Shown here: positions 1 to 64,000 of the stretch, piece after piece | Numbering within the stretch: the first letter of the stretch is position 1 | Layout: every line of letters begins with the position of its first letter | Origin: a virus | Taxonomy: Duplodnaviria > Caudoviricetes | DNA: 64,000 nucleotides | Virus record (IMG/VR): IMGVR_UViG_3300029288_003134 | Span: 28,559 to 92,558 of that record | Reading direction: 5' to 3' (one strand) | Program-made: the position numbers and the translations under genes | The notes under the pieces: generated by a model | What the model was told of the DNA's origin: nothing | Database searches by the model: none | What the model saw: only the letters and a program-made list of their open reading frames with translations

Positions 1-2
1 TC

Positions 3-230
3 GCGGAGACACAGGAATCTGAAGCTGCAAGAGAAGCGCAGACTCAGGTTACTGATCTCACTCAGAAAAACAAGGAGTTGGCTGAAAGATTGGCTCAAAT
101 GGAAGCGCAAATGACTGAAATGAAAGCTAATCTGAATGTTGATAATATAGAGAGAATTAGGGCAGTGGCTCAGAAGAAGTTGAATAGTGGAAGCCCTGAT
201 ACGTTCTTTAGTCGTCTGTTAAAAGGTTAA
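3..230 (+). CDS. 3' end of scaffolding/prohead protease protein (partial)
   Basis: Open frame from the window edge to TAA at 228-230; coiled-coil E/K/Q/A-rich translation (…LTQKNKELAERLAQMEAQMTEMKANL…); directly upstream of the capsid gene. Confidence 0.6.
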   Translation, partial: AETQESEAAREAQTQVTDLTQKNKELAERLAQMEAQMTEMKANLNVDNIERIRAVAQKKLNSGSPDTFFSRLLKG

Positions 231-275
231 AATTAAAAGGTTTAGCCCAAGAGGGCAAACAAGGAGGAAATCATT

Positions 276-1214
276 ATGGATTTCTTGATTCCAGCTGGTA
301 GTGCAACCAATCTCCCTAAGGAATTGGTGAACAAGATTGTCGAAGACGCGATTGAGAAGTCGCTGATTTTGAAGTTGGTTGATGACCGCGATCAGATGAT
401 CGAGATTGTCAACGAGGGAACTATCCCGGTTATCGGTGAGGAAGACCTGGACAAGGTTTACCGCTTGGATAACACTGCGGATATTACCACGCTTACCGAG
501 ATGAGTTTTGATATTAAGTCACCTGACCTCGAACCTGTCGAGATGGGTACTTACATCTACCTCAAGAAGAAGCAGGTTCAGCAGTACAATGAATTGAAGC
601 TCGATCAGCTTTTCCGTAACAAGATCAGCCGCGCCATTGCCCGCACTGCGGACAAAATCGCCCTCAAAGGTGACACTGGTGCTGTTGGTGCTACGAACCC
701 GCTGAACATTGCGGACGGTATTGAGAAGTTGGCTTTGACGGCTAATTGCGCCAATGCTCCCGTTGAGTATTCTACCTCCAATTCCCAGAACGTGTTGGAT
801 GCGGTAGCCGAAGCTCAGAACGATCTGGGTGCCTACGGTGCTGATGAGTCTATTGAAGACCTCGTGATTTTCGGTTCTGCGGCTTTTGTTGGGGCTGCGA
901 AGAAATCTGCCGATAAGAACATGGTCGGGTATGAGATTATGGACGTTCCGGCTCTCGGGCTGCGTCAGGTTGTGCATGTCCATGGTATTCCGGTTATTCG
1001 TCGGTTGAACATCACTGGTGAAAAAGCGATCTTGGCGAATGTGAAGGGTCTGTTCGTCGGGTACTATGGTAACATCGAAGTTGACGTGGAGCATAAGGCG
1101 GGTCGTCGGGCTGATTTGATGGTCGTAACCTATTGGTATGACAATGTTTGGGCCTTTGTCAATGGTTCCAACAAGTCTGAAGGTATGGTCACGATTCAAA
1201 AAGCCAGCTCGTAA
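276..1214 (+). CDS. Major capsid protein (HK97 fold)
   Basis: 312 aa; N-terminal LPKELVNKIVEDAIEKSLILKL, central 'ISRAIARTADKIALKGD', 'VHGIPV' motifs typical of HK97-type MCPs; strong RBS AAGGAGG; followed by a terminator. Confidence 0.85.
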   Translation: MDFLIPAGSATNLPKELVNKIVEDAIEKSLILKLVDDRDQMIEIVNEGTIPVIGEEDLDKVYRLDNTADITTLTEMSFDIKSPDLEPVEMGTYIYLKKKQVQQYNELKLDQLFRNKISRAIARTADKIALKGDTGAVGATNPLNIADGIEKLALTANCANAPVEYSTSNSQNVLDAVAEAQNDLGAYGADESIEDLVIFGSAAFVGAAKKSADKNMVGYEIMDVPALGLRQVVHVHGIPVIRRLNITGEKAILANVKGLFVGYYGNIEVDVEHKAGRRADLMVVTYWYDNVWAFVNGSNKSEGMVTIQKASS

Positions 1215-1231
1215 TCCGGCTTAGAAGTTTC

Positions 1232-1266
1232 AGGAGGGGTCAGGTTTTCCTGGCTCCTCCTTTTTT
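1232..1266 (+). terminator. Intrinsic terminator after MCP
   Basis: AGGAGGGGTCAGG-TTTT-CCTGGCTCCTCCT hairpin followed by a T-run. Confidence 0.85.
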
Positions 1267-1270
1267 ATTC

Positions 1271-1299
1271 TTGACTCTGTGAATTTTTTGTGGTATACT
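1271..1299 (+). promoter_or_regulatory. sigma70-type promoter for the RNA unit
   Basis: TTGACT-17 bp-TATACT with extended -10 TG. Confidence 0.8.
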
Positions 1300-1320
1300 T
1301 TTGGCATGCTCTTTGAATTT

Positions 1321-1394
1321 TCAAGCCGAGCTTTCTCCCGTAATTACGGGTCTTTGAATACCTGAGGGCTAACCTCAGAAGGAAGGCAGCTTGA
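1321..1394 (+). ncRNA. Putative structured RNA (three-way junction), family unknown
   Basis: TCAAGC/GCTTGA and CTTTC/GGAAG closing stems enclose hairpins CCCGT-AATT-ACGGG and CTGAGG-GCTAA-CCTCAG; lies between the promoter and the tRNA. Confidence 0.45.
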
Positions 1395-1400
1395 TATTTT

Positions 1401-1474
1401 GGCGGGTTAATGTAGTGGCCGCATGGGATGTTCATACCTTCTCAGACACGGTTCGATTCCGTGGCCCGCAACCA
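1401..1474 (+). tRNA. tRNA with CAT anticodon (Met/fMet-like, atypical)
   Basis: Cloverleaf: acceptor GGCGGGT/GCCCGCA, D-stem ATGT/GCAT, anticodon loop TTCATAC, T-arm CACGG-TTCGATT-CCGTG, encoded ACCA end. Confidence 0.8.
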
Positions 1475-1475
1475 T

Positions 1476-1610
1476 AGGCGCATGTACCATGCGTACAAGA
1501 GCGCACGGGAGTACCTCAGTAATGGGGTTCGCCTGAGGCAGTAATCTCGGGGCAGATATAAACGGACGGGATAACTCGGAGTACCTCTGCCCATAACTCC
1601 GAGCTCTTTT
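1476..1610 (+). ncRNA. Putative structured RNA / terminator downstream of the tRNA
   Basis: AGGCG/CGCCT, CCTCAG/CTGAGG, GGGCAGA(1550-56)/TCTGCCC(1586-92) and CTCGGAGT(1575-82)/ACTCCGAG(1596-1603) pairings, followed by CTCTTTT. Confidence 0.4.
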
Positions 1611-1614
1611 ACTC

Positions 1615-1643
1615 TTGACACCGTAGTAAATGTGTGCTATACT
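1615..1643 (+). promoter_or_regulatory. sigma70-type promoter for the glycosyltransferase cassette
   Basis: TTGACA-17 bp-TATACT with extended -10 TG. Confidence 0.8.
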
Positions 1644-1691
1644 TTTATTGTAAAGTGTAAAACTCCAAATTTTAAATTGTTAGGAGAAACC

Positions 1692-4082
1692 GTGTCTGCA
1701 ATCCGATTGATCTCAGAAGAAATTTCAATTTATTCTTTCCAAGCCGCAGATAAACCGCTGCATTGTCAGCAGAATTATATCTTTCAGGCCCCCGCAGGAA
1801 AGCTCTCTCTTCTTTGCTTTGCCAGTCATCAGAACCCCGAGGCAGAAATGCACCCTTTCGTGGCGCAAGCCATCAAAAACGACCTGGGTGTGGTCTATAT
1901 TTGCGAAAAATTGCCGAAAAACCTCATTATCGACCCGCATGTGACTTATTTAGAGGCCCCGTATCGGTGGTTTTTGCATACACTTTTTATGAACCCTCTT
2001 CGGTTTTCTGGCGTCTTTGCGACTCAAGAATCCCTCCGTTTGGCGCAGGCTTTCAGTGAGTTCACAGGTTATTCGATTCCGCACATACGAAATGAGCAAA
2101 TTTTTTCTGCTTTTGCTAAAAAGGCCGAGGCAACCCGTAAAAATGTGCTCGTTGAGGTTATCGGTGGAGTCGGAGATCACTTAATGGCAATCCCCGCGAT
2201 AAAAACTTTAGACGCGAAAGGCTATCATGTTTCGATTTTGTGCGAGGCTCACAGAAATCCGTGCTTCCAGAATTTACCCTATGTGCGATCTATTTTTGCT
2301 CAGCGCAAAGAGGTGGACGTTTCTAATTTTGGTCGAATTATCATGTTGCATTTTGGACAACAGCTTAATGATTATCGCTTAGACTTGAATAAAAAAAATC
2401 GGATTTATTCTGTTGCTGAATTATGCGGCTTGAAGCCGGAAGATTTAGTCATTAAACGGCCTGAAATTATTCTGACGAAAGATGAATTGAATAACGCTCA
2501 ACGAAAATTCGGCTCTTATTCAAATAAAATATTTTTTGGCAGTGACAGCGCGAGAGTTGATGCTAAAATACCCGCAGTGCTCGCACAAGAAAAAATCAAT
2601 ATTTTGAAGGGTAAAGGTTTCACAGTTTTTTCTGCATCGGTGCGAAGAGAACAACATGAAAACTGCATTGATCTAAATAAGAAGCTAGAATTACGTGAAC
2701 TTTTTGCCATCATTTCTTTAATGGATTGTGTTTTAACCGTTGACACCTCTTTTGTTCATATTGCTGCCGCATTCAATAAAAAAACATTTTGTCTATTAAA
2801 TTATTTCAAACCGGATTGGCGTTGCGGAACATACCCGAATTGCGTAGTATATACACCCAAGGTTCCATGTTATCCCTGCGTTGCGAAACAGTTCGTAGCA
2901 TCTTGCGAGTGGCAGTGTCATACCAAGTCTTGTTATGAGTTTTTTGATTGGGAGCGAATTATTTCGGATATTTATGATTTTAAGCTTACCAAAGAATTAA
3001 AGGAACAGGAAAAAATTCGTGTTATACCAACCCCCGTGGCTCCTATTTTAACAACCGAGACACAGGTTAAAGAAGCCGCTCCGGGCAAACTTATAAACGT
3101 CCGAGAATTTTCCGGCCCACGCATTGCGGCTATTTGGATGGGTGGGGTTGGCGATACTGTTATGCTCGGATATTTGTGTCGGGCAATTTTAGCAAAATAC
3201 CCGGATGCTCAAATCGACGCCTATGTTCGAGATGTTACACAGACAGCGTTGTTTGTTTTTGATTATCCACAAATAAAGGGCTGTGTTTCCAAGTTATCTT
3301 GGGGAAAAACGCTCGAAAAGATCAAGGCTGATTATGACTTTGTGTACGATTTTAGGCCTTACCCGTATGTTTGGAATACTAAAAAACCTGAATTGAATAA
3401 ACCCTTTAATAAGGAACTATATTCTAATTGGGGGAAAGCTACGGGAGAAATATTACGCTCTTGGCAGCAGCAGACTTTTAGATTTTATGCACAGCAGACG
3501 GAGTTAAATCTCACCGAGAAGCATTTAAAAATTCCGTTCTTTCCTAAAGAAGATGCCGCAATTAGATCACGTTTATCTCCCTACGAATTACCTGAAAAAT
3601 ATATCACTATCTCTCCGGGATGCGATCAAAATGTTGGGTTAATGAAGCTCTGGTCGAAAGGTAATTGGCAAACATTAGAGAGTATGCTATTACACGAGGG
3701 TTATAACATAATTTATTTATCTGATAAGGCTTCCCCCCAAATCTTAGAATCTAAAAAAACTGTATGCAAAAATTTAATCGACATGCTGCTTATTTTGCAA
3801 CAAGCCAGTTTAAACGTGAGTAATGAGGGTGGTTCCATTCATCTAGCACATGCGGTGGGCACAAAGAGTGTGGTTCTTTTCGGGCCGACTAATCCAGAAT
3901 TATACGGTTACGCAGACAACATAAATATTTATAAGCCGCATTGTCCGACCTGTTGGTGGACTGCGCCTGAGTGGTCAAAGTTCTGTAAGAAGCATTATCG
4001 AGCCTGTATCAATCTTGTAGATATTTCTGTTCAGGAAGTTTATGATGCAGTTATTTCTGGAGTTTCCAATGTCAAAAATTAA
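1692..4082 (+). CDS. Tandem GT9 (ADP-heptose heptosyltransferase-like) glycosyltransferase
   Basis: Two GT-B repeats: GGVGDHLM…LTVDTSFVHIAAAFNKK…CYPC and GGVGDTVM…SNEGGSIHLAHAVGTKSVVLFGPTNP…CPTCWW. Start reassigned to GTG at 1692 (RBS AGGAG) because 1632 lies inside the promoter. Confidence 0.85.
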   Translation: MSAIRLISEEISIYSFQAADKPLHCQQNYIFQAPAGKLSLLCFASHQNPEAEMHPFVAQAIKNDLGVVYICEKLPKNLIIDPHVTYLEAPYRWFLHTLFMNPLRFSGVFATQESLRLAQAFSEFTGYSIPHIRNEQIFSAFAKKAEATRKNVLVEVIGGVGDHLMAIPAIKTLDAKGYHVSILCEAHRNPCFQNLPYVRSIFAQRKEVDVSNFGRIIMLHFGQQLNDYRLDLNKKNRIYSVAELCGLKPEDLVIKRPEIILTKDELNNAQRKFGSYSNKIFFGSDSARVDAKIPAVLAQEKINILKGKGFTVFSASVRREQHENCIDLNKKLELRELFAIISLMDCVLTVDTSFVHIAAAFNKKTFCLLNYFKPDWRCGTYPNCVVYTPKVPCYPCVAKQFVASCEWQCHTKSCYEFFDWERIISDIYDFKLTKELKEQEKIRVIPTPVAPILTTETQVKEAAPGKLINVREFSGPRIAAIWMGGVGDTVMLGYLCRAILAKYPDAQIDAYVRDVTQTALFVFDYPQIKGCVSKLSWGKTLEKIKADYDFVYDFRPYPYVWNTKKPELNKPFNKELYSNWGKATGEILRSWQQQTFRFYAQQTELNLTEKHLKIPFFPKEDAAIRSRLSPYELPEKYITISPGCDQNVGLMKLWSKGNWQTLESMLLHEGYNIIYLSDKASPQILESKKTVCKNLIDMLLILQQASLNVSNEGGSIHLAHAVGTKSVVLFGPTNPELYGYADNINIYKPHCPTCWWTAPEWSKFCKKHYRACINLVDISVQEVYDAVISGVSNVKN

Positions 4083-4554
4083 CCTTGGTTGTGGTGACGT
4101 AAAAATGCCTGGCTTTATCAATGCGGATATTCGGCCTGAAGTTAAGCCTGATATGTGCATAGATATTTCTGAGCTCTCTCAGTTTAAGGATGGAGAATTT
4201 ACCTACATGTTAGCGCATGATGTTTTGGAACATTTTCCACACGCGCAGGTTTGGACTGTCTTGGCGAATTGGATACGCTGTTTAGCTGTGGGCGGTAGGT
4301 TGGAGATTCAGGTTCCAAGTATTGATCGAATTTATGCGGATAGAAAGAACTTAATCGAGCGATATGGTGGAGACTCCTCTGGTAGGTTTTCTAAGTTGAT
4401 TTTTGGTGGGCAGAGTTATCCAGCTAATTTTCATTTTGTTTGTTTTACTCCAGAATTTTTCCAGTTAGTCGCAAAGAAATTCGGATTAAAAATTGAATCC
4501 TACAGCCCAGTTGGATTATACAATCATAAGGTTATTTTTTTGAGGTTAAAATGA
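4069..4554 (+). CDS. Class I SAM-dependent methyltransferase (type 11-like)
   Basis: KINLGCG, HDVLEHF, LAVGGRLEIQVP motifs; ATG at 4069 with GGAG RBS. Confidence 0.85.
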   Translation: MSKINLGCGDVKMPGFINADIRPEVKPDMCIDISELSQFKDGEFTYMLAHDVLEHFPHAQVWTVLANWIRCLAVGGRLEIQVPSIDRIYADRKNLIERYGGDSSGRFSKLIFGGQSYPANFHFVCFTPEFFQLVAKKFGLKIESYSPVGLYNHKVIFLRLK

Positions 4555-5426
4555 ATTTATATAAGGCAAAATGTCTCTGGCTCACAGATTACACGGTAAA
4601 AGAGGTTCCGGCAGGCGGAGCTGAAATTACCGACTCTTGGGTTTTAAAAGCGGCCCAAGTTTCCGGCCTATCTGTAACAGTGGCCCGGCCTATGGACATG
4701 CGGACGGATGTTTTGGATGCAGCGGATTTTGTGATCTTCAGCAATAATTACGAATTTCCAGCCGCTTGCCGAGAGGCTGTAATACGGCGGAAACCCTATA
4801 TCGTTTATTCGCATGATTCTGGCCGTTGGAATGACGTTTTTATAAAGACTCCCGGAATGTGCGCGGGTGCCTTAGGGTCAATCTTTTTGTCACCTTTGCA
4901 TCAGCAGTCTTTGGAACGGCATTTATCCGGTGCAAAAAATGTCGTTTGTGTTCCACCACACATCACGCTGGATTTTTATGATAAAGGCGCGGCCCGAGAA
5001 AACAAAGTAATGTTTGTTGGAAATGTCCATAGAGGCAAGGGTGTTTGTGAAATTATCCAGTGGGCCCGAAAAAACCCGCAGATTCACATTGATTTTTATT
5101 ACCAGCGCGGTCAGACTGATCTTTTGGAGACATTAAAGCGTTTAAATAATTGTCATTTAATAGGTTACGTGCCAAAAGAGGAGATTTTCGAGCGGTACAA
5201 TCGGTATCGGTATTTTATCCATATCCCCGAGCATTACGAGTCTTTCGGGCGTGCCGTGGGCGAGGCCTACCTAAGCGGCTGCCAGTTGATTGTTAATGAT
5301 CGGGTAGGGGCCTGCTCCTATGGGTGGAATTATTCAAAATTTAGGGAAATGACTGCAAATGCTCATTTTATGTTCTGGAATCGTGTGGAAATGATGCTAA
5401 AAAGCGCAGAATCGGTACAGGCTTAA
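4551..5426 (+). CDS. GT4-like glycosyltransferase
   Basis: GGAE N-terminal motif, FVGNVHRGKG, ESFGRAVGEA (ExFG…E) donor-binding motif. Confidence 0.85.
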   Translation: MNLYKAKCLWLTDYTVKEVPAGGAEITDSWVLKAAQVSGLSVTVARPMDMRTDVLDAADFVIFSNNYEFPAACREAVIRRKPYIVYSHDSGRWNDVFIKTPGMCAGALGSIFLSPLHQQSLERHLSGAKNVVCVPPHITLDFYDKGAARENKVMFVGNVHRGKGVCEIIQWARKNPQIHIDFYYQRGQTDLLETLKRLNNCHLIGYVPKEEIFERYNRYRYFIHIPEHYESFGRAVGEAYLSGCQLIVNDRVGACSYGWNYSKFREMTANAHFMFWNRVEMMLKSAESVQA

Positions 5427-5457
5427 TTGTATTTAATAATAGGAGGGGTCTGTCATA

Positions 5458-5901
5458 ATGAAATCCTATATTTTTGGCAAATTTACTATCGGGGATAAGC
5501 TCATTCTGACCTCTTTTCAGAATCTTGTGGGAAGCTGTGAATATTTGGGTGAGCGGGTTGATCTTTCCAAGGTTACGGTTGAGGACGAAAATTTAATCGT
5601 CGTGATGAATCCTAGCCTTTTTCAGATCGACCTGGATAAAGTTTTGGGATACATTCGGAAAGATTGCAGCAAGCCTTTAGTGGTGGTGAAAAAGATTAAG
5701 ACTTTTGCCACATTCTTTTTTGAGCCGAATTTTAAGCTGGAAAGAATTACCACGAATAAGGCTTACACGTTTGCCGGAATTCTCTATGTTCCTGGGAATT
5801 ATTTAAAAAATTTGGATGAAGAGAATCCTACCATGTCGGCCATTTTTAGATCGGTTCCTAAAGATGACTGGCGTTATTATTTTATCAGTCACGTGAGGTA
5901 A
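5458..5901 (+). CDS. Degenerate sugar-phosphate nucleotidyltransferase-like protein
   Basis: ENLIVVMNPSLFQIDLDKVL and TFATFFFEPNFKLERITTNKAYTFAGILYV resemble the NTP_transferase core; the GxGTR motif is absent. Confidence 0.4.
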   Translation: MKSYIFGKFTIGDKLILTSFQNLVGSCEYLGERVDLSKVTVEDENLIVVMNPSLFQIDLDKVLGYIRKDCSKPLVVVKKIKTFATFFFEPNFKLERITTNKAYTFAGILYVPGNYLKNLDEENPTMSAIFRSVPKDDWRYYFISHVR

Positions 5902-5904
5902 GCT

Positions 5905-6150
5905 GTGCCATACGAGAAGGAACATGTCGCGGTGATTCGTAGAAAGGGTGATTTTAAACTCTTTCGTAGGAAGACAGATGAGTTTGGTTCTGGCATAGAC
6001 GTTATTTATGGTCAGCTAAAGAGAACAGAGATGTGGGAAATTCACTCGATTCATTTTAATTCGGATAATTTTACCACCAGGGAAGCGCAGAAGTGGCTGC
6101 GCGATCATGGTTTTAAATACATCAAATTTGAACCAGCCACGGGAGAATAA
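5905..6150 (+). CDS. Small conserved phage head-region protein
   Basis: PYEKEH…FRR…GIDVIYG…EIHSIHF…EAQKWLRDH pattern, recalled from domains next to or fused with prohead proteases. Confidence 0.5.
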   Translation: MPYEKEHVAVIRRKGDFKLFRRKTDEFGSGIDVIYGQLKRTEMWEIHSIHFNSDNFTTREAQKWLRDHGFKYIKFEPATGE

Positions 6151-6152
6151 TC

Positions 6153-6740
6153 ATGGCCTTAATCACTAAAGCAAATGTGGCAGTAGCTCTTGGTATTGCA
6201 ACAACTGATATTCCTGACTCGGTATACACCTGGGCCACGAAGCAGTTTTTTGTTTTAACGGGCCTTTCTTCAGCCGAGGTAACGAGGATTTATCGGAAAC
6301 TGCTTCAGACAAGTACGGCTTATTTGAAGTTGCCGTACACGAATATAAAAAATATTACCACCATCAAGTTAGATGGAGTTACGCAGTCTTTTACCTTGCA
6401 TACAGATGTGAAGTTTAATCCCGACACTGGGGTTATTTGGTATTCCACAGGTTTTGGTGGCGGTCAGTTGGCCGAGGTCACAGTAACCTTAAATGCCTTT
6501 GTAGCAGAGGATATGCACGATTATTTAATCACGCTTTTAGTGGCAAAGTCTTTGGCGATCTTTACCCCGGATGTTATCAAGCAGGTAAAGATGATTAAAA
6601 TAGGAAATTATCAGAAGCAATACGGCGGGTCTTCCAGTAATCTTGAGGATTATCAGGCATCTTTGGAGATTGAAATTGGTAAGGTCGTGGCAATGATTCA
6701 AGGTGATGACGGACATTTGGCTTTTGGGATTATCCAGTAA
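6153..6740 (+). CDS. Head-tail adaptor/connector (gp6/gp15-like)
   Basis: MALITKANV N-terminus, C-terminal 'IKIGNYQKQYG', position in the neck module. Confidence 0.65.
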   Translation: MALITKANVAVALGIATTDIPDSVYTWATKQFFVLTGLSSAEVTRIYRKLLQTSTAYLKLPYTNIKNITTIKLDGVTQSFTLHTDVKFNPDTGVIWYSTGFGGGQLAEVTVTLNAFVAEDMHDYLITLLVAKSLAIFTPDVIKQVKMIKIGNYQKQYGGSSSNLEDYQASLEIEIGKVVAMIQGDDGHLAFGIIQ

Positions 6741-6752
6741 TCGGAGTATACA

Positions 6753-7097
6753 ATGTCAGACCCAGTATTCGACAGCTTGCTTAATCATACTTGCACCATC
6801 AAGCGACGTAGTGTGGCTACTACTACGGTGGATAAGTGGGGGGCTGGGGTGGAGACTATCACATCCGTAGGTACTGGGGTGGCCTGTAAAGTTCAACAGC
6901 GTGCAGAGGCAGTAGAGTTTACCCGTAGGGGTGAAAAGGTAATTTCTCGACACATAGCTTTCTTTAAAATAGGTGCGAATATTCAGGAAGATGACATAGT
7001 GGTTTTTGATAATATTTCTTATAGAGTTGCGGCGGTTGAAGACGCAGCTGGTATGGGGCATCATTTAGAGGTTGCGCTTTTTGTATTAGAGAATTGA
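6753..7097 (+). CDS. Head closure / head-tail joining protein (SPP1 gp16-like)
   Basis: LLNHTCTIKR…DKWG…IQEDDIVVFDNISYRV…HHLEV pattern. Confidence 0.75.
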   Translation: MSDPVFDSLLNHTCTIKRRSVATTTVDKWGAGVETITSVGTGVACKVQQRAEAVEFTRRGEKVISRHIAFFKIGANIQEDDIVVFDNISYRVAAVEDAAGMGHHLEVALFVLEN

Positions 7098-7645
7098 GGC
7101 TCATTATGGAAGGCAGTTTTATTATTGATGATTCTCAATTAACACGATACATCAATGCTATGACAGGAATGCCATTAAGAATGTCGGCTGTAAATTCAAG
7201 GTGGATAAAAAAGCTGACTAATTATACCCATAAAAAAATGAGTTTGTATGCGCGGTCAAGATCACCACGGTCAACCGGGAACTTAGTCTCATCTATAGAT
7301 TCAGATTATTCTTTAAATGGAACTACTCTATCTGGTAGAGTTTTTGTGTCTGACAATGTGAAATATCAGTTTGCTCAAGAGGAGGGTAATAGTCGAAAAT
7401 CTGTTATTCTTGGGCGGCCTTTAATGACCTTTTCTACGACAGCTTGGAAAAATGCTCGTAGGGCTTCTTCCGCTGGTTTAGTCATGCAGCCACACAGAGG
7501 TTATTACGTTTTTGCTAAAGTAACACGTGGAAAATATCGGGGTAAACATTTTACGCAGAGAGCGTTTAATAGTTTGCTGACTTATTATAATTCAGTAGAG
7601 GGAAAAATATATACTGACTTAGTTTCGGCAATTTCACGGGGTTAA
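7094..7645 (+). CDS. Tail completion/neck protein (HK97 gp10-like)
   Basis: SPRSTGNLVSSI…YQFAQEEG…GKHFTQRAF motifs. Confidence 0.7.
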   Translation: MRLIMEGSFIIDDSQLTRYINAMTGMPLRMSAVNSRWIKKLTNYTHKKMSLYARSRSPRSTGNLVSSIDSDYSLNGTTLSGRVFVSDNVKYQFAQEEGNSRKSVILGRPLMTFSTTAWKNARRASSAGLVMQPHRGYYVFAKVTRGKYRGKHFTQRAFNSLLTYYNSVEGKIYTDLVSAISRG

Positions 7646-7646
7646 T

Positions 7647-8075
7647 ATGAAGCTGATCGCAGAGAGAATTATAGCATATTTGAAGAATGACTCAACCTTA
7701 ACTACACTTTTAGGGTCGAGTAAAAATATTTTTGCGGAAAATCTACAGGAGCCCGAAAATCGGAAGACAAAATATGTGGTTATTCCGGTAGAGCCAGGCG
7801 AGGACTTAAATTATGCCTCTGGGCAACAGGGTAGTTTTGTTATTGAGGTGTGCGTGAGTAGGACTATTGCTGGAGCCTTCGGTGTATGCCTGAATATTGC
7901 GGATAGGGTAGACGCTCTTTTAAATAAAGGTGAGGCTGGCCTAAGTACGACTGGTTGGAAAGTTGTACATATTAAACGTACAGGCTCCCCCTCTCACGGG
8001 CCTTTAGTTGATAAAGAAGCCGGAGAGGTCTATATAGATTTAGAGTACGAGTATTTACTTGATGAAAGTGCGTAA
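7647..8075 (+). CDS. Tail terminator protein
   Basis: IIAYLKNDSTLTTLLG…IADRVDALL pattern, 142 aa, position after the gp10-like gene. Confidence 0.65.
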   Translation: MKLIAERIIAYLKNDSTLTTLLGSSKNIFAENLQEPENRKTKYVVIPVEPGEDLNYASGQQGSFVIEVCVSRTIAGAFGVCLNIADRVDALLNKGEAGLSTTGWKVVHIKRTGSPSHGPLVDKEAGEVYIDLEYEYLLDESA

Positions 8076-8118
8076 AATTGTTTACGGCACATTGACCTAA
8101 CAAACAGGAGGTAGTAAA

Positions 8119-8424
8119 ATGTCAGAGAAAATCAATTTGTCTCAGTCTACGGAATTTCAATTACGTGGTAATGTAACGCTTCAGGTCTATCCCGCCTCAC
8201 TCGAAGTATTATCTCTTCTTTCCCCTAAATTGGACGAGATGAATAAGCTCACTAAATCTACTGATATGAAGAAACAGATGGAGGTTTTTTTGGATGTTAT
8301 CTTCGAGCTTGTTAAAGACGACAATGACATCAAGAAAACTGATTTAAGTAAGGTTTTGACTGTTGAGGCAGGCGTTAAGATTATGCAGAAAGCTCTTGGT
8401 AATTTCGGAAATATTTTAGCATAG
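8119..8424 (+). CDS. Probable tail assembly chaperone
   Basis: Small helical protein, strong RBS, upstream of the tape measure gene. Confidence 0.5.
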   Translation: MSEKINLSQSTEFQLRGNVTLQVYPASLEVLSLLSPKLDEMNKLTKSTDMKKQMEVFLDVIFELVKDDNDIKKTDLSKVLTVEAGVKIMQKALGNFGNILA

Positions 8425-8433
8425 GGCTGATTT

Positions 8434-8799
8434 ATGCAAACTGAATTCAGAGCGCAGATTCTTCCAATATTGGACACAGTAATGTCTGAGTATGGTTGGA
8501 CGCTTGAATATACGTTACGGCTTCCTAGTGATGTTTTAATTGATCTTTATAAGGCTATATCAGCTAGAAAATTATCAGAAGCAAAGCTTTGGACAAAGCT
8601 TATTGGGGCCGCAGTTGGCGCAGGGTTCTCTGGGAAGCTTGAGAAATTAGATAATATTTTTTCTTCTTCAGATACGCCTGTTACAGAGGCCGACCCGGTG
8701 GCATGGAAGGCACAACTTAAAGGCGTTTGGATGAGGCTAAAAAAAGACCCAGAAGAGTTCGAGCGTAGATGGGCCGCTGGTGAAAAAATAGAAATGTAG
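8434..8799 (+). CDS. Probable second tail assembly chaperone (gpT-like)
   Basis: 'SEYGWTLEYTLRLP' motif, immediately before the tape measure gene. Confidence 0.55.
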   Translation: MQTEFRAQILPILDTVMSEYGWTLEYTLRLPSDVLIDLYKAISARKLSEAKLWTKLIGAAVGAGFSGKLEKLDNIFSSSDTPVTEADPVAWKAQLKGVWMRLKKDPEEFERRWAAGEKIEM

Positions 8800-8806
8800 G
8801 CAGACT

Positions 8807-11020
8807 ATGGCAGAGAAAAATCTTCATATAAATATTGGTCTTGGTATAGAAGACCTCCAAAAAAATCTAGGCAAAATGACTACGGGCTTAGCCCTCGTAA
8901 AGTCTGCCCTACGCGCAGTTTTTCGTACTGCAATCGTAGCCGGATTCTTCATGGCTATACGTGCGGGTTTTAATGTTTTATCTAATTTTCAAAACTCTCT
9001 GGAAAAACTCGCCGGAGATTTTGGGAAGCTGAACTATGCCGCAGTTCAAACTGCTGCTATTATTTCTGAGGGTGGTGGGGGTTTTCAGGCAGCCTTTGAG
9101 GAGGCATCTCAATCCGCCAGAAAATTATCTATGGAGACAGGCTTTACAGCCGGAGAAATTCAGGCTGGCTTATACACCTCCGCCCAGGCCGCATTAAATT
9201 TTTCAGATTCCTTAAAAGTTACTCAGTCTGCTTTACAATTAGCCACAGTAGGTGGTGAAGATTTTCAGGGTACTTTAAATGATTTAATTGGTATTACACG
9301 AGCTTTCGGGGTATCTGTTAAAGAAGTACCGCAGTTTGCTGATGCTTTAACCGCAGCTATGATTAAATCCAAAGCGACTTTAGGTGGTTTATTTGAAGGC
9401 TTACGAAATGTCGCGTCTATTGCTGGAACAGCTTTTGGTGAGACACGAGATACTTTTTTGGATTCTTCGGCTGCGTTAATGGTTTTAAATGATGCGGGTA
9501 TTGAAGGAAGTTCTGCCGGAACTAAATTAAGGGCAGCAATGCAAAAACTTTTGGGCGGCACAGTTCAAACCACAGCTGCTTTTACAAAATACGGAATAAA
9601 CCTCTTTCAGGCAGATGCCGCATCACAGGGTTATTTGAGGACTTTACTCTCTGGGCAGAAAGTTATGGCTTCCACACAGGAAGAATTAAATGCCTTAAAA
9701 CAAAAACAGTTTGATTTAATCGGTGCAAATCAGCAGGGGTCACGGGAGTTTGCTACTTTAACAGCCGACCTAGATAAGGTAAGCACTAAGTTGTTTGATA
9801 TGCAGAAAAATTTGGACGATGTTTATAATGAATTTACTTTAGCTGGTGGTAAGCTTCGGCCCTTTGCAGATGTTTTAAATGAAATAGGTACTAAGGCCCC
9901 CACTGAGGTTATTGGGAGGGCTTTTGGTATTCGCGGCGGTGAGGCGATTATGCGGGTACTTAATAACTTAGATAAATTTAATCGTTTTAAGACTATTCTT
10001 AAAGAATATGTATCTGAGTCTGAAAAGGGTAAAAGTATTACTCAGACTATTTTTGGGCAGTTCGTGGAGTCTGTACTTATCCGCTGGCAGAAAATGAAGA
10101 ATAGTGTAATGGCTATTTTTGGTGTGATTGCTGATTCATTTTTTTCGGCTTTAGCCCCCATAATGGAACCAGTTCAAAAATCTTTAAATACTATTTTTGA
10201 ATCTATTTCTAGGAATAAGGGTAGTTTTGCGAATGTTTTCAAGGGTGCTGCCGAGGCACTTAGGCCCGCTTTAGATTATATGAGTAAGGCTGTTCCTAAA
10301 ATAACAGATCAATTAGCAGGTGTATTTGTTCCGGGTAAAGAAATGAATTTTAAAAAATATGCGTTTAGTTCTGAGACCGGGAAAATACAGTCTAGTGATA
10401 TAAAATCTACTGGAGATGTTACTAATAAATTAAAATTATTTACAGAATCATTATCATCTCTTTTTATTGCTGTTTTGAGTCAAGGTTTAATGGCTTTAAA
10501 GCCTATCATAGATATTTTTGGAGCAGTTTTTTCTGCTTCAATTTTTGCTGAACTTCAAAAAAATGTTGCAATATTCAAAAGTATTGGTGCGGAGGTTGCG
10601 CGAGGTTTTGTAGCGGCTCTTGGTGAGATGGCTGTAGAGACTGGCAAGGGTTTGGTCGTTGGCGGCTCTTCTCTCGCTAAGACTGCTCTTGGTGGTTTTG
10701 GTACAAATTCTACAGGTTTACCTGCTGTTGGTGGCACCTTCCCCAATCCATACCCGCAAATTCCTACAACTTTAATGGGTTTGCCTGGTGCTAATAATAA
10801 GAGTCCCTCAGAAGGAACCGCTTCAATTCAGTGGGGTAAAGGGCCAGCTGAGCAGATAGATTTATCTAAATTAAATACGGCTGGCATGGAGAATGCTTTT
10901 GATAAAATGGGTCGGGCAGTTGACACCCACAATCAGGCACTCACAAGGATAAATACTCGTTTAAATGATGTTGAGGCTGAGGCTAAACGGGCTCTGGAGC
11001 GGTTATATCAGGGTCGTTAA
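8807..11020 (+). CDS. Tail tape measure protein
   Basis: TP901-type core (ETGFTAGEI…ALQLA…ADALT…LNDAGIEGSSAGTKLRAAM), helical and Ala/Gly-rich. Confidence 0.9.
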   Translation: MAEKNLHINIGLGIEDLQKNLGKMTTGLALVKSALRAVFRTAIVAGFFMAIRAGFNVLSNFQNSLEKLAGDFGKLNYAAVQTAAIISEGGGGFQAAFEEASQSARKLSMETGFTAGEIQAGLYTSAQAALNFSDSLKVTQSALQLATVGGEDFQGTLNDLIGITRAFGVSVKEVPQFADALTAAMIKSKATLGGLFEGLRNVASIAGTAFGETRDTFLDSSAALMVLNDAGIEGSSAGTKLRAAMQKLLGGTVQTTAAFTKYGINLFQADAASQGYLRTLLSGQKVMASTQEELNALKQKQFDLIGANQQGSREFATLTADLDKVSTKLFDMQKNLDDVYNEFTLAGGKLRPFADVLNEIGTKAPTEVIGRAFGIRGGEAIMRVLNNLDKFNRFKTILKEYVSESEKGKSITQTIFGQFVESVLIRWQKMKNSVMAIFGVIADSFFSALAPIMEPVQKSLNTIFESISRNKGSFANVFKGAAEALRPALDYMSKAVPKITDQLAGVFVPGKEMNFKKYAFSSETGKIQSSDIKSTGDVTNKLKLFTESLSSLFIAVLSQGLMALKPIIDIFGAVFSASIFAELQKNVAIFKSIGAEVARGFVAALGEMAVETGKGLVVGGSSLAKTALGGFGTNSTGLPAVGGTFPNPYPQIPTTLMGLPGANNKSPSEGTASIQWGKGPAEQIDLSKLNTAGMENAFDKMGRAVDTHNQALTRINTRLNDVEAEAKRALERLYQGR

Positions 11021-11029
11021 GGAGTTATT

Positions 11030-11419
11030 ATGAGTTTCGTGGGGGCACCTAAAAGAATTCAGTGGAAATCTCAGGACATTGGAGATTACTCCTATGTTTA
11101 TTTTGATTACCAGGGAAATGTTGAAACAAGAATAATTCCAAGAGCTAAGGGCATGCGTTTGCGTTCTACAGAACAATTAGGCGGAGGCCTTTTAAATATA
11201 ACAGTTCAGACTCTAGTAGCAAAAGCTGATAGAACAGCCTTAGAGAATTTTATTGCTACTTTAGATAATACATTATCTTTAAATGTTCCAGGAGATTTAG
11301 TGGTCTACGATGAGAATGGTACATACACTTTGAGTGACTGCTATTTAGAGTCATTTTCTCAGACATCTGAGGACTTAAAAGCTAATTTAGTAACTTTCAA
11401 ATTTGTAAAAAGCCTTTAA
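11030..11419 (+). CDS. Probable distal tail (Dit-like) protein
   Basis: 129 aa, beta-rich, directly after the tape measure gene. Confidence 0.4.
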   Translation: MSFVGAPKRIQWKSQDIGDYSYVYFDYQGNVETRIIPRAKGMRLRSTEQLGGGLLNITVQTLVAKADRTALENFIATLDNTLSLNVPGDLVVYDENGTYTLSDCYLESFSQTSEDLKANLVTFKFVKSL

Positions 11420-11431
11420 AGGAGATGGGTC

Positions 11432-12460
11432 ATGCCAGTTCAAATTGATACAGACGAGTTAATTCAGGCGGCTAATAATTCTGGTTATGGTCAGCAGCAT
11501 ATTATAGAAACGGCCACTGGAATTATTTATGCGGTTCAAATAAATTCTTCTAATGTTATAGAGGTCAAAGTTTCTTCTGATGGGGGCTCAAACTGGTCTG
11601 AGGATACAACCTTTAGTGGATTATCTGCGCCTTTTTGTATGTCATTTTGTAAATCTGAATTGGATGATATATTTCTTTGTTATTGTCATAATAATACTAC
11701 CTATGTTGTAAATAAGCGAGATCACACTTCTGGTACTTGGAGCCAGGTGGCTAATGGGACGCTGGATTTATTGGGTTGTCAGGCTATGATTTGTTATAGT
11801 CGTTTTACCCCGAGATTATACATTATGATAACCGCTAATGCTGCTCCGTATTTTCTTATGAGATATTCTGATGACTACGGTTCCTCTTTCACCACTGTAA
11901 ATATTGGCGGGCCCGGCTCTGGGGCTAAGGCTATTTACGGTGTAGACACTCACCCAATTACGGGTAATATTTATACCGTAATTAAGGCCGCTGCGGGTGG
12001 AACGAGTGGTTATGTTACTTGGATATGCAGTGCACTGGGCACAGGCCTTGCGTCAGAGGGCGCATTAACAGTCAGTTCTGCCCCGGCTGGCCAATTAGGT
12101 GGAGCATTGGCCCTAGATTCTGCTGGAAATCGCTGGAGACTGATTTATTATTTATTGTCTGGAAACTATCGTTTAAGAGTTGATAAAAATGGTAGCAGTT
12201 CTTTTGATACAAGTTATTCTACAACTGATACTTTAAATCATGGTCAATTAGCAATAGGGATTGATAATAAAGATAATGTTTACATTTTTTATGTAAAAAC
12301 AGCAGATAGTATATGTTATTATCAGAAGTATGATGCGGTGGCGGCAACTTGGGGGGCTGAGACTCCCCTTAGTGTGGCTGTGGGGGTGCGGCCATCCTGT
12401 GTGCAGATCGTAAAATCGGGTGGAACGAAGCTTCGTATTTTATATACTGCTGATGCTTAA
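11432..12460 (+). CDS. Beta-propeller (BNR/Asp-box) virion protein
   Basis: Asp-boxes SSDGGSNW and SDDYGSSF, repeated beta blades. Confidence 0.6.
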   Translation: MPVQIDTDELIQAANNSGYGQQHIIETATGIIYAVQINSSNVIEVKVSSDGGSNWSEDTTFSGLSAPFCMSFCKSELDDIFLCYCHNNTTYVVNKRDHTSGTWSQVANGTLDLLGCQAMICYSRFTPRLYIMITANAAPYFLMRYSDDYGSSFTTVNIGGPGSGAKAIYGVDTHPITGNIYTVIKAAAGGTSGYVTWICSALGTGLASEGALTVSSAPAGQLGGALALDSAGNRWRLIYYLLSGNYRLRVDKNGSSSFDTSYSTTDTLNHGQLAIGIDNKDNVYIFYVKTADSICYYQKYDAVAATWGAETPLSVAVGVRPSCVQIVKSGGTKLRILYTADA

Positions 12461-12480
12461 AATTGTTTTAGGAGTTTATT

Positions 12481-14793
12481 GTGGCTAATACATTTTTAAC
12501 TTATGATGAATTAACGGTGCCCTCTGGGGATATACTCTTAACTTATGATGAGTTGACTGTCCCAATAGACCCAAATAGGCATTTGACTTATGATGAATTA
12601 ACGGTTCCAGCAACGATTCAGCATACGGCCATTCTATCTTGGCAGAATTGGCAGATTCAGGAATTATTTCCTGGGTTGGATTGGCTTACGCAGGGTAATA
12701 CAGATTTTAAACCAAATCTTATAAATTATAGTTTTGATTATTTACTTCCGAATATTATTTCAGACGTTTATCCAATAGGCTTTTCTGGTGTTTGTCCAGG
12801 TTTCACTTTACATTTAGGCAATACTGGGAGCTCTGGACAGACGATTATAGAACTTTATGCTTTGGGTATTTTGCAGCATACGGAAGTAATTTCGGCTACG
12901 GGTTTAAAGTTTCAAAAAGTTATAAACTTAGATATGGGCTTTTTAATGCGGCCTTTGGGTGAGTTTGAATTGCGTATTACACAAATTGCTCAGGGTTGTA
13001 CAGATTTAAAAGTAAACGCTTATTTAATGACTTTTCCTTTTGAGGCTAATATTTTATCTTATGGAAATTTAATTGATTCTAAAAAAGTAAATGGCTTAGG
13101 TTCTGAGTATTTATTTTATGATGCAGATACCTGGTTTATTGAGCTTAATCAACCAATAGTATCCTTAGATTCAGTAGTGGCTGTAAATAAGTCAGGTAAT
13201 GCTGTAGAACTGGTTGGCACACTGGGTCAAGGAACATTTTATAATAACCAGATTACATTATTGCCCTATACCGCTGAAAGTATAGATAAGCTAAGAATTC
13301 GTATTTTAGATTTTTCTGGTCATTACAGAACACTGGAAATATCCCCAAACACTGCACCAAAATATTCTGTTTGGCCGGAATATGCTTCTGATACGATTTC
13401 TAGTAGTACCTATGGGGTGGTTAATCTTGCGTCTGGCGGTATAGCCTCTGCTTCTAGTGTATATACAGGAGGTGGACATACAGCAGATCAGGCTTCGGAT
13501 GGAAACGATGTTACTTATTGGCGATCTGGTACATCTAATCATTTACCGGAGTCTTGGGCCTATGATTCGGGTTTGGGTAATGAACAAACGATTCGTAGAT
13601 TAAAAATAAAGCCATTATTTTTAACGCATTCTTGTGTTAAGGCTTTTAGTATTTTAGGCTCTAATGAGGCGGCCCCAACTATGCTGGCAGACTCCACCAC
13701 TGGTTGGACGACTCTGGCGTACTTTGAGGCGGAAGATTCGAATACTTGGCAGACATTCGATTTTGAAAATTCGGTAGCGTATAGGCATTATCGAATAAAT
13801 ATAGGTAGTTCTTATGATGCCGCTTTGGAGACAGGTTTATACGGGATAGAATTTTATACGGGTGTTGATACCCTGACCAGTAATCTATCTGTAATTTGCC
13901 TTTTGGATACCAAGCGGTATCGTTATAGTTTTGATGGTGTAAATTTTTCTTCTTGGGCAAATATAGATATTGATAATTTGCTCACGGTAGATTTCTCTAC
14001 ACAAAATTATGGTCAGTTAAATTTAACTCTTGAATACGATAATGGTGTAGATATTTTACAGGAAACAGTTAGTATTTTTTATATCAGTGCGGTAATAGAC
14101 TGTTCTGGTTTATTTGAGGGGCCATTAATTCAGATAAATTATTCTGATATAGTTCCGTTTAAACAGGCAAATTTATATTATGACGGAATATTGGTAGACC
14201 AGTATATACAGCCAATTTTATATGGTTTTAGTTCATTTAATTTGAATATGACTACAGGCGAGGTTGAATCCGCTGCTGGTACGGTTTATTATAATGGTGA
14301 AAAATTTAGTTGGCCTGGAACAAATTTAGCCATAGATATAGACCCAGAATTATATGATTATAATTGGCGAGTTATTTTTGGCTTTAATACAAATACGAAA
14401 GAATTTGAATTAAATTATTTTGTAAACACATCACCGAATAAACCACCAACAGAGGTTTTTGATAATTTTATTCCTATTTGGGCGGGTGATTTTTCATTAT
14501 TCTTTACCATAACACCGTTTTCTTGGGATTTTATTGTAGAGTACAATCCAAGAGTTTATTCTCTTTATCAAGCCATAGGTTTGCCATTGGACACGACATT
14601 TAATGGCATAGTTACATTATCTATTTTTGATATTTCTGGTAGGCAACGGGATTTTGTATTAAATACAATAAAAACAAAATATAATATATGGAGAACACTT
14701 GAAGTAACCACGGCAACCTCGGATATTATTTTACCTGGGCAGATTCATCAAGAAGCCACCCTAAATTATATAGTTACTTCAGACGGAGTTTAA
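12481..14793 (+). CDS. Tail/baseplate protein with discoidin (F5/8 type C)-like domain
   Basis: ASASSVY…ADQASDGNDVTYW…AFSILGSN…AYRHYRINI; N-terminal LTYDELTVP x3. Confidence 0.6.
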   Translation: MANTFLTYDELTVPSGDILLTYDELTVPIDPNRHLTYDELTVPATIQHTAILSWQNWQIQELFPGLDWLTQGNTDFKPNLINYSFDYLLPNIISDVYPIGFSGVCPGFTLHLGNTGSSGQTIIELYALGILQHTEVISATGLKFQKVINLDMGFLMRPLGEFELRITQIAQGCTDLKVNAYLMTFPFEANILSYGNLIDSKKVNGLGSEYLFYDADTWFIELNQPIVSLDSVVAVNKSGNAVELVGTLGQGTFYNNQITLLPYTAESIDKLRIRILDFSGHYRTLEISPNTAPKYSVWPEYASDTISSSTYGVVNLASGGIASASSVYTGGGHTADQASDGNDVTYWRSGTSNHLPESWAYDSGLGNEQTIRRLKIKPLFLTHSCVKAFSILGSNEAAPTMLADSTTGWTTLAYFEAEDSNTWQTFDFENSVAYRHYRINIGSSYDAALETGLYGIEFYTGVDTLTSNLSVICLLDTKRYRYSFDGVNFSSWANIDIDNLLTVDFSTQNYGQLNLTLEYDNGVDILQETVSIFYISAVIDCSGLFEGPLIQINYSDIVPFKQANLYYDGILVDQYIQPILYGFSSFNLNMTTGEVESAAGTVYYNGEKFSWPGTNLAIDIDPELYDYNWRVIFGFNTNTKEFELNYFVNTSPNKPPTEVFDNFIPIWAGDFSLFFTITPFSWDFIVEYNPRVYSLYQAIGLPLDTTFNGIVTLSIFDISGRQRDFVLNTIKTKYNIWRTLEVTTATSDIILPGQIHQEATLNYIVTSDGV

Positions 14794-14795
14794 TT

Positions 14796-17378
14796 ATGGC
14801 AGACACTTATGTTTTATCTGATGATAATTCTGGTTTTGTTTTAGAAATACCTGTGACCATACCTATTATTTGGCGTACTCGCACGGTTCAGAATACTTAT
14901 CCTTGGGGTACTCCTTATATAAGTGCTCCAATTTTTTCTGGTCAGTTTACAACCTTCGTTAATAATAAGGTGGTTTATTCTGCGTGGACTTCTGGCGGGG
15001 AGGCCGGATTATACAGGCGTGTTTGTAGATACCAAAGTATTCTACTTCCGATGTTAGCAAAGCTAAAGGAATATGGTTTTATGACTACTTTAACCGTTGC
15101 TGTAGTAACAGCATACTATTTATATACTGAGGATATAAATGCTGAGATTGATTGGTACGCTACATTTAAAGCCCTGAGACTATTATATCCGCCGGAATAT
15201 TATACGCTAGGTTCGGTGCGCCTTGTCAAGGCAGACTTATCTGAAAGTCAAAATTTAGTTTCAGAGGGCCTCGTAGACTTAGATATGTTAAAACAAAAGT
15301 ATGCAAATGCCTTAGTTGAGGGTGAGAAGAGTTATGGACAACTGTTAAGTATGCCAGCAGATATTCCTATGCAGAAAAAAACTATGGATTTATCTTCTCA
15401 GGACGGCCCAACTGATTTCGAAGCCTCTTATTATGACCCAACAAAGGGGGCACCAACTATTCCCAGCATTTCTGGGGTAAATAGAGATTTTAGTGGGGAG
15501 ATACCTACGTTGGGTTTGAATTCATGTATACAGGATAATAGGACAGTTTATATGTATTTAAGGGTTTGGGTAAAATCTATTGTAGCTATTGGTGGGGGTT
15601 CAACTGATTTTGCACAGCCAGAGGCAATTACCCAGTCAGATACCTCAGATGCTAGTTTAGATGATGTTACCGGACACGTTGGGAGTTCGGTTTCTGGGAG
15701 TTCTATTGGGGCACAAAAACAGGGGTTAAATAAGACCTTTACTAATTATGGAAATACTCAGTTAGATTTTGATTCCGTTTATTTAACTGGAACAAATTAT
15801 TCCGGTTTTGTTGCGGCAGGTGGTGGAATTATTTCGGAGGCTGGCGTATTTCCAATAAATCAAAATTTATACATAGAGTCGGTAAAGTTGAGTTTAGACG
15901 GGAGTACAATGACTGTAGTTGAGATTGTAGACTTCGATGCTCAACCATCTTTATCTATAAATCAGAAGTTGTATGGTTATTTATTTGATGATACCCATTC
16001 CAGTAAGCCTATTTTTTGTGGCTATGTTAGCTCTTTTCAAAGAACATTAAATGGTGAAACACAGCAAATTACTTATGAGTGCCGTGATCTACTCTTTTAT
16101 TTGAATCAAATGTATTCTCCTTCTGTATATCATGTACAGGCTGGTGACATCACATACTCGGATGCAGTAAAAAGTATACTAAATACGGCGGGCCTTTCTA
16201 CGTCTATCGTTAATTTACCTACTGTAGATACCCCAGAAATAAGTTGGTTGTATGAGCCACTAAAAAATATTCTTGATTGGGCTACAAAGTATTTTGGAAA
16301 ATATGTTTATTTTCAAGACAGACATGGACGTTTAAATATTCGTGCTACAGATAGCGGTAGTTTTATAAAAAATATCGTAATCCCATCTGTAGGTACAGCA
16401 ATATCCTCCAGCCATAGGACGATGAGTTTTAATCCAATTACGGATTATTCTAGGGCCAGGAATCAAGTTATTCTTACCGGAGATTTTTCGGTCACAGAAA
16501 CTACGCAAACACTCCGGTATAATCTTACTGGGCCTGTGCATTTAAGCTCAGCTGTTGGACGCTCTGGTTTTTATTGGGATTTTAGCTCTATTGGTATAGG
16601 TGGGGCTACACAAAGAAAGTTTTATTTTGTTTTTAATACAAAACATACATTATTAGAGAAATTATTGAGCATGCCTAATGAATCGGCTCAGGTGACTCTT
16701 ACCATGACGACTTATTGGGATACATTTTTTCCGGCTGTACCTACAACCGTGACATTGCCTATCACATCTTTTCAGACCGCTGAACATGCGGGTAGAATTA
16801 TTTGTGCCTTTACTCCGGGTGATTTTCCTGTAGGCACCATGATTCCGATAGAGATGAATGGGAGTTCTATTTTTACCGGGCAAGCTACAACAGGTAGAAC
16901 AGAATATACGTTCAATGTTACTTATGCCTATAAAAGTGATAATCCCATCCAAGTTACTAGATTTTTGGGCTATGGTGGCGGGATTGAGGTTATAAAAAGG
17001 CCCGAATTCAAGGATGTGAATAGCCCCGCTGGAAAGGTATCAGATAAACTTTTGATGGAGGCTTACCTGGATTATATCAAGGAGTTTTATAAGCCCATAT
17101 ATGGGGGCTCTCTTGAAATGGATGGGTTAGATTTGGACGTGGAATTACTTGGTAAAGTCTCGGTGACTGGGACTAATCTTAGTGCCACCGAAGCGTCTAA
17201 TTTAATTATTTATGGAATTACCTATGATGTAGTGAAGCAAAAGACGAGCCTAGAGTTATCAAATAAGGTTTTTTCAGATTTACCTTATTTTGATGTTTTA
17301 AAAGAGCGCGCTAGGTCTAACAATGAGTCTTTAGTCAAACTTGGTTTACTTGAACAAAAATCGTTATATAATACATAA
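14796..17378 (+). CDS. Tail tip / baseplate hub protein
   Basis: IFCGYV…ITYECRDLL…YFQDRHGRLNIR…NQVILTG hub-like pattern. Confidence 0.6.
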   Translation: MADTYVLSDDNSGFVLEIPVTIPIIWRTRTVQNTYPWGTPYISAPIFSGQFTTFVNNKVVYSAWTSGGEAGLYRRVCRYQSILLPMLAKLKEYGFMTTLTVAVVTAYYLYTEDINAEIDWYATFKALRLLYPPEYYTLGSVRLVKADLSESQNLVSEGLVDLDMLKQKYANALVEGEKSYGQLLSMPADIPMQKKTMDLSSQDGPTDFEASYYDPTKGAPTIPSISGVNRDFSGEIPTLGLNSCIQDNRTVYMYLRVWVKSIVAIGGGSTDFAQPEAITQSDTSDASLDDVTGHVGSSVSGSSIGAQKQGLNKTFTNYGNTQLDFDSVYLTGTNYSGFVAAGGGIISEAGVFPINQNLYIESVKLSLDGSTMTVVEIVDFDAQPSLSINQKLYGYLFDDTHSSKPIFCGYVSSFQRTLNGETQQITYECRDLLFYLNQMYSPSVYHVQAGDITYSDAVKSILNTAGLSTSIVNLPTVDTPEISWLYEPLKNILDWATKYFGKYVYFQDRHGRLNIRATDSGSFIKNIVIPSVGTAISSSHRTMSFNPITDYSRARNQVILTGDFSVTETTQTLRYNLTGPVHLSSAVGRSGFYWDFSSIGIGGATQRKFYFVFNTKHTLLEKLLSMPNESAQVTLTMTTYWDTFFPAVPTTVTLPITSFQTAEHAGRIICAFTPGDFPVGTMIPIEMNGSSIFTGQATTGRTEYTFNVTYAYKSDNPIQVTRFLGYGGGIEVIKRPEFKDVNSPAGKVSDKLLMEAYLDYIKEFYKPIYGGSLEMDGLDLDVELLGKVSVTGTNLSATEASNLIIYGITYDVVKQKTSLELSNKVFSDLPYFDVLKERARSNNESLVKLGLLEQKSLYNT

Positions 17379-17392
17379 CACTGGATTTATTT

Positions 17393-19696
17393 ATGCGAGA
17401 ACAGGCAAATTCTTTAATAATAAATAACGTATTTACTGAATTAGACACTGGTTTTGATATTATTCAGTGGAGTATTTATTCTCCTGTGAATATTATCGTA
17501 CAGGAGTATGCGGAGTCCGGCTGGGGTTTGGCTATAATGATTGCCTCAGGAAATCCCTACCTAAAATCCACCTCTATAAAAAAGCTGCGGATTAAAACGG
17601 TATCGGGTGGGGCCACCATTTATTATTCTGTTGTGGGTTTTTTAGCCTTTCATGGTACAGATGATATGGAAAAAGCCACCTATGATATAAATGATAATGG
17701 TATCGTAGACAAGGCGGAGACAGTCGATGATGGTGCTGGAAATTCCTCTAATGCTGCGGATATTAAAGACGCAGTCGATAATTCTCATGCACCCGGTTCT
17801 GATAATCAGATTGCTTCTGGGGTTCCTTTTACACCAGACGGTGACATAGTTGCCACAGATGTGCAGGCCGCGATTGAAGAGGTCAGAGATGATACGGACA
17901 TAAAGTTAGGCGGCAAGCAAGATAGTCTCGGTTATACAGCAGAGAATGTAGCCAATAAGGATACAGATGTTTTGCTCGCTTTAAACAGTGATACTAAATA
18001 TCCTTCGCAGAAGGCTATAAAAACATTTAGTTTACAGCCGTGGGTAGACATCAATCGGGATGGTTTTTTAAATCAAACAGATACTACAATATCCTTTGAT
18101 GGTACGAATACTTTTACCATAGCCCCGACATCCCCAGCAACTACTTGGTCTTATTATAGAGCGGGCGTAAAGTACACGATTACGGGAAGTAAAACATGTG
18201 TGTTACCGGGTTCTCCGGTTACTACTGGAATCTACTATATTACACTGGACTCAAATGATGGTACTCTCACACAATCCAATTCAGAATGGAATTTACTCGA
18301 TAACTCTATTCCGGTTGCCACGATAGTTTTTAATAATAGTTTGACACCAAAATACCATTTAGCAGATGAGAGACACAGTATTTTAATTGATGGAAGAATG
18401 CACTATTATTTGCACAAGACTCGTGGAAGTCAGCCTATTAGTATTGGAGCTCTAGGTGGTTTTACTTTAAATTCTGATGTAGATGTTGACAAAGTTTTTT
18501 CTATTGGTGATTCGCTTATTGCAGATGATGACATTATCCATAGTGAAACGGGTATAGCTAAACCAAACGGGGTAGATACGGCGTATTCTGTGTTCTATCG
18601 TACAGGGCCGACTACCTGGGCTTGGAAAAAGTCTAATATGCCTTTTATTTATAATGTTGGGAATACAAATAATTGGATTCAGTGGGATAACGCTGGAACA
18701 ATGACAGATGCCACTGGCGGTGGTGGGGCTTTAACGCGCTGGGTAAATTCATACTTATTAGTTTCCAATATTGAGGGTGATGCTCGGTTTTTAATAATTC
18801 CAGGAAGGGCTATTTTTACATCCCTGGCAGCAGCACAAGCTGAATCACCCTCTGGTTTTGATTTTTCTGGCTTTATAATCAATGAGTCTGTAGTTGTCTA
18901 CCGACTTACTTGGACTACGCCAACATCCACCTCTCAGGGTAAATGTCGTTTAGCGGCTAACCCCACTCCGATAAATGTTACAACAATTTTAAATGCGGGT
19001 TCTGGGGCCAGTATAGATCATAATACCCTATCTGGTTTACAGGGTGGACAAACCGGAGAACGCTATCATTTAACAGATGCCGAGCATGTCGTAGTTGGAG
19101 ACACATCCGGCGTGAATACAGGCGATCAGGTCTCTACTACAGTTGATTTTACTCCCAACGGTGACATAGCTGCCACCACTGTGCAAGAAGCTGTAGTTGA
19201 GGTTCGGGATGACGCAGATACTAAATTATCTGCTAAGGAGGATACGGAAAATAAAGACACAGATGAAACATTAGCCGCAAATAGTGATACAAAATACCCA
19301 TCACAAAAGGCAGTTAAAAGTTACGCTGACACCAAGGCTACGGAAGGGGCGTTTACAGATATTTCAGAGACTTCTACAATAACTGGTTGGGCCTCTTTGG
19401 GAGTCAAAAAAATATTTTTTAAACAGATCGGTTCAGTAGTTTTTGTTTTTTTTGATCTAGAGGGAACGAGTAATTCTACACAGGCTAGGTTTACTCTACC
19501 TGTTTCAGCCAATGCAGGCATTGTTATTTATGCTCCGGCTGCCTGGGCTAGTGAGGGTGGGGTTACGCTATCTGAGGCGTACTGTCAGATAAGTGGGTCT
19601 ACTGTTTATTTAGCGAAAAATGCCGCAGTTGGGGAGAATTGGTCTGCGAGTGGAGGTAAGGCTTTTACTGGGCAAGCAATGTTTGTGCTGGCATAA
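17393..19696 (+). CDS. Tail fibre / receptor-binding protein 1
   Basis: YDINDNGIVDKAE, NSDTKYPSQKAVK, HNTLSGLQGG…YHLT fibre modules; C-terminal beta tip. Confidence 0.75.
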   Translation: MREQANSLIINNVFTELDTGFDIIQWSIYSPVNIIVQEYAESGWGLAIMIASGNPYLKSTSIKKLRIKTVSGGATIYYSVVGFLAFHGTDDMEKATYDINDNGIVDKAETVDDGAGNSSNAADIKDAVDNSHAPGSDNQIASGVPFTPDGDIVATDVQAAIEEVRDDTDIKLGGKQDSLGYTAENVANKDTDVLLALNSDTKYPSQKAIKTFSLQPWVDINRDGFLNQTDTTISFDGTNTFTIAPTSPATTWSYYRAGVKYTITGSKTCVLPGSPVTTGIYYITLDSNDGTLTQSNSEWNLLDNSIPVATIVFNNSLTPKYHLADERHSILIDGRMHYYLHKTRGSQPISIGALGGFTLNSDVDVDKVFSIGDSLIADDDIIHSETGIAKPNGVDTAYSVFYRTGPTTWAWKKSNMPFIYNVGNTNNWIQWDNAGTMTDATGGGGALTRWVNSYLLVSNIEGDARFLIIPGRAIFTSLAAAQAESPSGFDFSGFIINESVVVYRLTWTTPTSTSQGKCRLAANPTPINVTTILNAGSGASIDHNTLSGLQGGQTGERYHLTDAEHVVVGDTSGVNTGDQVSTTVDFTPNGDIAATTVQEAVVEVRDDADTKLSAKEDTENKDTDETLAANSDTKYPSQKAVKSYADTKATEGAFTDISETSTITGWASLGVKKIFFKQIGSVVFVFFDLEGTSNSTQARFTLPVSANAGIVIYAPAAWASEGGVTLSEAYCQISGSTVYLAKNAAVGENWSASGGKAFTGQAMFVLA

Positions 19697-19742
19697 ATTA
19701 TTTAGGTTTAATTTTATGTACTAAAACTAATGGGGGTGTAAT

Positions 19743-19994
19743 ATGACGGAACCAAGTAAGGATTTACAGTATTTAGGCGATGGTTTAGGGGCATTTTTTC
19801 CGGCTAAGGACGCAGTTATTGGGGATAAGACCTATCAGGGTTTTATTCACATTTCTGGAGCATCTGTTATTATGCGTATTACGGCAGTGGATGAGAATAC
19901 AAATAATACAGATTATGCGGATGGTGGAAAAGACCTCGTAAATTGGGTGAATAAAGCTAGTTTATCTTATGGGTCTATAAATAGGTTAGCATAA
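19743..19994 (+). CDS. Small tail-associated hypothetical protein
   Basis: 83-aa ORF with RBS between the two fibre genes. Confidence 0.5.
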   Translation: MTEPSKDLQYLGDGLGAFFPAKDAVIGDKTYQGFIHISGASVIMRITAVDENTNNTDYADGGKDLVNWVNKASLSYGSINRLA

Positions 19995-20004
19995 GGAGAA
20001 ATAA

Positions 20005-23000
20005 ATGGCTAAGAAATATTTTGATAAGTATGGCAGAATTTTTACTATTCCCGAGGTCGTGGCGGCTACTTGGGCCAGTTTAACTGGAAAGCCAAATTCA
20101 ACTCCAGCGGATATTGATAGTGCGGTTTCTTTAAAACATGCCGCGCATTCTGACGATCAGGATTTGAGTGGCAAAGTTGATAAGGTTTCTGGTAAATCTT
20201 TAGTGACTGATACAGAAATATCCAAAATACACACACAAGGCACAGATCAGGGGCTTGATACGGGTGGGCCTAACGCAGTAACGGCGGCTCAAGCTAAGAC
20301 TGCTTATTCACATTCACAGGCTGTACATGCTCCTTCAGATGCGGTTTCATTAGCTACAGTCAAGGGTGATTCTGATATTTCAGATGCTATCTCCAAGAAA
20401 CATGCGAGTGGTTCTGATAATCAGGCAGCCTCGGGAGTTCCTTTTACACCGGACGGAGATATAGTGGCTACAGACGTACAGGCCGCTATTGAAGAAGTCC
20501 GGGATGACACCGACATTAAACTGGGGAATAAGGCCGGGCTTCCTCAGCAAATTGTAACAGTGGGAAAAGCAAATGCACAGTTTACCACGATTCAGGGGGC
20601 TATAGATTCCATTTTAGACGCGACAACCTCTAAAAGATATACAGTTTTAGTAAATCCTGGTTTATATTCCGAGGCTGTTGTGATGAAGGCTTTTGTTGAT
20701 GTGGTTGGTCTTGATAGGTTTTCTTGTCAGATTAGTATTACGTCTGCAAATTGTGTGACAAGTGCAAATGATTGTGAAATTGCAAATTTTCATATTTATC
20801 AAACTGCGGCGTTTAATGCTTTAAGGCTAGTAAATACTACGAATACATTTACTGTCCGTAATTGTTATATTACTGCAACTAGAACTGGAACGGGTGTTGT
20901 GACTATTTCAACTACTAGCGGATTTAAGGACATAAATATATATAATTCTCTTATTGAAGCTATTGTTCTATCAGCTACGTCCGATTCTGCTAACGTTTTA
21001 AATAACATCGGAAATTGTAACATTTATGATTCTCAGATTATTTCAACTGGCGGAGACGCTGGTTCTACTGCTATATTTTTACGAACCGGAACGGGAAATA
21101 TTAAGAATTGTAAAATTTCGGTTAGTGATGCAAATGTTAATTCTAGAGCAATTTATTGTGATGGAACAGGGACAAAAACAATAGCTGATTGTATTCTTAC
21201 GTCGGCTGGAACTTACTCTATTTATAATGCTGGTGTTTTAAAAACTCAAAATGTTTATGAAACATCTGGTAAACTTGTAAATAATGACGGTGGTACACAG
21301 ACTAATCTAGATAATCACAATGCCTTAGCCGGATTACAGGGTGGTACAGGCGGAGAATTTTATCATTTGACGGCAGTTCAAATTTCTGATATTGGTACAA
21401 TCTCTGGAAAGGAAAGTTTATCAAATAAATCTACAGACTCTAGTTTAGGTAGTAGTAATAGTCTTTATCCCTCTCAGAAAGCTGTTAAAGATTACGTGGA
21501 TGGGGTTAGTGTCGGAAGTGCCACGTTAGAGACTATTTTATTAGATATTGTTTTAAATTCCTTTAGGTTAATTCGGTTAAACGCTTTAGCTTTTATTAAG
21601 TTAAGTGCTGGTTTTATTGATGGTTTTATGGATGAGACTGGCGTAGATTTAACGCGATCAATAAATCAAGAGTATAATTCTTCTGAGGATTATTATTCTA
21701 GTGTATTAGCGCAGGATAGTTATACTAAGCTGTTATTACACTTTGATGGTGTTGACGGAAGTACCACATTCACTGATGCGATGGGGCATACTGTAACTCC
21801 GCAAGGAGATGTGCAAATAGATACAGCTCAGTCGGTTTTTGGCGGAGCGAGTGGTTTATTTGATGGAACCGGAGATTATTTAGATATAGATGATTCTTCC
21901 GATTGGGATTTGCTGGCCGGAAAATGGACACTAGATGTTTGGGTTACTATGAATGTAGCGAATGCTTATCAAATGCTATATCATCAAGGCCCAGGTACAG
22001 ACACTAATGAATTCGTTGTTTTAATCAATTCTAGCAATCAAATAGAAACAATCGCGTATTCTGGAAGTTCTATTTTATTTGATAAGGTTTGGGCTTGGGG
22101 AAATGATACGGGTGTAGCACATCATTTAGAATTATGCCGTAGTGATAATGATTTATTATTATTTCGAGATGGTACTTTAGTTAGTTCGCAGTCTATCGGT
22201 GCAGTTACGTTTCCCGCTATTGCACACACTATTCGTATTGGCGCGAGCGGTAATGCGGCAGCCATCCCTTTTAATGGCTGGTTAGATGAGCTTAGGCTTA
22301 GTGTGGGTATCGCCCGGCATACCACAAATTTTACACCAGAAACTTCGGCATATACGGGTTCACCCGCATCAGTCTTTTCAAGTAAGTATAAATTAGTTTT
22401 GCACTTTAATGATAGTGATGGAGAATCAATTATTGATTCCTCAGTTTCGCCGCATACGATGACATCAAGTAATGTGGCATATGATACTGTCAATAAGGTT
22501 TTTGGCAGTTCTGGTTTAATTTTTAATGCGGCATTATCAAATGTGCAGACAGATGACCATGCTGATTTTGATATTGGTACGGAAGATTTTGGAATTGCTT
22601 TGCACGGAAGATTGACAACCCTACCCGGAACTAGCGGCTATGCCCCCATTGTTGGGCAATCTAATGGTGCTGTGCATGATACGATTTCATATTTTTCTTA
22701 TATTTATAATGATGCCGGAGACCTTAAACTTGGTTTTGAGTTTACGGAGGATGGCACCACTAAGATAGAGGTTTTATCTGATGCCTTAACAATAAATATA
22801 AATGAATGGCATAATTATCAAATTATCCGTAACGGCCAGTACATAAAATTTTATATGGATTTTGTCCTGGTTGGAACACGGGACATTGGTGTTGGTAAAA
22901 ACTTTTATAATAGTGCTGGAAAACTCACTATAGGCATTGACCCAACTTGGTGGTGGCTCGGGGGTGGGGATACTGCTTGGGTTGGTCAGATTGATGAGTT

Positions 23001-23379
23001 TATATTCTATCGGGGTACGCTGAGTACAACAATCCCCTCTCAATATACTCCTGGCGTGAATACAATCCTGTGCTCAAAAACCCTGGCATTATCAGCAGCT
23101 CCACTGTCTGCTCGGGTTGTTGTTTTTGAATCAGACATAGATTCAATCACATTGAATACAGATTTAGTGTTAGAGGCCTCGATAGATAATGGAGTCTTTC
23201 TTTTACCTGTTACTTTAACGGATGCCGGAGAATACGAGACTGGCTCCCGTATATTAACGGGTACAGTCGATTTTTCTGATGCGCCCGCTGGCACCAGCCT
23301 TGTTTTAATGGCAATTATTCAAAATAATAAACGATTAAAGTTGAATGGACTGGGTATTACTAATTTACAGTACGCTTAA
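20005..23379 (+). CDS. Tail fibre / adhesin 2 with beta-helix and two LamG (ConA-like) domains
   Basis: FTTIQGAIDSI…VNPGLYSE (pectin-lyase-like entry), TKLLLHFDGVDGSTTFTD…FNGWLDELRLS and a second LamG-like repeat. Confidence 0.8.
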   Translation: MAKKYFDKYGRIFTIPEVVAATWASLTGKPNSTPADIDSAVSLKHAAHSDDQDLSGKVDKVSGKSLVTDTEISKIHTQGTDQGLDTGGPNAVTAAQAKTAYSHSQAVHAPSDAVSLATVKGDSDISDAISKKHASGSDNQAASGVPFTPDGDIVATDVQAAIEEVRDDTDIKLGNKAGLPQQIVTVGKANAQFTTIQGAIDSILDATTSKRYTVLVNPGLYSEAVVMKAFVDVVGLDRFSCQISITSANCVTSANDCEIANFHIYQTAAFNALRLVNTTNTFTVRNCYITATRTGTGVVTISTTSGFKDINIYNSLIEAIVLSATSDSANVLNNIGNCNIYDSQIISTGGDAGSTAIFLRTGTGNIKNCKISVSDANVNSRAIYCDGTGTKTIADCILTSAGTYSIYNAGVLKTQNVYETSGKLVNNDGGTQTNLDNHNALAGLQGGTGGEFYHLTAVQISDIGTISGKESLSNKSTDSSLGSSNSLYPSQKAVKDYVDGVSVGSATLETILLDIVLNSFRLIRLNALAFIKLSAGFIDGFMDETGVDLTRSINQEYNSSEDYYSSVLAQDSYTKLLLHFDGVDGSTTFTDAMGHTVTPQGDVQIDTAQSVFGGASGLFDGTGDYLDIDDSSDWDLLAGKWTLDVWVTMNVANAYQMLYHQGPGTDTNEFVVLINSSNQIETIAYSGSSILFDKVWAWGNDTGVAHHLELCRSDNDLLLFRDGTLVSSQSIGAVTFPAIAHTIRIGASGNAAAIPFNGWLDELRLSVGIARHTTNFTPETSAYTGSPASVFSSKYKLVLHFNDSDGESIIDSSVSPHTMTSSNVAYDTVNKVFGSSGLIFNAALSNVQTDDHADFDIGTEDFGIALHGRLTTLPGTSGYAPIVGQSNGAVHDTISYFSYIYNDAGDLKLGFEFTEDGTTKIEVLSDALTININEWHNYQIIRNGQYIKFYMDFVLVGTRDIGVGKNFYNSAGKLTIGIDPTWWWLGGGDTAWVGQIDEFIFYRGTLSTTIPSQYTPGVNTILCSKTLALSAAPLSARVVVFESDIDSITLNTDLVLEASIDNGVFLLPVTLTDAGEYETGSRILTGTVDFSDAPAGTSLVLMAIIQNNKRLKLNGLGITNLQYA

Positions 23380-23460
23380 AGTCTGTTACCCTACAATATT
23401 GCGAATACACCGGATTGTAGGTTAATTGAGTCGAAAAGAGCCCCTGGAATGATGGGGCAT

Positions 23461-23504
23461 GGGCTGGATAGCCGGGGATTCCTGGCGTTCAGCCCTTTCT
23501 TTTT
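23461..23504 (+). terminator. Intrinsic terminator ending the structural arm
   Basis: GGGCTG…GCCGGG-GATT-CCTGGC…CAGCCC followed by TTTCTTTTT. Confidence 0.7.
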
Positions 23505-24430
23505 GTCCCGAGCGGGGATAATCTGCCGGAAATCTGGTCAGAAATGATCGGAGAAGTGGTCAATTATACCCTATATGGCATGGAATTTAGACCTGTGGAT
23601 GCTGTATAGCGCATGATCTATAGGCCGCCGGGCGCGGCCCGCTTGCCGTGAATCAGCCCTCGCTACCGCTCCGGCATGATTCCGGCCCTTATGCAATCCC
23701 CTACAATCGTATGTATCGAACCATACAAGACGGTTCGGAAAGTTATACAAAGTTTAGCCCGATATAGCGTGCGCCCCGCGATAGCCAGCCTCGGGCCGTC
23801 CGTTCCACTCCCGCCCCTCGGCACGGCTTCGCCTCACTGCCACAGAGCTGAACTGAGCTGAGCCCCACAGCCCTGCACTGTCAAAGGCCCGCAAGCGGGC
23901 CCAGCAAAGGCCATCGAATTACATCTCATTACATGACAGTAATTTAACAATCCTGTTACAGTCCAGCGCAGACCCCCGTCCAGAGCAGTTCACCGGAAAT
24001 TCCGGCACACTCATTTCTCTTGTCAGAAAAAACATACACTCTTTCTGACAGAAATCGCGCCTTCAACTATAGAACTGTCAAAATTCGACAGTTTCCCGCA
24101 CAAATGACTCAATGTATACACAGGAGTACACATTCTGTGGCAGGAGTGCTACAGGTTCTTGCTGTGACAAAACTGATACAATTACCGCCAACAATCGCCT
24201 CATTCCTTAAATGACTCCAAAAGGGCCTCCAGCAACGTCAGGATGCCCTACAGTAACAGTTCTGCTACAGAGGGGCCCACAGTGCTGTCTCATAGAAAGT
24301 GCCAGGAAAAGGCCCCGTAGGGGCCACTGTAGCGGCCCGAAGCGGTGGCAGAGCGAAGCGGAGCCCCGCTGAGGGGATAAGATAGGGCAGGTAGGGGGTA
24401 AGTTATAGGGAATTAAGGAGTTCTATAAGG
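23505..24430. other. Non-coding, palindrome-rich region between convergent arms (origin/packaging/terminal region candidate)
   Basis: No credible ORF; inverted repeats at 23886-23901, 23993-24005, 24021-24050, 24073-24093 and 24311-24325. Confidence 0.5.
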
Positions 24431-24433
24431 ATG

Positions 24434-24508
24434 TCACCGTGGGCAAGAAACTAGCTGGTCTTTCTTGTCGTCGTAAGGCTGACCGCATTTAGGGCAATAT
24501 CTTTTCAT
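24434..24508 (-). pseudogene. Truncated copy of the Cys-rich peptide gene at 25903-26058
   Basis: MKRYCPKCGQPYDDKKDQLVSCPR-TGA; 23 of 24 aa match the full copy. Confidence 0.7.
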
Positions 24509-24873
24509 TCTTTCCCGTCCTCCGTGGTTGGTTTTCCTTCGGCTTTATTGATTGCCTCTTGAGCCATACGCATAGCATTTTCCCAAGATTCTTTATGGCG
24601 GATTAAAGGTGGCCCATTTTGCTCGGTAATAAGTTCCTTTAACGCCTCCAAAAGATCAGGCGCGGAGGATATTAAATCCGTATTACCGCCTGTTATTCGT
24701 AAATGTTTTCTTAAAATTTCATAAATATCTTGATAATTTAGTTCTATGCACAACACCTCGGCTTCTTCATCATCGGTCATTTCAACAAATTCTAATGTCC
24801 TAAGATTTGAGTAAACACGAACTTTATTTCCTAATTTATTTTTAAAAGTTTCATAGTGTCCAGTAGAACTCAT
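24505..24873 (-). CDS. Hypothetical phage protein (APDLLEAL motif)
   Basis: ATG at 24873 with AGGAG RBS; LISSAPDLLEALKEL motif. Confidence 0.55.
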   Translation of the reverse strand: MSSTGHYETFKNKLGNKVRVYSNLRTLEFVEMTDDEEAEVLCIELNYQDIYEILRKHLRITGGNTDLISSAPDLLEALKELITEQNGPPLIRHKESWENAMRMAQEAINKAEGKPTTEDGKE

Positions 24874-24937
24874 TTTTAATCTCCTTTTATTTTCCCGACG
24901 ATTAAAGAGTGGATTTTTTTTAGCTACGTCCTCCGCG

Positions 24938-25120
24938 CTATGAATAATTGTTATTTTTCTTGCTATCTCCTCCACCGTCGGCATATTGGCAACATAAGCG
25001 GCGGAGGACACAGGCCCTATTACCGTCTTCGGGGATTTCATACGGATTGCCCCACTTGGAGGGGCGGCCTATGTAAACGTCGTAGCGATCTGTGCGGAGA
25101 TTAACTACTTTGGTTTGCAT
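24938..25120 (-). pseudogene. DUF4326-like gene remnant
   Basis: YDVYIGRPSKWGNPY signature is present, but the C-terminal CxC…CHG half is missing. Confidence 0.6.
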
Positions 25121-25270
25121 ATTTCAGGCTTTGTTTTAAGCGTTCTCTCCAAGGGGCCCACTAAAGGCAGTCATTACAGCAAAGGCTTTTCTGGCCGAAA
25201 ACTTGGACAGGAATAATATGCGTACTTTTGCAGCGCGGGCAGCGATATTCGATTTTATTTCCGGGACTCC

Positions 25271-25600
25271 TCATGCCGGGCACGCTTGATCGGCCTGTAA
25301 AAGGGCGTTTTCCAGGGATTCCTTGATCTCAGGGGTCAACTTTCCGGTGTGGAGTTCAACTCCGCGATCATACCAAAAACCACGGTTTGTTTTGGAGATC
25401 AGAAGATACTGAACAGGGATATACCTCGTCTTGCTCATAAAACCACCGGAAAAGAAGCTATGACCGTCCCGCCTTAAAATGCCGTAAGCCTTACCCTCCA
25501 GATAAACGGAATAATACGTCTTTCCGGCTAGTCCGTGTGTATACGTTTTGACGTAATCAGGCTGCTCTAAGTACCGCTGGTATCTTTCGGGAGCGTTCAT
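25271..25600 (-). CDS. Hypothetical protein
   Basis: 109-aa ORF coupled to its neighbour. Confidence 0.5.
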   Translation of the reverse strand: MNAPERYQRYLEQPDYVKTYTHGLAGKTYYSVYLEGKAYGILRRDGHSFFSGGFMSKTRYIPVQYLLISKTNRGFWYDRGVELHTGKLTPEIKESLENALLQADQACPA

Positions 25601-25902
25601 TGTACCTCAGTCTCTCGTCCTTTCCGCCACTGCTCTAAAAGAATGTTGTTAATCATTACAATGACTTGCGTCATTCCCTGCCTGGAATAATTTCCTACGG
25701 GATTACAGGTGTATGGAAACATATATTCTTCCAACAACAATTTAATAATCGCCTTCGTCGGCTCAATCCTCGGCGGCCCGTCAACCATTTTGCTGGCGTT
25801 AGTAATATGGGCGGTGAGATTGCATATTTTACAGTCATCATTAGGAACCTGATGGATACTGCAAAACGAGATTTTCTCCTCGGGCTTCTGCGGCTCGGTC
25901 AT
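25597..25902 (-). CDS. Hypothetical protein
   Basis: 101-aa ORF in operon, CSIH…CKIC. Confidence 0.5.
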   Translation of the reverse strand: MTEPQKPEEKISFCSIHQVPNDDCKICNLTAHITNASKMVDGPPRIEPTKAIIKLLLEEYMFPYTCNPVGNYSRQGMTQVIVMINNILLEQWRKGRETEVQ

Positions 25903-26058
25903 TTAAGACTCACTTTCTTCGCATTCAACACAAATACAGTTTTTACCCGCTGGATTACAACAGGCCGTAGAGCCCTCAAATTGGCATCTTGGACAGGAGA
26001 CCAACTGATCTTTCTTATCATCGTAAGCTTGACCACACTTCGGGCAATATCTTTTCAT
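25903..26058 (-). CDS. 51-aa Cys-rich peptide (9 Cys)
   Basis: Manual translation MKRYCPKCGQAYDDKKDQLVSCPRCQFEGSTACCNPAGKNCICVECEESES; ATGA overlap with the radical SAM stop codon. Confidence 0.7.
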   Translation of the reverse strand: MKRYCPKCGQAYDDKKDQLVSCPRCQFEGSTACCNPAGKNCICVECEESES

Positions 26059-26945
26059 TCCGGGCTCCTTTTAAGATTATATTTTAAGTAGTAATCAAAA
26101 AGAAACTGTCCGCAACTCGCCCCAACATCGACACCGGGTGGACAATAATACTCCGTCTTGATACCCGCAGGACTTAACACAGGATTAAAAACAGTGGAAA
26201 TGATCTGCATATCCTGTTCTTTTGTTGTTTTGGGGCTATCCGTGTTATACCGCAGAAATTTAACGGAGGCTTTAATCTGTTGAGCATACTCCTTTAATCG
26301 AAGCGCATCCTCTGGTCTATCGTTTATCCCCTGAATTAAGGCGTAATGGATTTCGATTGGAAAATCTTTTTTGGCTAAGTAAACCAGCGGGCCCAGGGAG
26401 TCTGTAATGGTTAAGGCTTTTGGCATCCAAAGCTTTCTACGGGAATCTTCCGTAAAGTGCAGTGACCAATGAAACTTAACCGAAATATGGTTATCAATCA
26501 AACAGGCTACAAAATTTGTAAACTGCCGCCATACCATATCCTGCGGAAAGAGTGAGGCCAATGCAAACCGGGAATTTGGAAAAACTTTGTGAATTCTATT
26601 CATGGAGGAGAAAACACCTGTCATATTGAGTAGGGGTTCCCCACAGCCCATATAAGAAACCAAAAGGAGTTTCTGATTGTCTAAATTTAATATGCGATAG
26701 ACCTGCTCTACTGCGGAGGAGATTTCATTCCAACGAATATTTCTTACCTGAAGCTTTCCAAGAAATTTTGTTGTATAACAGAACTTGCAGCCCTGTAAAC
26801 ATGCGGATTGAGAGGATACGCATAAAATATCTTTGCCGTCATCCTTATTGATATAGGCAATCTCAAAGATCAAACCGTCGCTTAATTGGAATACAAATTT
26901 AACGGTTTTATCAACTTTGGATTTAATAGTATCAAGTAATCGCAT
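26055..26945 (-). CDS. RlmN/Cfr-like radical SAM methyltransferase
   Basis: LCVSSQSACLQGCKFC (CxxxCxxC plus upstream Cys), MGCGEPLLN, C-terminal GASCGQF. Confidence 0.85.
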   Translation of the reverse strand: MRLLDTIKSKVDKTVKFVFQLSDGLIFEIAYINKDDGKDILCVSSQSACLQGCKFCYTTKFLGKLQVRNIRWNEISSAVEQVYRILNLDNQKLLLVSYMGCGEPLLNMTGVFSSMNRIHKVFPNSRFALASLFPQDMVWRQFTNFVACLIDNHISVKFHWSLHFTEDSRRKLWMPKALTITDSLGPLVYLAKKDFPIEIHYALIQGINDRPEDALRLKEYAQQIKASVKFLRYNTDSPKTTKEQDMQIISTVFNPVLSPAGIKTEYYCPPGVDVGASCGQFLFDYYLKYNLKRSPE

Positions 26946-26948
26946 TAT

Positions 26949-27494
26949 TTATCCTTTGAGGGCGTAAAACCCGGAGGGGCCCTTCTTTAGGTGAAGTCTT
27001 ACGCCTTTTTTGGCCGCTATTCCTCTGTTCAGGGCTTTCAACTCCGGGTTATTCAAGTAACTCCAGATTTTCTGTTTTTGCTCTTCAATCGGCAGACCTT
27101 CAAGTTTTGAGTGTAATTCTTGAGGAACAAAAGCACAATTTTCTAAGGTATAGTTTTTGTCGGAATCAAACCTATGCAAATTGGGTCTCTTCATCCTAGC
27201 TGCTTGGTAAGAATCCCAAAGTTGTTTAATAGTTGTTTTATCTAACTCACACTTAATACCTTTACGTTGATAAGCGGTCTTTTCTCGTTTACACCGCTCC
27301 TTAGCTTTTGACAGAGAGACTAGCCAGGGTTTTAATTTTTTGTATTTTTCGAGATATGCTCTTTGTTTGTCTGGATTTTTCTTTTGCCACTCTCGGACTG
27401 TTTGACTAACCTTAGCTTTATGCCTATAATAATATCGTAATTGTTTTGCAATTAGTCTCAGACGATATTTTTGATATTTGGCAGTAGAGTTCAT
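26949..27494 (-). CDS. HNH-like endonuclease
   Basis: Basic N-terminus; LHRFDSDKNYTLENCAFV resembles DRIDxxxGYxxxNC. Confidence 0.55.
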   Translation of the reverse strand: MNSTAKYQKYRLRLIAKQLRYYYRHKAKVSQTVREWQKKNPDKQRAYLEKYKKLKPWLVSLSKAKERCKREKTAYQRKGIKCELDKTTIKQLWDSYQAARMKRPNLHRFDSDKNYTLENCAFVPQELHSKLEGLPIEEQKQKIWSYLNNPELKALNRGIAAKKGVRLHLKKGPSGFYALKG

Positions 27495-27852
27495 AGCGAT
27501 CTGTTAAAAGAGTGAAAAGAATAACGTATAAAGAAAATAAGAATCCTCCGGGGAAAGGCCGTCCGACTTCGTTTTATTTACAGGTTCAGACGGTCTTTCG
27601 GGCGGCGTACTGGGTGGTACATACAGGTACGGGCCTGTCTCTTCAGCTTCGGCGTCAAACATTAGGCTGTCCTTTCAATGTATTCAATTTCAGCTATATT
27701 GATATACATAACGCTTTTGGGTTTGCTCAAACCAGTCCAAGCTAACCGGATAATCTCATTTGCATTCCTTGTTACGGTCAATTCCGTGCAGACAATAGTC
27801 TGTTTTTGACCAGATTTAAAATAGATATTAAAGCGACATTCATCAGACATTT

Positions 27853-28323
27853 TTATTCCTCCGTATTTCGTATTGGGTAATCCAAATTTGTTACTCGCAC
27901 AAAACGGCCCTCTTTACCGCATGCTCCATGATACCTTAGATGAAGATGTTTTAAAGGTCTGTGAAACCGTGCGGTATAACCACACTTTTTACAACGGTAC
28001 TGATACTTTCCCGGAATGTTACCCTTAGTCCCATAGATCGTACCATCACAGCCAATTAAACGAGCGATACCCCACCAAACTTTATCATGCCGATGCTCGG
28101 GGCCCGCTAAGCAGTGAGCAATTTCGTGCAAGACTGTATCATTCACCTGTTCGTATGTGCCAATAGCTGTGAGCGGCTTGGAGAGTTGTAAAAGTTTACA
28201 GCTATAATAGACTGTGCCGTAAGATGTCTTTGCCCGCGACCATTCAAAACGCCAGCCCTGTTCAATCAGGCCAAACTCATTCAGTGAAGTAATCGCTAAG
28301 TATTGCGCTTCTCCCAAGTCCAT
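27853..28323 (-). CDS. SprT-like zinc metalloprotease
   Basis: TVLHEIAH…HDKVW…YQYRCKKC. Confidence 0.85.
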   Translation of the reverse strand: MDLGEAQYLAITSLNEFGLIEQGWRFEWSRAKTSYGTVYYSCKLLQLSKPLTAIGTYEQVNDTVLHEIAHCLAGPEHRHDKVWWGIARLIGCDGTIYGTKGNIPGKYQYRCKKCGYTARFHRPLKHLHLRYHGACGKEGRFVRVTNLDYPIRNTEE

Positions 28324-28706
28324 GATCTTCCTCCAAGAATTCAATACTTTCAGGCAGTCCACAAGTCCAGGCATTTGCCGCAATCGAATAGTTGAAATAA
28401 TGCCGAGGGCCCATGCAGGTTACTTGGTCGATGACACATTCCCATTCAAGCAGAGTAAAATCAGAATAGACCAGTCTCATGCTTCGAGTTGTTTCAATAC
28501 AGTCTTCAGATTTGAAATAAAAGTTTTTCTGCTAAGATTGAATAATAGAACACTGGCGCACATATCCAGAATCATTTGGACGTACCTATGAAAGTCCTTC
28601 TCTGATAGAGGGGTTCTGGCTACGCAAGACTTTTTAGCTGTTTCTACGCAGCAATCTTCTCCGTGAGAACTTCCACAAATTTCACAATAAAGGGTTCGTT
28701 TAACCA

Positions 28707-29003
28707 TCAGTCTTCCTTTCGTGCTTCCTGGTACTCTTTTAAAAAGGTTTTAAAATCTTCGAGCTGTTTAAAAAATTTACAATAATCGTAATAGGTATCA
28801 AGCTGGGATTGTGTAATTTTTTCCCAGGCATCAAAATAAGGCATACAACCGGAGATAGCGATATAGCCTTTATCACAGAGAAGTTCATCCTTGGATAGAC
28901 CATGCTCTTCACAGTAATCTTCGTGACAATAATCTGCGATAGAAATAAAGCGTCCTCTAGGGGTGATAAAACCGCTCTCTGTAAACTTACGTTTATTTTT
29001 CAT
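28707..29003 (-). CDS. Hypothetical phage protein
   Basis: GFITPRGRF…H…GYI…ITQSQ pattern. Confidence 0.5.
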   Translation of the reverse strand: MKNKRKFTESGFITPRGRFISIADYCHEDYCEEHGLSKDELLCDKGYIAISGCMPYFDAWEKITQSQLDTYYDYCKFFKQLEDFKTFLKEYQEARKED

Positions 29004-29010
29004 AGAATTA

Positions 29011-29097
29011 TGGTGGGCCGGGGTGGACTCGAACCACCGAAGGACTAAAGTCCGGCAGCTTTACAGGCTGCTGCGATAGCCGCTCTGCCACCGACCC
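29011..29097 (-). tRNA. tRNA-Tyr (GTA)
   Basis: GGGTCGG acceptor, GCAGC-CTGTAAA-GCTGC anticodon arm, long variable arm, GGTTCGAGTCC, encoded ACCA. Confidence 0.95.
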
Positions 29098-29273
29098 GGA
29101 GGTTTATTTTTGCTCTGCCATTAAACGATCATACGCCTTTTGCTGATAAATCTCGTTACCATTGGGCTCTTTTTTATGAAACAAATTGTAAATCACCACA
29201 AGAATGCTCGCAATCTTTACTGCAAAAACGCCACCAATAAAAATTACTCCGATGCCTAGAATAAGATTCATAA

Positions 29274-29654
29274 TCACAGGTCTACCTCCGAAGCTTTTGG
29301 ATTTGGCCTAAAATAAAGATTAAACGGTTTTCCTGATTTTCTAGTCAGCGTAAGTGTGTGCTCGGTTCCCACAGATTCTCCGTCCCAAAAGATTAACACA
29401 AAATCCGCATGGGCCACGATCTGATTGTTTCTGAGAACACCTGCGCTCTTACCGTACTGTTCCCAATCAGCCGGAAAAATCTGTGTTTTACACCCCTGTG
29501 CTTCTGCGATCTGCTGTGCCAAAGTATCCACGCCTCGCGCACCCCCCGAAACAACAGTAATATCGGGATAATCAACACAGATTTGTGTGACCACACTTTT
29601 GACAAATTCCATGTCAGCAAAATTACGACTACCCACTACGGCAACTTTATTCAT
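29274..29654 (-). CDS. SLOG family protein (DUF2493/YspA-like)
   Basis: VAVVGSRNF…VSGGARGVDTLA…AGVLRNNQIV…FWDGESVGT. Confidence 0.85.
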   Translation of the reverse strand: MNKVAVVGSRNFADMEFVKSVVTQICVDYPDITVVSGGARGVDTLAQQIAEAQGCKTQIFPADWEQYGKSAGVLRNNQIVAHADFVLIFWDGESVGTEHTLTLTRKSGKPFNLYFRPNPKASEVDL

Positions 29655-29924
29655 CGTTATTCTCCAGGTCTTGTGCATCTTCTTCGTTAAAGAGGTCTGT
29701 TTCAGTTGGCTGAACCCCGTTAATAATGTCCTCAGCTTCACGTAATGCTGCGTGCTTATAAAGATCAAAGATATAATTTTCTAAGGCGTCCATGGAATCA
29801 AACGAAACTGATTCACGGTCTTCCACGTAAAGAAGGTACTCTGTTACCAGCCCGGCTGTTACTGCACCCTTGGCCCGCTCATAAGTGACCCGGATGAGCC
29901 ACTCTTTATTCGGGTAGGTCTGAT

Positions 29925-30503
29925 TTAAAATTTTAAACAAATGTTCCATGACAAAAGGCTCTCCCAAATGATAATATTGGCAAAAACTCCGAGAAGTGTG
30001 TAAGCCCAAAGATCACTGTAACAAAGCTGGTATTCTTTACCCCGGAACTGAAAATCGAAGCTTCCCCAGGGTTGCCAGGAGATAAAAGCCCATGTAAGGG
30101 TAATTCCCAGGGAGCAAAGCCCGTAAACCACCCAAGAATCAAGCAAAATGGGCATCACAATGAGCGAAAGGGCCAATCCAAGCCCAACCGTACCACGGGT
30201 CAGAATATCAGCCCAAAGGTGGCTATTTCGGGTTATTTTGTACCAAAAGCGGCCTAAATCACTGCCCTCATCATCTCCGCCCGGAATCCCATAACCGAGA
30301 CTAAGTATACCACACATTCCCATAATTGTCAAGGCCCAAAATGCTTCGAGCCAATCACACTCGGGATGGAGCCTAACATACGCGAGAATCGTGAGCAGCC
30401 CCGGAATGCCGTAACGCCGCAAGGCTTTGCTGGAATTTTTAGACCCACCCGCTGCCCCTAAGAGACCGATGATCGCTGCAAATAAATTTTTTAAAACTTT
30501 CAT
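29925..30503 (-). CDS. Multi-pass membrane protein
   Basis: Several hydrophobic segments. Confidence 0.6.
   Translation of the reverse strand: MKVLKNLFAAIIGLLGAAGGSKNSSKALRRYGIPGLLTILAYVRLHPECDWLEAFWALTIMGMCGILSLGYGIPGGDDEGSDLGRFWYKITRNSHLWADILTRGTVGLGLALSLIVMPILLDSWVVYGLCSLGITLTWAFISWQPWGSFDFQFRGKEYQLCYSDLWAYTLLGVFANIIIWESLLSWNICLKF
30304..30332 (-). promoter_or_regulatory. sigma70-type promoter embedded in a CDS
   Basis: TTGACA-17 bp-TATACT with the TGGTATACTT context shared by other promoters in the window. Confidence 0.55.
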
Positions 30504-30504
30504 T

Positions 30505-30993
30505 TTAACTCTCCTCGCCACGGTGAAAGGTGGGTTGATTCTCTAGCCAATGGGCAGTATTGATAAAGATTTTTTTGAGCTCATCCGAATAGCCAAAGCG
30601 TTTCTGATTGATGTCTAAACTCTTGAAAAGGTCTCCGTCAGCCTGTCGGAGAGTCGCGGCCTGCCAATCGCAGATCATTTCAACGAGATCAATCAGGGTC
30701 ATTCCCTGGATACCGTTCTCAAAATATTCAGGATGGTGCGAATTATGCAGAAAATGGTGATCTGTTGCGGGTTTAATTTTGCTCAAAGTTTCGGCGTACT
30801 CGGGAGAGCCATAGGTAAGCCCCCGCAACTTGCACGTGTATTCAGCAAAAATTTCTATCTCTGGGCTCTGTAACTTCGACTGATCGTGACGCTCTCCACG
30901 GGTTAAGAGCTCTTTGATAACCGTATTTAAATAATTCCGAACTGTTTCCATGTGGCGGAGTGTTTTAAATACCGCGACTTCTTTCAAGTTCAT
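30505..30993 (-). CDS. DUF5662-like (HD-related) phage protein
   Basis: RHDQSKL…HHFLHNSHHPEY…MTLIDLVEMICDW. Confidence 0.75.
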   Translation of the reverse strand: MNLKEVAVFKTLRHMETVRNYLNTVIKELLTRGERHDQSKLQSPEIEIFAEYTCKLRGLTYGSPEYAETLSKIKPATDHHFLHNSHHPEYFENGIQGMTLIDLVEMICDWQAATLRQADGDLFKSLDINQKRFGYSDELKKIFINTAHWLENQPTFHRGEES

Positions 30994-31340
30994 ATAGCCT
31001 CCAAAATTACTTGGCCTTTACAGGCCTGAACTCAACAATGGTATCCTCAGGTGTGGTGCATGAATCCTTTGCCTCTTCCGGGCTTTTGAAGGCCCAGACC
31101 ATTCGGTATCTGTCTCCCGTCTTCGTGGTAAAGAAAGGATTTTTGTCTTTGTCACAAACTAAATAAATAGATTTCATTCGATCTCCTTAACCGTATCATC
31201 ATCACTGAGTGTAAAGATCACTTGTTCCTCATCACCGTACACCTCATAGCCAGCAAGAACCAGACTGGAGATAAGGTCTTTCCAGTTTTCGCGGGAGACT
31301 TCACCGAGGCCGGAATGCCTTGAGATTGTCACTTGATTTT

Positions 31341-31799
31341 TCATTTTGCACCGTTATCAACAATGGTTATTTGTGGACAATATTTTTTTAAGATTGGCTC
31401 AACATTTTCCCAGCAGAGCCGACCATTACCACAGCCAACTTTAGGGCAATAGACCGCTAGACCGTATGGATTATCTACCTGAGCCGTCAAGTAATCTCCA
31501 AGGGCCTTTGCGGATTCTTCAATAAGCCTGAGATCGGCATTATACTGCCAGTTGTGCTTTACTGGGAAGGTTATCACACTATATTGGGGCCAGACCTTCA
31601 GTGTGTTTCCGTCCGTCAAAAGATGCTGCGCGAGGAGCCTCGGGAAATCGGGATACCTTTTAGCCATCTGTTGCGCCAAGCCCCGGCCCATTACGGCCTG
31701 ACCAGCCCGAGTAACCGTGCCATTTGTGGGAATTACGACGTAGCCGCAAACCCGATAACCCCAGATGTCATCTTTAATGATTTCCATTAGGCGTTCCAA
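31341..31799 (-). CDS. Macro domain (ADP-ribose-binding/hydrolase) protein
   Basis: VIPTNG…AVMGRGLAQQ…FPVK…PKVGCGNGRL. Confidence 0.85.
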   Translation of the reverse strand: MERLMEIIKDDIWGYRVCGYVVIPTNGTVTRAGQAVMGRGLAQQMAKRYPDFPRLLAQHLLTDGNTLKVWPQYSVITFPVKHNWQYNADLRLIEESAKALGDYLTAQVDNPYGLAVYCPKVGCGNGRLCWENVEPILKKYCPQITIVDNGAK

Positions 31800-32123
31800 G
31801 TCTCTCCGCAGGCCTTACAAACGAAGACGAAATGATCTCCAGCGTCAACGATATAGACCATGCGCTTTTTACATTTCTTGCACTTTTTATCATGTTGATA
31901 TTGACCTTCTTCGGGCATTTTATTTCTCCTTCCTAAGTTTCCTCATGTGTTTCGATAACTGGTCGAACCAGCGGGATACCTCTTCTCTACCGTTCCTGCC
32001 CCAGTATGAGTTTACAAAGCCTTGATAAAGAAAGAACGTGAGAATATTGGCAAGAACCGTACTCAGAACTGAAACAATAAAGTGCATCATTTCTTTATTC
32101 TCCGCTGTCGGATTACCCGGCCA

Positions 32124-32798
32124 TCACCTAACGTCAGGTAAATGTACTTCCGCTTTATTACCCGCTTCCGAATTATCGTTAGGCACGAGCACATTCTGAG
32201 TCTCCGGTGGAATTGCTTTCTTTAATGCAAAAAATTCATCTGACAGGCTTTTATAGGATTTCTGTATTTCACGTAAAGAACTTTTTAAACAAATAGTTTC
32301 AGAAGAAAGCCTACGCCCGATTATTGGAAGAGCCTTTAAGCAGGGTTCCGAATGCAGCAACTTAGCTCTTCGGGTAGTGTAGACCGTATCCTCAGGCCGA
32401 GGTATCCAATAATTTGTAGCTTTCACATCTTGGAATTCAATTATACCATACTTTTCGTTTGTTGTCAAGACCCATTTTTTCGCCTCATCCAAGAGAGCTG
32501 TCGGAACACATATAAAAAAGTAATTTGGAATAATACACTTCGGATATTTTAGGCCCTTGAAAGACATCTCCAAAGTTCGATAAATTTGATGTTTGTCAGC
32601 CTTTGCTTTCTCGCCCTGCCATAGATCAGACTTTGATGTTTTAATTTCTATCTCAGTCAAAAGACCCGACTCACTGTACGCGCTAATATCAGAAATGCCC
32701 AGAGTAAAACCCACCTCATCGGCAGCGATCTGCTGTTTCTTATACCGATAATTGGAGAGTAGGGCTATCTTAATGAGTCCAGAGTTGACTTCAGACAT
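32124..32798 (-). CDS. PD-(D/E)XK nuclease, MmcB-like
   Basis: SDI…EIEIKTSKSDL…NYFFICVP. Confidence 0.65.
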   Translation of the reverse strand: MSEVNSGLIKIALLSNYRYKKQQIAADEVGFTLGISDISAYSESGLLTEIEIKTSKSDLWQGEKAKADKHQIYRTLEMSFKGLKYPKCIIPNYFFICVPTALLDEAKKWVLTTNEKYGIIEFQDVKATNYWIPRPEDTVYTTRRAKLLHSEPCLKALPIIGRRLSSETICLKSSLREIQKSYKSLSDEFFALKKAIPPETQNVLVPNDNSEAGNKAEVHLPDVR

Positions 32799-32799
32799 C

Positions 32800-33366
32800 T
32801 TAGCCTACGATCTTATAAGCCAAACTCGTTCCCGGAATAACTGTGGGAAAAATTTTCATGGCATCCAAGGTTTCTTTCACTTGAATTGTTGTGTAACTAG
32901 CGGGCTTTCCGTAATCATGCCATACAATTACACCCCTGGGGGCTAGTACCTGATAAGCCTTTTTGGTATCATTCTTTACCCATTCCGCCATGTGACAACC
33001 ATCCACGAGGATAAAATCAAATTTGGTCTTTAGTGTCTTAAAATCAAACTTGAGAGAATCGCCCGTTATGAACTGCAATTTACGAAAAGCTAAATAACCC
33101 GCAATAGCCGTATGATCGAGATGCTCAATATCCACACAGGTAATGTGGCAGTCTGCGGGGGCAACATTCGCCATATTGATTGCAGTACGGCCATGCTTTG
33201 TACCGATTTCAAGGATAGTCTTTGGCTGCTTCATTTTCACTAACCCACAGATAGCCGAAAGCTCCTCCAACTCCATACCGGAGGCCCGATTGATATTATC
33301 GAGCAATAATTCATTGTAAGGGATTTTCACATGCACCTCTTTTGTTAATTTCAAATAAGATTTCAT
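32800..33366 (-). CDS. Class I SAM methyltransferase (Methyltransf_24-like)
   Basis: ILEIGTKHG…GDS…FDFILVDGCH…IVWHDY. Confidence 0.85.
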   Translation of the reverse strand: MKSYLKLTKEVHVKIPYNELLLDNINRASGMELEELSAICGLVKMKQPKTILEIGTKHGRTAINMANVAPADCHITCVDIEHLDHTAIAGYLAFRKLQFITGDSLKFDFKTLKTKFDFILVDGCHMAEWVKNDTKKAYQVLAPRGVIVWHDYGKPASYTTIQVKETLDAMKIFPTVIPGTSLAYKIVG

Positions 33367-34065
33367 TAAATAGCCTTGCCCGTAAAGCTACACCTTGCGA
33401 AGCCCAAAAAGTTAGTGGGTCTGCAATAAAACGGCATTTACGATAAAGGATTTCCTCATATATAACTTCAAGGTAATAAAAACCACCCAAACATTTCTGC
33501 GGCTTTCTCCGAGTCAATTTCTGCCGAGAATTAAGATAAAGGAGCTCATCCCTTTGAATCTTTAGCTGAGTCTCTTTTACCATCGGCAAACCCCTTTAGG
33601 CGTTTTAAACAGCGTTCTCTAGCACGGGCTCGGGCGGCACCCTCATTATCAAAATAAGTTTGAACATCGACTGGAGCGTAGGTGGTGTATACACCGCGAT
33701 CTATTTGAACCCGCAAAAAATAGCCTATCTCTGAAATCTCGTCTAATTGCTCTGGCTTCAAAGATTTTTGGCCCTCACTATCAATGAACATGAAACCCTC
33801 TGAAACAATTTTAATCTCGTCCACGGTATGCCTCGCTTATTTTCTCAGTGCTTTTTGATAATCAGAACTTCCCGGCCTTACATCTATTTTACCATCCTTG
33901 GTCATATCCCAAGGGTCAGAGACTTCCCGCATAATCGGCATGACTTCTTTACCTTTTTGCAGGGCATCTTTACAGCGTTTTCTTAGGCGGCGATTATTCT
34001 TTCGTTTATCACCCTTCTCACTGCCTCGCGCCCAAATTGCGTGCTTTCTGCGTGATCGACTCATT

Positions 34066-34329
34066 TTAGATCAATTTCCAGGCAATCGCTCTGCGCCCAG
34101 TCGCGGGGTCAACTTTACGGAAGGCCTCAGCAATAACGCCCTTTTCCCTAAGTTCTTTAACTCTAGGTGTTACGGAGTTAATTGGCAAACCGGAAAAATG
34201 TGAAATTTCCAAGTTCGTCATAGGGAAGGGAAACTCACTCAGGACTCTACAAATCTGTTCCTGCCGTTTACCGATTTTGTTAGTCCGAATCATTTCCTCA
34301 TACGCCTCTTTAGAGGTGAGTTGAAACAT
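34066..34329 (-). CDS. Winged-helix DNA-binding protein
   Basis: MTNLEISHFSGLPINSVTPRVKELREKG. Confidence 0.75.
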   Translation of the reverse strand: MFQLTSKEAYEEMIRTNKIGKRQEQICRVLSEFPFPMTNLEISHFSGLPINSVTPRVKELREKGVIAEAFRKVDPATGRRAIAWKLI

Positions 34330-34346
34330 GTTTTATTTCTCCTTTC

Positions 34347-36542
34347 TTACTCGCCCATTGCACCAATAAATTGCCCGGCAGCTAAGAGGGTAGTTTCCCG
34401 CTCTGTGCATTCAGTCAACTGATTGGTGGTCATACTGAATTTATAGAAGAGTGAACCGTGTTCTGCGTCACCCGTTTGATTCTTTGATACGAATAACTCC
34501 ATGATTGGCTGAAACTTCCCGCTCTCATCTTGCCAGGCTAGGTTTGTTTGGTTCTTATTCTTGGCTACATGAAAGTTTGAAAAGATACCCGCAACGAAAC
34601 GGGCCGCATACCAAAGATCAATGGACTCTTTGATGTCTTTACCACTAGGCTTTGCATCGGCTGATTTAGGAACCTCTGCCGTAGCAATAATAGGACACCC
34701 AATCTCTTGAGGCAATCTCTTTAAAAAGGAGGCTACCCGCTGTGAATTCTGAACCGCCTCAAACTTGTGAGAAGCCACAATATCATGCAAGTTGTCTATG
34801 ACGATAATAAACTTCTTTCGCTTCTCTTCTGCCATAGCCGCATGAATCTTAACATAGTTTTCCATGTCCTGCAAGGTTCGTACTTCTGAGCCGTCCTTGA
34901 TAATAAAATTATCTTTGAGAGCTTCGAGCTTCTTTAAACCACCGAACCAGGCCTCTTTAATCTCCTGTGTAGGCTGCTTAATTTGCTTAGAGGTTAGGCC
35001 GGAAGCAATACTCATCAACCGGGGAAGGATGGCCCGCTTTGCCCCATCGTCCAAGGAGTAGAGCGCAACAAAGGTATCCTTGGCCTGAATCAAATGATAA
35101 AAGAAGTTTAATAGAAACGTCGTTTTCCCCATCTCAGGATACCCCACTAAAAGATAGAGCGTGTCTTCAAAACCGCCAAACTTCCGGTCAAACAAGGGAA
35201 AGCCTGTGGGAGTTCCAACGTAATTTTTATTCCAAGCGGACTCAGTGAAAGACTCAAGCAAATCCTCCAGCGCATCCTTTTCCTGGACGTACTGAATCAT
35301 ATTAAATGAGTCTTTTTTCTCACTAATGCCCTCAATAGCCCGAGTCAACTGTCGCTTACCAATGTTTAAAAACTTAGAACAGTCATTGATGTATTGCTCT
35401 TTACGGATAAGGTTGGGGCAGCCTGCGATAAATTCATAAATCTGCTCGGCCTTAATAACGCTCTTTTCATGGTTCTTCAACAGATAAGTAAGAGCACCCA
35501 TCTTCGGAAGTTTATTGAACTCCTGAAGAGTGTGGGTTTTCATGTATTCATCTGGGTCAGGCTTATTCTCCGAATCATGGGGGATAATGACCACCTCTAT
35601 CTCGGAGTCCAGGTTCTTCATCTTCAAGATAGCCTTCAAGAAACCATCTCGCGCAGTGCCTTGGAAGAGGTTGTCAGGGTCAAGAGCCATCCGAATCTTT
35701 TTTGGCTTAATCGTGGCGATCTTTTCCAAATCGGCATCGTGCAGGGTATTCGTCAAACAGCCCACGACATTCTTTTCGGGATAAAGGGCCATGGTATCGA
35801 AAGCCCCTTCAACCACAGTAATGCTCTCACTTCCACGGACATTATTGATATTAAAGAGATTCTTACCGCTCATGCTGATGTTCAAATACTCGCTGCCTTT
35901 TTGGGCACCATACTGACGAATGATTAACCCAATGTATTGCTGATCTTCGTCCAATACGGGTATGACCAGTGCATGATGAGTAAAAACCGCCAATAACCGA
36001 TAGTCAAAGAGCGTTTTGAAATCCTTCGCCACGTCTTCAGGAACATACTCCGGCTTCAAATATCCTATCTTCCAATGCAGGAGCTTATCCTTATTGATAT
36101 TCCGCTTCTTATAAAGCTCCACACCCTCTTTTGCGTGCTGAATAGAGAGACCATGCAGCTTTTCCAGAATATTCCGCTTTCTCCGGCGTTCCTGCTCCTG
36201 AACGGAAAATTCATATTCCTCCTCGTAGGGCACTTGGTACTTATCGGCCAAGACCTTGAGGACATCGTAGAACGCTGCGCCTGTGGTAGACTTCCCCGTT
36301 TTCAGCGCATAAATATCGAAGATGTCAAAAACCCTATCCTCAACAAAACAATAGATCAATTTATTTTGAGACTGTGGCAAAAAAGCTGCGGAGAGTTTCT
36401 CTTTATCCCCGTGCTCATGTGCCTCAGTATGCGGACACTGTACTTTGCTTCCCTCAACCCGTAAGCCCAGCTCCTTGAGATAATCTGGGAGCTTTGCTTT
36501 GATGAGGTCTTTTACTTTGTCAAAGTTTTTAATCCTACGCAT
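34347..36542 (-). CDS. DNA primase-helicase (Zn finger, TOPRIM, DnaB-like)
   Basis: VVEGAFD, ALDPD, KPDPDEY; Walker A GYPEMGKTT; IVIDNLH. Confidence 0.9.
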   Translation of the reverse strand: MRRIKNFDKVKDLIKAKLPDYLKELGLRVEGSKVQCPHTEAHEHGDKEKLSAAFLPQSQNKLIYCFVEDRVFDIFDIYALKTGKSTTGAAFYDVLKVLADKYQVPYEEEYEFSVQEQERRRKRNILEKLHGLSIQHAKEGVELYKKRNINKDKLLHWKIGYLKPEYVPEDVAKDFKTLFDYRLLAVFTHHALVIPVLDEDQQYIGLIIRQYGAQKGSEYLNISMSGKNLFNINNVRGSESITVVEGAFDTMALYPEKNVVGCLTNTLHDADLEKIATIKPKKIRMALDPDNLFQGTARDGFLKAILKMKNLDSEIEVVIIPHDSENKPDPDEYMKTHTLQEFNKLPKMGALTYLLKNHEKSVIKAEQIYEFIAGCPNLIRKEQYINDCSKFLNIGKRQLTRAIEGISEKKDSFNMIQYVQEKDALEDLLESFTESAWNKNYVGTPTGFPLFDRKFGGFEDTLYLLVGYPEMGKTTFLLNFFYHLIQAKDTFVALYSLDDGAKRAILPRLMSIASGLTSKQIKQPTQEIKEAWFGGLKKLEALKDNFIIKDGSEVRTLQDMENYVKIHAAMAEEKRKKFIIVIDNLHDIVASHKFEAVQNSQRVASFLKRLPQEIGCPIIATAEVPKSADAKPSGKDIKESIDLWYAARFVAGIFSNFHVAKNKNQTNLAWQDESGKFQPIMELFVSKNQTGDAEHGSLFYKFSMTTNQLTECTERETTLLAAGQFIGAMGE

Positions 36543-36547
36543 AAATA

Positions 36548-37117
36548 TTAACCCCTTCGTAATTTCTTACGTCTACTGCGATCAAAACGGCTTTCCGCTT
36601 CATCGGGAGATTCGAGCCTAACAGTTTCGCCAATATCGTCATCGTCCGAGTCATCCTCAAACTTACCATAAACCTCTTTTAAGACATCCTGTGTAGCATT
36701 ATCCTCTTGTGCCCGCTGCTCGGGATTTTCCTCACTAAAGAAAGCTTTTGCAAGACCACCCAAAGATGTGCCTGCGGGGGCTTCCGTAGTCGAAGGCCGT
36801 CTGCCGGGATTTCTCCGCTTTGCAGGCTTCTTCACAAAAGTCTCTTCAGCTGGGGCCGGGGGAGCAACAACCCTTGGTTTCTCCACTATGGCTGGTGGTG
36901 TAACCTCAACAACTCGGGGCTTTACCACCACGGGCTGTGGTTTAGGTCGCGGGGCCACCACAGGATATTGAAAAGCCTCTACCAATTTGATTTTGCACTT
37001 TAAAATTTTATGGCAGTGCTCACAATATTGGTATTCTATCGCAGCCTCCTGATTAAACCGAGGAGCTTTCAAGAAGGCCCGAGAGACTTTTTTATGTTTG
37101 CAACCAAATAAGCCCAT
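36548..37117 (-). CDS. Hypothetical protein with Zn-binding N-terminus and Pro-rich/acidic tail
   Basis: CKH…CEHC; low-complexity C-terminal half. Confidence 0.5.
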   Translation of the reverse strand: MGLFGCKHKKVSRAFLKAPRFNQEAAIEYQYCEHCHKILKCKIKLVEAFQYPVVAPRPKPQPVVVKPRVVEVTPPAIVEKPRVVAPPAPAEETFVKKPAKRRNPGRRPSTTEAPAGTSLGGLAKAFFSEENPEQRAQEDNATQDVLKEVYGKFEDDSDDDDIGETVRLESPDEAESRFDRSRRKKLRRG

Positions 37118-37126
37118 AATTACCCC

Positions 37127-37531
37127 TTAAACGAGAATGCTTGACCAACCATAGATTTCAACTGTGACCTTCGCCAGTTTCTCAACATGCAACAATTTAC
37201 TCAAACGCCCAGCAGCTTTCAAAGGATTCTTTGAATAATCCACAGGCTTGCTCTGCTCAGTTTTAGAAACAGCCAACTGAACCATTGGATTTAAAGCCTT
37301 CTTTAAGATGCGCTGAAGTACGTCCTTATCCATGAACTGAATGTCCTCGGCGGCTAAGGGAATAACAATACCGTATCCCGTAGCTTTATCCACGAGGGGC
37401 CAGTGCTTTGCCTTTGATCTGTGCTCATAGGGCTCAAAGTAGCAATAAGTTCTGCCATGATACTGAGAGTCCGAGGCCACCAGATTGATGAAGGCTTCTT
37501 TACACGTATCGTTAATTTCGTATGGGAGCAT
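37127..37531 (-). CDS. Hypothetical protein
   Basis: 134-aa ORF coupled to its neighbour. Confidence 0.5.
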   Translation of the reverse strand: MLPYEINDTCKEAFINLVASDSQYHGRTYCYFEPYEHRSKAKHWPLVDKATGYGIVIPLAAEDIQFMDKDVLQRILKKALNPMVQLAVSKTEQSKPVDYSKNPLKAAGRLSKLLHVEKLAKVTVEIYGWSSILV

Positions 37532-37758
37532 TATTCTTCCTCTCTGGCCTTTGCTGCGGCCTCAGCGGGACGCTTAAAATCTGTTTCGTAAAACCCGCTT
37601 CCTTTAAAGATCACACCACTGCCAGACCCAATTAAGCGAACTAAGGAGTCTTTCTTACACTTTGGGCACGCCTTGAGCTTAGGTGCAGTAATAGATTGCA
37701 TCTCCTCAAAGGCGTGCTTACATTCAGAATTTTGGCACTCGTAATTGTACGTGGGCAT
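37531..37758 (-). CDS. FmdB-family zinc ribbon protein
   Basis: MPTYNYEC…C…CPKC…IFKGSGFYETD. Confidence 0.9.
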   Translation of the reverse strand: MPTYNYECQNSECKHAFEEMQSITAPKLKACPKCKKDSLVRLIGSGSGVIFKGSGFYETDFKRPAEAAAKAREEE

Positions 37759-37968
37759 TATTGGCCTTTCTTCGGAGTCAGAAAAAAATCACCCCGAATG
37801 ATTCCCCTTAAAATCGTATCACCTTGCCGAATGAAACAACCATTGGCATCTGTAATTGCAATTTCAGCGATATTTTGATCGGGGTCAGCCCAAAGAACAT
37901 TCGGAATAACCCGATTATCCCACTTACAAACGAGTTCTACAAAAACTGTAGTTTTAGATTGTAACATA

Positions 37969-38115
37969 TTACTTCACAACTTTCTCGGCATAAATATAAG
38001 CCGCCGCGCAGACTGCCAACAAAACAACCTGGATTGGATGGGTGGAGATCACCGTAATAGCGACGATACCGCCAACCACACAAGCCACAACCTTTACAAT
38101 CGTAACTTTATCCAT
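37969..38115 (-). CDS. Small two-helix membrane protein (holin-like candidate)
   Basis: Manual translation MDKVTIVKVVACVVGGIVAITVISTHPIQVVLLAVCAAAYIYAEKVVK; GGAGG RBS. Confidence 0.45.
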   Translation of the reverse strand: MDKVTIVKVVACVVGGIVAITVISTHPIQVVLLAVCAAAYIYAEKVVK

Positions 38116-38148
38116 TTAAGTCACCTCCTCGCACGAACACTCAACAAT

Positions 38149-38631
38149 TTACTTGTCCAGATTAGTCTCTTTATCCAACGGAGACTCTTTATCATCAACT
38201 TGCCCATTATTCAAATTACGGCAGGTCTTGAGAATATCATCAGCCGACTTCAAAAGACCCTCGATATGGGCCAGCACACGCCGCTCATCTGCAACAATAA
38301 AAGCAGCTTCCATCTTACTCGCGCCATCCGTAAACTTAATTTGACCCTCAGATTCCTCAGCACGAACCTTCAACTCCATGTAGGCCGCAAGCTCCTTATT
38401 GCGCTTCAAAGCCTCGACCTTACTGAAGATTTCCTGAAGCTGCGATTTATGCCCCGCAATACGCAACTGCAATTCATTGATCTTGTTCATATTATTCGGG
38501 TCAAGCTGGAAGCATAACTTACGAGCATTCTTTGTAGCCTCTTCCAAGGGCTTGAGAGCCTGCATAATTTTAACAAGAGCGGGAGAATTATCCTTCTGAT
38601 ACGTGGCGATTAACTGTTTGAGTTCAGCCAT
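38149..38631 (-). CDS. Helical protein, possibly UvsY-like recombination mediator
   Basis: Coiled-coil with 'FTDGASKMEAAFIVAD'; RecA is present in the window. Confidence 0.35.
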   Translation of the reverse strand: MAELKQLIATYQKDNSPALVKIMQALKPLEEATKNARKLCFQLDPNNMNKINELQLRIAGHKSQLQEIFSKVEALKRNKELAAYMELKVRAEESEGQIKFTDGASKMEAAFIVADERRVLAHIEGLLKSADDILKTCRNLNNGQVDDKESPLDKETNLDK

Positions 38632-38655
38632 TCCTTTTCTCCTTTATCAATTTAC

Positions 38656-39870
38656 TTAGTCCATCTGCTTATCTTTTGTCTTACCTTTACCGATTGGGCC
38701 CAGATTGAAGAAGAAGGCTCGAATTTCATCCTGAGTCAAAATCTCCATCGTGGCTCCGGCCAACAAGCGGGCAATGCGGGCTCGGTCATAATTCAACTTA
38801 GTCCCTAAAACATGGGAGGTTATTACCGTGTCCTCATTTTTGAAACCCTTATGGGCAATGACCAACGTATAAAGGTGAGCCTCATACTCCAAGATTGGCA
38901 TAACAACATTTTCCAGAAAGCGGGCCTTTTGTTCGCGGGCATTCAAAGACCCCACATCCTGCACCAAGTTGAGCATGAAAGGCGGAACCTTAAAAACCGA
39001 GGCGATCTTCAAACCAATCCAACGCTGAAGCTCGATAATCTCCGCAGCGGTCAGATAAGGAATGTCTTTGAAATCGGCCTTCTTATTGATACCCATGGCC
39101 TTTGCGCCCTCTTCGACCAAACCATTTGTATATTCAACAAAGCTTTCCAAATCCTTACGATTGATCTGGGAGCCTTTCTCGAAAGACAAGAAAAATGGTT
39201 TGTAGAAACCTTTCTTGAGGAAGTCCGTTAATTTCTGCGTGGATTCTTTATCAGCGGTCAAATCCAGATAGGCCCGATTCAGCGGACTCTGCCCGAGGGT
39301 AGAATCACTGTCTTGGTCTATGCAGAAGTGTAAGACTTCTTTATCAGTAAGCTCAATGATCTCACCGGATTCATCGGTTTTAAACTCAGAGGAGCTTCCG
39401 ATCTTCAGAAAAACATAGGTCTGGGGCTCTTTATCCGTTACCCGCAAAGTATAGCCGGGAACGACCACCAAACCATTCGGCTTGCTGCCCTTCATCGCTA
39501 CAACGCAGGCCCCATTACCCCAACGGAGCATGTCCTTGAGGTACTTTTTTCTTATCATAAAGAGCGGGTCTTTTGCTGAGGGATACTGCAAGAAAGCCTC
39601 GATCTTATCGTCCGTCGGAGAAGTGAACAGTGGATATTTCACAACCTCGTCTACGATAGTGTTGATACAGGTCTCCGCCCAAACAGTCGAAAAGATCAAC
39701 TGACGGATAGTGTCAACACCATACGGAGTAGGGGCATCATAGGTGGCAGAGACTCCGCCAAAACCTACGGCCTTTGATCTATCCCGTACCTGTTCCGTTG
39801 GCTTCAAACGGACTTCACCCTTTGGCTTCCGAGCCACATCATTTACACCTTCTGTTATACGTTTTACCAT
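38656..39870 (-). CDS. Portal protein (HK97-like)
   Basis: DMLRWGNG, EVLHF, LGQSPL, IASVFKVPPFML, LTQDEIR. Confidence 0.9.
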   Translation of the reverse strand: MVKRITEGVNDVARKPKGEVRLKPTEQVRDRSKAVGFGGVSATYDAPTPYGVDTIRQLIFSTVWAETCINTIVDEVVKYPLFTSPTDDKIEAFLQYPSAKDPLFMIRKKYLKDMLRWGNGACVVAMKGSKPNGLVVVPGYTLRVTDKEPQTYVFLKIGSSSEFKTDESGEIIELTDKEVLHFCIDQDSDSTLGQSPLNRAYLDLTADKESTQKLTDFLKKGFYKPFFLSFEKGSQINRKDLESFVEYTNGLVEEGAKAMGINKKADFKDIPYLTAAEIIELQRWIGLKIASVFKVPPFMLNLVQDVGSLNAREQKARFLENVVMPILEYEAHLYTLVIAHKGFKNEDTVITSHVLGTKLNYDRARIARLLAGATMEILTQDEIRAFFFNLGPIGKGKTKDKQMD

Positions 39871-39885
39871 TTGTACTTCCTCCTT

Positions 39886-41649
39886 TTATCTACCCGCTAC
39901 TTCGAGCGGAGTATCGTCTATTTCCTCGGTCATCGAACTTGCGATACCAGCTAAACAGTCTGAAATATCTTTCGACCCGAGATTTAAACCCTCTTCGCGC
40001 ATACGCCACTTTGATTTCCGAGGGTGATCTATTTTTTTGCTATCGGTTACAATTAACTCTGTCAATTCTCGAATTACGGGCGGATACATGTAAAGAACCA
40101 GATCATCCCGATAGATATAATCTTTCAGGGTGTCATAGGGCCCGGTATCTTTTTCGAGCGAAATAACCTTGGCCTCAATCCCATGCTTCTCACAGATGTT
40201 TAGAAAGAGCTTTGAGTTCCATCCGTCAGCCGTGATCTTTACGATTGGAAACTTTAATTTCTTAAACAAAACCTTAATTACGAAGTCTAAAATGCCCTCC
40301 AAGTCAATCTCCTTTGGCCCTTCCTCGTCTGGTAATGGGGCCCTGATCTGCAACATGAGATCAACATAAATCTTTTGCTTATCAAGAATGCTGTAAGTAT
40401 GCGCTAAAGCTAGACCCGCACAGTCCACAACCCCACGGGATAAGTCGATATGCACATAGTATTGAGCACTTGAATGTCTCTCCCGCTCTGTCCGAATCCG
40501 GGCTTCCAAATCTTCCGAAGGATTCTTTTCGTACTCCTTTAACAAAAGATCAATCTCGTAAGTGGAATACGGCCTGAACCACGGCTCCAATTCCTCCTCA
40601 AGGATATTCCGAGTCCAAAAGCGGTCATAATCTGTGCCTTCCTCGGGCTCCATAATAAAAGGCGAGGGCCTATCCAGATTTACGCAGTCCGTGATCTTTG
40701 ACGCTTTCTTGATAAAACTGTTTGCTCGAAACTTCGGAATTTTGCACTCATACATCAGCATAGCCGTGGCGGGGTCTTCATCGTATTCTTCTTGATACGT
40801 GGACTGCTTTACAGTGTACTTTTTCAACTCTTCCGGGCAGTCTGCCGCATTACGAATTTCCCACGTGGCCGCCCGATCAAAGTATGTCTTGGCTGCTCCG
40901 CCTTCGGCCTTGTCAATCAAATAGGCCATGTAATCATTTCCTGAAGTTAAATAGGAGATGAAGAAGAGCTTGTAATACTGGGCGCAACGGGTTCTGGCTG
41001 AAGTCTTAATGTGTTTGTGAATCTCCACGGCTTTGTCAAAGCGGAACGTGCCGATCTCGTCAAAAATAGCGAAGATAACATTCATACCTTCAGCTTTAAA
41101 CTCCTTTGAATTCAATGACCAGCAACGAATATTTTTTGGGAAGAGCACGCCGCCCTTCAAGATCGCCTTATCCAAATCCATGCCGAGGGACTCGAAAAAG
41201 TTCTTTCCTGTTACGGGGTCGATTGCCTCCCGAATCTTCCGCTTAAATTTTTCAAAGAACACATTTTGGGCCTGAGCCGCATCGAAAGATACGTTGACAA
41301 TATCAATCGGTTCACCAGACTTAATCCCGAGGTACTCAGCAGGGTCATTTAAACAGCAGAGCCAATAAACCAGATAGCAAACAAGCTCCGAGATTGTCAA
41401 GTCCTTGCCACTGCCTTTGCCCCATGCCAAGATGAACTCATTAAACTTATCTGAAATATCCTCAATCGCATTCATAAAGGAGGCATCCACGGCCTTTTGC
41501 TGCCGGGGGAAGAGCGGGGTTTTAAGCCAATCCTTAAAAAAGACTGAGGGCGGGACAGGCTGAATAGCGAACTTCGAGGCTTTTACCTTACTCGTTTGTT
41601 CGGCATCAACCCAAAAACCATCCCATACATTTTTTACTTCATCACCCAT
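39886..41649 (-). CDS. terL: Terminase large subunit
   Basis: Walker A GKGSGKD, Walker B IFDE, RNase H-like nuclease HIDLS…ADGWNS…KIDHP…KDISD. Confidence 0.9.
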   Translation of the reverse strand: MGDEVKNVWDGFWVDAEQTSKVKASKFAIQPVPPSVFFKDWLKTPLFPRQQKAVDASFMNAIEDISDKFNEFILAWGKGSGKDLTISELVCYLVYWLCCLNDPAEYLGIKSGEPIDIVNVSFDAAQAQNVFFEKFKRKIREAIDPVTGKNFFESLGMDLDKAILKGGVLFPKNIRCWSLNSKEFKAEGMNVIFAIFDEIGTFRFDKAVEIHKHIKTSARTRCAQYYKLFFISYLTSGNDYMAYLIDKAEGGAAKTYFDRAATWEIRNAADCPEELKKYTVKQSTYQEEYDEDPATAMLMYECKIPKFRANSFIKKASKITDCVNLDRPSPFIMEPEEGTDYDRFWTRNILEEELEPWFRPYSTYEIDLLLKEYEKNPSEDLEARIRTERERHSSAQYYVHIDLSRGVVDCAGLALAHTYSILDKQKIYVDLMLQIRAPLPDEEGPKEIDLEGILDFVIKVLFKKLKFPIVKITADGWNSKLFLNICEKHGIEAKVISLEKDTGPYDTLKDYIYRDDLVLYMYPPVIRELTELIVTDSKKIDHPRKSKWRMREEGLNLGSKDISDCLAGIASSMTEEIDDTPLEVAGR

Positions 41650-41651
41650 TT

Positions 41652-42554
41652 TTATAACTCCACATCGTCTAAACTGGATTCAGTCGATTCGGGCTGCGTC
41701 GGTTTAGGCTCCTCCACTTTAGGTGCCTCTGTGTTATAGGGGTAGGTTCCAGCGGGCCATTCTTGTGTCTTTACCGCGACTGTCGGAACCTCGGCCTGTG
41801 CTCCTATCTTTGGCTTCTCTGGTGTCGCTTCAACAGGCCTATCCAAAATTTCGGCATCCACCACATCTTCTGTCCGTACAGCCTGCACGTCTATTGCCCG
41901 TAATCTTTGAAAGGCATATCCTCTGCGGTCTTCTGGAATCAAATCCATAATGATCTCGCGGATAACCAACATGACCGTTTTTAAGACTTCAATAGAAACA
42001 TAATTCTTATCAATCAACTGCTGCGGGTTAAAGAGGCCCAAGAGCTTTGACTCCTTCTCAACCCTATCCAAGATAGCCTTTAAGGTATCAATTCGCTGTG
42101 ACACATAGGTGGAAACTCTGGGCGGCCTACTGATAAAATCCAGTGCTCGGCGGGCCTGCCGGATTGCTTTCTGGTCATCACCCTTCTCAACTTCAGCTAA
42201 ATGGGCCTTTGCCACCTTTACTTCGCGTTCCCAATCTGCAACGATTTTATTGCTTGCTTCCACACGGTCTTCGAGTTCTTTAAAAATGTCCCAGTATTTC
42301 GCCTTAGTAATGCTGATCTCATCGAGCATCTGCTCAACTTTAGCAAACTGTCGCTCCGCGAGATGGGGGTTATTTATGACCATCTTCGTGTACTTGGCCT
42401 GCAAAAATTGAACGTCAGACTCCACTGCATCATAACCCACACCGAGTGCAGTAGCAATCCCACTAATCGTTTTGCCCCTGAGATAAAGCTCTTTAACTTT
42501 CTCGCGCCGAGTTGTTATCTCGAATTTTGAGGGTCTTCCACCGGGATTCTTCAT
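41652..42554 (-). CDS. Probable terminase small subunit
   Basis: GGRPSKF N-terminus, HTH (TISGIATALGV), coiled coil, immediately upstream of terL. Confidence 0.65.
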   Translation of the reverse strand: MKNPGGRPSKFEITTRREKVKELYLRGKTISGIATALGVGYDAVESDVQFLQAKYTKMVINNPHLAERQFAKVEQMLDEISITKAKYWDIFKELEDRVEASNKIVADWEREVKVAKAHLAEVEKGDDQKAIRQARRALDFISRPPRVSTYVSQRIDTLKAILDRVEKESKLLGLFNPQQLIDKNYVSIEVLKTVMLVIREIIMDLIPEDRRGYAFQRLRAIDVQAVRTEDVVDAEILDRPVEATPEKPKIGAQAEVPTVAVKTQEWPAGTYPYNTEAPKVEEPKPTQPESTESSLDDVEL

Positions 42555-42882
42555 TTTTAATCAATCTCCAAATCAGTTTTCTACAGCTTACCCAACCCTT
42601 AATAAAATCTTCTGATTTCTGCTCTTTCGGTAAAACTAATTCACATTCCAAAACATGATACAAACCCAAAGCTCGGCCAATCTCCAAAAGAATGTCTAAA
42701 GTCTTCGCCTTTTTACGGTGCCCAATGCCCAGTTCAATCGCTATTTCCTGGTAAGTATAATTTGCCAGATAACACTTCAATACCTTTAACTGCAAAGGCG
42801 TAAGAAACTGCACCAAGTCCTCTGGCAATTTAGCGGCCTGGTATTGAAGTCTTCGGTTAGCTTTAATCTTTGATATTTTCAT
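42493..42882 (-). CDS. Sigma-70 region 4-like HTH protein
   Basis: LTPLQLKVLKCYLANYTYQEIAIELGI. Confidence 0.6.
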   Translation of the reverse strand: MKISKIKANRRLQYQAAKLPEDLVQFLTPLQLKVLKCYLANYTYQEIAIELGIGHRKKAKTLDILLEIGRALGLYHVLECELVLPKEQKSEDFIKGWVSCRKLIWRLIKNEESRWKTLKIRDNNSARES

Positions 42883-43168
42883 AATAAGCCGCAACATCCT
42901 TTGTGACTTTGACCAACATTTTTCTTGCGTTCAAAGCCCGAGTATACCGATTGATTAGATTACTCTTGAAAAACATGAACCAGTGATTTTTATTCTCCGG
43001 GTTCAGGCCGCGCTTAGGTGTCTGCAAAGTCTCCAAGTAAAGTACAACCAGATCGTGATAGAGGTCTTCTTTATCCTGCGTCGGGTCTCGCATAGAATCT
43101 GCAAAAACCTTAGCAAAATAGTGCATGATCTCATCAATTTCAGCGGGGATTTCCTTTATTCGTTTCAT
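42863..43168 (-). CDS. Sigma-70 region 2-like protein
   Basis: DKEDLYHDLVVLYLE…WFMFFKSNLINRY resembles ECF DAEDLxQE…WLxxIARNxxID; GGAGG RBS before ATG at 43168. Confidence 0.5.
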   Translation of the reverse strand: MKRIKEIPAEIDEIMHYFAKVFADSMRDPTQDKEDLYHDLVVLYLETLQTPKRGLNPENKNHWFMFFKSNLINRYTRALNARKMLVKVTKDVAAYYENIKD

Positions 43169-43898
43169 TTTTCTGACCTCCTTCCACAACAGCCGTAGGG
43201 GTAATTGAGCTCGTTCCAATCCTGTCCACCCCGAGCTTGAGGAGTGCGTTAATTTGCTCCTCTGTCCGAATACCACCGGAAGCCTTCATCTTTAACCGGG
43301 GCAGGCCCATGTCTGAAATAAGCAGTTGAAGATGCTGATACGATACCGTCAAGGTATTAAAATCCTGCACGAGGAGACCTGTATTTGTTTTGTAATAATC
43401 CGCGCCAGAATCCGCTATCAAACAATAAACTTCATACAGATTGATTCGACTCTTAATGAGAGTTCCAAGTTCCCCGATTACTTTAACGGGCTTCTTAAAC
43501 CGCTTTTTAACACCGCTCAAAAAACGATAAATCTTTTTGATCTTTCCTGTGGCGTACCATTGAATCGGAAATACGAGGTCGAGTTCATCGGCTAAGCCTG
43601 TATCAATAATGCGCTTGATATTCTCCACCTCTTGAACATTGTATTTACCAAGATGAATCGCCAGAGCCCGGCTAAACTGCGGGTTCATAAGCATAGGAAA
43701 CATGGCAATCGGGGGAAAGCCTGCAACTGTGATGAGCTTTAAATCTGGTCTCCGAACCTTCGCCGCGATTGAGAGCGTACCCGGCTGTAAACAAACTCCG
43801 GCATACCCGAGAGCATTGGCTTTTCCAACAAACAGCTCAATCTCTTTTGCGGAAGGTGATTTTAGATTTGTCAGCTCAATCTTATCTGCGTAACTCAT
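43140..43898 (-). CDS. deoC: Deoxyribose-phosphate aldolase
   Basis: TVAGFP, ADELDLV, GADYYKTNTG (Schiff-base Lys), KASGGIRT, RIGTSS. Confidence 0.85.
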   Translation of the reverse strand: MSYADKIELTNLKSPSAKEIELFVGKANALGYAGVCLQPGTLSIAAKVRRPDLKLITVAGFPPIAMFPMLMNPQFSRALAIHLGKYNVQEVENIKRIIDTGLADELDLVFPIQWYATGKIKKIYRFLSGVKKRFKKPVKVIGELGTLIKSRINLYEVYCLIADSGADYYKTNTGLLVQDFNTLTVSYQHLQLLISDMGLPRLKMKASGGIRTEEQINALLKLGVDRIGTSSITPTAVVEGGQKNETNKGNPR

Positions 43899-44065
43899 TG
43901 GTTATTCCTCCAATAAATCTTTCTTGAAATTCTGCTTACTCTGTCCTCTTTTGTAAACTTTTGCCGAGGGCTTAATTCGAGTAGCGGGATTAAACGCCCA
44001 AGATTTTCTCATACGTCGATATGCCGCCTCAGAACTCAGATCGTCTTCTTTAAAAGTCTTACCCA

Positions 44066-45100
44066 TCAGGCATTTCCAGAATAAACTTTATTGTTGAAAA
44101 TAAACTTACCATCAATAATCCGAATTAACTCCACATCAAAATAACCATTCGGGTAAGCATAGGCTACGGCAAAACCGTGTGTCCAAGCATTCGGACGATT
44201 CCGCATATAATCAGGGGCCAGGTCACAGAGACAGCCGATGTTATATCCCGCAAATGCGATAGCCCTAGCCGGAGATGCTGAAAGCTGCAAACCGAGTGTG
44301 TGGGTATGACCAAAAGCAATATTCACCTTGAGATCATCCAAATGCTTTTTAATCGTATTTCCACCCGCATAGATACCATGCGTCAAATAGAGGCGGCCCA
44401 TTTTAACGAGAGCATTGTACTGGTAAACTGAATATCCGCGCTCTTTAAGGAAGAGCATACTCTCCGGCTCAATTAAGCCCTGCAATGCGGGCATTTCTTC
44501 AACGAGCTGGTCTGCCCACTCTTCGTGGTTCCCTTTAAGGAAATGCTTCTGGCAGTTCTTTGGCAGACGTTTATCCAATTCGTCCAGTAGGGCGTTTCCT
44601 AAAATGTAGTCTTCTTTTAACCTCTTCATTTCCAAAGTTTTATGCTTGTTTTTGTTCCAGTGGGAAATACAGCCCAAGTCCATGTAATCTCCGACAATAT
44701 AAATTCTATCAAAGGAGACATCAGAAGCCAGTTGAAGAACGGACTTGCACGCCGCAATATTGTGATGCGGTACATGCGTATCCGGCCAAAGTAAAACAGT
44801 CTCAAATTTTCCCAGCTTTTTCGCGGGCCGCTTAGTTTTAGGTAGTGCCCAGATCAACTTGGCGGCCTTCTTAGCATCCTCAAAACCCGTATCATTTAGG
44901 GCGGGTAGATCAGCGTTATCCAGGAACTTTTCCGTATTCACCCGAGGAACAATATGCTGACTAAGATCATATCGCGTAATCGCCCCGCTCACGGCATCAA
45001 AGGAAACATTCATCTTCCGAGCGATCTCTCTCCGGTCTAGGCCATTTCTTAAATAAGTGGTGAGGATGTCGATATTATTCTGAGTCCAAAATTTTTGCAT
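44066..45100 (-). CDS. Calcineurin-like metallophosphoesterase with N-terminal HTH
   Basis: PDTH, GDYMD, GNHE, THG, GHTH. Confidence 0.85.
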   Translation of the reverse strand: MQKFWTQNNIDILTTYLRNGLDRREIARKMNVSFDAVSGAITRYDLSQHIVPRVNTEKFLDNADLPALNDTGFEDAKKAAKLIWALPKTKRPAKKLGKFETVLLWPDTHVPHHNIAACKSVLQLASDVSFDRIYIVGDYMDLGCISHWNKNKHKTLEMKRLKEDYILGNALLDELDKRLPKNCQKHFLKGNHEEWADQLVEEMPALQGLIEPESMLFLKERGYSVYQYNALVKMGRLYLTHGIYAGGNTIKKHLDDLKVNIAFGHTHTLGLQLSASPARAIAFAGYNIGCLCDLAPDYMRNRPNAWTHGFAVAYAYPNGYFDVELIRIIDGKFIFNNKVYSGNA

Positions 45101-45112
45101 AAAGGTAGTCTC

Positions 45113-45769
45113 CTAATAATTTAAGTCTGTAACGGCATTGCCGGATTCAAAGCACCAAATTAACCAATCAGCCTGTGCGACAGTCAAATTAAAAGTTTCG
45201 TGAGCCCAGACCCTAAAATGCTCCTCTAGTTTGAGGTAATTCGCAGGGCTTGTGGGTAAGCATTGTTGCTCATACTGTGGCATAAAACAAACCCGATATT
45301 TCAAAATATGTGTATCAATAATGGCGAGGTCTGTAACGCCCATATTCCGTAAGAAATGACTTGCTGCCTTTAAACCCATGCCGGAAACCCGCTGTACCAA
45401 GGCTTGCCGTAAATAGGCCCCGTCCACACTACCATAATTCTTTCGCAGATAAGCGATAAATCCCCGCGACATCTTTTTAAAACTGTGCAGCCGAATTGCT
45501 TTCTGCTCCGGGAATCGAATATAGGGCCTGAGCATTGTATACAGTGAGATCGAATCAACAGGCTTATTCTGATAGTCTATTGCTTGAAGCTGCTTGAGAC
45601 ATTCCTCGGCCCGCTTTGCGTTTCCGGCAGGCACTAAGAGACAGAACACTGCTCTATAAAAGAGGTCTGAATCCGTGTATTGATCGAACCTAAAGGTTTC
45701 TGCACAATGCTTAATTGCGGCCTCGCGGTTCTGCTCAACGTATTGTTTCAAAGCTTCCAGTTTACCCAT
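45113..45769 (-). CDS. Ogg2-like HhH DNA N-glycosylase/AP lyase
   Basis: FCLL…IRFPEQKA…GMGLKAASHFLRNMG…LAIIDTHILK…YLKLE…DWLIW. Confidence 0.85.
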   Translation of the reverse strand: MGKLEALKQYVEQNREAAIKHCAETFRFDQYTDSDLFYRAVFCLLVPAGNAKRAEECLKQLQAIDYQNKPVDSISLYTMLRPYIRFPEQKAIRLHSFKKMSRGFIAYLRKNYGSVDGAYLRQALVQRVSGMGLKAASHFLRNMGVTDLAIIDTHILKYRVCFMPQYEQQCLPTSPANYLKLEEHFRVWAHETFNLTVAQADWLIWCFESGNAVTDLNY

Positions 45770-45927
45770 GCCTAAAAGACCCCTAAAATTTTTAAGATCG
45801 CAGCCGTTCCCGCTATCCCACTGATGACGTTAAAGATTGTCCGCACTAACTCAAGCTTATGGTTGTGACGATCAATCCATTGTTCAAACTTGTCTCTTCT
45901 CGGTTTACGCATTTTATCCGCACCTCA

Positions 45928-45956
45928 AGTATACCATGAAATTTTAACTAAGTCAA
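45928..45956 (-). promoter_or_regulatory. sigma70-type promoter
   Basis: TTGACT-17 bp-TATACT (TGGTATACTT). Confidence 0.75.
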
Positions 45957-46640
45957 GTCTAATTCTTTTATTTTAAGCAGTAATTGAAAGAGCTTAGTTA
46001 AGTGTGAAAAGATCGCTCGAAAGTTACCCTCTTCCGCTGGGGTGTTCACGTACAACTCGACCTTTTTCTTAGAGTCTCGGGGAAGTAAAAGAACCCCTGA
46101 ACTGTAACCCTTCTTCCCTGTCCTTTTCTCAAACATGTCCCGATAGATACAGGACTGAATCTTATGGGATAGGCGGATTGCCTTGGACGTTTTAATATCA
46201 AGTACGATAGGGTTGCCAAACAGGGCCCCGATTAAATCTGCCGTGCCTGCGCTTTGGTAATCCGGGCTCTCATCCCACAGCGTCAACTCTACGGCCTCAA
46301 TCGTAAAACCATTCTGCTGTTCAAACTTTTTAAAGCGGCCCAAAACCTCGTGATCTGATTCTTTATGCTTAATCAAATAATCTTCAATGATCTCGTGAAT
46401 ATTGGTGCCCTCTTCAGCCAAGGAGTCCAAGAGTTTCTTATGGAAGACGAAACCCTCAAAAACCGTATCCTGGCTCAAGTTACCCTTACCCACGAGGTAC
46501 TTAATGGTCTGCATGACCGCCCAAAGAACGATCTTCGGCTTAGGTAGCAGCGTTAAAATAGAAGTCACAGAGGGCAGCTCTACGCCGGGCTTTACCCGAT
46601 AAAAGCGGTAGGCTCCGCGCTTAAAACGACTAACTTCCAT
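45948..46640 (-). CDS. PD-(D/E)XK exonuclease (Cas4-like/phage exo)
   Basis: PSVTSIL…GTNIHE…AGTADL…LDIKTS…Q…Y. Confidence 0.85.
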   Translation of the reverse strand: MEVSRFKRGAYRFYRVKPGVELPSVTSILTLLPKPKIVLWAVMQTIKYLVGKGNLSQDTVFEGFVFHKKLLDSLAEEGTNIHEIIEDYLIKHKESDHEVLGRFKKFEQQNGFTIEAVELTLWDESPDYQSAGTADLIGALFGNPIVLDIKTSKAIRLSHKIQSCIYRDMFEKRTGKKGYSSGVLLLPRDSKKKVELYVNTPAEEGNFRAIFSHLTKLFQLLLKIKELDLT

Positions 46641-47103
46641 TATTCTGCACCTTTTTCTTTAGGTATCGAATTTCTTTTTCAAGATCATTCTGATACCGTT
46701 CCATGTCCACAATAATCCGGGTAAACTTACGAACCATAGCCTCTTCCTCAACCTTAAAGGCTTTGAGTTTCTGTGGGATTTTTGCAATCTTTTCTTTACC
46801 CGCATCCTCCAAAAGAGCCTCTAATTTTGCCGTGTAGGGGGTAAGAAGAATATGCCAGAATTCGTGAATAACTGAATCCTCCAGAGAGCGGATTGTTCCG
46901 TGCATGGTCTCATTAACATAGACCGTGAATTCACGCTTCTTGTAATCATAGACTACTTCAGCGAAAAGGTCTTTATTTCGGCCTAACTGCACATTAACTT
47001 TCCAGTCTTTGTTAATGCGGAGCTTCTTCCTATACTCAAGGAATACTTCTCCTAAGACCTTTTTAAAGAATTCAATGTTATGACTTTGCCGCTTCATGGG
47101 CAC
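46630..47103 (-). CDS. Putative zinc metallopeptidase
   Basis: VIHEFWH (HExxH) with downstream EE. Confidence 0.55.
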   Translation of the reverse strand: MPMKRQSHNIEFFKKVLGEVFLEYRKKLRINKDWKVNVQLGRNKDLFAEVVYDYKKREFTVYVNETMHGTIRSLEDSVIHEFWHILLTPYTAKLEALLEDAGKEKIAKIPQKLKAFKVEEEAMVRKFTRIIVDMERYQNDLEKEIRYLKKKVQNNGS

Positions 47104-47109
47104 CCCAGT

Positions 47110-48243
47110 TTAGGCCGGAACGATAGCCACGAGTTTGCTGTTTGAGAAGTTCGCTTTAAGTGTAAAAGCATTGATCTCATTTAAAGAGACTGTGATGTTC
47201 TTATAACCCGTCAACAACTCCTCATAATTATAATGATTCAAAAGCGACCCGATAAGCAATCTACCAATGTTTGCCTTGCTGTCCAGAGCCAACTCATGCT
47301 CACCGAAAAGCTTGCTCTGTGAGAAATCCAACTCCTCTTGCGAGACAGGCCGAGTCAACTCATTGATAATAAGAGCCCGAGCTTGTTGAATCTTATCCGC
47401 ATTGAGGGCCGCATACACCCAATATTGGATGGTTCCGCAGCTGAATACTTGATAATTAAAACTGCAATGATAGACCAAATGGTTCGCTTCCCGGACAGTT
47501 TTGAATAGGCGGCCTTGAAACCCATTCATTACGGCATCCAAAACGCGCAGCTTATGGAGATCACGGGAGGTATCCTGATACATCAGACCAGTCAAAACCA
47601 TGTTGGCCTGCGTAATGCCCTGACGCGAAACGATGTGGTCAGCCTGAGAAAAGTCCTGTGATTCCCTGGCAAATTTATTGGGGAGAATGATCTGATTCCT
47701 TTCGTCATCCGTATCACCCACTTCAATCGGAACCATCTTTGTATACTGCTGTGCATAATAATGGGCCAAGGTCTGCTGAGAAATATTCGCCAGAGTTTCT
47801 TTCGTCCCAATTACCGGAATGTGCAGACCAGAACCTTTGTTAAAAACGGACTTCTGCGCCTCTTCAAAAACAGATGCCTGAGGATTATCTTGATACATTT
47901 TAAGCTCTTGGATAATCACCTCACGCTCATTATCAATCTCGCTGGCCGGGAAGATAGAATTGTGCACCATGTCATCAATAATCTCCCGAGCAACCTTCCG
48001 ATATTTGCTGCTGATGGTCATATAATAGAAAGTGTGTTCCTCACTCGTCCAAGCATTAAACTGGGCCCCATACTGCTCAACCGTGCGGGTAAGATCATCC
48101 TTAGACCGAGTTGTGGTGCCTTTAAAAAGCATGTGCTCGCAAAAGTGAGACACGCCCTTAATACTATCAGCCTCATCACGAGAACCAACGGGGATGAGCG
48201 TACCGACCAATACCGCATTACCACCTGTTTTAATCTTAATCAT
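47110..48243 (-). CDS. M16 family zinc peptidase
   Basis: GSRDE…GVSHFCEHMLFKGT…NAWTS…EREVIIQE. Confidence 0.9.
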   Translation of the reverse strand: MIKIKTGGNAVLVGTLIPVGSRDEADSIKGVSHFCEHMLFKGTTTRSKDDLTRTVEQYGAQFNAWTSEEHTFYYMTISSKYRKVAREIIDDMVHNSIFPASEIDNEREVIIQELKMYQDNPQASVFEEAQKSVFNKGSGLHIPVIGTKETLANISQQTLAHYYAQQYTKMVPIEVGDTDDERNQIILPNKFARESQDFSQADHIVSRQGITQANMVLTGLMYQDTSRDLHKLRVLDAVMNGFQGRLFKTVREANHLVYHCSFNYQVFSCGTIQYWVYAALNADKIQQARALIINELTRPVSQEELDFSQSKLFGEHELALDSKANIGRLLIGSLLNHYNYEELLTGYKNITVSLNEINAFTLKANFSNSKLVAIVPA

Positions 48244-48757
48244 TTTTTTAATCTCCTTTAGGTGCCTAATTCCTCTGACCCGTGAATAGTAACTATCCCA
48301 TCAGCGTCATTTTCCACACTTGCGATAGTGCCATTATTCATATAATCGAATACTTTGACCTCCATATCACGGTCAAAAGTTTTAAGCCGATTTATTAACT
48401 CTCGCACAGTCATCTTTAAGCTCCTTTAATGAATGACAATTTCTTGAGTTTTGTCATCTATATAAGTTTCGATGTGCATAATATCTGCCCAAGAAAAATC
48501 TATATAATCAATGTTATAATCTTTCTGTGTTTCGGTTAATTTTTTATCAACAAATTCTTTAAACTCATTCCAAGTCATAATCAATAACCCTCCCACTGCA
48601 TGCCGCAGTCTTGACAATCAAAATGCTCATTTACAGCATCATATTGCGGGCTCATACCCACAGATTTTATATTCCTAGATTGGCACCTTGGGCAGATTTC
48701 TCCACGACAGGCCGCTTCCTGTTGCTTCTCTGTTAAGGTTGGAAAATTACTCGGCAT

Positions 48758-50176
48758 TTAAAGCTCCAGATAATTGATGTTTGCCTGTTTCTTGAGGATG
48801 TCTTTATGCGTTACCAAAAAGACTTGTTTCAGATAACCCATCTCCATGAAGTTCTCGAACAGTTCCATGACTCTTAGAGAATTTTCATCGTCAACTTTCT
48901 CGAAGCCTTCGTCCACCATAAAGAAATCAATCATAGTATTGCAAAGCTGCTTATAAACAACCATTGTCCCGAGCCGAAAGCAGAGATTGACAAGGGCCCG
49001 CTCAGAGCCGCTAAGATCGGACATCTCTTGAATGTTATCTTCTTTATGGATGAGCGGCTTAAAATCCGGCTGATTTGATTCTGGTTTCTCGGTTCGGATA
49101 CTCACCCGCATATCCGGGAAAATGATCTGCAAAAGATTATTCGTGGTCTCTGTAATTACCGGGATATAAATTTGAAGCAGGTAAGCCGGAAACCCTCGCG
49201 GATTCAGAATTGGAAGAACCTGCTCCAAAGCCTTAATCCTGTCCACGTTGACCGTATTTCCGGTGTCCCTTGCCCGCTCACTGATACGGGTTAAAATCTG
49301 ATTTCCTTTAAAGACGCGATCATTGGTCTCGTTTATGCGCTTTTGAACAATCGCCTGTTTCTTTTCAACCTCTGCCTGCTTTGTTCGCAAGATCGCCTCG
49401 AAGTCTTTAAGCTTCTTAGCCCGTTCCTGAACCTGCGCTAAAAGAGCCTTTTTATAATCCTCGTGAATCTTCTGGCCGCAAGCATTACACTTGTGCTGAT
49501 TTATGAGTGTTACATTTCTCTGCACGTAACTTTTGTGGGCCCGGAGTTCTCCCCACTTATTCGACAGCACGCTGTTAATGGCATCGAGTTTTGAACTTGC
49601 TTGGTCATTCGTCGCGCCCTTAACCTTAATGGCTGTAATGATCTTCTTAACACGCTCGGCACGGGCCCTTAACAGGGGAAGATTCACCTTCTTGGTTGTC
49701 TGTTCAACCGCTAGTAGGCCACGATATTCAGCAGATAAAACATCGTATCGCTTGGAGTACCTATCCAGATTGAAAATTCCAATCAAGAACTTCCGCAAAT
49801 AGGCCGGGTCAAACAAACTCTTTTGCTCATGCGAAGAGATATAGAAGATGCTGAGAAACTCGTTATAGTCAACTTTAAGCTTGGTCTCCAGCTCTAATTT
49901 CGTGGTGCGCTCTAGGGTGGACTTGCTGGCATCCCGCTTTCGTGTGAGCTTAACTTCATCGGTGTCGAGAATGACAATGGCTTCTTTAGAGTCAAAGTTT
50001 ACGATCTTCTCAAGCTTCGAGTTCTGTGTCTTACCAAATAGGCCGAAGCAGATAGCCTCCATGATATGCGTCTTGCCATGACGATTTTTTCCAATTATGG
50101 CATTTATGCCAGGTTTAAATGTGGCCTCGAATTCCTTATGGATGCCAAAGCCTAGAAGTTTAATCCGGTTAATCAC
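48758..50176 (-). CDS. SbcC/Rad50-like ATPase (gp46-like)
   Basis: GKNRHGKT, Zn-hook CNAC, LSGSE, FMVDE, VTH. Confidence 0.9.
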   Translation of the reverse strand: MINRIKLLGFGIHKEFEATFKPGINAIIGKNRHGKTHIMEAICFGLFGKTQNSKLEKIVNFDSKEAIVILDTDEVKLTRKRDASKSTLERTTKLELETKLKVDYNEFLSIFYISSHEQKSLFDPAYLRKFLIGIFNLDRYSKRYDVLSAEYRGLLAVEQTTKKVNLPLLRARAERVKKIITAIKVKGATNDQASSKLDAINSVLSNKWGELRAHKSYVQRNVTLINQHKCNACGQKIHEDYKKALLAQVQERAKKLKDFEAILRTKQAEVEKKQAIVQKRINETNDRVFKGNQILTRISERARDTGNTVNVDRIKALEQVLPILNPRGFPAYLLQIYIPVITETTNNLLQIIFPDMRVSIRTEKPESNQPDFKPLIHKEDNIQEMSDLSGSERALVNLCFRLGTMVVYKQLCNTMIDFFMVDEGFEKVDDENSLRVMELFENFMEMGYLKQVFLVTHKDILKKQANINYLEL

Positions 50177-50582
50177 ACCAAAGCCCCTTAGTTCGTAACG
50201 CCCTAAAAATTTTTAGTTTAACCTTATAATAAATTTCATCTGAAGGTTTGGGCGCATCCTTATCAACCCAATCCTCCATCCATTGTAAAGACTCTTCAAA
50301 AACTTGAATATCTTTCCGCTTTAAAAGCTGCTTGAGTGCCCATAACTGCGCGGCATACTCGGCCTGAAAGAGCGTCTGCCCATCTTGGTCACAGGAAATA
50401 TGGCCCATCTCATGCCAAATAAGCGGCCAATTTTCCAGCTGGCTTTCGCAGATTTCCACAACCTTAGCGGCATTATCGGTAATGGCTCCGTAATTATTCG
50501 GGAGTCTCCGCTTTACCTGAACCTCATACGTTTGGCCTGTGATCTGCCAGATAAGCCTTTTAAGACTATTTGATCTCCGCAT
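50169..50582 (-). CDS. Putative HExxH metallopeptidase (ImmA/IrrE-like)
   Basis: WHEMGH…EYAAQLWA. Confidence 0.55.
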   Translation of the reverse strand: MRRSNSLKRLIWQITGQTYEVQVKRRLPNNYGAITDNAAKVVEICESQLENWPLIWHEMGHISCDQDGQTLFQAEYAAQLWALKQLLKRKDIQVFEESLQWMEDWVDKDAPKPSDEIYYKVKLKIFRALRTKGLWCD

Positions 50583-51270
50583 CTATCAACCCCGCTAAGG
50601 CTAGGATAAAAGCATCAGCCATATTGTCTTCTTCGATGGTCAAATCAAATTTATCCTCAAGGAAGTTTTTAACCTGATCTTTTACCTCCAGGGGTTTCCG
50701 TTTCCAGACTTTTTTTCGCTTAGTTTCGCCCTCTACCGAATAAGTCTGAAATGCAAACTCTCCGCGATCTTGGATAAAGCCCACACGTCTACGGGCAACA
50801 TCCGGCTGAATTGGGTCTGGAATATTCTTCGTCCACTTCAAGAAAGCCACGAAGCTCATTGTTGCAAATTTAGCCAGCACCTTCGTAGTCCAAACCGACT
50901 GGCCCATCCAGCAGTCCTCTATGACTACAACCTTATTCGACCCAGCAGAAAGGCCCTCTGTTTGAATTTCATTAACAAAGGCCGAAGCTTGTTTGTAGTA
51001 ATCTAAAAGTTTTGCGTGTAAGCCCCCCTTTCCCGTTTCTTTCACATTGACCACGGCCAGCTTATCCATGTAGAGCTTGTCTCCCGTAGTTCTCAGAACG
51101 CAGAGGCCAGTCTTTTTCTGTGCAACGTCAACACCCAAAGAAGCCCAGTCTTTCTTGATCTCCACGTTAAGTATACCACATAATTCGTCAAGGTCAATAG
51201 AGAAATTTTTGGGAATCTCAATTTGTTTCTTAGCCACAACCTTCTTCTTTCGTGTTTTCTTTACCATCAT
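50566..51270 (-). CDS. RuvC-like Holliday junction resolvase
   Basis: LGVDVAQKKTG…VVIED…NMADAF. Confidence 0.75.
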   Translation of the reverse strand: MMVKKTRKKKVVAKKQIEIPKNFSIDLDELCGILNVEIKKDWASLGVDVAQKKTGLCVLRTTGDKLYMDKLAVVNVKETGKGGLHAKLLDYYKQASAFVNEIQTEGLSAGSNKVVVIEDCWMGQSVWTTKVLAKFATMSFVAFLKWTKNIPDPIQPDVARRRVGFIQDRGEFAFQTYSVEGETKRKKVWKRKPLEVKDQVKNFLEDKFDLTIEEDNMADAFILALAGLIDAEIK

Positions 51271-51467
51271 AACCTCCGACTAAAGTTCGATTGAAACCCC
51301 TACGACATAATTAAGCGCAACCTTTTTACCGTTGACATCCTTCATGGCACGGGGTTCAATAACAATCCCGCTTACCGCAAGGCCTGTTTCCTGATTGAAT
51401 TTCTCCACTCGCGCAGCCAGATCAGCTTTTAGGACACTGACGACATCGGGTAATTCTTTAGTTTCCA

Positions 51468-52031
51468 TTACATGATCTCCAATAGTTTACGATAAATGTA
51501 AAAGGTATTCCGGGCATCATCACAGGCCTGATGCTTTTTGCCTTTAAATTGTAACCCTAATTTAGTCATAGCCTTAGACAAACCGCCCTGATATGGCACG
51601 TCTGTTTTAAAACAGCGGGAAACATACAGAGTTTTTGCATCTATCCAACGTCGGCCAAATAGGTAAAATTTTAGGCCCTCCGCAGAATGCAATATGGGTA
51701 AGCTCGGAGATTTTTCCAGTTGAGTTTTTAAATACTCGCTATCGCCGCCACCCCAAACAAGCGCATTACGGAAGCAATTAAAATCTTTATGCAACTGAAT
51801 TAACTGTCGATAGGCCGTGATAAGACAAATACCATTCAGAACATCCGTTTGTCGAATCCCCGTTAATTGCGTGATGGTTGGGTTGATTATCTCAGCAGTC
51901 CAAATATGTGCTGAATATTCTGCAAGAATCTCGCCCGAGGCTAAATTACCCACAACCGCACCAACCTGAATGATCGTACCACTCGGCTGATTCAACTCTA
52001 AATCTAGGGATAGAAGATTGATGTCTTTCAT
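51468..52031 (-). CDS. DEDDh 3'-5' exonuclease
   Basis: LDLELNQ…WGGGD…HQACDDA. Confidence 0.85.
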   Translation of the reverse strand: MKDINLLSLDLELNQPSGTIIQVGAVVGNLASGEILAEYSAHIWTAEIINPTITQLTGIRQTDVLNGICLITAYRQLIQLHKDFNCFRNALVWGGGDSEYLKTQLEKSPSLPILHSAEGLKFYLFGRRWIDAKTLYVSRCFKTDVPYQGGLSKAMTKLGLQFKGKKHQACDDARNTFYIYRKLLEIM

Positions 52032-52957
52032 TTTAACTCCGCAGCCACTAATGCGTGGGGTACTTTCTTGAGCTCACAGTATTTCCGCAATAAGGCTTCT
52101 TGATCGAGACTTTCCGGGATGTCGGTTTTTAATTCGTTTACTTGAATCGTCTGCTGGTAATACTCAACTGTAAAGCTTTCCTTGATCTTTGCAATAGCTC
52201 GGTGGGTTGCTGCCAGAGATGAACTATCGGTCACAGCTTTTATCTTCAGGTCGATCTCTTTCAAACCTGTTTCTTGAAGAGTCTTAAAGCCTGACGCTTT
52301 GACCTTGCCCTCTTGCCCGAACAGTTGAACTTCAAACATTGGCCGGGAGGCTATCTCAACCCACTCAATCTTATCATCGTCGTTAATTATGGCTATACGC
52401 TTCTTATCATTTATCTGATCGAAAGCTGTTTTATACATGGAACCAACATAATTAACATTCTCGAAAGAACAAGATGGATTATGGATGTGCCCAAGAACAT
52501 AGGTTTTAGCTTTATCAATCTCCTTTTGACTCTGTGAAAGCGTTCCGTTAATATACCGTGTACCCTTAACCTCGTAATGCCCAAAAACAAACTGCCCGAG
52601 TTCCAGCTCTTCAACTGCTCGAATGTCTGAAAGCATAATGAGGTCTTCCAGATTATAGATTCCTTTCGTGAATTCGTGCGAGTCAGTCCCTTTAATCAAA
52701 GTCACATCTGAGAAATACAGAAAGAGCCGTTTAAGAAAACTTGCAAACATTACCCGCTCTTCAACCATCGGGCTTTTATTAAAAATATCCCCAGTAATAA
52801 TACAACGTGGCTTTGGGGCTGTTACCTCGCGCTGGTTAAGCAAGTCAAGGATTGCACAGATACTATCTTCCGCAGTCAGTATGGCTTTTTTACGGCCCTG
52901 CGAATAGTGTGGGTCTCCTATCACAACGATCTTTGACTTAGGGGTTCTCTTTTTCAT
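52028..52957 (-). CDS. SbcD/Mre11-like nuclease (gp47-like)
   Basis: GDPH, GDIF, SHE, LGHIH, YVGS. Confidence 0.8.
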   Translation of the reverse strand: MKKRTPKSKIVVIGDPHYSQGRKKAILTAEDSICAILDLLNQREVTAPKPRCIITGDIFNKSPMVEERVMFASFLKRLFLYFSDVTLIKGTDSHEFTKGIYNLEDLIMLSDIRAVEELELGQFVFGHYEVKGTRYINGTLSQSQKEIDKAKTYVLGHIHNPSCSFENVNYVGSMYKTAFDQINDKKRIAIINDDDKIEWVEIASRPMFEVQLFGQEGKVKASGFKTLQETGLKEIDLKIKAVTDSSSLAATHRAIAKIKESFTVEYYQQTIQVNELKTDIPESLDQEALLRKYCELKKVPHALVAAELK

Positions 52958-53259
52958 TTCTCAATATCTGCCTTTTTAATTACCCGGCCAACCACATAAT
53001 ACTCAGGAAGATCGAGTAACAGGACTGAATTTAGCTTTCCCATTGCAAGAGAGTCTTCCACCAGCTTATCACACATTTTTGTGGTAACACTGATGGACTT
53101 ATTCTTTGTGCCCTTATGATCTAGGCAGGTATCCGCATCACTGAAATCGCCCTTCCAGCTCAAGGCACCGCTGCAAAGATGGCGGAATACTTTTGCCTCT
53201 TTCTTATTCGCGGTACTCTTAATAGAGTCTGGCTTATTGAAGTATGCTGGAAAACCCAT
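52954..53259 (-). CDS. Small PD-(D/E)XK nuclease / Hjc-like resolvase
   Basis: E…SGA…KGD…DHK pattern. Confidence 0.5.
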   Translation of the reverse strand: MGFPAYFNKPDSIKSTANKKEAKVFRHLCSGALSWKGDFSDADTCLDHKGTKNKSISVTTKMCDKLVEDSLAMGKLNSVLLLDLPEYYVVGRVIKKADIEK

Positions 53260-53588
53260 TAGCGATTATCCCCTGAACCCTGTAGCTTTCCTCGGGCCTG
53301 TCGATCTTTTAACTTGGCAATATTGGCCGCAGCAATTTCGTCTAAGGTAAACCCTAAATCCGCAGCTGTATTTGCGAGATACCACATAACATCTCCGAGT
53401 TCTTTCCGCATGTCTTCTTTAAAAAGCTTGCTTCCAAAGTCTCTATCACAATCACGAATTTGTTTCTTGAGCTTACCCGCGACCTCGCCCGCCTCATTGA
53501 CCAGACCCATGACATGTGAGATTAACCCCAAGTCTTTCGGGTAGATGTCGAGCTTTCTGGCTTCTTTTTGATACTGTTTAGAGTTCAT
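53259..53588 (-). CDS. MazG-like nucleotide pyrophosphohydrolase
   Basis: GLVNEAGEVAGKLKK…ELGDVMWY…GSGDNR. Confidence 0.9.
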   Translation of the reverse strand: MNSKQYQKEARKLDIYPKDLGLISHVMGLVNEAGEVAGKLKKQIRDCDRDFGSKLFKEDMRKELGDVMWYLANTAADLGFTLDEIAAANIAKLKDRQARGKLQGSGDNR

Positions 53589-54277
53589 TATGGCATCAAC
53601 CCATCCGTATCAGGAACCTTTTTAGAAAAATCAAAATGCTGATAGGCACACCAGTAGCCCTGTACCCTAATACTGAATGGACTGACCTCCTGCACCATAA
53701 TCATGTCCCTGGGATTTAGATTTTTCGTCCACTCTATCTCCTCCGCCCCAAAATAACCATCCATTACAACATCAACATAATCACCAACTTTAAAGGGGTT
53801 GGTATTCGTAACAATTTTAATTTCTTCGGGTTTTTCTGCGACTTCGGTGGTTTTTATTGCCGTATAGGGTTCTTTGGCATTCGGGTAACGCTCAATAATT
53901 TCAGCTGCTTTTTTATTGAGGTCTTCTTTCCAATCTTTCGGAGCCTTCGGGGGTCTATCATCCACCCAATTTCCCTGAATCATACTATCCCGAAGAACGG
54001 TCAAACCAGCAATCGCCTTGGTGATGTGACTCAAACCGGACTCCCGATCAATGTCCTCACCCTCCCAAAAAGGGGCCAAGTGTCGCATGATAACCGCATC
54101 AATATATACGCTCGCCCGTACCCCAGCCACACGCCAGTTATGCCGACCATATTTCCGTGCACCTTCAAGTAAAGCCAGAGCAAGTTCGCCCAAGACCGTA
54201 AAGGGAATAACCGAGATAGGAACCTTTTTTGTTCCAACAGCATCCTTAGGATTAGTGTCTTTGGTATTATTTGTCAT
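53588..54277 (-). CDS. DUF5664-like dATP/dGTP diphosphohydrolase-domain protein
   Basis: NPKDAVG…EGARKYGRHNWR…RHL…GEDIDRESGLSH; ATG at 54277 with GAGG RBS. Confidence 0.8.
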   Translation of the reverse strand: MTNNTKDTNPKDAVGTKKVPISVIPFTVLGELALALLEGARKYGRHNWRVAGVRASVYIDAVIMRHLAPFWEGEDIDRESGLSHITKAIAGLTVLRDSMIQGNWVDDRPPKAPKDWKEDLNKKAAEIIERYPNAKEPYTAIKTTEVAEKPEEIKIVTNTNPFKVGDYVDVVMDGYFGAEEIEWTKNLNPRDMIMVQEVSPFSIRVQGYWCAYQHFDFSKKVPDTDGLMP

Positions 54278-54581
54278 TGTGTCCTCTCGTGATCTTATAC
54301 TTATGCTTTTTCTCAACCTTTTCTTTTGCCTGTTTTACGGGCAATTTATACGTGTCCTCCAAGAACTTTTCAATCTCAGTGATCTTCTGTTTCTTCACAG
54401 AAAATATTTTATGAATCAGGCCAATACAAGAGCTGCAAACCTCATAGGTTACTCGCGGACTTGCGGTACGCCCCTGCATAGGGGAGCCAAAATCCTTCTC
54501 TTCAATTAAGAGGATAATGTGCCGCTCTTTGCTGATAGGCTGCGAACATAAATCACAATAATTTACGATCACGATTCATCC

Positions 54582-55172
54582 TCACTTTTTTATTTTCAAC
54601 TGATATTTAGAATCCAAGAAATTTAAAAGCTCTGTTTCCGTATTGAAAAATCTTCCGCCTGTCCCATAAACCATCTGAACAAAACTGCCTTTATAGCCCG
54701 TTCTGGGCATTGTCTGAATAACATAGATGGGAATTTTGTGTTCTATTGCAATGCACGCTTCCCCGTATGTTCCGCAAGGCTCATCTCCGGCCTCTAGGCG
54801 AGCAATCAAAAAGTTTGAATTTACAACGTAATCGCAATCCCCCATAATATGAATTAGCCGGGCCCTACCATTCGCATCTTTCTCTATGTACGTTTTACCC
54901 TTCCAAATAAGCCTGCCGTGCTCTGCGATCTTGTCATTATGGCCGGAGGCCAGCCAGCCTTGAACTCTTGCGTGAAAGACCTCTGATTCCATGCCAATCT
55001 TACTCTGCTCTTCCAGAGTTGGGTCAAAAACATAGATAGGATTTCCGTTTGAATCAATCCGTTTATTTAGCTCTACGGTAAAGTTCTTGCGCCAGCTTCG
55101 GCCACAGTCACCCTTCTGTGTTTTCTCCATCGGCCCAATTAGGTATGTTTTTAACCAGTCATTTATAATCAT
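54582..55172 (-). CDS. Nucleoside 2-deoxyribosyltransferase-like protein
   Basis: TYLIGPM…WR…FDP…D…GTYGE…KIPIYV. Confidence 0.65.
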   Translation of the reverse strand: MIINDWLKTYLIGPMEKTQKGDCGRSWRKNFTVELNKRIDSNGNPIYVFDPTLEEQSKIGMESEVFHARVQGWLASGHNDKIAEHGRLIWKGKTYIEKDANGRARLIHIMGDCDYVVNSNFLIARLEAGDEPCGTYGEACIAIEHKIPIYVIQTMPRTGYKGSFVQMVYGTGGRFFNTETELLNFLDSKYQLKIKK

Positions 55173-55286
55173 AGATTTACCTATAGAAGATGAGAAGGTT
55201 TGCTACTGCGATTAAGATGCCCACCAGTTTCATGCGTAAATCGGGCTGGTAAAAAGATACACCGAGATACCCTACAGTCATAAGAG

Positions 55287-55877
55287 CTAAGAAAATTTTA
55301 TACATTGTTCACGTTCCTTTACGAGGTTGTAAACCTCTTCCCAGCTTTCCGCTCGTGGATTGCTGACATCAATATTTGTACTATTTGCAAAACAGATTGT
55401 ATAGACCCCAAGCTTTCTGAGGGCGTCGATATTATGCGGGGTATCCTCAATAAAGGCGTCTGCATAAATGTCTGTCTTTGACTTCAAAAAACATAAGTCC
55501 CAAAAAGGAATTCCGTTCTTCTCAAGCCACTCAACCGTTTGAACAACGGCCTCTTTATGAAAATACTTAATGCAGAGTCTATGCGTAACAATCCGAATTC
55601 TCACACCCTCATCCGAAAGTTTCCGAAGATATTTCCGGGCTCCCGGCATGATGGGCATGATAGAGAAAAGATTTTTCTGAGTAACTGCAAACCGATGGAA
55701 GTCCTCATAGTCCTGCCGAGTTTGAATTCCCCAGCAATTTAAGCTAAAGGAGTCAGCCACCGGAATTTGCTCCAAAGGAATCTCGGCGTATTCGGAAAAT
55801 ATCTCGCGCATACAGCCGTAGAAATCCCCACAAACCCCGTCCAAATCCACATCTAAGATCAATCTTCGGTCTGCCAT
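55287..55877 (-). CDS. 5'(3')-deoxyribonucleotidase (NT5C, HAD)
   Basis: DLDGV, IVTHR, K…FIED. Confidence 0.85.
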   Translation of the reverse strand: MADRRLILDVDLDGVCGDFYGCMREIFSEYAEIPLEQIPVADSFSLNCWGIQTRQDYEDFHRFAVTQKNLFSIMPIMPGARKYLRKLSDEGVRIRIVTHRLCIKYFHKEAVVQTVEWLEKNGIPFWDLCFLKSKTDIYADAFIEDTPHNIDALRKLGVYTICFANSTNIDVSNPRAESWEEVYNLVKEREQCIKFS

Positions 55878-55885
55878 AAGGCTCC

Positions 55886-56599
55886 TTAAAAATTCCAGTG
55901 AAGTGAGGTTAAACCGCGAATATCGCCCTCGTAACCAATGCCGCCACTTATGCCGATTGAGGTATTCTGAAGAGCTTTTTGCTCAAATCTTTTGCTGATG
56001 CCCAGCGGATAAAAGCCCTTATTGGTAATAGAGCTATCCAAATTCCAAAGATACCACTTGAACCAGGCCACCCCCACACCGCCCTCCAGTGCCACCGTAG
56101 TGTCCTGATCGCCGCCAAAGCCTGCGCCTGTGCCTACTAAAGCAAAAGGCTTCAGCTGTAGGCCTATGGGTTTCAAAACTGCCTGTAAACCGGGAACATC
56201 TTTAACGCAAATATCCTTGATTTTTTTGCCTGTTTTGGTATCTAAAACTTCAGCTGTACCATTTGCTCGAATATGTAGCGTTTCACCATTAAGCTTAATT
56301 CTGGCCTCTTTGCCCTCAATATCCAAATAAACGGGTCTATTTCCTATGCCTTTCAGATAACCATAGCCGAAGAAGAGCCCAATAGCAAGAATATAGATCA
56401 ATAATTTTCGGACATTAAAGATTGACGTAATATCCTTCAACCATTTCACCGGGTCAAATACGCTGACCATACCGGAAAGGAACTTCTTGCCACTCACAGT
56501 TTCCGGCGGATTTACCTTAGCGGTATATTCGGCTTGTGAGATTACGCCAGCGGCCAAAAGATCATCCAAGGCTTTTTTTTGTTCAGCTGTCAGAGCCAT
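55886..56599 (-). CDS. Membrane protein: SHOCT-like N-terminus, TM helix, C-terminal beta strands
   Basis: LDDLLAAGVISQAEY; LLIYILAIGLFFGYGYL; Gly/aromatic strands ending in HWNF. Confidence 0.55.
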   Translation of the reverse strand: MALTAEQKKALDDLLAAGVISQAEYTAKVNPPETVSGKKFLSGMVSVFDPVKWLKDITSIFNVRKLLIYILAIGLFFGYGYLKGIGNRPVYLDIEGKEARIKLNGETLHIRANGTAEVLDTKTGKKIKDICVKDVPGLQAVLKPIGLQLKPFALVGTGAGFGGDQDTTVALEGGVGVAWFKWYLWNLDSSITNKGFYPLGISKRFEQKALQNTSIGISGGIGYEGDIRGLTSLHWNF

Positions 56600-56749
56600 A
56601 ATATTTATCCCTTCTCTTTTCCAACTTTGCTAAAAGTAGCTCAGCGGCTTTCCAACATTTTTCAGAAGACCAACTCGGATGCTTTAGCCAATAACGATAA
56701 GCCAACTTTTCTAATGTGCGCTGTTTTGCTCCGATAACCATGACAACCC

Positions 56750-57415
56750 CTATCTGCTTTTTGTATTTAGAACTTTGGTATCTTTCGTATCTTTTTCTTT
56801 TGGTGCATAGATCGAATTTTTTAGGGAATCAATGAATTCAGAATACGTTACATAGCCATATTTTACAGGCTCTAAAATCGCTATTGTTTTCCACGTAGGG
56901 TATAAGGCTTTGATCGCTAGAATTGGACTTCTCTCGAAGGTTGCCAAAATTTCCTTATTTGAAAAGACCGAGTAATATTGGCCGTCTAAAAAGACAGTTA
57001 TTGCATGCTCAACAGATTCAAAACCTGTATCCGTGGGTCTAACGTAAGAAACATAATAGGTCTGCGCGGAGTAACCTAATTTATGTAGCATTGCCTTACT
57101 ATAAATAGCGAAGTCATCACAATCGCCGTGCCGAGAAAAAGATAAAACTTCAGGAGTTTGAAAGTAATCAAAATAGTCCAGCGGGGCTTGATCTGAAAAA
57201 TAATACATTGTGTCTCTCATATAAATAGAGAGAGCCTTTGCATTATCCATGCCCTCAATTAGCGTGATGCTTGGGCTATTCGGCCTAGAAACTAATACCT
57301 TTGATTCCGTAAGCACCATTGAAGCCTGTGCGGTAAGGCTCAGCACACCCGCGAGATAAACCGTTCCAACAATCGTAAAAAACATAAACAGTCTCCTCAT
57401 TCTATCAGCCCTCAA
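56750..57415 (-). CDS. Exported transglutaminase-like cysteine protease
   Basis: Signal/TM segment, QTPE…GDCDDFA…HA. Confidence 0.75.
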   Translation of the reverse strand: MRADRMRRLFMFFTIVGTVYLAGVLSLTAQASMVLTESKVLVSRPNSPSITLIEGMDNAKALSIYMRDTMYYFSDQAPLDYFDYFQTPEVLSFSRHGDCDDFAIYSKAMLHKLGYSAQTYYVSYVRPTDTGFESVEHAITVFLDGQYYSVFSNKEILATFERSPILAIKALYPTWKTIAILEPVKYGYVTYSEFIDSLKNSIYAPKEKDTKDTKVLNTKSR

Positions 57416-57418
57416 CTT

Positions 57419-58558
57419 TTACTTATGATATTTTTCAATCAGCTTCAGCTTGATCTCCGCCAATACGCCAGGTTTTTCTTTCAAGGCAAGTATCAATTCC
57501 TTTTGTCCCTGCGCTTTAATGTCTCCGTAAGAGTAATACGTCCCAGCCTTCTGAATTACGCCCAACTGAATCCCATACGTGAGCATAATCTTGGCATTAT
57601 TCAATCTTGGCGGCTCAAAATAAAGCTCAGTTAAACCCGTACCATACGGCTTGGAATATTTTGCTTTTGTTATAGTCAAATTCATCTCGCGGCCAACGGG
57701 CTTATCATCCTGCGTAAGAATCTTGCACTTCTTAAACGTAATGATATAACTGGAATGCTGCTTGAGTGCGTGTCCTCCGGGAATTGTAATTGGATTACCA
57801 TAAACGATACCAACCTTTTCCCGAGTGTGGGCGATCAAAATAACAATGGTATCGTTATAGGTATTCGGGTCTTTAAGATTAGACGGCTGTAACCCTGCGG
57901 TAAGCTTTTTACACAGCTTATCATTTAATTTAGCCTGATCTGCCATCTGTTTTTCTGCGGCAGACTTATCAATAACATCCTGTGAAATACCCGCAGTCAC
58001 ACTATCAAAAATAATCAAACCAAACTGCTTACTGCGCGTGGCAATATCAGCAATATCAATGGCCTTATCCAGAGAACTTGGTTTGGAGATGTAAAAATAC
58101 TTTAGATCATTCCCAAGTTTAGCCACCCAGGTCTTTGAGAAATCACCCTCACAGGCAATATAAAGAACTGGGATTTTCTGCGACGTAAAAACTGAGGCAA
58201 GCAAGAAAGTTTGAAAAGACTTCCCACTGCTCTCATCCCCAAAGAACAAAGTAATGGAACCCTTTGGCAAACCACCCTTGGTCAGAATATCCAAAAGAAG
58301 GTTACGACTACTGACTTTAGCGGTTTCCAAAAGTTCTTCCGCAGAAGCAATAACACCTTCGCCAAAAGTCTTTTCCGCATCTTTCAGAAGTTTCTTGAGC
58401 TCTTCTTCATCCGTCTGCGTAGGACTCTTGAGTTTTTGGATGTCATCTACCGGAGCTTCCCGCTCTTCCTGTGGGTTTTGCTCCTCCGGGTTTACTGCAC
58501 CAGGGCCCTCTTCTACAACCGGGGGCTTTTCTTTATCTTCAGCTTTTTTACGTCCCAT
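57419..58558 (-). CDS. recA: RecA recombinase
   Basis: GGLPKG, GDESSGKS, IIFDSV, REKVG…YGNP…PGGHALK. Confidence 0.9.
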   Translation of the reverse strand: MGRKKAEDKEKPPVVEEGPGAVNPEEQNPQEEREAPVDDIQKLKSPTQTDEEELKKLLKDAEKTFGEGVIASAEELLETAKVSSRNLLLDILTKGGLPKGSITLFFGDESSGKSFQTFLLASVFTSQKIPVLYIACEGDFSKTWVAKLGNDLKYFYISKPSSLDKAIDIADIATRSKQFGLIIFDSVTAGISQDVIDKSAAEKQMADQAKLNDKLCKKLTAGLQPSNLKDPNTYNDTIVILIAHTREKVGIVYGNPITIPGGHALKQHSSYIITFKKCKILTQDDKPVGREMNLTITKAKYSKPYGTGLTELYFEPPRLNNAKIMLTYGIQLGVIQKAGTYYSYGDIKAQGQKELILALKEKPGVLAEIKLKLIEKYHK

Positions 58559-58582
58559 TGCTTTGATCTCCGTGTAAGAAAA

Positions 58583-59278
58583 TTAACCTAAATCAACGTC
58601 ATCCAAACCGGACAAATCCACGTCATCGGGATTGCTTGCCGGGGCCTTACTGTCTGCCAGCGGGTCAACCTCGACAATATCATCGTCAATTTTAATGTCT
58701 GACGGAACAGAGACCGATTCACTGGGCCCATCGAGCGAAATTTCTTCTTCCTGAGGGACATCCACAGGTCGGGATTCACTCTCAGCGGCGGGATTTGTTT
58801 TAACTACCTTGGAGATATGATTCTTCAGAGAGGTTCCAACGATCTCAAGACAAGCGGCATACAGTGTTTGGAGGTCTGTTGAATTCTTCACATTATTCTT
58901 TTCCGCCAGATAGATCGCCATGTCCTTCGCCCAAGCACCATAATAGGAGACCTGCATATCGGTTCCCACGCTGGTCTTTCCGCCAGTTCCTTGTGTCTTA
59001 GTACCACCACCCGCCTTAGGCGTAGAATCTTTAATCTGGGCCTCAAGGGGGATATTGAGCTTTTTCTTTTGAACCTCGGTCAACCAGACCGCATTGGGCG
59101 CGGCGCAATCGTTCTTCTTATCAAAGCCCACGGTACAGTTCTTATCCTTACATTTCAGATCGGGGGCCTTCTGACTCGTCTTTAAACGAGTGTTATCATA
59201 CATTTCGGAACCACAAGAACACGTGTACTTATACTTACCGTCTGCCTGTTGCGTTACCTTAAACTTATTTTCTGCCAT
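58583..59278 (-). CDS. Probable ssDNA-binding/annealing protein
   Basis: CSCG…MYDN…KAPDLKC…C zinc module, acidic C-terminal tail, own promoter, adjacent to recA. Confidence 0.5.
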   Translation of the reverse strand: MAENKFKVTQQADGKYKYTCSCGSEMYDNTRLKTSQKAPDLKCKDKNCTVGFDKKNDCAAPNAVWLTEVQKKKLNIPLEAQIKDSTPKAGGGTKTQGTGGKTSVGTDMQVSYYGAWAKDMAIYLAEKNNVKNSTDLQTLYAACLEIVGTSLKNHISKVVKTNPAAESESRPVDVPQEEEISLDGPSESVSVPSDIKIDDDIVEVDPLADSKAPASNPDDVDLSGLDDVDLG

Positions 59279-59305
59279 GTTTTCATTCTCCTTTTCTTTG
59301 ATGCA

Positions 59306-59334
59306 AGTATACCATACTTTTTAAACTGTGTCAA
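59306..59334 (-). promoter_or_regulatory. sigma70-type promoter
   Basis: TTGACA-17 bp-TATACT (TGGTATACTT). Confidence 0.8.
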
Positions 59335-59903
59335 GCCTTAAATGAGAGTTTATTTTTAATGGCATAATACAGGGCCCGAGTAGCCTCAATATCATTCATT
59401 GCATTATGCGCTTTAAGTGGAATCCCAAAGGCCGCCGCCATCGTATCCAATTTGACATTCGGGACGTTAATCCAGCGTTCTTTTTTCAACATGATTGCTA
59501 GAGCCATAGTATCTAAAAAGTGGTAATCAAAATAACGCCACCCCAATTTGGCTCTCTGAGTTACAAAAAAAGCATCTAAGTGCTTTATATCAAACTGCGT
59601 ATTGTGTCCAGCTGGAGTAAACTGGTCGAAACGATCATCCGGGTTTACATACTTTTTGAGAATGGTTTCAATTTGATTAAGCACAACTTTGGGCTGCTCA
59701 AAACTGAGAATCTCATCCCGAGTAATACCATTTACCTTTAAGGCCCCATCTTCGACCACTTGCTCTGGAAGGGGCCGCATTTTAAAATAGGCCCTTTCTT
59801 TGACTTCACCGTCAATTTCAATAATTAAACCCAAAGTTAAAATCGGGTTCTTTCCGGGGATTAGTCCTCCGGTCTCTGTGTCGAACCAAAATATCTTCAT
59901 CAA
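59331..59903 (-). CDS. DEDDh 3'-5' exonuclease (DnaQ-like)
   Basis: FDTETGG, GHNTQFD, AHNAMND. Confidence 0.9.
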   Translation of the reverse strand: MMKIFWFDTETGGLIPGKNPILTLGLIIEIDGEVKERAYFKMRPLPEQVVEDGALKVNGITRDEILSFEQPKVVLNQIETILKKYVNPDDRFDQFTPAGHNTQFDIKHLDAFFVTQRAKLGWRYFDYHFLDTMALAIMLKKERWINVPNVKLDTMAAAFGIPLKAHNAMNDIEATRALYYAIKNKLSFKA

Positions 59904-62314
59904 GCAACCTCCGCCCAGGACTGTCCTGTTTTCATTTCAATGGTTAATGGAATACTCATCTTCTTATAAGGAGACTGCGCTAACTCTTGAATGATCTCCT
60001 TTACTCGCTCTACGTGTTCATTCTTTACCTCAAACATATCAGCATCGTGGATATTATGAATCCAATGAGCATCCAAGCCTTCAACTCTAATCTGCTTACA
60101 GACCTTGGCGATACCAATAAAGCCCAACTCTGCCGCCCAGCTCTGCACAATGAAACTTTTGGCCTGCCGGATTAACTCTTCTTTCTCTTTAGGGGTGGCT
60201 AATTCGATGTCATTGAATAACCGATAAGTCCCAAAAGGCGTCCTCAACTTTTTATTCTTGACAATTTCCTGCTCAATTTGCTGGAGCCAGAACCAGCCTT
60301 GCCGACACAGACTAAAGAAGATCGCCTGAATCTGAGTTGCTTCTTCAACCGAGCCGCCGTGTTCGCGCACGATACCTTCGGGGGTTCGGCCATACATGGA
60401 ACCATAGACGATTGCCTTAACCCTATTACGCTTTTCGCGGGCTTCCTCATTTTTCTTATCCAAAAAGTCCGCCTCAGGTAGCCGATAGAACTGGCTGGCA
60501 ATAAAGGCGTGAATATCCCGGCCAGAGTTGATGAATTCGATGCCCTTGGAATCCTTCGATAGATCAATCCAAACTCGGAATTCTATTTGACTGTAATCAT
60601 AATAAACAATCGTGTATCCGGGAGCCGCCACAAAAGCTTCCTTTAATCGGCTCTGTCTAGGCACGTTTTGAATATTCGGCTTAGAACTCATCAACCGGGA
60701 AGAGTCAGGGGAGAACACATTGAAACTGCTATGAATTCTGCCGTCCTTCTCTGTGGCCTCGGCATAACCTCGGAGCTTTTCAATGTGACCCTTATTCGTC
60801 CGATAATCCACCAAGACTTTCAAAGCAGGTCTGCGCTCTGCCAACTTGGAGATTGCCTCCTCATTCGTAGAGGGGTTGCCCTCACCCGTCTTTGGGTCTA
60901 TCGTTTTAGTCCGAACCAGTATGGGTAATTCAAGCTCTTCATACAAAAGTTTACATAACTGTTTAGGTGAATTAAGGTTAAACTCCTCAGGAAGATTAAA
61001 TTTAGTCTTGAACTTCTTGGCGCAAGCATCCCGCTCCTGCGAATAGAATTCAATTAACTCATTGATCTTAGGCAAATCTGTTACAATACCGCGCATCTCT
61101 GTGAACACGAGATTACGGATAACATCTGTAAAAACCTTATTGGCAATCAGACTATCCTGAGCCTGAAGTTGCTTGAAAAGGTCTAGCAAAAGTCTAAAGT
61201 CATAATAAACGTCTTCCGCACAGTAATATCTCCGCTCTTCTTTGTCCATCAGAACCATCTTCTCACGATCAATTTCTTCCTTATAAGCAATCCCGTAATA
61301 AAGCTGAACTAAGAAACCAAGAGAGTTGGCCCCATTCGGATTGATAAGGAACGCCATCATGCGAGTATCCGCAATCAACTGCTCGGTTAGATCATGGCCC
61401 TCAGCTAAGCAGAATTCCAAATCGAAGTGAACATTATGCCCAACGATTTGCCGCTTTTTCAACTCAGAGGCCACAAAGGGCAAGACTTTCCGATAAAATT
61501 CAGTGTAACCCTTGATCGTGTAGGTTCCATCCGGGTTTGTTATGACCTCAGATTTCTCGTCCGCATAAAAGGCAAAGTCCGCTGATACGGTTAATTTTCC
61601 GTCGCTAGCCGCAATGGTCAAAATCTTATCTCTGCGCGGATTCAGACCTGTGGTCTCCACGTCGAAGGTGACACGGGGGCCCAACTTACACATGTCCAGT
61701 ATATCAGAGGAGTAAGGAATTTTGGGACGATTCGCCTTGACCTCGCCACCCGTCATATACATCTTCGCTAGAGCAATAGCTTTTTCCGTTTGCTTGGCCT
61801 GTGCGGATTGGCGGCTAAAATTCGTGAGATAAAACATATCGTAGATCGGAACCACATAACAGCCATACTTGCCATTGAAAAAGCTCTTTCCCACCACCTG
61901 CTTCAAGGGCACCTTGGGCCCAACATCCGGGATAAAATGCTGAGTAGCCATGCGTCCCATGACTAAAATGACTTTTGGCTTAACCTCTGCGATCTCTTTA
62001 GCGAGGTAGAGCTCAGCGCACTTATCCTTCATTATTTTCGTGGGCTTTTTCTTCTTATCTGAAATAAAACACTTGACAAAGGCAGTGACATAAATGGAAG
62101 AAACGCTCAAGCCGATGGGCTTCAGGTAAATGTCCAGTTGAGAATTATATTCTTTATTTGAACCAATAGCCTCTGTGGTCACGTCCGCTTGAAACGGAGA
62201 ATCCACAACGAGCATGACCCCAGAATCCTTAGGGCCTGAGCCTTCAGTAAAATTCGTGGAGACAAAACCTGAGCAACTCTGTTTATGGAACCCGCATTCC
62301 TTACATCTAAGCAT
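59900..62314 (-). CDS. polA: Family A DNA polymerase with N-terminal UDG(family 4)-like domain and 3'-5' exonuclease
   Basis: Exo FDVETTG/HNVHFD/YCAED; motif A DYSQIE, motif B RNRVKAIVYGSMYG, motif C HD; N-terminal CxxC…VKC…C…KPKVILVMG. Confidence 0.9.
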   Translation of the reverse strand: MLRCKECGFHKQSCSGFVSTNFTEGSGPKDSGVMLVVDSPFQADVTTEAIGSNKEYNSQLDIYLKPIGLSVSSIYVTAFVKCFISDKKKKPTKIMKDKCAELYLAKEIAEVKPKVILVMGRMATQHFIPDVGPKVPLKQVVGKSFFNGKYGCYVVPIYDMFYLTNFSRQSAQAKQTEKAIALAKMYMTGGEVKANRPKIPYSSDILDMCKLGPRVTFDVETTGLNPRRDKILTIAASDGKLTVSADFAFYADEKSEVITNPDGTYTIKGYTEFYRKVLPFVASELKKRQIVGHNVHFDLEFCLAEGHDLTEQLIADTRMMAFLINPNGANSLGFLVQLYYGIAYKEEIDREKMVLMDKEERRYYCAEDVYYDFRLLLDLFKQLQAQDSLIANKVFTDVIRNLVFTEMRGIVTDLPKINELIEFYSQERDACAKKFKTKFNLPEEFNLNSPKQLCKLLYEELELPILVRTKTIDPKTGEGNPSTNEEAISKLAERRPALKVLVDYRTNKGHIEKLRGYAEATEKDGRIHSSFNVFSPDSSRLMSSKPNIQNVPRQSRLKEAFVAAPGYTIVYYDYSQIEFRVWIDLSKDSKGIEFINSGRDIHAFIASQFYRLPEADFLDKKNEEAREKRNRVKAIVYGSMYGRTPEGIVREHGGSVEEATQIQAIFFSLCRQGWFWLQQIEQEIVKNKKLRTPFGTYRLFNDIELATPKEKEELIRQAKSFIVQSWAAELGFIGIAKVCKQIRVEGLDAHWIHNIHDADMFEVKNEHVERVKEIIQELAQSPYKKMSIPLTIEMKTGQSWAEVA

Positions 62315-62317
62315 TGA

Positions 62318-62638
62318 TTAAAGCCCTATTCTGATTAAGAGCAATCCGGCTACGCATAAACCCAGGCCGAACCACTGAACAGTTGAAAAACCACTCGCTG
62401 AACCCAATATAATCAGGGTAGCCGTCTGTGCAACCAGCATACAGAAATCATAGATAAACGTATCGAAAAGAAGATGCTTTGAATATTTACTCACAATAGA
62501 CCACAGCGGAAAAGCCCCGACAATCGACATGGCCCAAAACCAAAACGCCGTGTGATAAACATTATTCTGTTTCATCAAATAAGCGTAGAGGACATACATT
62601 GCACAAACAGCTGGAATTGACCAGTAATAGTGATTCAT
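62318..62638 (-). CDS. Small four-TM membrane protein (DMT/SMR-like)
   Basis: Four hydrophobic helices; 'VQWFGLGLCVAGLLLI' end. Confidence 0.55.
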   Translation of the reverse strand: MNHYYWSIPAVCAMYVLYAYLMKQNNVYHTAFWFWAMSIVGAFPLWSIVSKYSKHLLFDTFIYDFCMLVAQTATLIILGSASGFSTVQWFGLGLCVAGLLLIRIGL

Positions 62639-62654
62639 GTTTCTCCGAGGTTTA

Positions 62655-62682
62655 AGTATACCACAAAATTTTTATTTGTCAA
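62655..62682 (-). promoter_or_regulatory. sigma70-type promoter upstream of the polymerase operon
   Basis: TTGACA-16 bp-TATACT (TGGTATACTT). Confidence 0.7.
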
Positions 62683-63323
62683 GGTGAATTTTACAATCGA
62701 ATCTATTTTGCTGGCCCTCTTGATTGTTCATGTACTTCATAATTTTTTGTGCGTTTTTGATAATGGCCCTCTGGTACTTCAGCCAAAGAGGATTGCTCAG
62801 GAGTTCTTCGGTTTGGAGATAGGCAACCTCCGGGAACTCTCTTAATGCCTGCTTCTGCGCCAATTTGAATATCGGGGAAGTACACAGCTTATCCGCGAGA
62901 CTACTCAGAGCAACATTGATCTCAGCTTGCAACTGCTTAAACTTGTAGACATCTTCACACGAGAACTTTGTAAAATTTCTCCTAAAATATTCTCGCAAAT
63001 ATCTAGGACTTCTCGTTTTTAACACAGTCCAATTTGGTTTTGTAAAGCCCATATTACGCCTCTTCTTGTTTGATGATTTCGGGCACCTGCTCTTTAAAGT
63101 CACTAAGACAGGCCGATAGAAAACTTTTATCCTGTGGAACTCTTTCCATTTCAGCGATCATATAAGCAAGAACGTCCTCAAGCGCGAATCTCCTGGCCCT
63201 TTCCTGCTGAATACCCCAAGCCCGCGACATCTCGTAAGAACGCCTGAATATGCCCTCAAGTGTTTTCAGACAATCTTTTCTGCGCTGTTCTGTAATAGCT
63301 TTCCTAGACGGTTCCATTATTAC

Positions 63324-63737
63324 CTACTCCAGTTTAGAATCAACTTTTTTGCTACAATTTACATTACGCTCAACAAAACGACAGTTATCAAAGCAGTACG
63401 GTTCATTCGATTCTTTCCGGTCAAGGGAGGCCTGAATCAGATCAAAAGCCTTATCACGGAACCAAAGCTCCTTTACTTCTTCAAGGGTAAGCTCGAATTT
63501 CACACCCTTGGCCCCATAATATTTATAGGAGGGGCACTTCTTATTCGTACAACGCTGTTTAGCATTCACAAAGTGCCTGAGCCAGGGCCGCTGTTCCCGA
63601 TAAGAGTTGGTTGCCTTATCACGCTTTCCTTGGTGCTTTTTATAGTCGGCGTGCTTGATCTCCTGAACCTTCTCAGGGTTTTCTCCGCGCCACTTCTGTG
63701 CGTATTCTCTACGTGCTTGCTTGTCTTTCAAAGGCAT
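63324..63737 (-). CDS. HNH-like endonuclease
   Basis: AKQRC…YKYYGAKG…SLDRKESNEPYCFDNCRFV…N. Confidence 0.75.
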   Translation of the reverse strand: MPLKDKQARREYAQKWRGENPEKVQEIKHADYKKHQGKRDKATNSYREQRPWLRHFVNAKQRCTNKKCPSYKYYGAKGVKFELTLEEVKELWFRDKAFDLIQASLDRKESNEPYCFDNCRFVERNVNCSKKVDSKLE

Positions 63738-63768
63738 TTTAGCTCCAATATGTCTTGGATAATACAGC

Positions 63769-64000
63769 TTAATAAAAAAGTTTAGTAATGATCTTCACGC
63801 CTGAATCAATATCGTCCATTGAACAAATCTCAACGGGCGAGTGCATATTTCTCAGCGGAATTCCAATAACCGTAACATCCATACCCAATTCATAGACAGC
63901 ATCAGAATTATAACCACCCGCTCCATTGATAACCTGCTTCTGCAACTTCAATCCAAGCTCCTTGGCGTGCTGAAATAGCCGCTCTTTCATGTTCACATCT
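63769..64000 (-). CDS. M42 family aminopeptidase, C-terminal part (partial)
   Basis: GGYNSDA…IGIPLRNMHSPVEICSMDD matches the M42 C-terminus; the frame runs off the window edge. Confidence 0.75.
   Translation of the reverse strand, partial: DVNMKERLFQHAKELGLKLQKQVINGAGGYNSDAVYELGMDVTVIGIPLRNMHSPVEICSMDDIDSGVKIITKLFY

Follow-up and report, generated by a model that had tools for sequence, protein, structure and literature searches.

A capsid-linked glycosyltransferase island in an uncultured tailed phage and its proposed role in virion glycosylation

Organization of the locus

The window analyzed here is a stretch of 64,000 nucleotides (positions 28,559 to 92,558 of IMG/VR record IMGVR_UViG_3300029288_003134) from the ~92-kb genome of an uncultured phage, and the analysis was computational. 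Downstream of the major capsid protein (MCP) gene, the order is terminator, short non-coding RNA unit, promoter, the genes of a tandem GT9 protein, a methyltransferase, a GT4-type enzyme and a 147-aa protein, and finally the head-tail genes.

276–1214, + strand: MCP, 312 aa, ending in ...QKASS (Pfam Phage_capsid, PHROG major head protein)
1232–1261, + strand: strong intrinsic terminator 3' of the capsid gene (13-bp stem with 8 GC pairs, T-run)
1271–1610, + strand: non-coding unit under a promoter of its own, containing a tRNA-like element (1401–1474), particular to this phage
1615–1643, + strand: sigma70-type promoter with extended -10, TTGACA-N17-TATACT (11/12 match, with TG), 5' of the cassette
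1692–2132, + strand: N-terminal domain of the tandem GT9 protein, residues 1–147, conserved in 21/21 homologues
2133–2993, + strand: first GT9 catalytic domain, residues 148–434 (VIA Z 23.9 to the GT9 structure 3TOV, 20.6 to WaaC)
2868–2933, + strand: predicted Cys4 finger of the first half, CYPC...C...C, C393/C396/C409/C414 (translation, alignment)
3117–4082, + strand: second GT9 catalytic domain, residues 476–796 (VIA Z 23.3 to WaaF (1PSW), 22.1 to TibC (4RAP), 20.8 to WaaC)
3942–4007, + strand: predicted Cys4 finger of the second half, CPTCWW...C...C, C751/C754/C765/C772 (translation, alignment)
4069–4554, + strand: small class I SAM methyltransferase (ORF from 4042, likely start ATG 4069 after GGAG; Pfam, PHROG)
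4551–5426, + strand: GT4-type (GT-B, Glycos_transf_1) glycosyltransferase, 291 aa (Pfam PF00534, 31.8 bits versus 26.4; PF13692)
5458–5901, + strand: conserved 147-aa protein, last of the island, in every close-clade locus covering the region (53–74% identity)
5905–8075, + strand: 81-aa ORF, head-tail adaptor, head completion protein, neck/tail completion protein and tail terminator (PHROG and Pfam connector families; gaps of -4 to +12 nt)

The four-gene run was found where the first-pass annotation had located it, with families assigned by Pfam and PHROG for all but the fourth gene. It had been described as lying directly after the MCP unit, but between the capsid gene and GT9 lies a 477-nt non-coding unit that includes the tRNA-like element; in most relatives this interval spans just 80–120 nt. 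The unit has a near-consensus sigma70-type promoter of its own (1271–1299, 10/12) and a fold z-score of -2.0; ARAGORN reads the tRNA-like element as tRNA-Met (CAT), and the Rfam tRNA model scores it below threshold. A hairpin and T-run equivalent to the 1232–1261 terminator stand behind the capsid gene in every relative, which would mean low read-through expression of the genes behind it, suited to enzymes.

The sigma70 promoter attributed to the cassette is indeed present and near-consensus, but it belongs to a general class, TTGAC(A)-N14-TGTGGTATACT, which occurs at least 13 times in this genome, chiefly at early genes; among relatives, only loci L011 and L014 have a comparable one ahead of GT9. 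It therefore carries little information on function. With such an early-type promoter, the cassette need not be strictly late in this phage. Between GT9 and the tail terminator gene, neighboring genes are spaced by -41 to +31 nt. The proposed read-through into the head-tail genes agrees with our finding of weak, exclusively intragenic terminator-like hairpins; no strong terminator was found within 5905–8075.

The tandem GT9 protein

The ORF as listed begins at GTG 1632 (816 aa). The true start is almost certainly GTG 1692, giving 796 aa, because AGGAGA precedes this codon, the promoter -10 lies upstream of it, and the proteins of all relatives, like the database homologue P0005, start at this point. 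In all of these, a conserved AAATTG(A/T)T(A/G)GGAG box precedes the start. Pfam Glyco_transf_9 (PF01075) matches over two stretches with 77.3 bits (cut-off 22), and structure comparison recovers a complete GT9 fold in both halves, as had been claimed for this ~800-aa protein, with Z scores of 20–24 to 3TOV, WaaF, TibC and WaaC versus at most 12.7 for every other GT-B enzyme. The structural comparison proposed in the first-pass annotation thus gave good matches to WaaC, WaaF and TibC alike, but the three are tied and none is singled out. In sequence comparisons the first half scores best with LPS heptosyltransferase I and the second half with heptosyltransferase II, at 48–51 bits versus equivalog cut-offs of 135–185. 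WaaF was retrieved by phmmer and hmmsearch for the second domain, and the PDB sequence matches of the whole protein are WaaF and WaaC only.

The catalytic motifs are intact in both halves, and the catalytic Asp of GxGD and the C-lobe motifs for the nucleotide sugar are invariant across 21 homologues: GxGD (D162), D285/S286/R288 and D351-T-x-x-x-H356 in the first domain, D488, K652 and N-E-G-G-x-x-H717 in the second. Equally invariant in the 21 homologues are the four cysteines per half, in line with the Cys cluster noted at the end of each domain. In three homologues, inteins are inserted exactly before C396, which is the second Cys in the CxxC of the first finger. The usual targets of inteins are sites essential to function, and we count this position as a sign of the finger's importance. 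The N-terminal domain, modeled by AlphaFold with a pLDDT of about 80–90 as a mixture of strands and helices, accompanies the first GT9 half in stand-alone proteins of 400–445 aa; an Atlas search found no look-alike for residues 1–147.

Accompanying genes

The methyltransferase passes the Methyltransf_11 cut-off (24.3 versus 21.2 bits), matches PHROG 6636 methyltransferase at 4.5e-8 and carries the motif I sequence NLGCG, confirming the enzyme class first read from the sequence. Its homologues occur in only part of the relatives (L002, L003, L004, L012, L013). The assignment of a GT4 enzyme likewise stands, with PF00534 above its cut-off and an E-x7-E motif in the translation; this enzyme is present in nine relatives, and other enzymes take its place in L011, L014 and L020. 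The fourth product had been called nucleotidyltransferase-like, a label that the family searches did not bear out: searches of Pfam, PHROG, NCBIfam and PDB gave no match to the 147-aa protein, AlphaFold models it poorly (pLDDT 47.7), and the sole pointer is a language-model look-alike search that returned NTP_transferase clusters at 0.91. A hydropathy scan found no transmembrane segment in any of the four products.

Capsid linkage and exchange of tailoring genes among relatives

Besides the window, 21 of 22 informative loci keep the order capsid gene, GT9, sugar genes; they represent at least four phage lineages that have diverged widely. The synteny of GT9 and sugar genes with the MCP gene, for which the first-pass annotation had proposed a search, is thus shared by several lineages. 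Capsid proteins of the GT9-linked lineages are 70–87%, 39% and 28–48% identical, and that of L017 is recognizable by Pfam only. In L021, the GT9 gene lies apart from any recognizable capsid gene in the stretch that was fetched.

Between conserved anchors, the tailoring genes are exchanged among relatives (sulfo-, pyruvyl-, glycerophospho-, methyl-, acetyl- and aminotransferases), and the island is a swap site. For example, relatives' islands contain APS kinase with sulfotransferase, pyruvyl transferase, and TagF-like and LicD phosphotransferases; others hold cytidylyl/adenylyltransferase-like proteins, a nucleotide-sugar dehydrogenase-like protein, FkbM, TylF and other methyltransferases, GNAT, aminotransferases and epimerase/dehydratase.

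The tandem GT9 family has no homologue in 185,579 prokaryote genomes and is therefore a lytic-phage gene; the same absence rules out a prophage or lysogenic conversion gene. GenBank phages gave no DNA or protein match to this phage, and no cultured relative was found.

A heptose-containing glycan, as first suggested, is plausible because a heptose-7-phosphate kinase gene was found in four of the five related genomes examined (rfaE_dom_I 296–315 bits versus ribokinase 83–96); small rfaE_dom_II/TagD-like transferases also lie within relatives' islands. However, no heptose-pathway or activation gene was found in this genome, and we assume that the host supplies ADP-heptose.

Comparison with known systems

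WaaC (HepI) and WaaF (HepII) of CAZy GT9/PF01075 (2H1H, 6DFE, 1PSW) have the same GT-B GT9 fold as both phage halves (Z 20–23) and share the N-lobe GxGD Asp and the C-lobe K...W and D/E-x-G/S-x-x-H motifs. In LPS synthesis two enzymes act serially on one acceptor, whereas the phage has two GT9 domains fused in one chain. The phage protein is only 13–20% identical to them and differs by two Cys4 fingers and by an additional N-terminal domain of 147 aa. Its gene lies behind the capsid gene of a lytic-type phage, with no LPS genes nearby and no relatives in bacterial genomes. Its acceptor is probably not lipid A-core.

The bacterial autotransporter heptosyltransferases TibC and AAH (BAHTs; 4RAP/4RB4; eLife 2014, PMC4358343) set a precedent, in that they O-heptosylate, in the cytoplasm, a protein whose gene lies beside their own. 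Like the phage enzyme, they place a GT9-like catalytic domain (TibC residues 96–392, Z 22.1) behind an extra N-terminal domain, and a four-Cys metal finger (C339/342/358/370 in TibC; metal binding is predicted for the phage fingers) near the C-terminus before the last helix. The stand-alone proteins of the phage family, which combine N-domain, GT9 and finger, are common and about the size of TibC. The relation to TibC/AAH drawn in the first-pass annotation thus holds for architecture but not for sequence, which leads to WaaF/WaaC; neither sequence nor profile searches with the phage protein retrieved TibC at E up to 1. The N-terminal domain is a beta-barrel in TibC and predicted to be mixed alpha/beta in the phage, the phage enzyme has two catalytic domains in tandem, and its candidate neighbor substrate is a capsid protein instead of a beta-helical autotransporter.

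Mycobacteriophages of clusters F, O and C offer the closest functional model: in the secondary accounts of PMC11600133 and PMC12619734, which cite Freeman et al. 2023, phage glycosyltransferases encoded beside an O-methyltransferase modify the subunits of capsid and tail tube, reportedly with glycans at their C-termini. Hosts in that case are actinobacterial, and those phages are unrelated to the one described here. We know of no description of GT9 or tandem enzymes, Cys4 fingers or a hypervariable sulfation, pyruvylation and glycerophosphate set in the mycobacteriophage cassettes. The chlorovirus PBCV-1, a eukaryotic giant virus, decorates its major capsid protein with its own cytoplasmic machinery, comprising a multi-domain glycosyltransferase (A064R) and methyltransferases, by means of GT-A type enzymes and atypical N-linked glycans. 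These enzymes have no homology to the phage cassette; the likeness lies in the plan of virus-encoded capsid decoration, which for the phage is proposed.

Proposed function and alternatives

We consider it somewhat more likely than not that the island is a late cytoplasmic system that decorates virion proteins with a methylated glycan built on heptose. Coexpressed with the genes of the virion, it would attach a short glycan to abundant virion proteins; the capsid protein is the first candidate acceptor, and the tail tube protein may be another. From the gene set we infer acceptor, donor, order of steps and benefit. The 796-aa enzyme would bind its acceptor via the N-terminal domain and the two Cys4 fingers, and its two GT9 sites would successively add two sugars, drawing on a nucleotide sugar that the host makes and that is probably ADP-heptose. 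The first sugar would go onto a Ser/Thr hydroxyl and the second onto the first. The GT4 enzyme might then add a further sugar, and the methyltransferase would cap a hydroxyl. The two candidate acceptors show the highest conservation of all proteins in the clade (capsid 70–87%, putative tube protein P0040 88–98%, most others about 45–60% identical) and have a Ser/Thr C-terminal end in every lineage examined; for the capsid this holds in 16 of 16 tabulated GT9-linked proteins and two more. This pattern may be inherited structure, because the capsid proteins are homologous. Counting against virion glycosylation, the closest characterized enzymes by sequence act on LPS, not on protein.

The latter point speaks for host envelope remodeling, in which a fused WaaC/WaaF-like pair would add heptoses to the inner core of host LPS, or to some other glycolipid, on the cytoplasmic side of the membrane, with GT4 and methyltransferase extending the product; the changed receptor would cause superinfection exclusion or keep progeny off debris. 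The heptosyltransferase I and II matches of the two halves follow the LPS pathway order, the PDB matches point the same way, and in this phage the cassette lies behind a host-type promoter that belongs to the early class. However, the match scores fall far short of the equivalog cut-offs, most relatives lack the promoter, and the position in the virion block directly 3' of the capsid gene is preserved across the divergent lineages. Flippase, membrane and periplasmic components are absent, the four products have no predicted membrane segment, the family was never found among bacterial genomes or prophages, and LPS made late in a lytic cycle would have little time to reach the surface. This alternative, already raised in the first-pass annotation, is thereby weakened, and we regard it as unlikely.

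Also improbable is another virion or phage protein as acceptor, be it the Ser/Thr-rich fibers and receptor-binding proteins (12481–23379) or the head fibers adjacent to relatives' islands, with adsorption tuned and the head left uncoated. The large tail and fiber proteins contain 17–20% Ser+Thr, relatives carry lectin-like or fiber-like ORFs (Laminin_G_3, DUF2793) directly 3' of the island, and TibC-type enzymes act on elongated beta-helical adhesins (PMC4358343). Yet the island is linked to the capsid gene and not to the fiber genes, which lie 7–18 kb downstream, and the island-adjacent fiber-like ORFs are not present in this window.

DNA hypermodification, that is, sugars on hydroxylated pyrimidines of phage DNA as protection against restriction, appears very improbable. 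Phage GT-B enzymes do attach heptose or Kdo to 5hmC (bioRxiv 10.1101/2023.12.21.572611), and such pathways can include methyltransferase and sugar-activation genes, but those enzymes resembled T4 beta-GT rather than GT9. Both known routes require a ThyA or TET-type enzyme, and this genome has no thymidylate-synthase-like hydroxymethylase, hydroxylase or other 5-hydroxy(methyl)pyrimidine genes. The cassette, moreover, stands among virion genes, with the replication genes far off on the opposite strand. A Tet/JBP search of the genome returned no match either, but since the control stayed silent too, this result carries no information.

If virion glycosylation is indeed the function of the island, the presence of other tailoring enzymes in the same slot of relatives would make the glycan type phage-specific, and each phage would bear its own glycan over a very conserved protein shell.

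Gene organization between the capsid and neck genes

The source IMG/VR virus record comprises 92,558 bp, of which the window covers 28,559–92,558, and is rated complete. Virion genes form a plus-strand block at positions 1–23,400 of the window, and the minus-strand remainder holds portal, replication and recombination genes. Neither the window DNA nor its capsid or GT9 protein matched any GenBank phage, and the window phage represents an uncultured lineage. Among 185,579 prokaryote genomes searched, no relative of the tandem GT9 enzyme was found; the enzyme is thus not part of prophage conversion modules, and prophages give no clue to the host, to which a weak GcrA-like domain in the genome is only a hint.

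Features of the capsid–cassette region (window positions)
276–1214, plus strand: major capsid gene (Pfam Phage_capsid)
1232–1261, plus strand: strong terminator 3' of the capsid gene
1271–1299, plus strand: near-consensus promoter
1271–1610, plus strand: promoter-bounded non-coding unit between capsid gene and cassette
1615–1643, plus strand: second promoter (11/12 match, extended -10)
1692–4082, plus strand: tandem GT9 gene (796 aa)
4069–4554, plus strand: small SAM methyltransferase gene (probable start ATG 4069)
4551–5426, plus strand: Glycos_transf_1 (GT4-type) enzyme, 291 aa, E-x7-E motif
5458–5901, plus strand: gene of the 147-aa protein P0004

The first-pass annotation had described a four-gene run after the capsid gene, and this description holds with three exceptions, namely the length of the GT9 protein, which is 796 and not 816 aa, the spacing from the capsid gene and the identity of the fourth product. 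The long ORF is listed from GTG 1632 (816 aa); judged from sequence, the start is almost certainly GTG 1692, since this codon is preceded by AGGAGA, lies downstream of the promoter, yields the 796-aa form known from databases and is the start common to all relatives. A conserved AAATTG(A/T)T(A/G)GGAG box precedes the GT9 start in all relatives. The run does not directly follow the capsid unit, as had been stated, but is separated from the capsid gene by a 477-nt RNA unit, with about 310 nt of non-coding DNA after the promoter at 1271–1299. After the 147-aa gene come genes for the head-tail adaptor and for head completion, neck and tail terminator proteins. Gene junctions from GT9 through to the tail terminator gene range from -41 to +31 nt, and a strong terminator is absent.

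A nucleotidyltransferase-like function had been assigned to the fourth gene, an assignment we could not reproduce. The profile of P0004 matched neither the PDB nor an NTP-transferase and its AlphaFold model was poor (pLDDT 47.7), which leaves an Atlas look-alike match as the sole lead. PDB sequence searches returned no match for the methyltransferase and insignificant matches only for the GT4 enzyme (E 0.36 or worse). A hydropathy scan of the four island products revealed no transmembrane segment.

Upstream of the capsid gene, the prohead protease is fused to a scaffold-like C-terminal part (L001:600–1730 in the locus flanking the window, ending at window 230) by a long, Pro/Ala/Glu/Thr-rich linker; the fusion protein measures 366 to 508 aa among relatives. 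The portal gene and an adjacent 587-aa ORF, which is probably the terminase (the homologue in the related locus L021 is a 902-aa ORF), are located at window 38656–41649 on the minus strand, opposite to the protease-capsid-tail block and ~37 kb away from it, so that the morphogenesis module is split.

A tandem GT9 enzyme with two finger-bearing modules

The tandem protein reached 77.3 bits with PF01075 (cut-off 22) over two matched stretches, and the domain is present in 35/35 homologues. An AlphaFold model built with 21 homologues as input (mean pLDDT 85) predicted an N-terminal domain of mixed strands and helices (residues 1–147), for which an Atlas look-alike search gave no match, followed by two complete GT-B domains. 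Residues 148–434 of the model scored Z 23.9 to the GT9 structure 3TOV and 20.6 to WaaC, and residues 476–796 scored Z 23.3 to WaaF, 22.1 to TibC and 20.8 to WaaC, while all non-GT9 GT-B enzymes remained at Z 12.7 or below to either half.

Across the 21 homologues, the GxGD aspartates D162 and D488 are invariant in the motif alignment, as are K652, which aligns with the lysine of the WaaF 'AKRW' motif, and D351-T-S-F-V-H356 and N711-E-G-G-S-I-H717, which align with N-D-S-G-L-M-H of WaaF; overall identity of the homologues sharing these motifs is just 46–66%. Since the GxGD aspartate and the C-lobe nucleotide-sugar motifs are kept in both halves, both sites look active. Each half further carries four invariant cysteines (C393/C396/C409/C414 and C751/C754/C765/C772), which the alignment and the model place near its C-terminus, before the last helix. 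The CxxCWW finger is also found in single-domain relatives, one of them from an Elusimicrobiota MAG.

Three tandem GT9 homologues (L013:8997–12491, P0007 and P0016) contain an intein of ~350 aa that includes a homing-endonuclease region, an element not usually met in a glycosyltransferase gene. The intein sits immediately ahead of C396, the later of the two cysteines in the first CxxC, and C396 acts as its +1 nucleophile; this placement is a sign of strong constraint on the C396 site.

An exhaustive profile search yielded 230 protein clusters at E of 1e-30 or better, including many stand-alone proteins consisting of the N-domain and the first GT9 module (400–445 aa) and stand-alone proteins resembling the second half (310–350 aa). 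As both units also occur separately, the tandem looks like their fusion. Longer homologues were observed as well (P0035, P0051 and L020:8001–12284): P0035, with 1057 aa, has gained a Glycos_transf_2 (GT-A) domain, and the length of one further form is 1427 aa.

In sequence searches, the first half matches LPS heptosyltransferases of type I and the second half those of type II, both far below the equivalog cut-offs (HepI TIGR02193, 48.0 vs 185.3 bits; HepII TIGR02195, 51.1 vs 134.6 bits). PDB searches with phmmer and a 21-sequence profile retrieved WaaF, WaaC and 3TOV, and TibC was not retrieved at E up to 1. On these grounds, the tandem protein is a GT9-family enzyme in a subfamily of its own. 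The structural scores for WaaF, WaaC and TibC are tied within ~2 Z units. TibC, a protein of 406 residues, carries an iron finger formed by C339/342/358/370 (PMC4358343), and the phage Cys4 clusters, as placed by sequence and model, are comparable to it in location. The first phage module would also resemble TibC in its predicted architecture of an extra N-domain, a catalytic domain and a finger. BAHT enzymes (protein heptosyltransferases of the TibC/AAH type) are encoded next to their autotransporter substrates, whereas the phage GT9 gene has the capsid, methyltransferase, GT4 and head-tail genes as neighbours, and no autotransporter gene lies beside the cassette.

Conservation of the island among viral lineages

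A scan of viral contigs with the single protein gave no match, and relatives were recovered once an alignment served as query. For proteins P0045 and P0066, genomic contexts were looked for in viral contigs and none was found. Gene order is uniform in the fifteen IMG/VR loci that fall into the clade of the window phage: the putative tail tube gene (P0040), the protease-scaffold fusion, the capsid protein, a terminator, the tandem GT9 enzyme, variable genes, often a methyltransferase and a GT4 enzyme, the 147-aa protein, sometimes more variable ORFs, and then the head-tail adaptor. The window cassette is the minimal version of this island.

Variable gene products of the island in relatives
Nucleotide-sugar dehydrogenase-like protein; small cytidylyl/adenylyltransferase-like proteins
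APS kinase with sulfotransferase; FkbM-, TylF- and other methyltransferases
LicD and TagF-like phosphotransferases; polysaccharide pyruvyl transferase
NTP-transferase-GNAT fusion; aminotransferases; short-chain dehydrogenase; epimerase/dehydratase

The order protease, capsid, GT9 and sugar genes extends to more distant lineages. It is kept in L016, whose capsid protein is 39% identical, and in L022, L028 and L029, whose capsid proteins are 45–49% identical to each other (28% between L022 and the window) and which encode the two GT9 modules as separate genes. It is also kept in L017 and L018, where the GT9 protein is 25% identical and the capsid protein is recognisable by Pfam alone. In L021, GT9 lies away from any recognisable capsid gene within the stretch retrieved.

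Some relatives carry homing-endonuclease-like ORFs (NUMOD3 or endonuclease I-like) between the capsid and GT9 genes, and one has a cytidylyltransferase-like island protein with a fused HNH domain. These insertions and the exchange of tailoring genes mark the region as a recombination hot-spot.

Homing-endonuclease/HNH ORFs in related loci
L006:1726–2409
L007:3612–4262
L009:6275–6925
L002:14287–15312

Promoter class and intergenic RNA unit

The cassette promoter belongs to the class TTGAC(A)-N14-TGTGGTATACT, of which at least 13 very uniform copies occur genome-wide (for example at window 1271, 1615, 30332(-), 45956(-), 51197(-), 59334(-) and 62682(-)), nearly all of them ahead of minus-strand early or replication genes. 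Of the relatives, L011 and L014 alone carry a comparable promoter ahead of GT9; in the remaining ones, just the ribosome-binding box and the terminator of the capsid gene are present. As most relatives lack the promoter, the general design is read-through from the capsid transcript, and in the window phage an inserted RNA unit brought promoters along. ARAGORN reports a tRNA-like element at 1401–1474 as tRNA-Met (CAT), a call not backed by Rfam's model for tRNA. A different insert occupies the same intergenic spot in L003 and L011, and CTACCAAGTGTAG is present in both of these inserts.

Acceptor, donor and alternative functions

The best-supported reading is an island for virion glycosylation, centred on the tandem GT9 enzyme and its fingers; within this reading we infer the acceptor and the donor. 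Several arguments favour a virion protein as acceptor: the cassette has been linked to the capsid gene since long ago and the linkage is kept, expression falls within the virion block, the hydropathy scan showed no transmembrane segment in the four products and no membrane or periplasmic machinery is present, and the capsid protein and P0040 are conserved while the tailoring set varies from phage to phage. Among relatives, identity amounts to 70–87% for the capsid protein and 88–98% for P0040, compared with ~45–60% for other genes. In gene content (glycosyltransferases and a methyltransferase) and in placement among virion genes, as far as the genes themselves tell, the window matches the mycobacteriophage type of glycosylation cassette.

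P0040 (128 aa) is a probable major tail tube protein whose gene has moved from its usual slot to a place ahead of those for protease and capsid: in L028 and L029, the homologous gene is flanked by the tail terminator gene on one side and the chaperone/tape-measure genes on the other. The corresponding slot in the window (8075–8119) is empty, and relocation would explain the missing tube gene.

P0040 and its homologues
L001:187–573 (27245–27631 of the window's own record, G000): P0040, 927–1313 nt upstream of the window start
L028:12563–12937: homologue
L029:11686–12060: homologue

In every lineage examined, the capsid and putative tube proteins have C-terminal Ser/Thr, with endings such as KASS, KTS, NAS, AST, ATT, TAS, KAS and LGS for the capsid and SDT, AAS, LSS and YSS for the tube. 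PMC12619734 and PMC11600133 report that in mycobacteriophages glycans sit on the C-terminal ends of capsid and tube subunits. Because the proteins are homologous, the C-terminal pattern does not count as evidence but gives a prediction that can be tested.

With regard to the donor, the window genome contains no PfkB kinase, SIS isomerase or cytidylyl/adenylyltransferase; its ADP-heptose would have to come from the host. A heptose-7-phosphate kinase (296–315 bits with rfaE_dom_I vs 83–96 with ribokinase) is encoded in four of the five related genomes checked, far from the glycan island, and three of the five encode a CTP_transf_like protein. These genes support heptose as the probable sugar currency of this enzyme family. 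The rfaE_dom_II/TagD-like transferases are located in the islands of relatives, and by NCBIfam the small transferases could be either glycerol-3-phosphate cytidylyltransferases or heptose-1-phosphate adenylyltransferases.

Heptose-7-phosphate kinase genes in related genomes
L023:1501–2409(-)
L024:1501–2397
L025:1501–2391
L026/L027 (two ends of the record of related genome G002)

Remodelling of host LPS by the cassette would be consistent with the LPS heptosyltransferase matches of the GT9 halves, but we regard it as improbable in view of the conserved structural-gene context of the island, the absence of relatives of the tandem enzyme from the 185,579 prokaryote genomes searched and the lack of export components. 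Glycosylation or hypermodification of phage DNA is likewise unlikely: the known routes need a ThyA-type enzyme, the genome search found no ThyA homologue, and the cassette lies far from the replication genes; the Tet/JBP search of the genome carries no weight, as its control was silent. Within virion glycosylation itself, fibres rather than the capsid may be the glycosylated target.

Implications for phage surface chemistry

To our knowledge, experimental cases of phage-encoded virion glycosylation come almost solely from mycobacteriophages, and protein O-heptosylation has so far been confined to virulence adhesins. The island, as we interpret it, would be a new form of both phage virion glycosylation and protein heptosylation, with the modelled tandem GT9 as a compact two-site glycosyltransferase. 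One could tentatively go further and suppose, as a possibility we hold to be rather doubtful, that such islands are widespread, undescribed 'capsid serotype' loci of aquatic or environmental lytic phages, in which the second GT9 module lengthens the glycan, freely swapped tailoring enzymes (methyl, sulfate, pyruvate, glycerol-phosphate, acetyl, amino) give strain-specific surface chemistry, and the glycan coat takes over diversifying selection from the highly conserved protein shell.

If virion glycosylation by the island is true, several uncultured phage lineages glycosylate their virions via another enzyme family (GT9, heptose-type, with metal fingers) and maintain a hot-spot of glycan-tailoring genes 3' of the capsid gene, which would extend protein O-heptosylation to viruses. 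Phage particles would then carry variable, bacterial-like surface sugars, which would matter for adsorption, for the stability of the particles and for grazing or immune recognition, as well as for how 'auxiliary metabolic' sugar genes of viromes are annotated.
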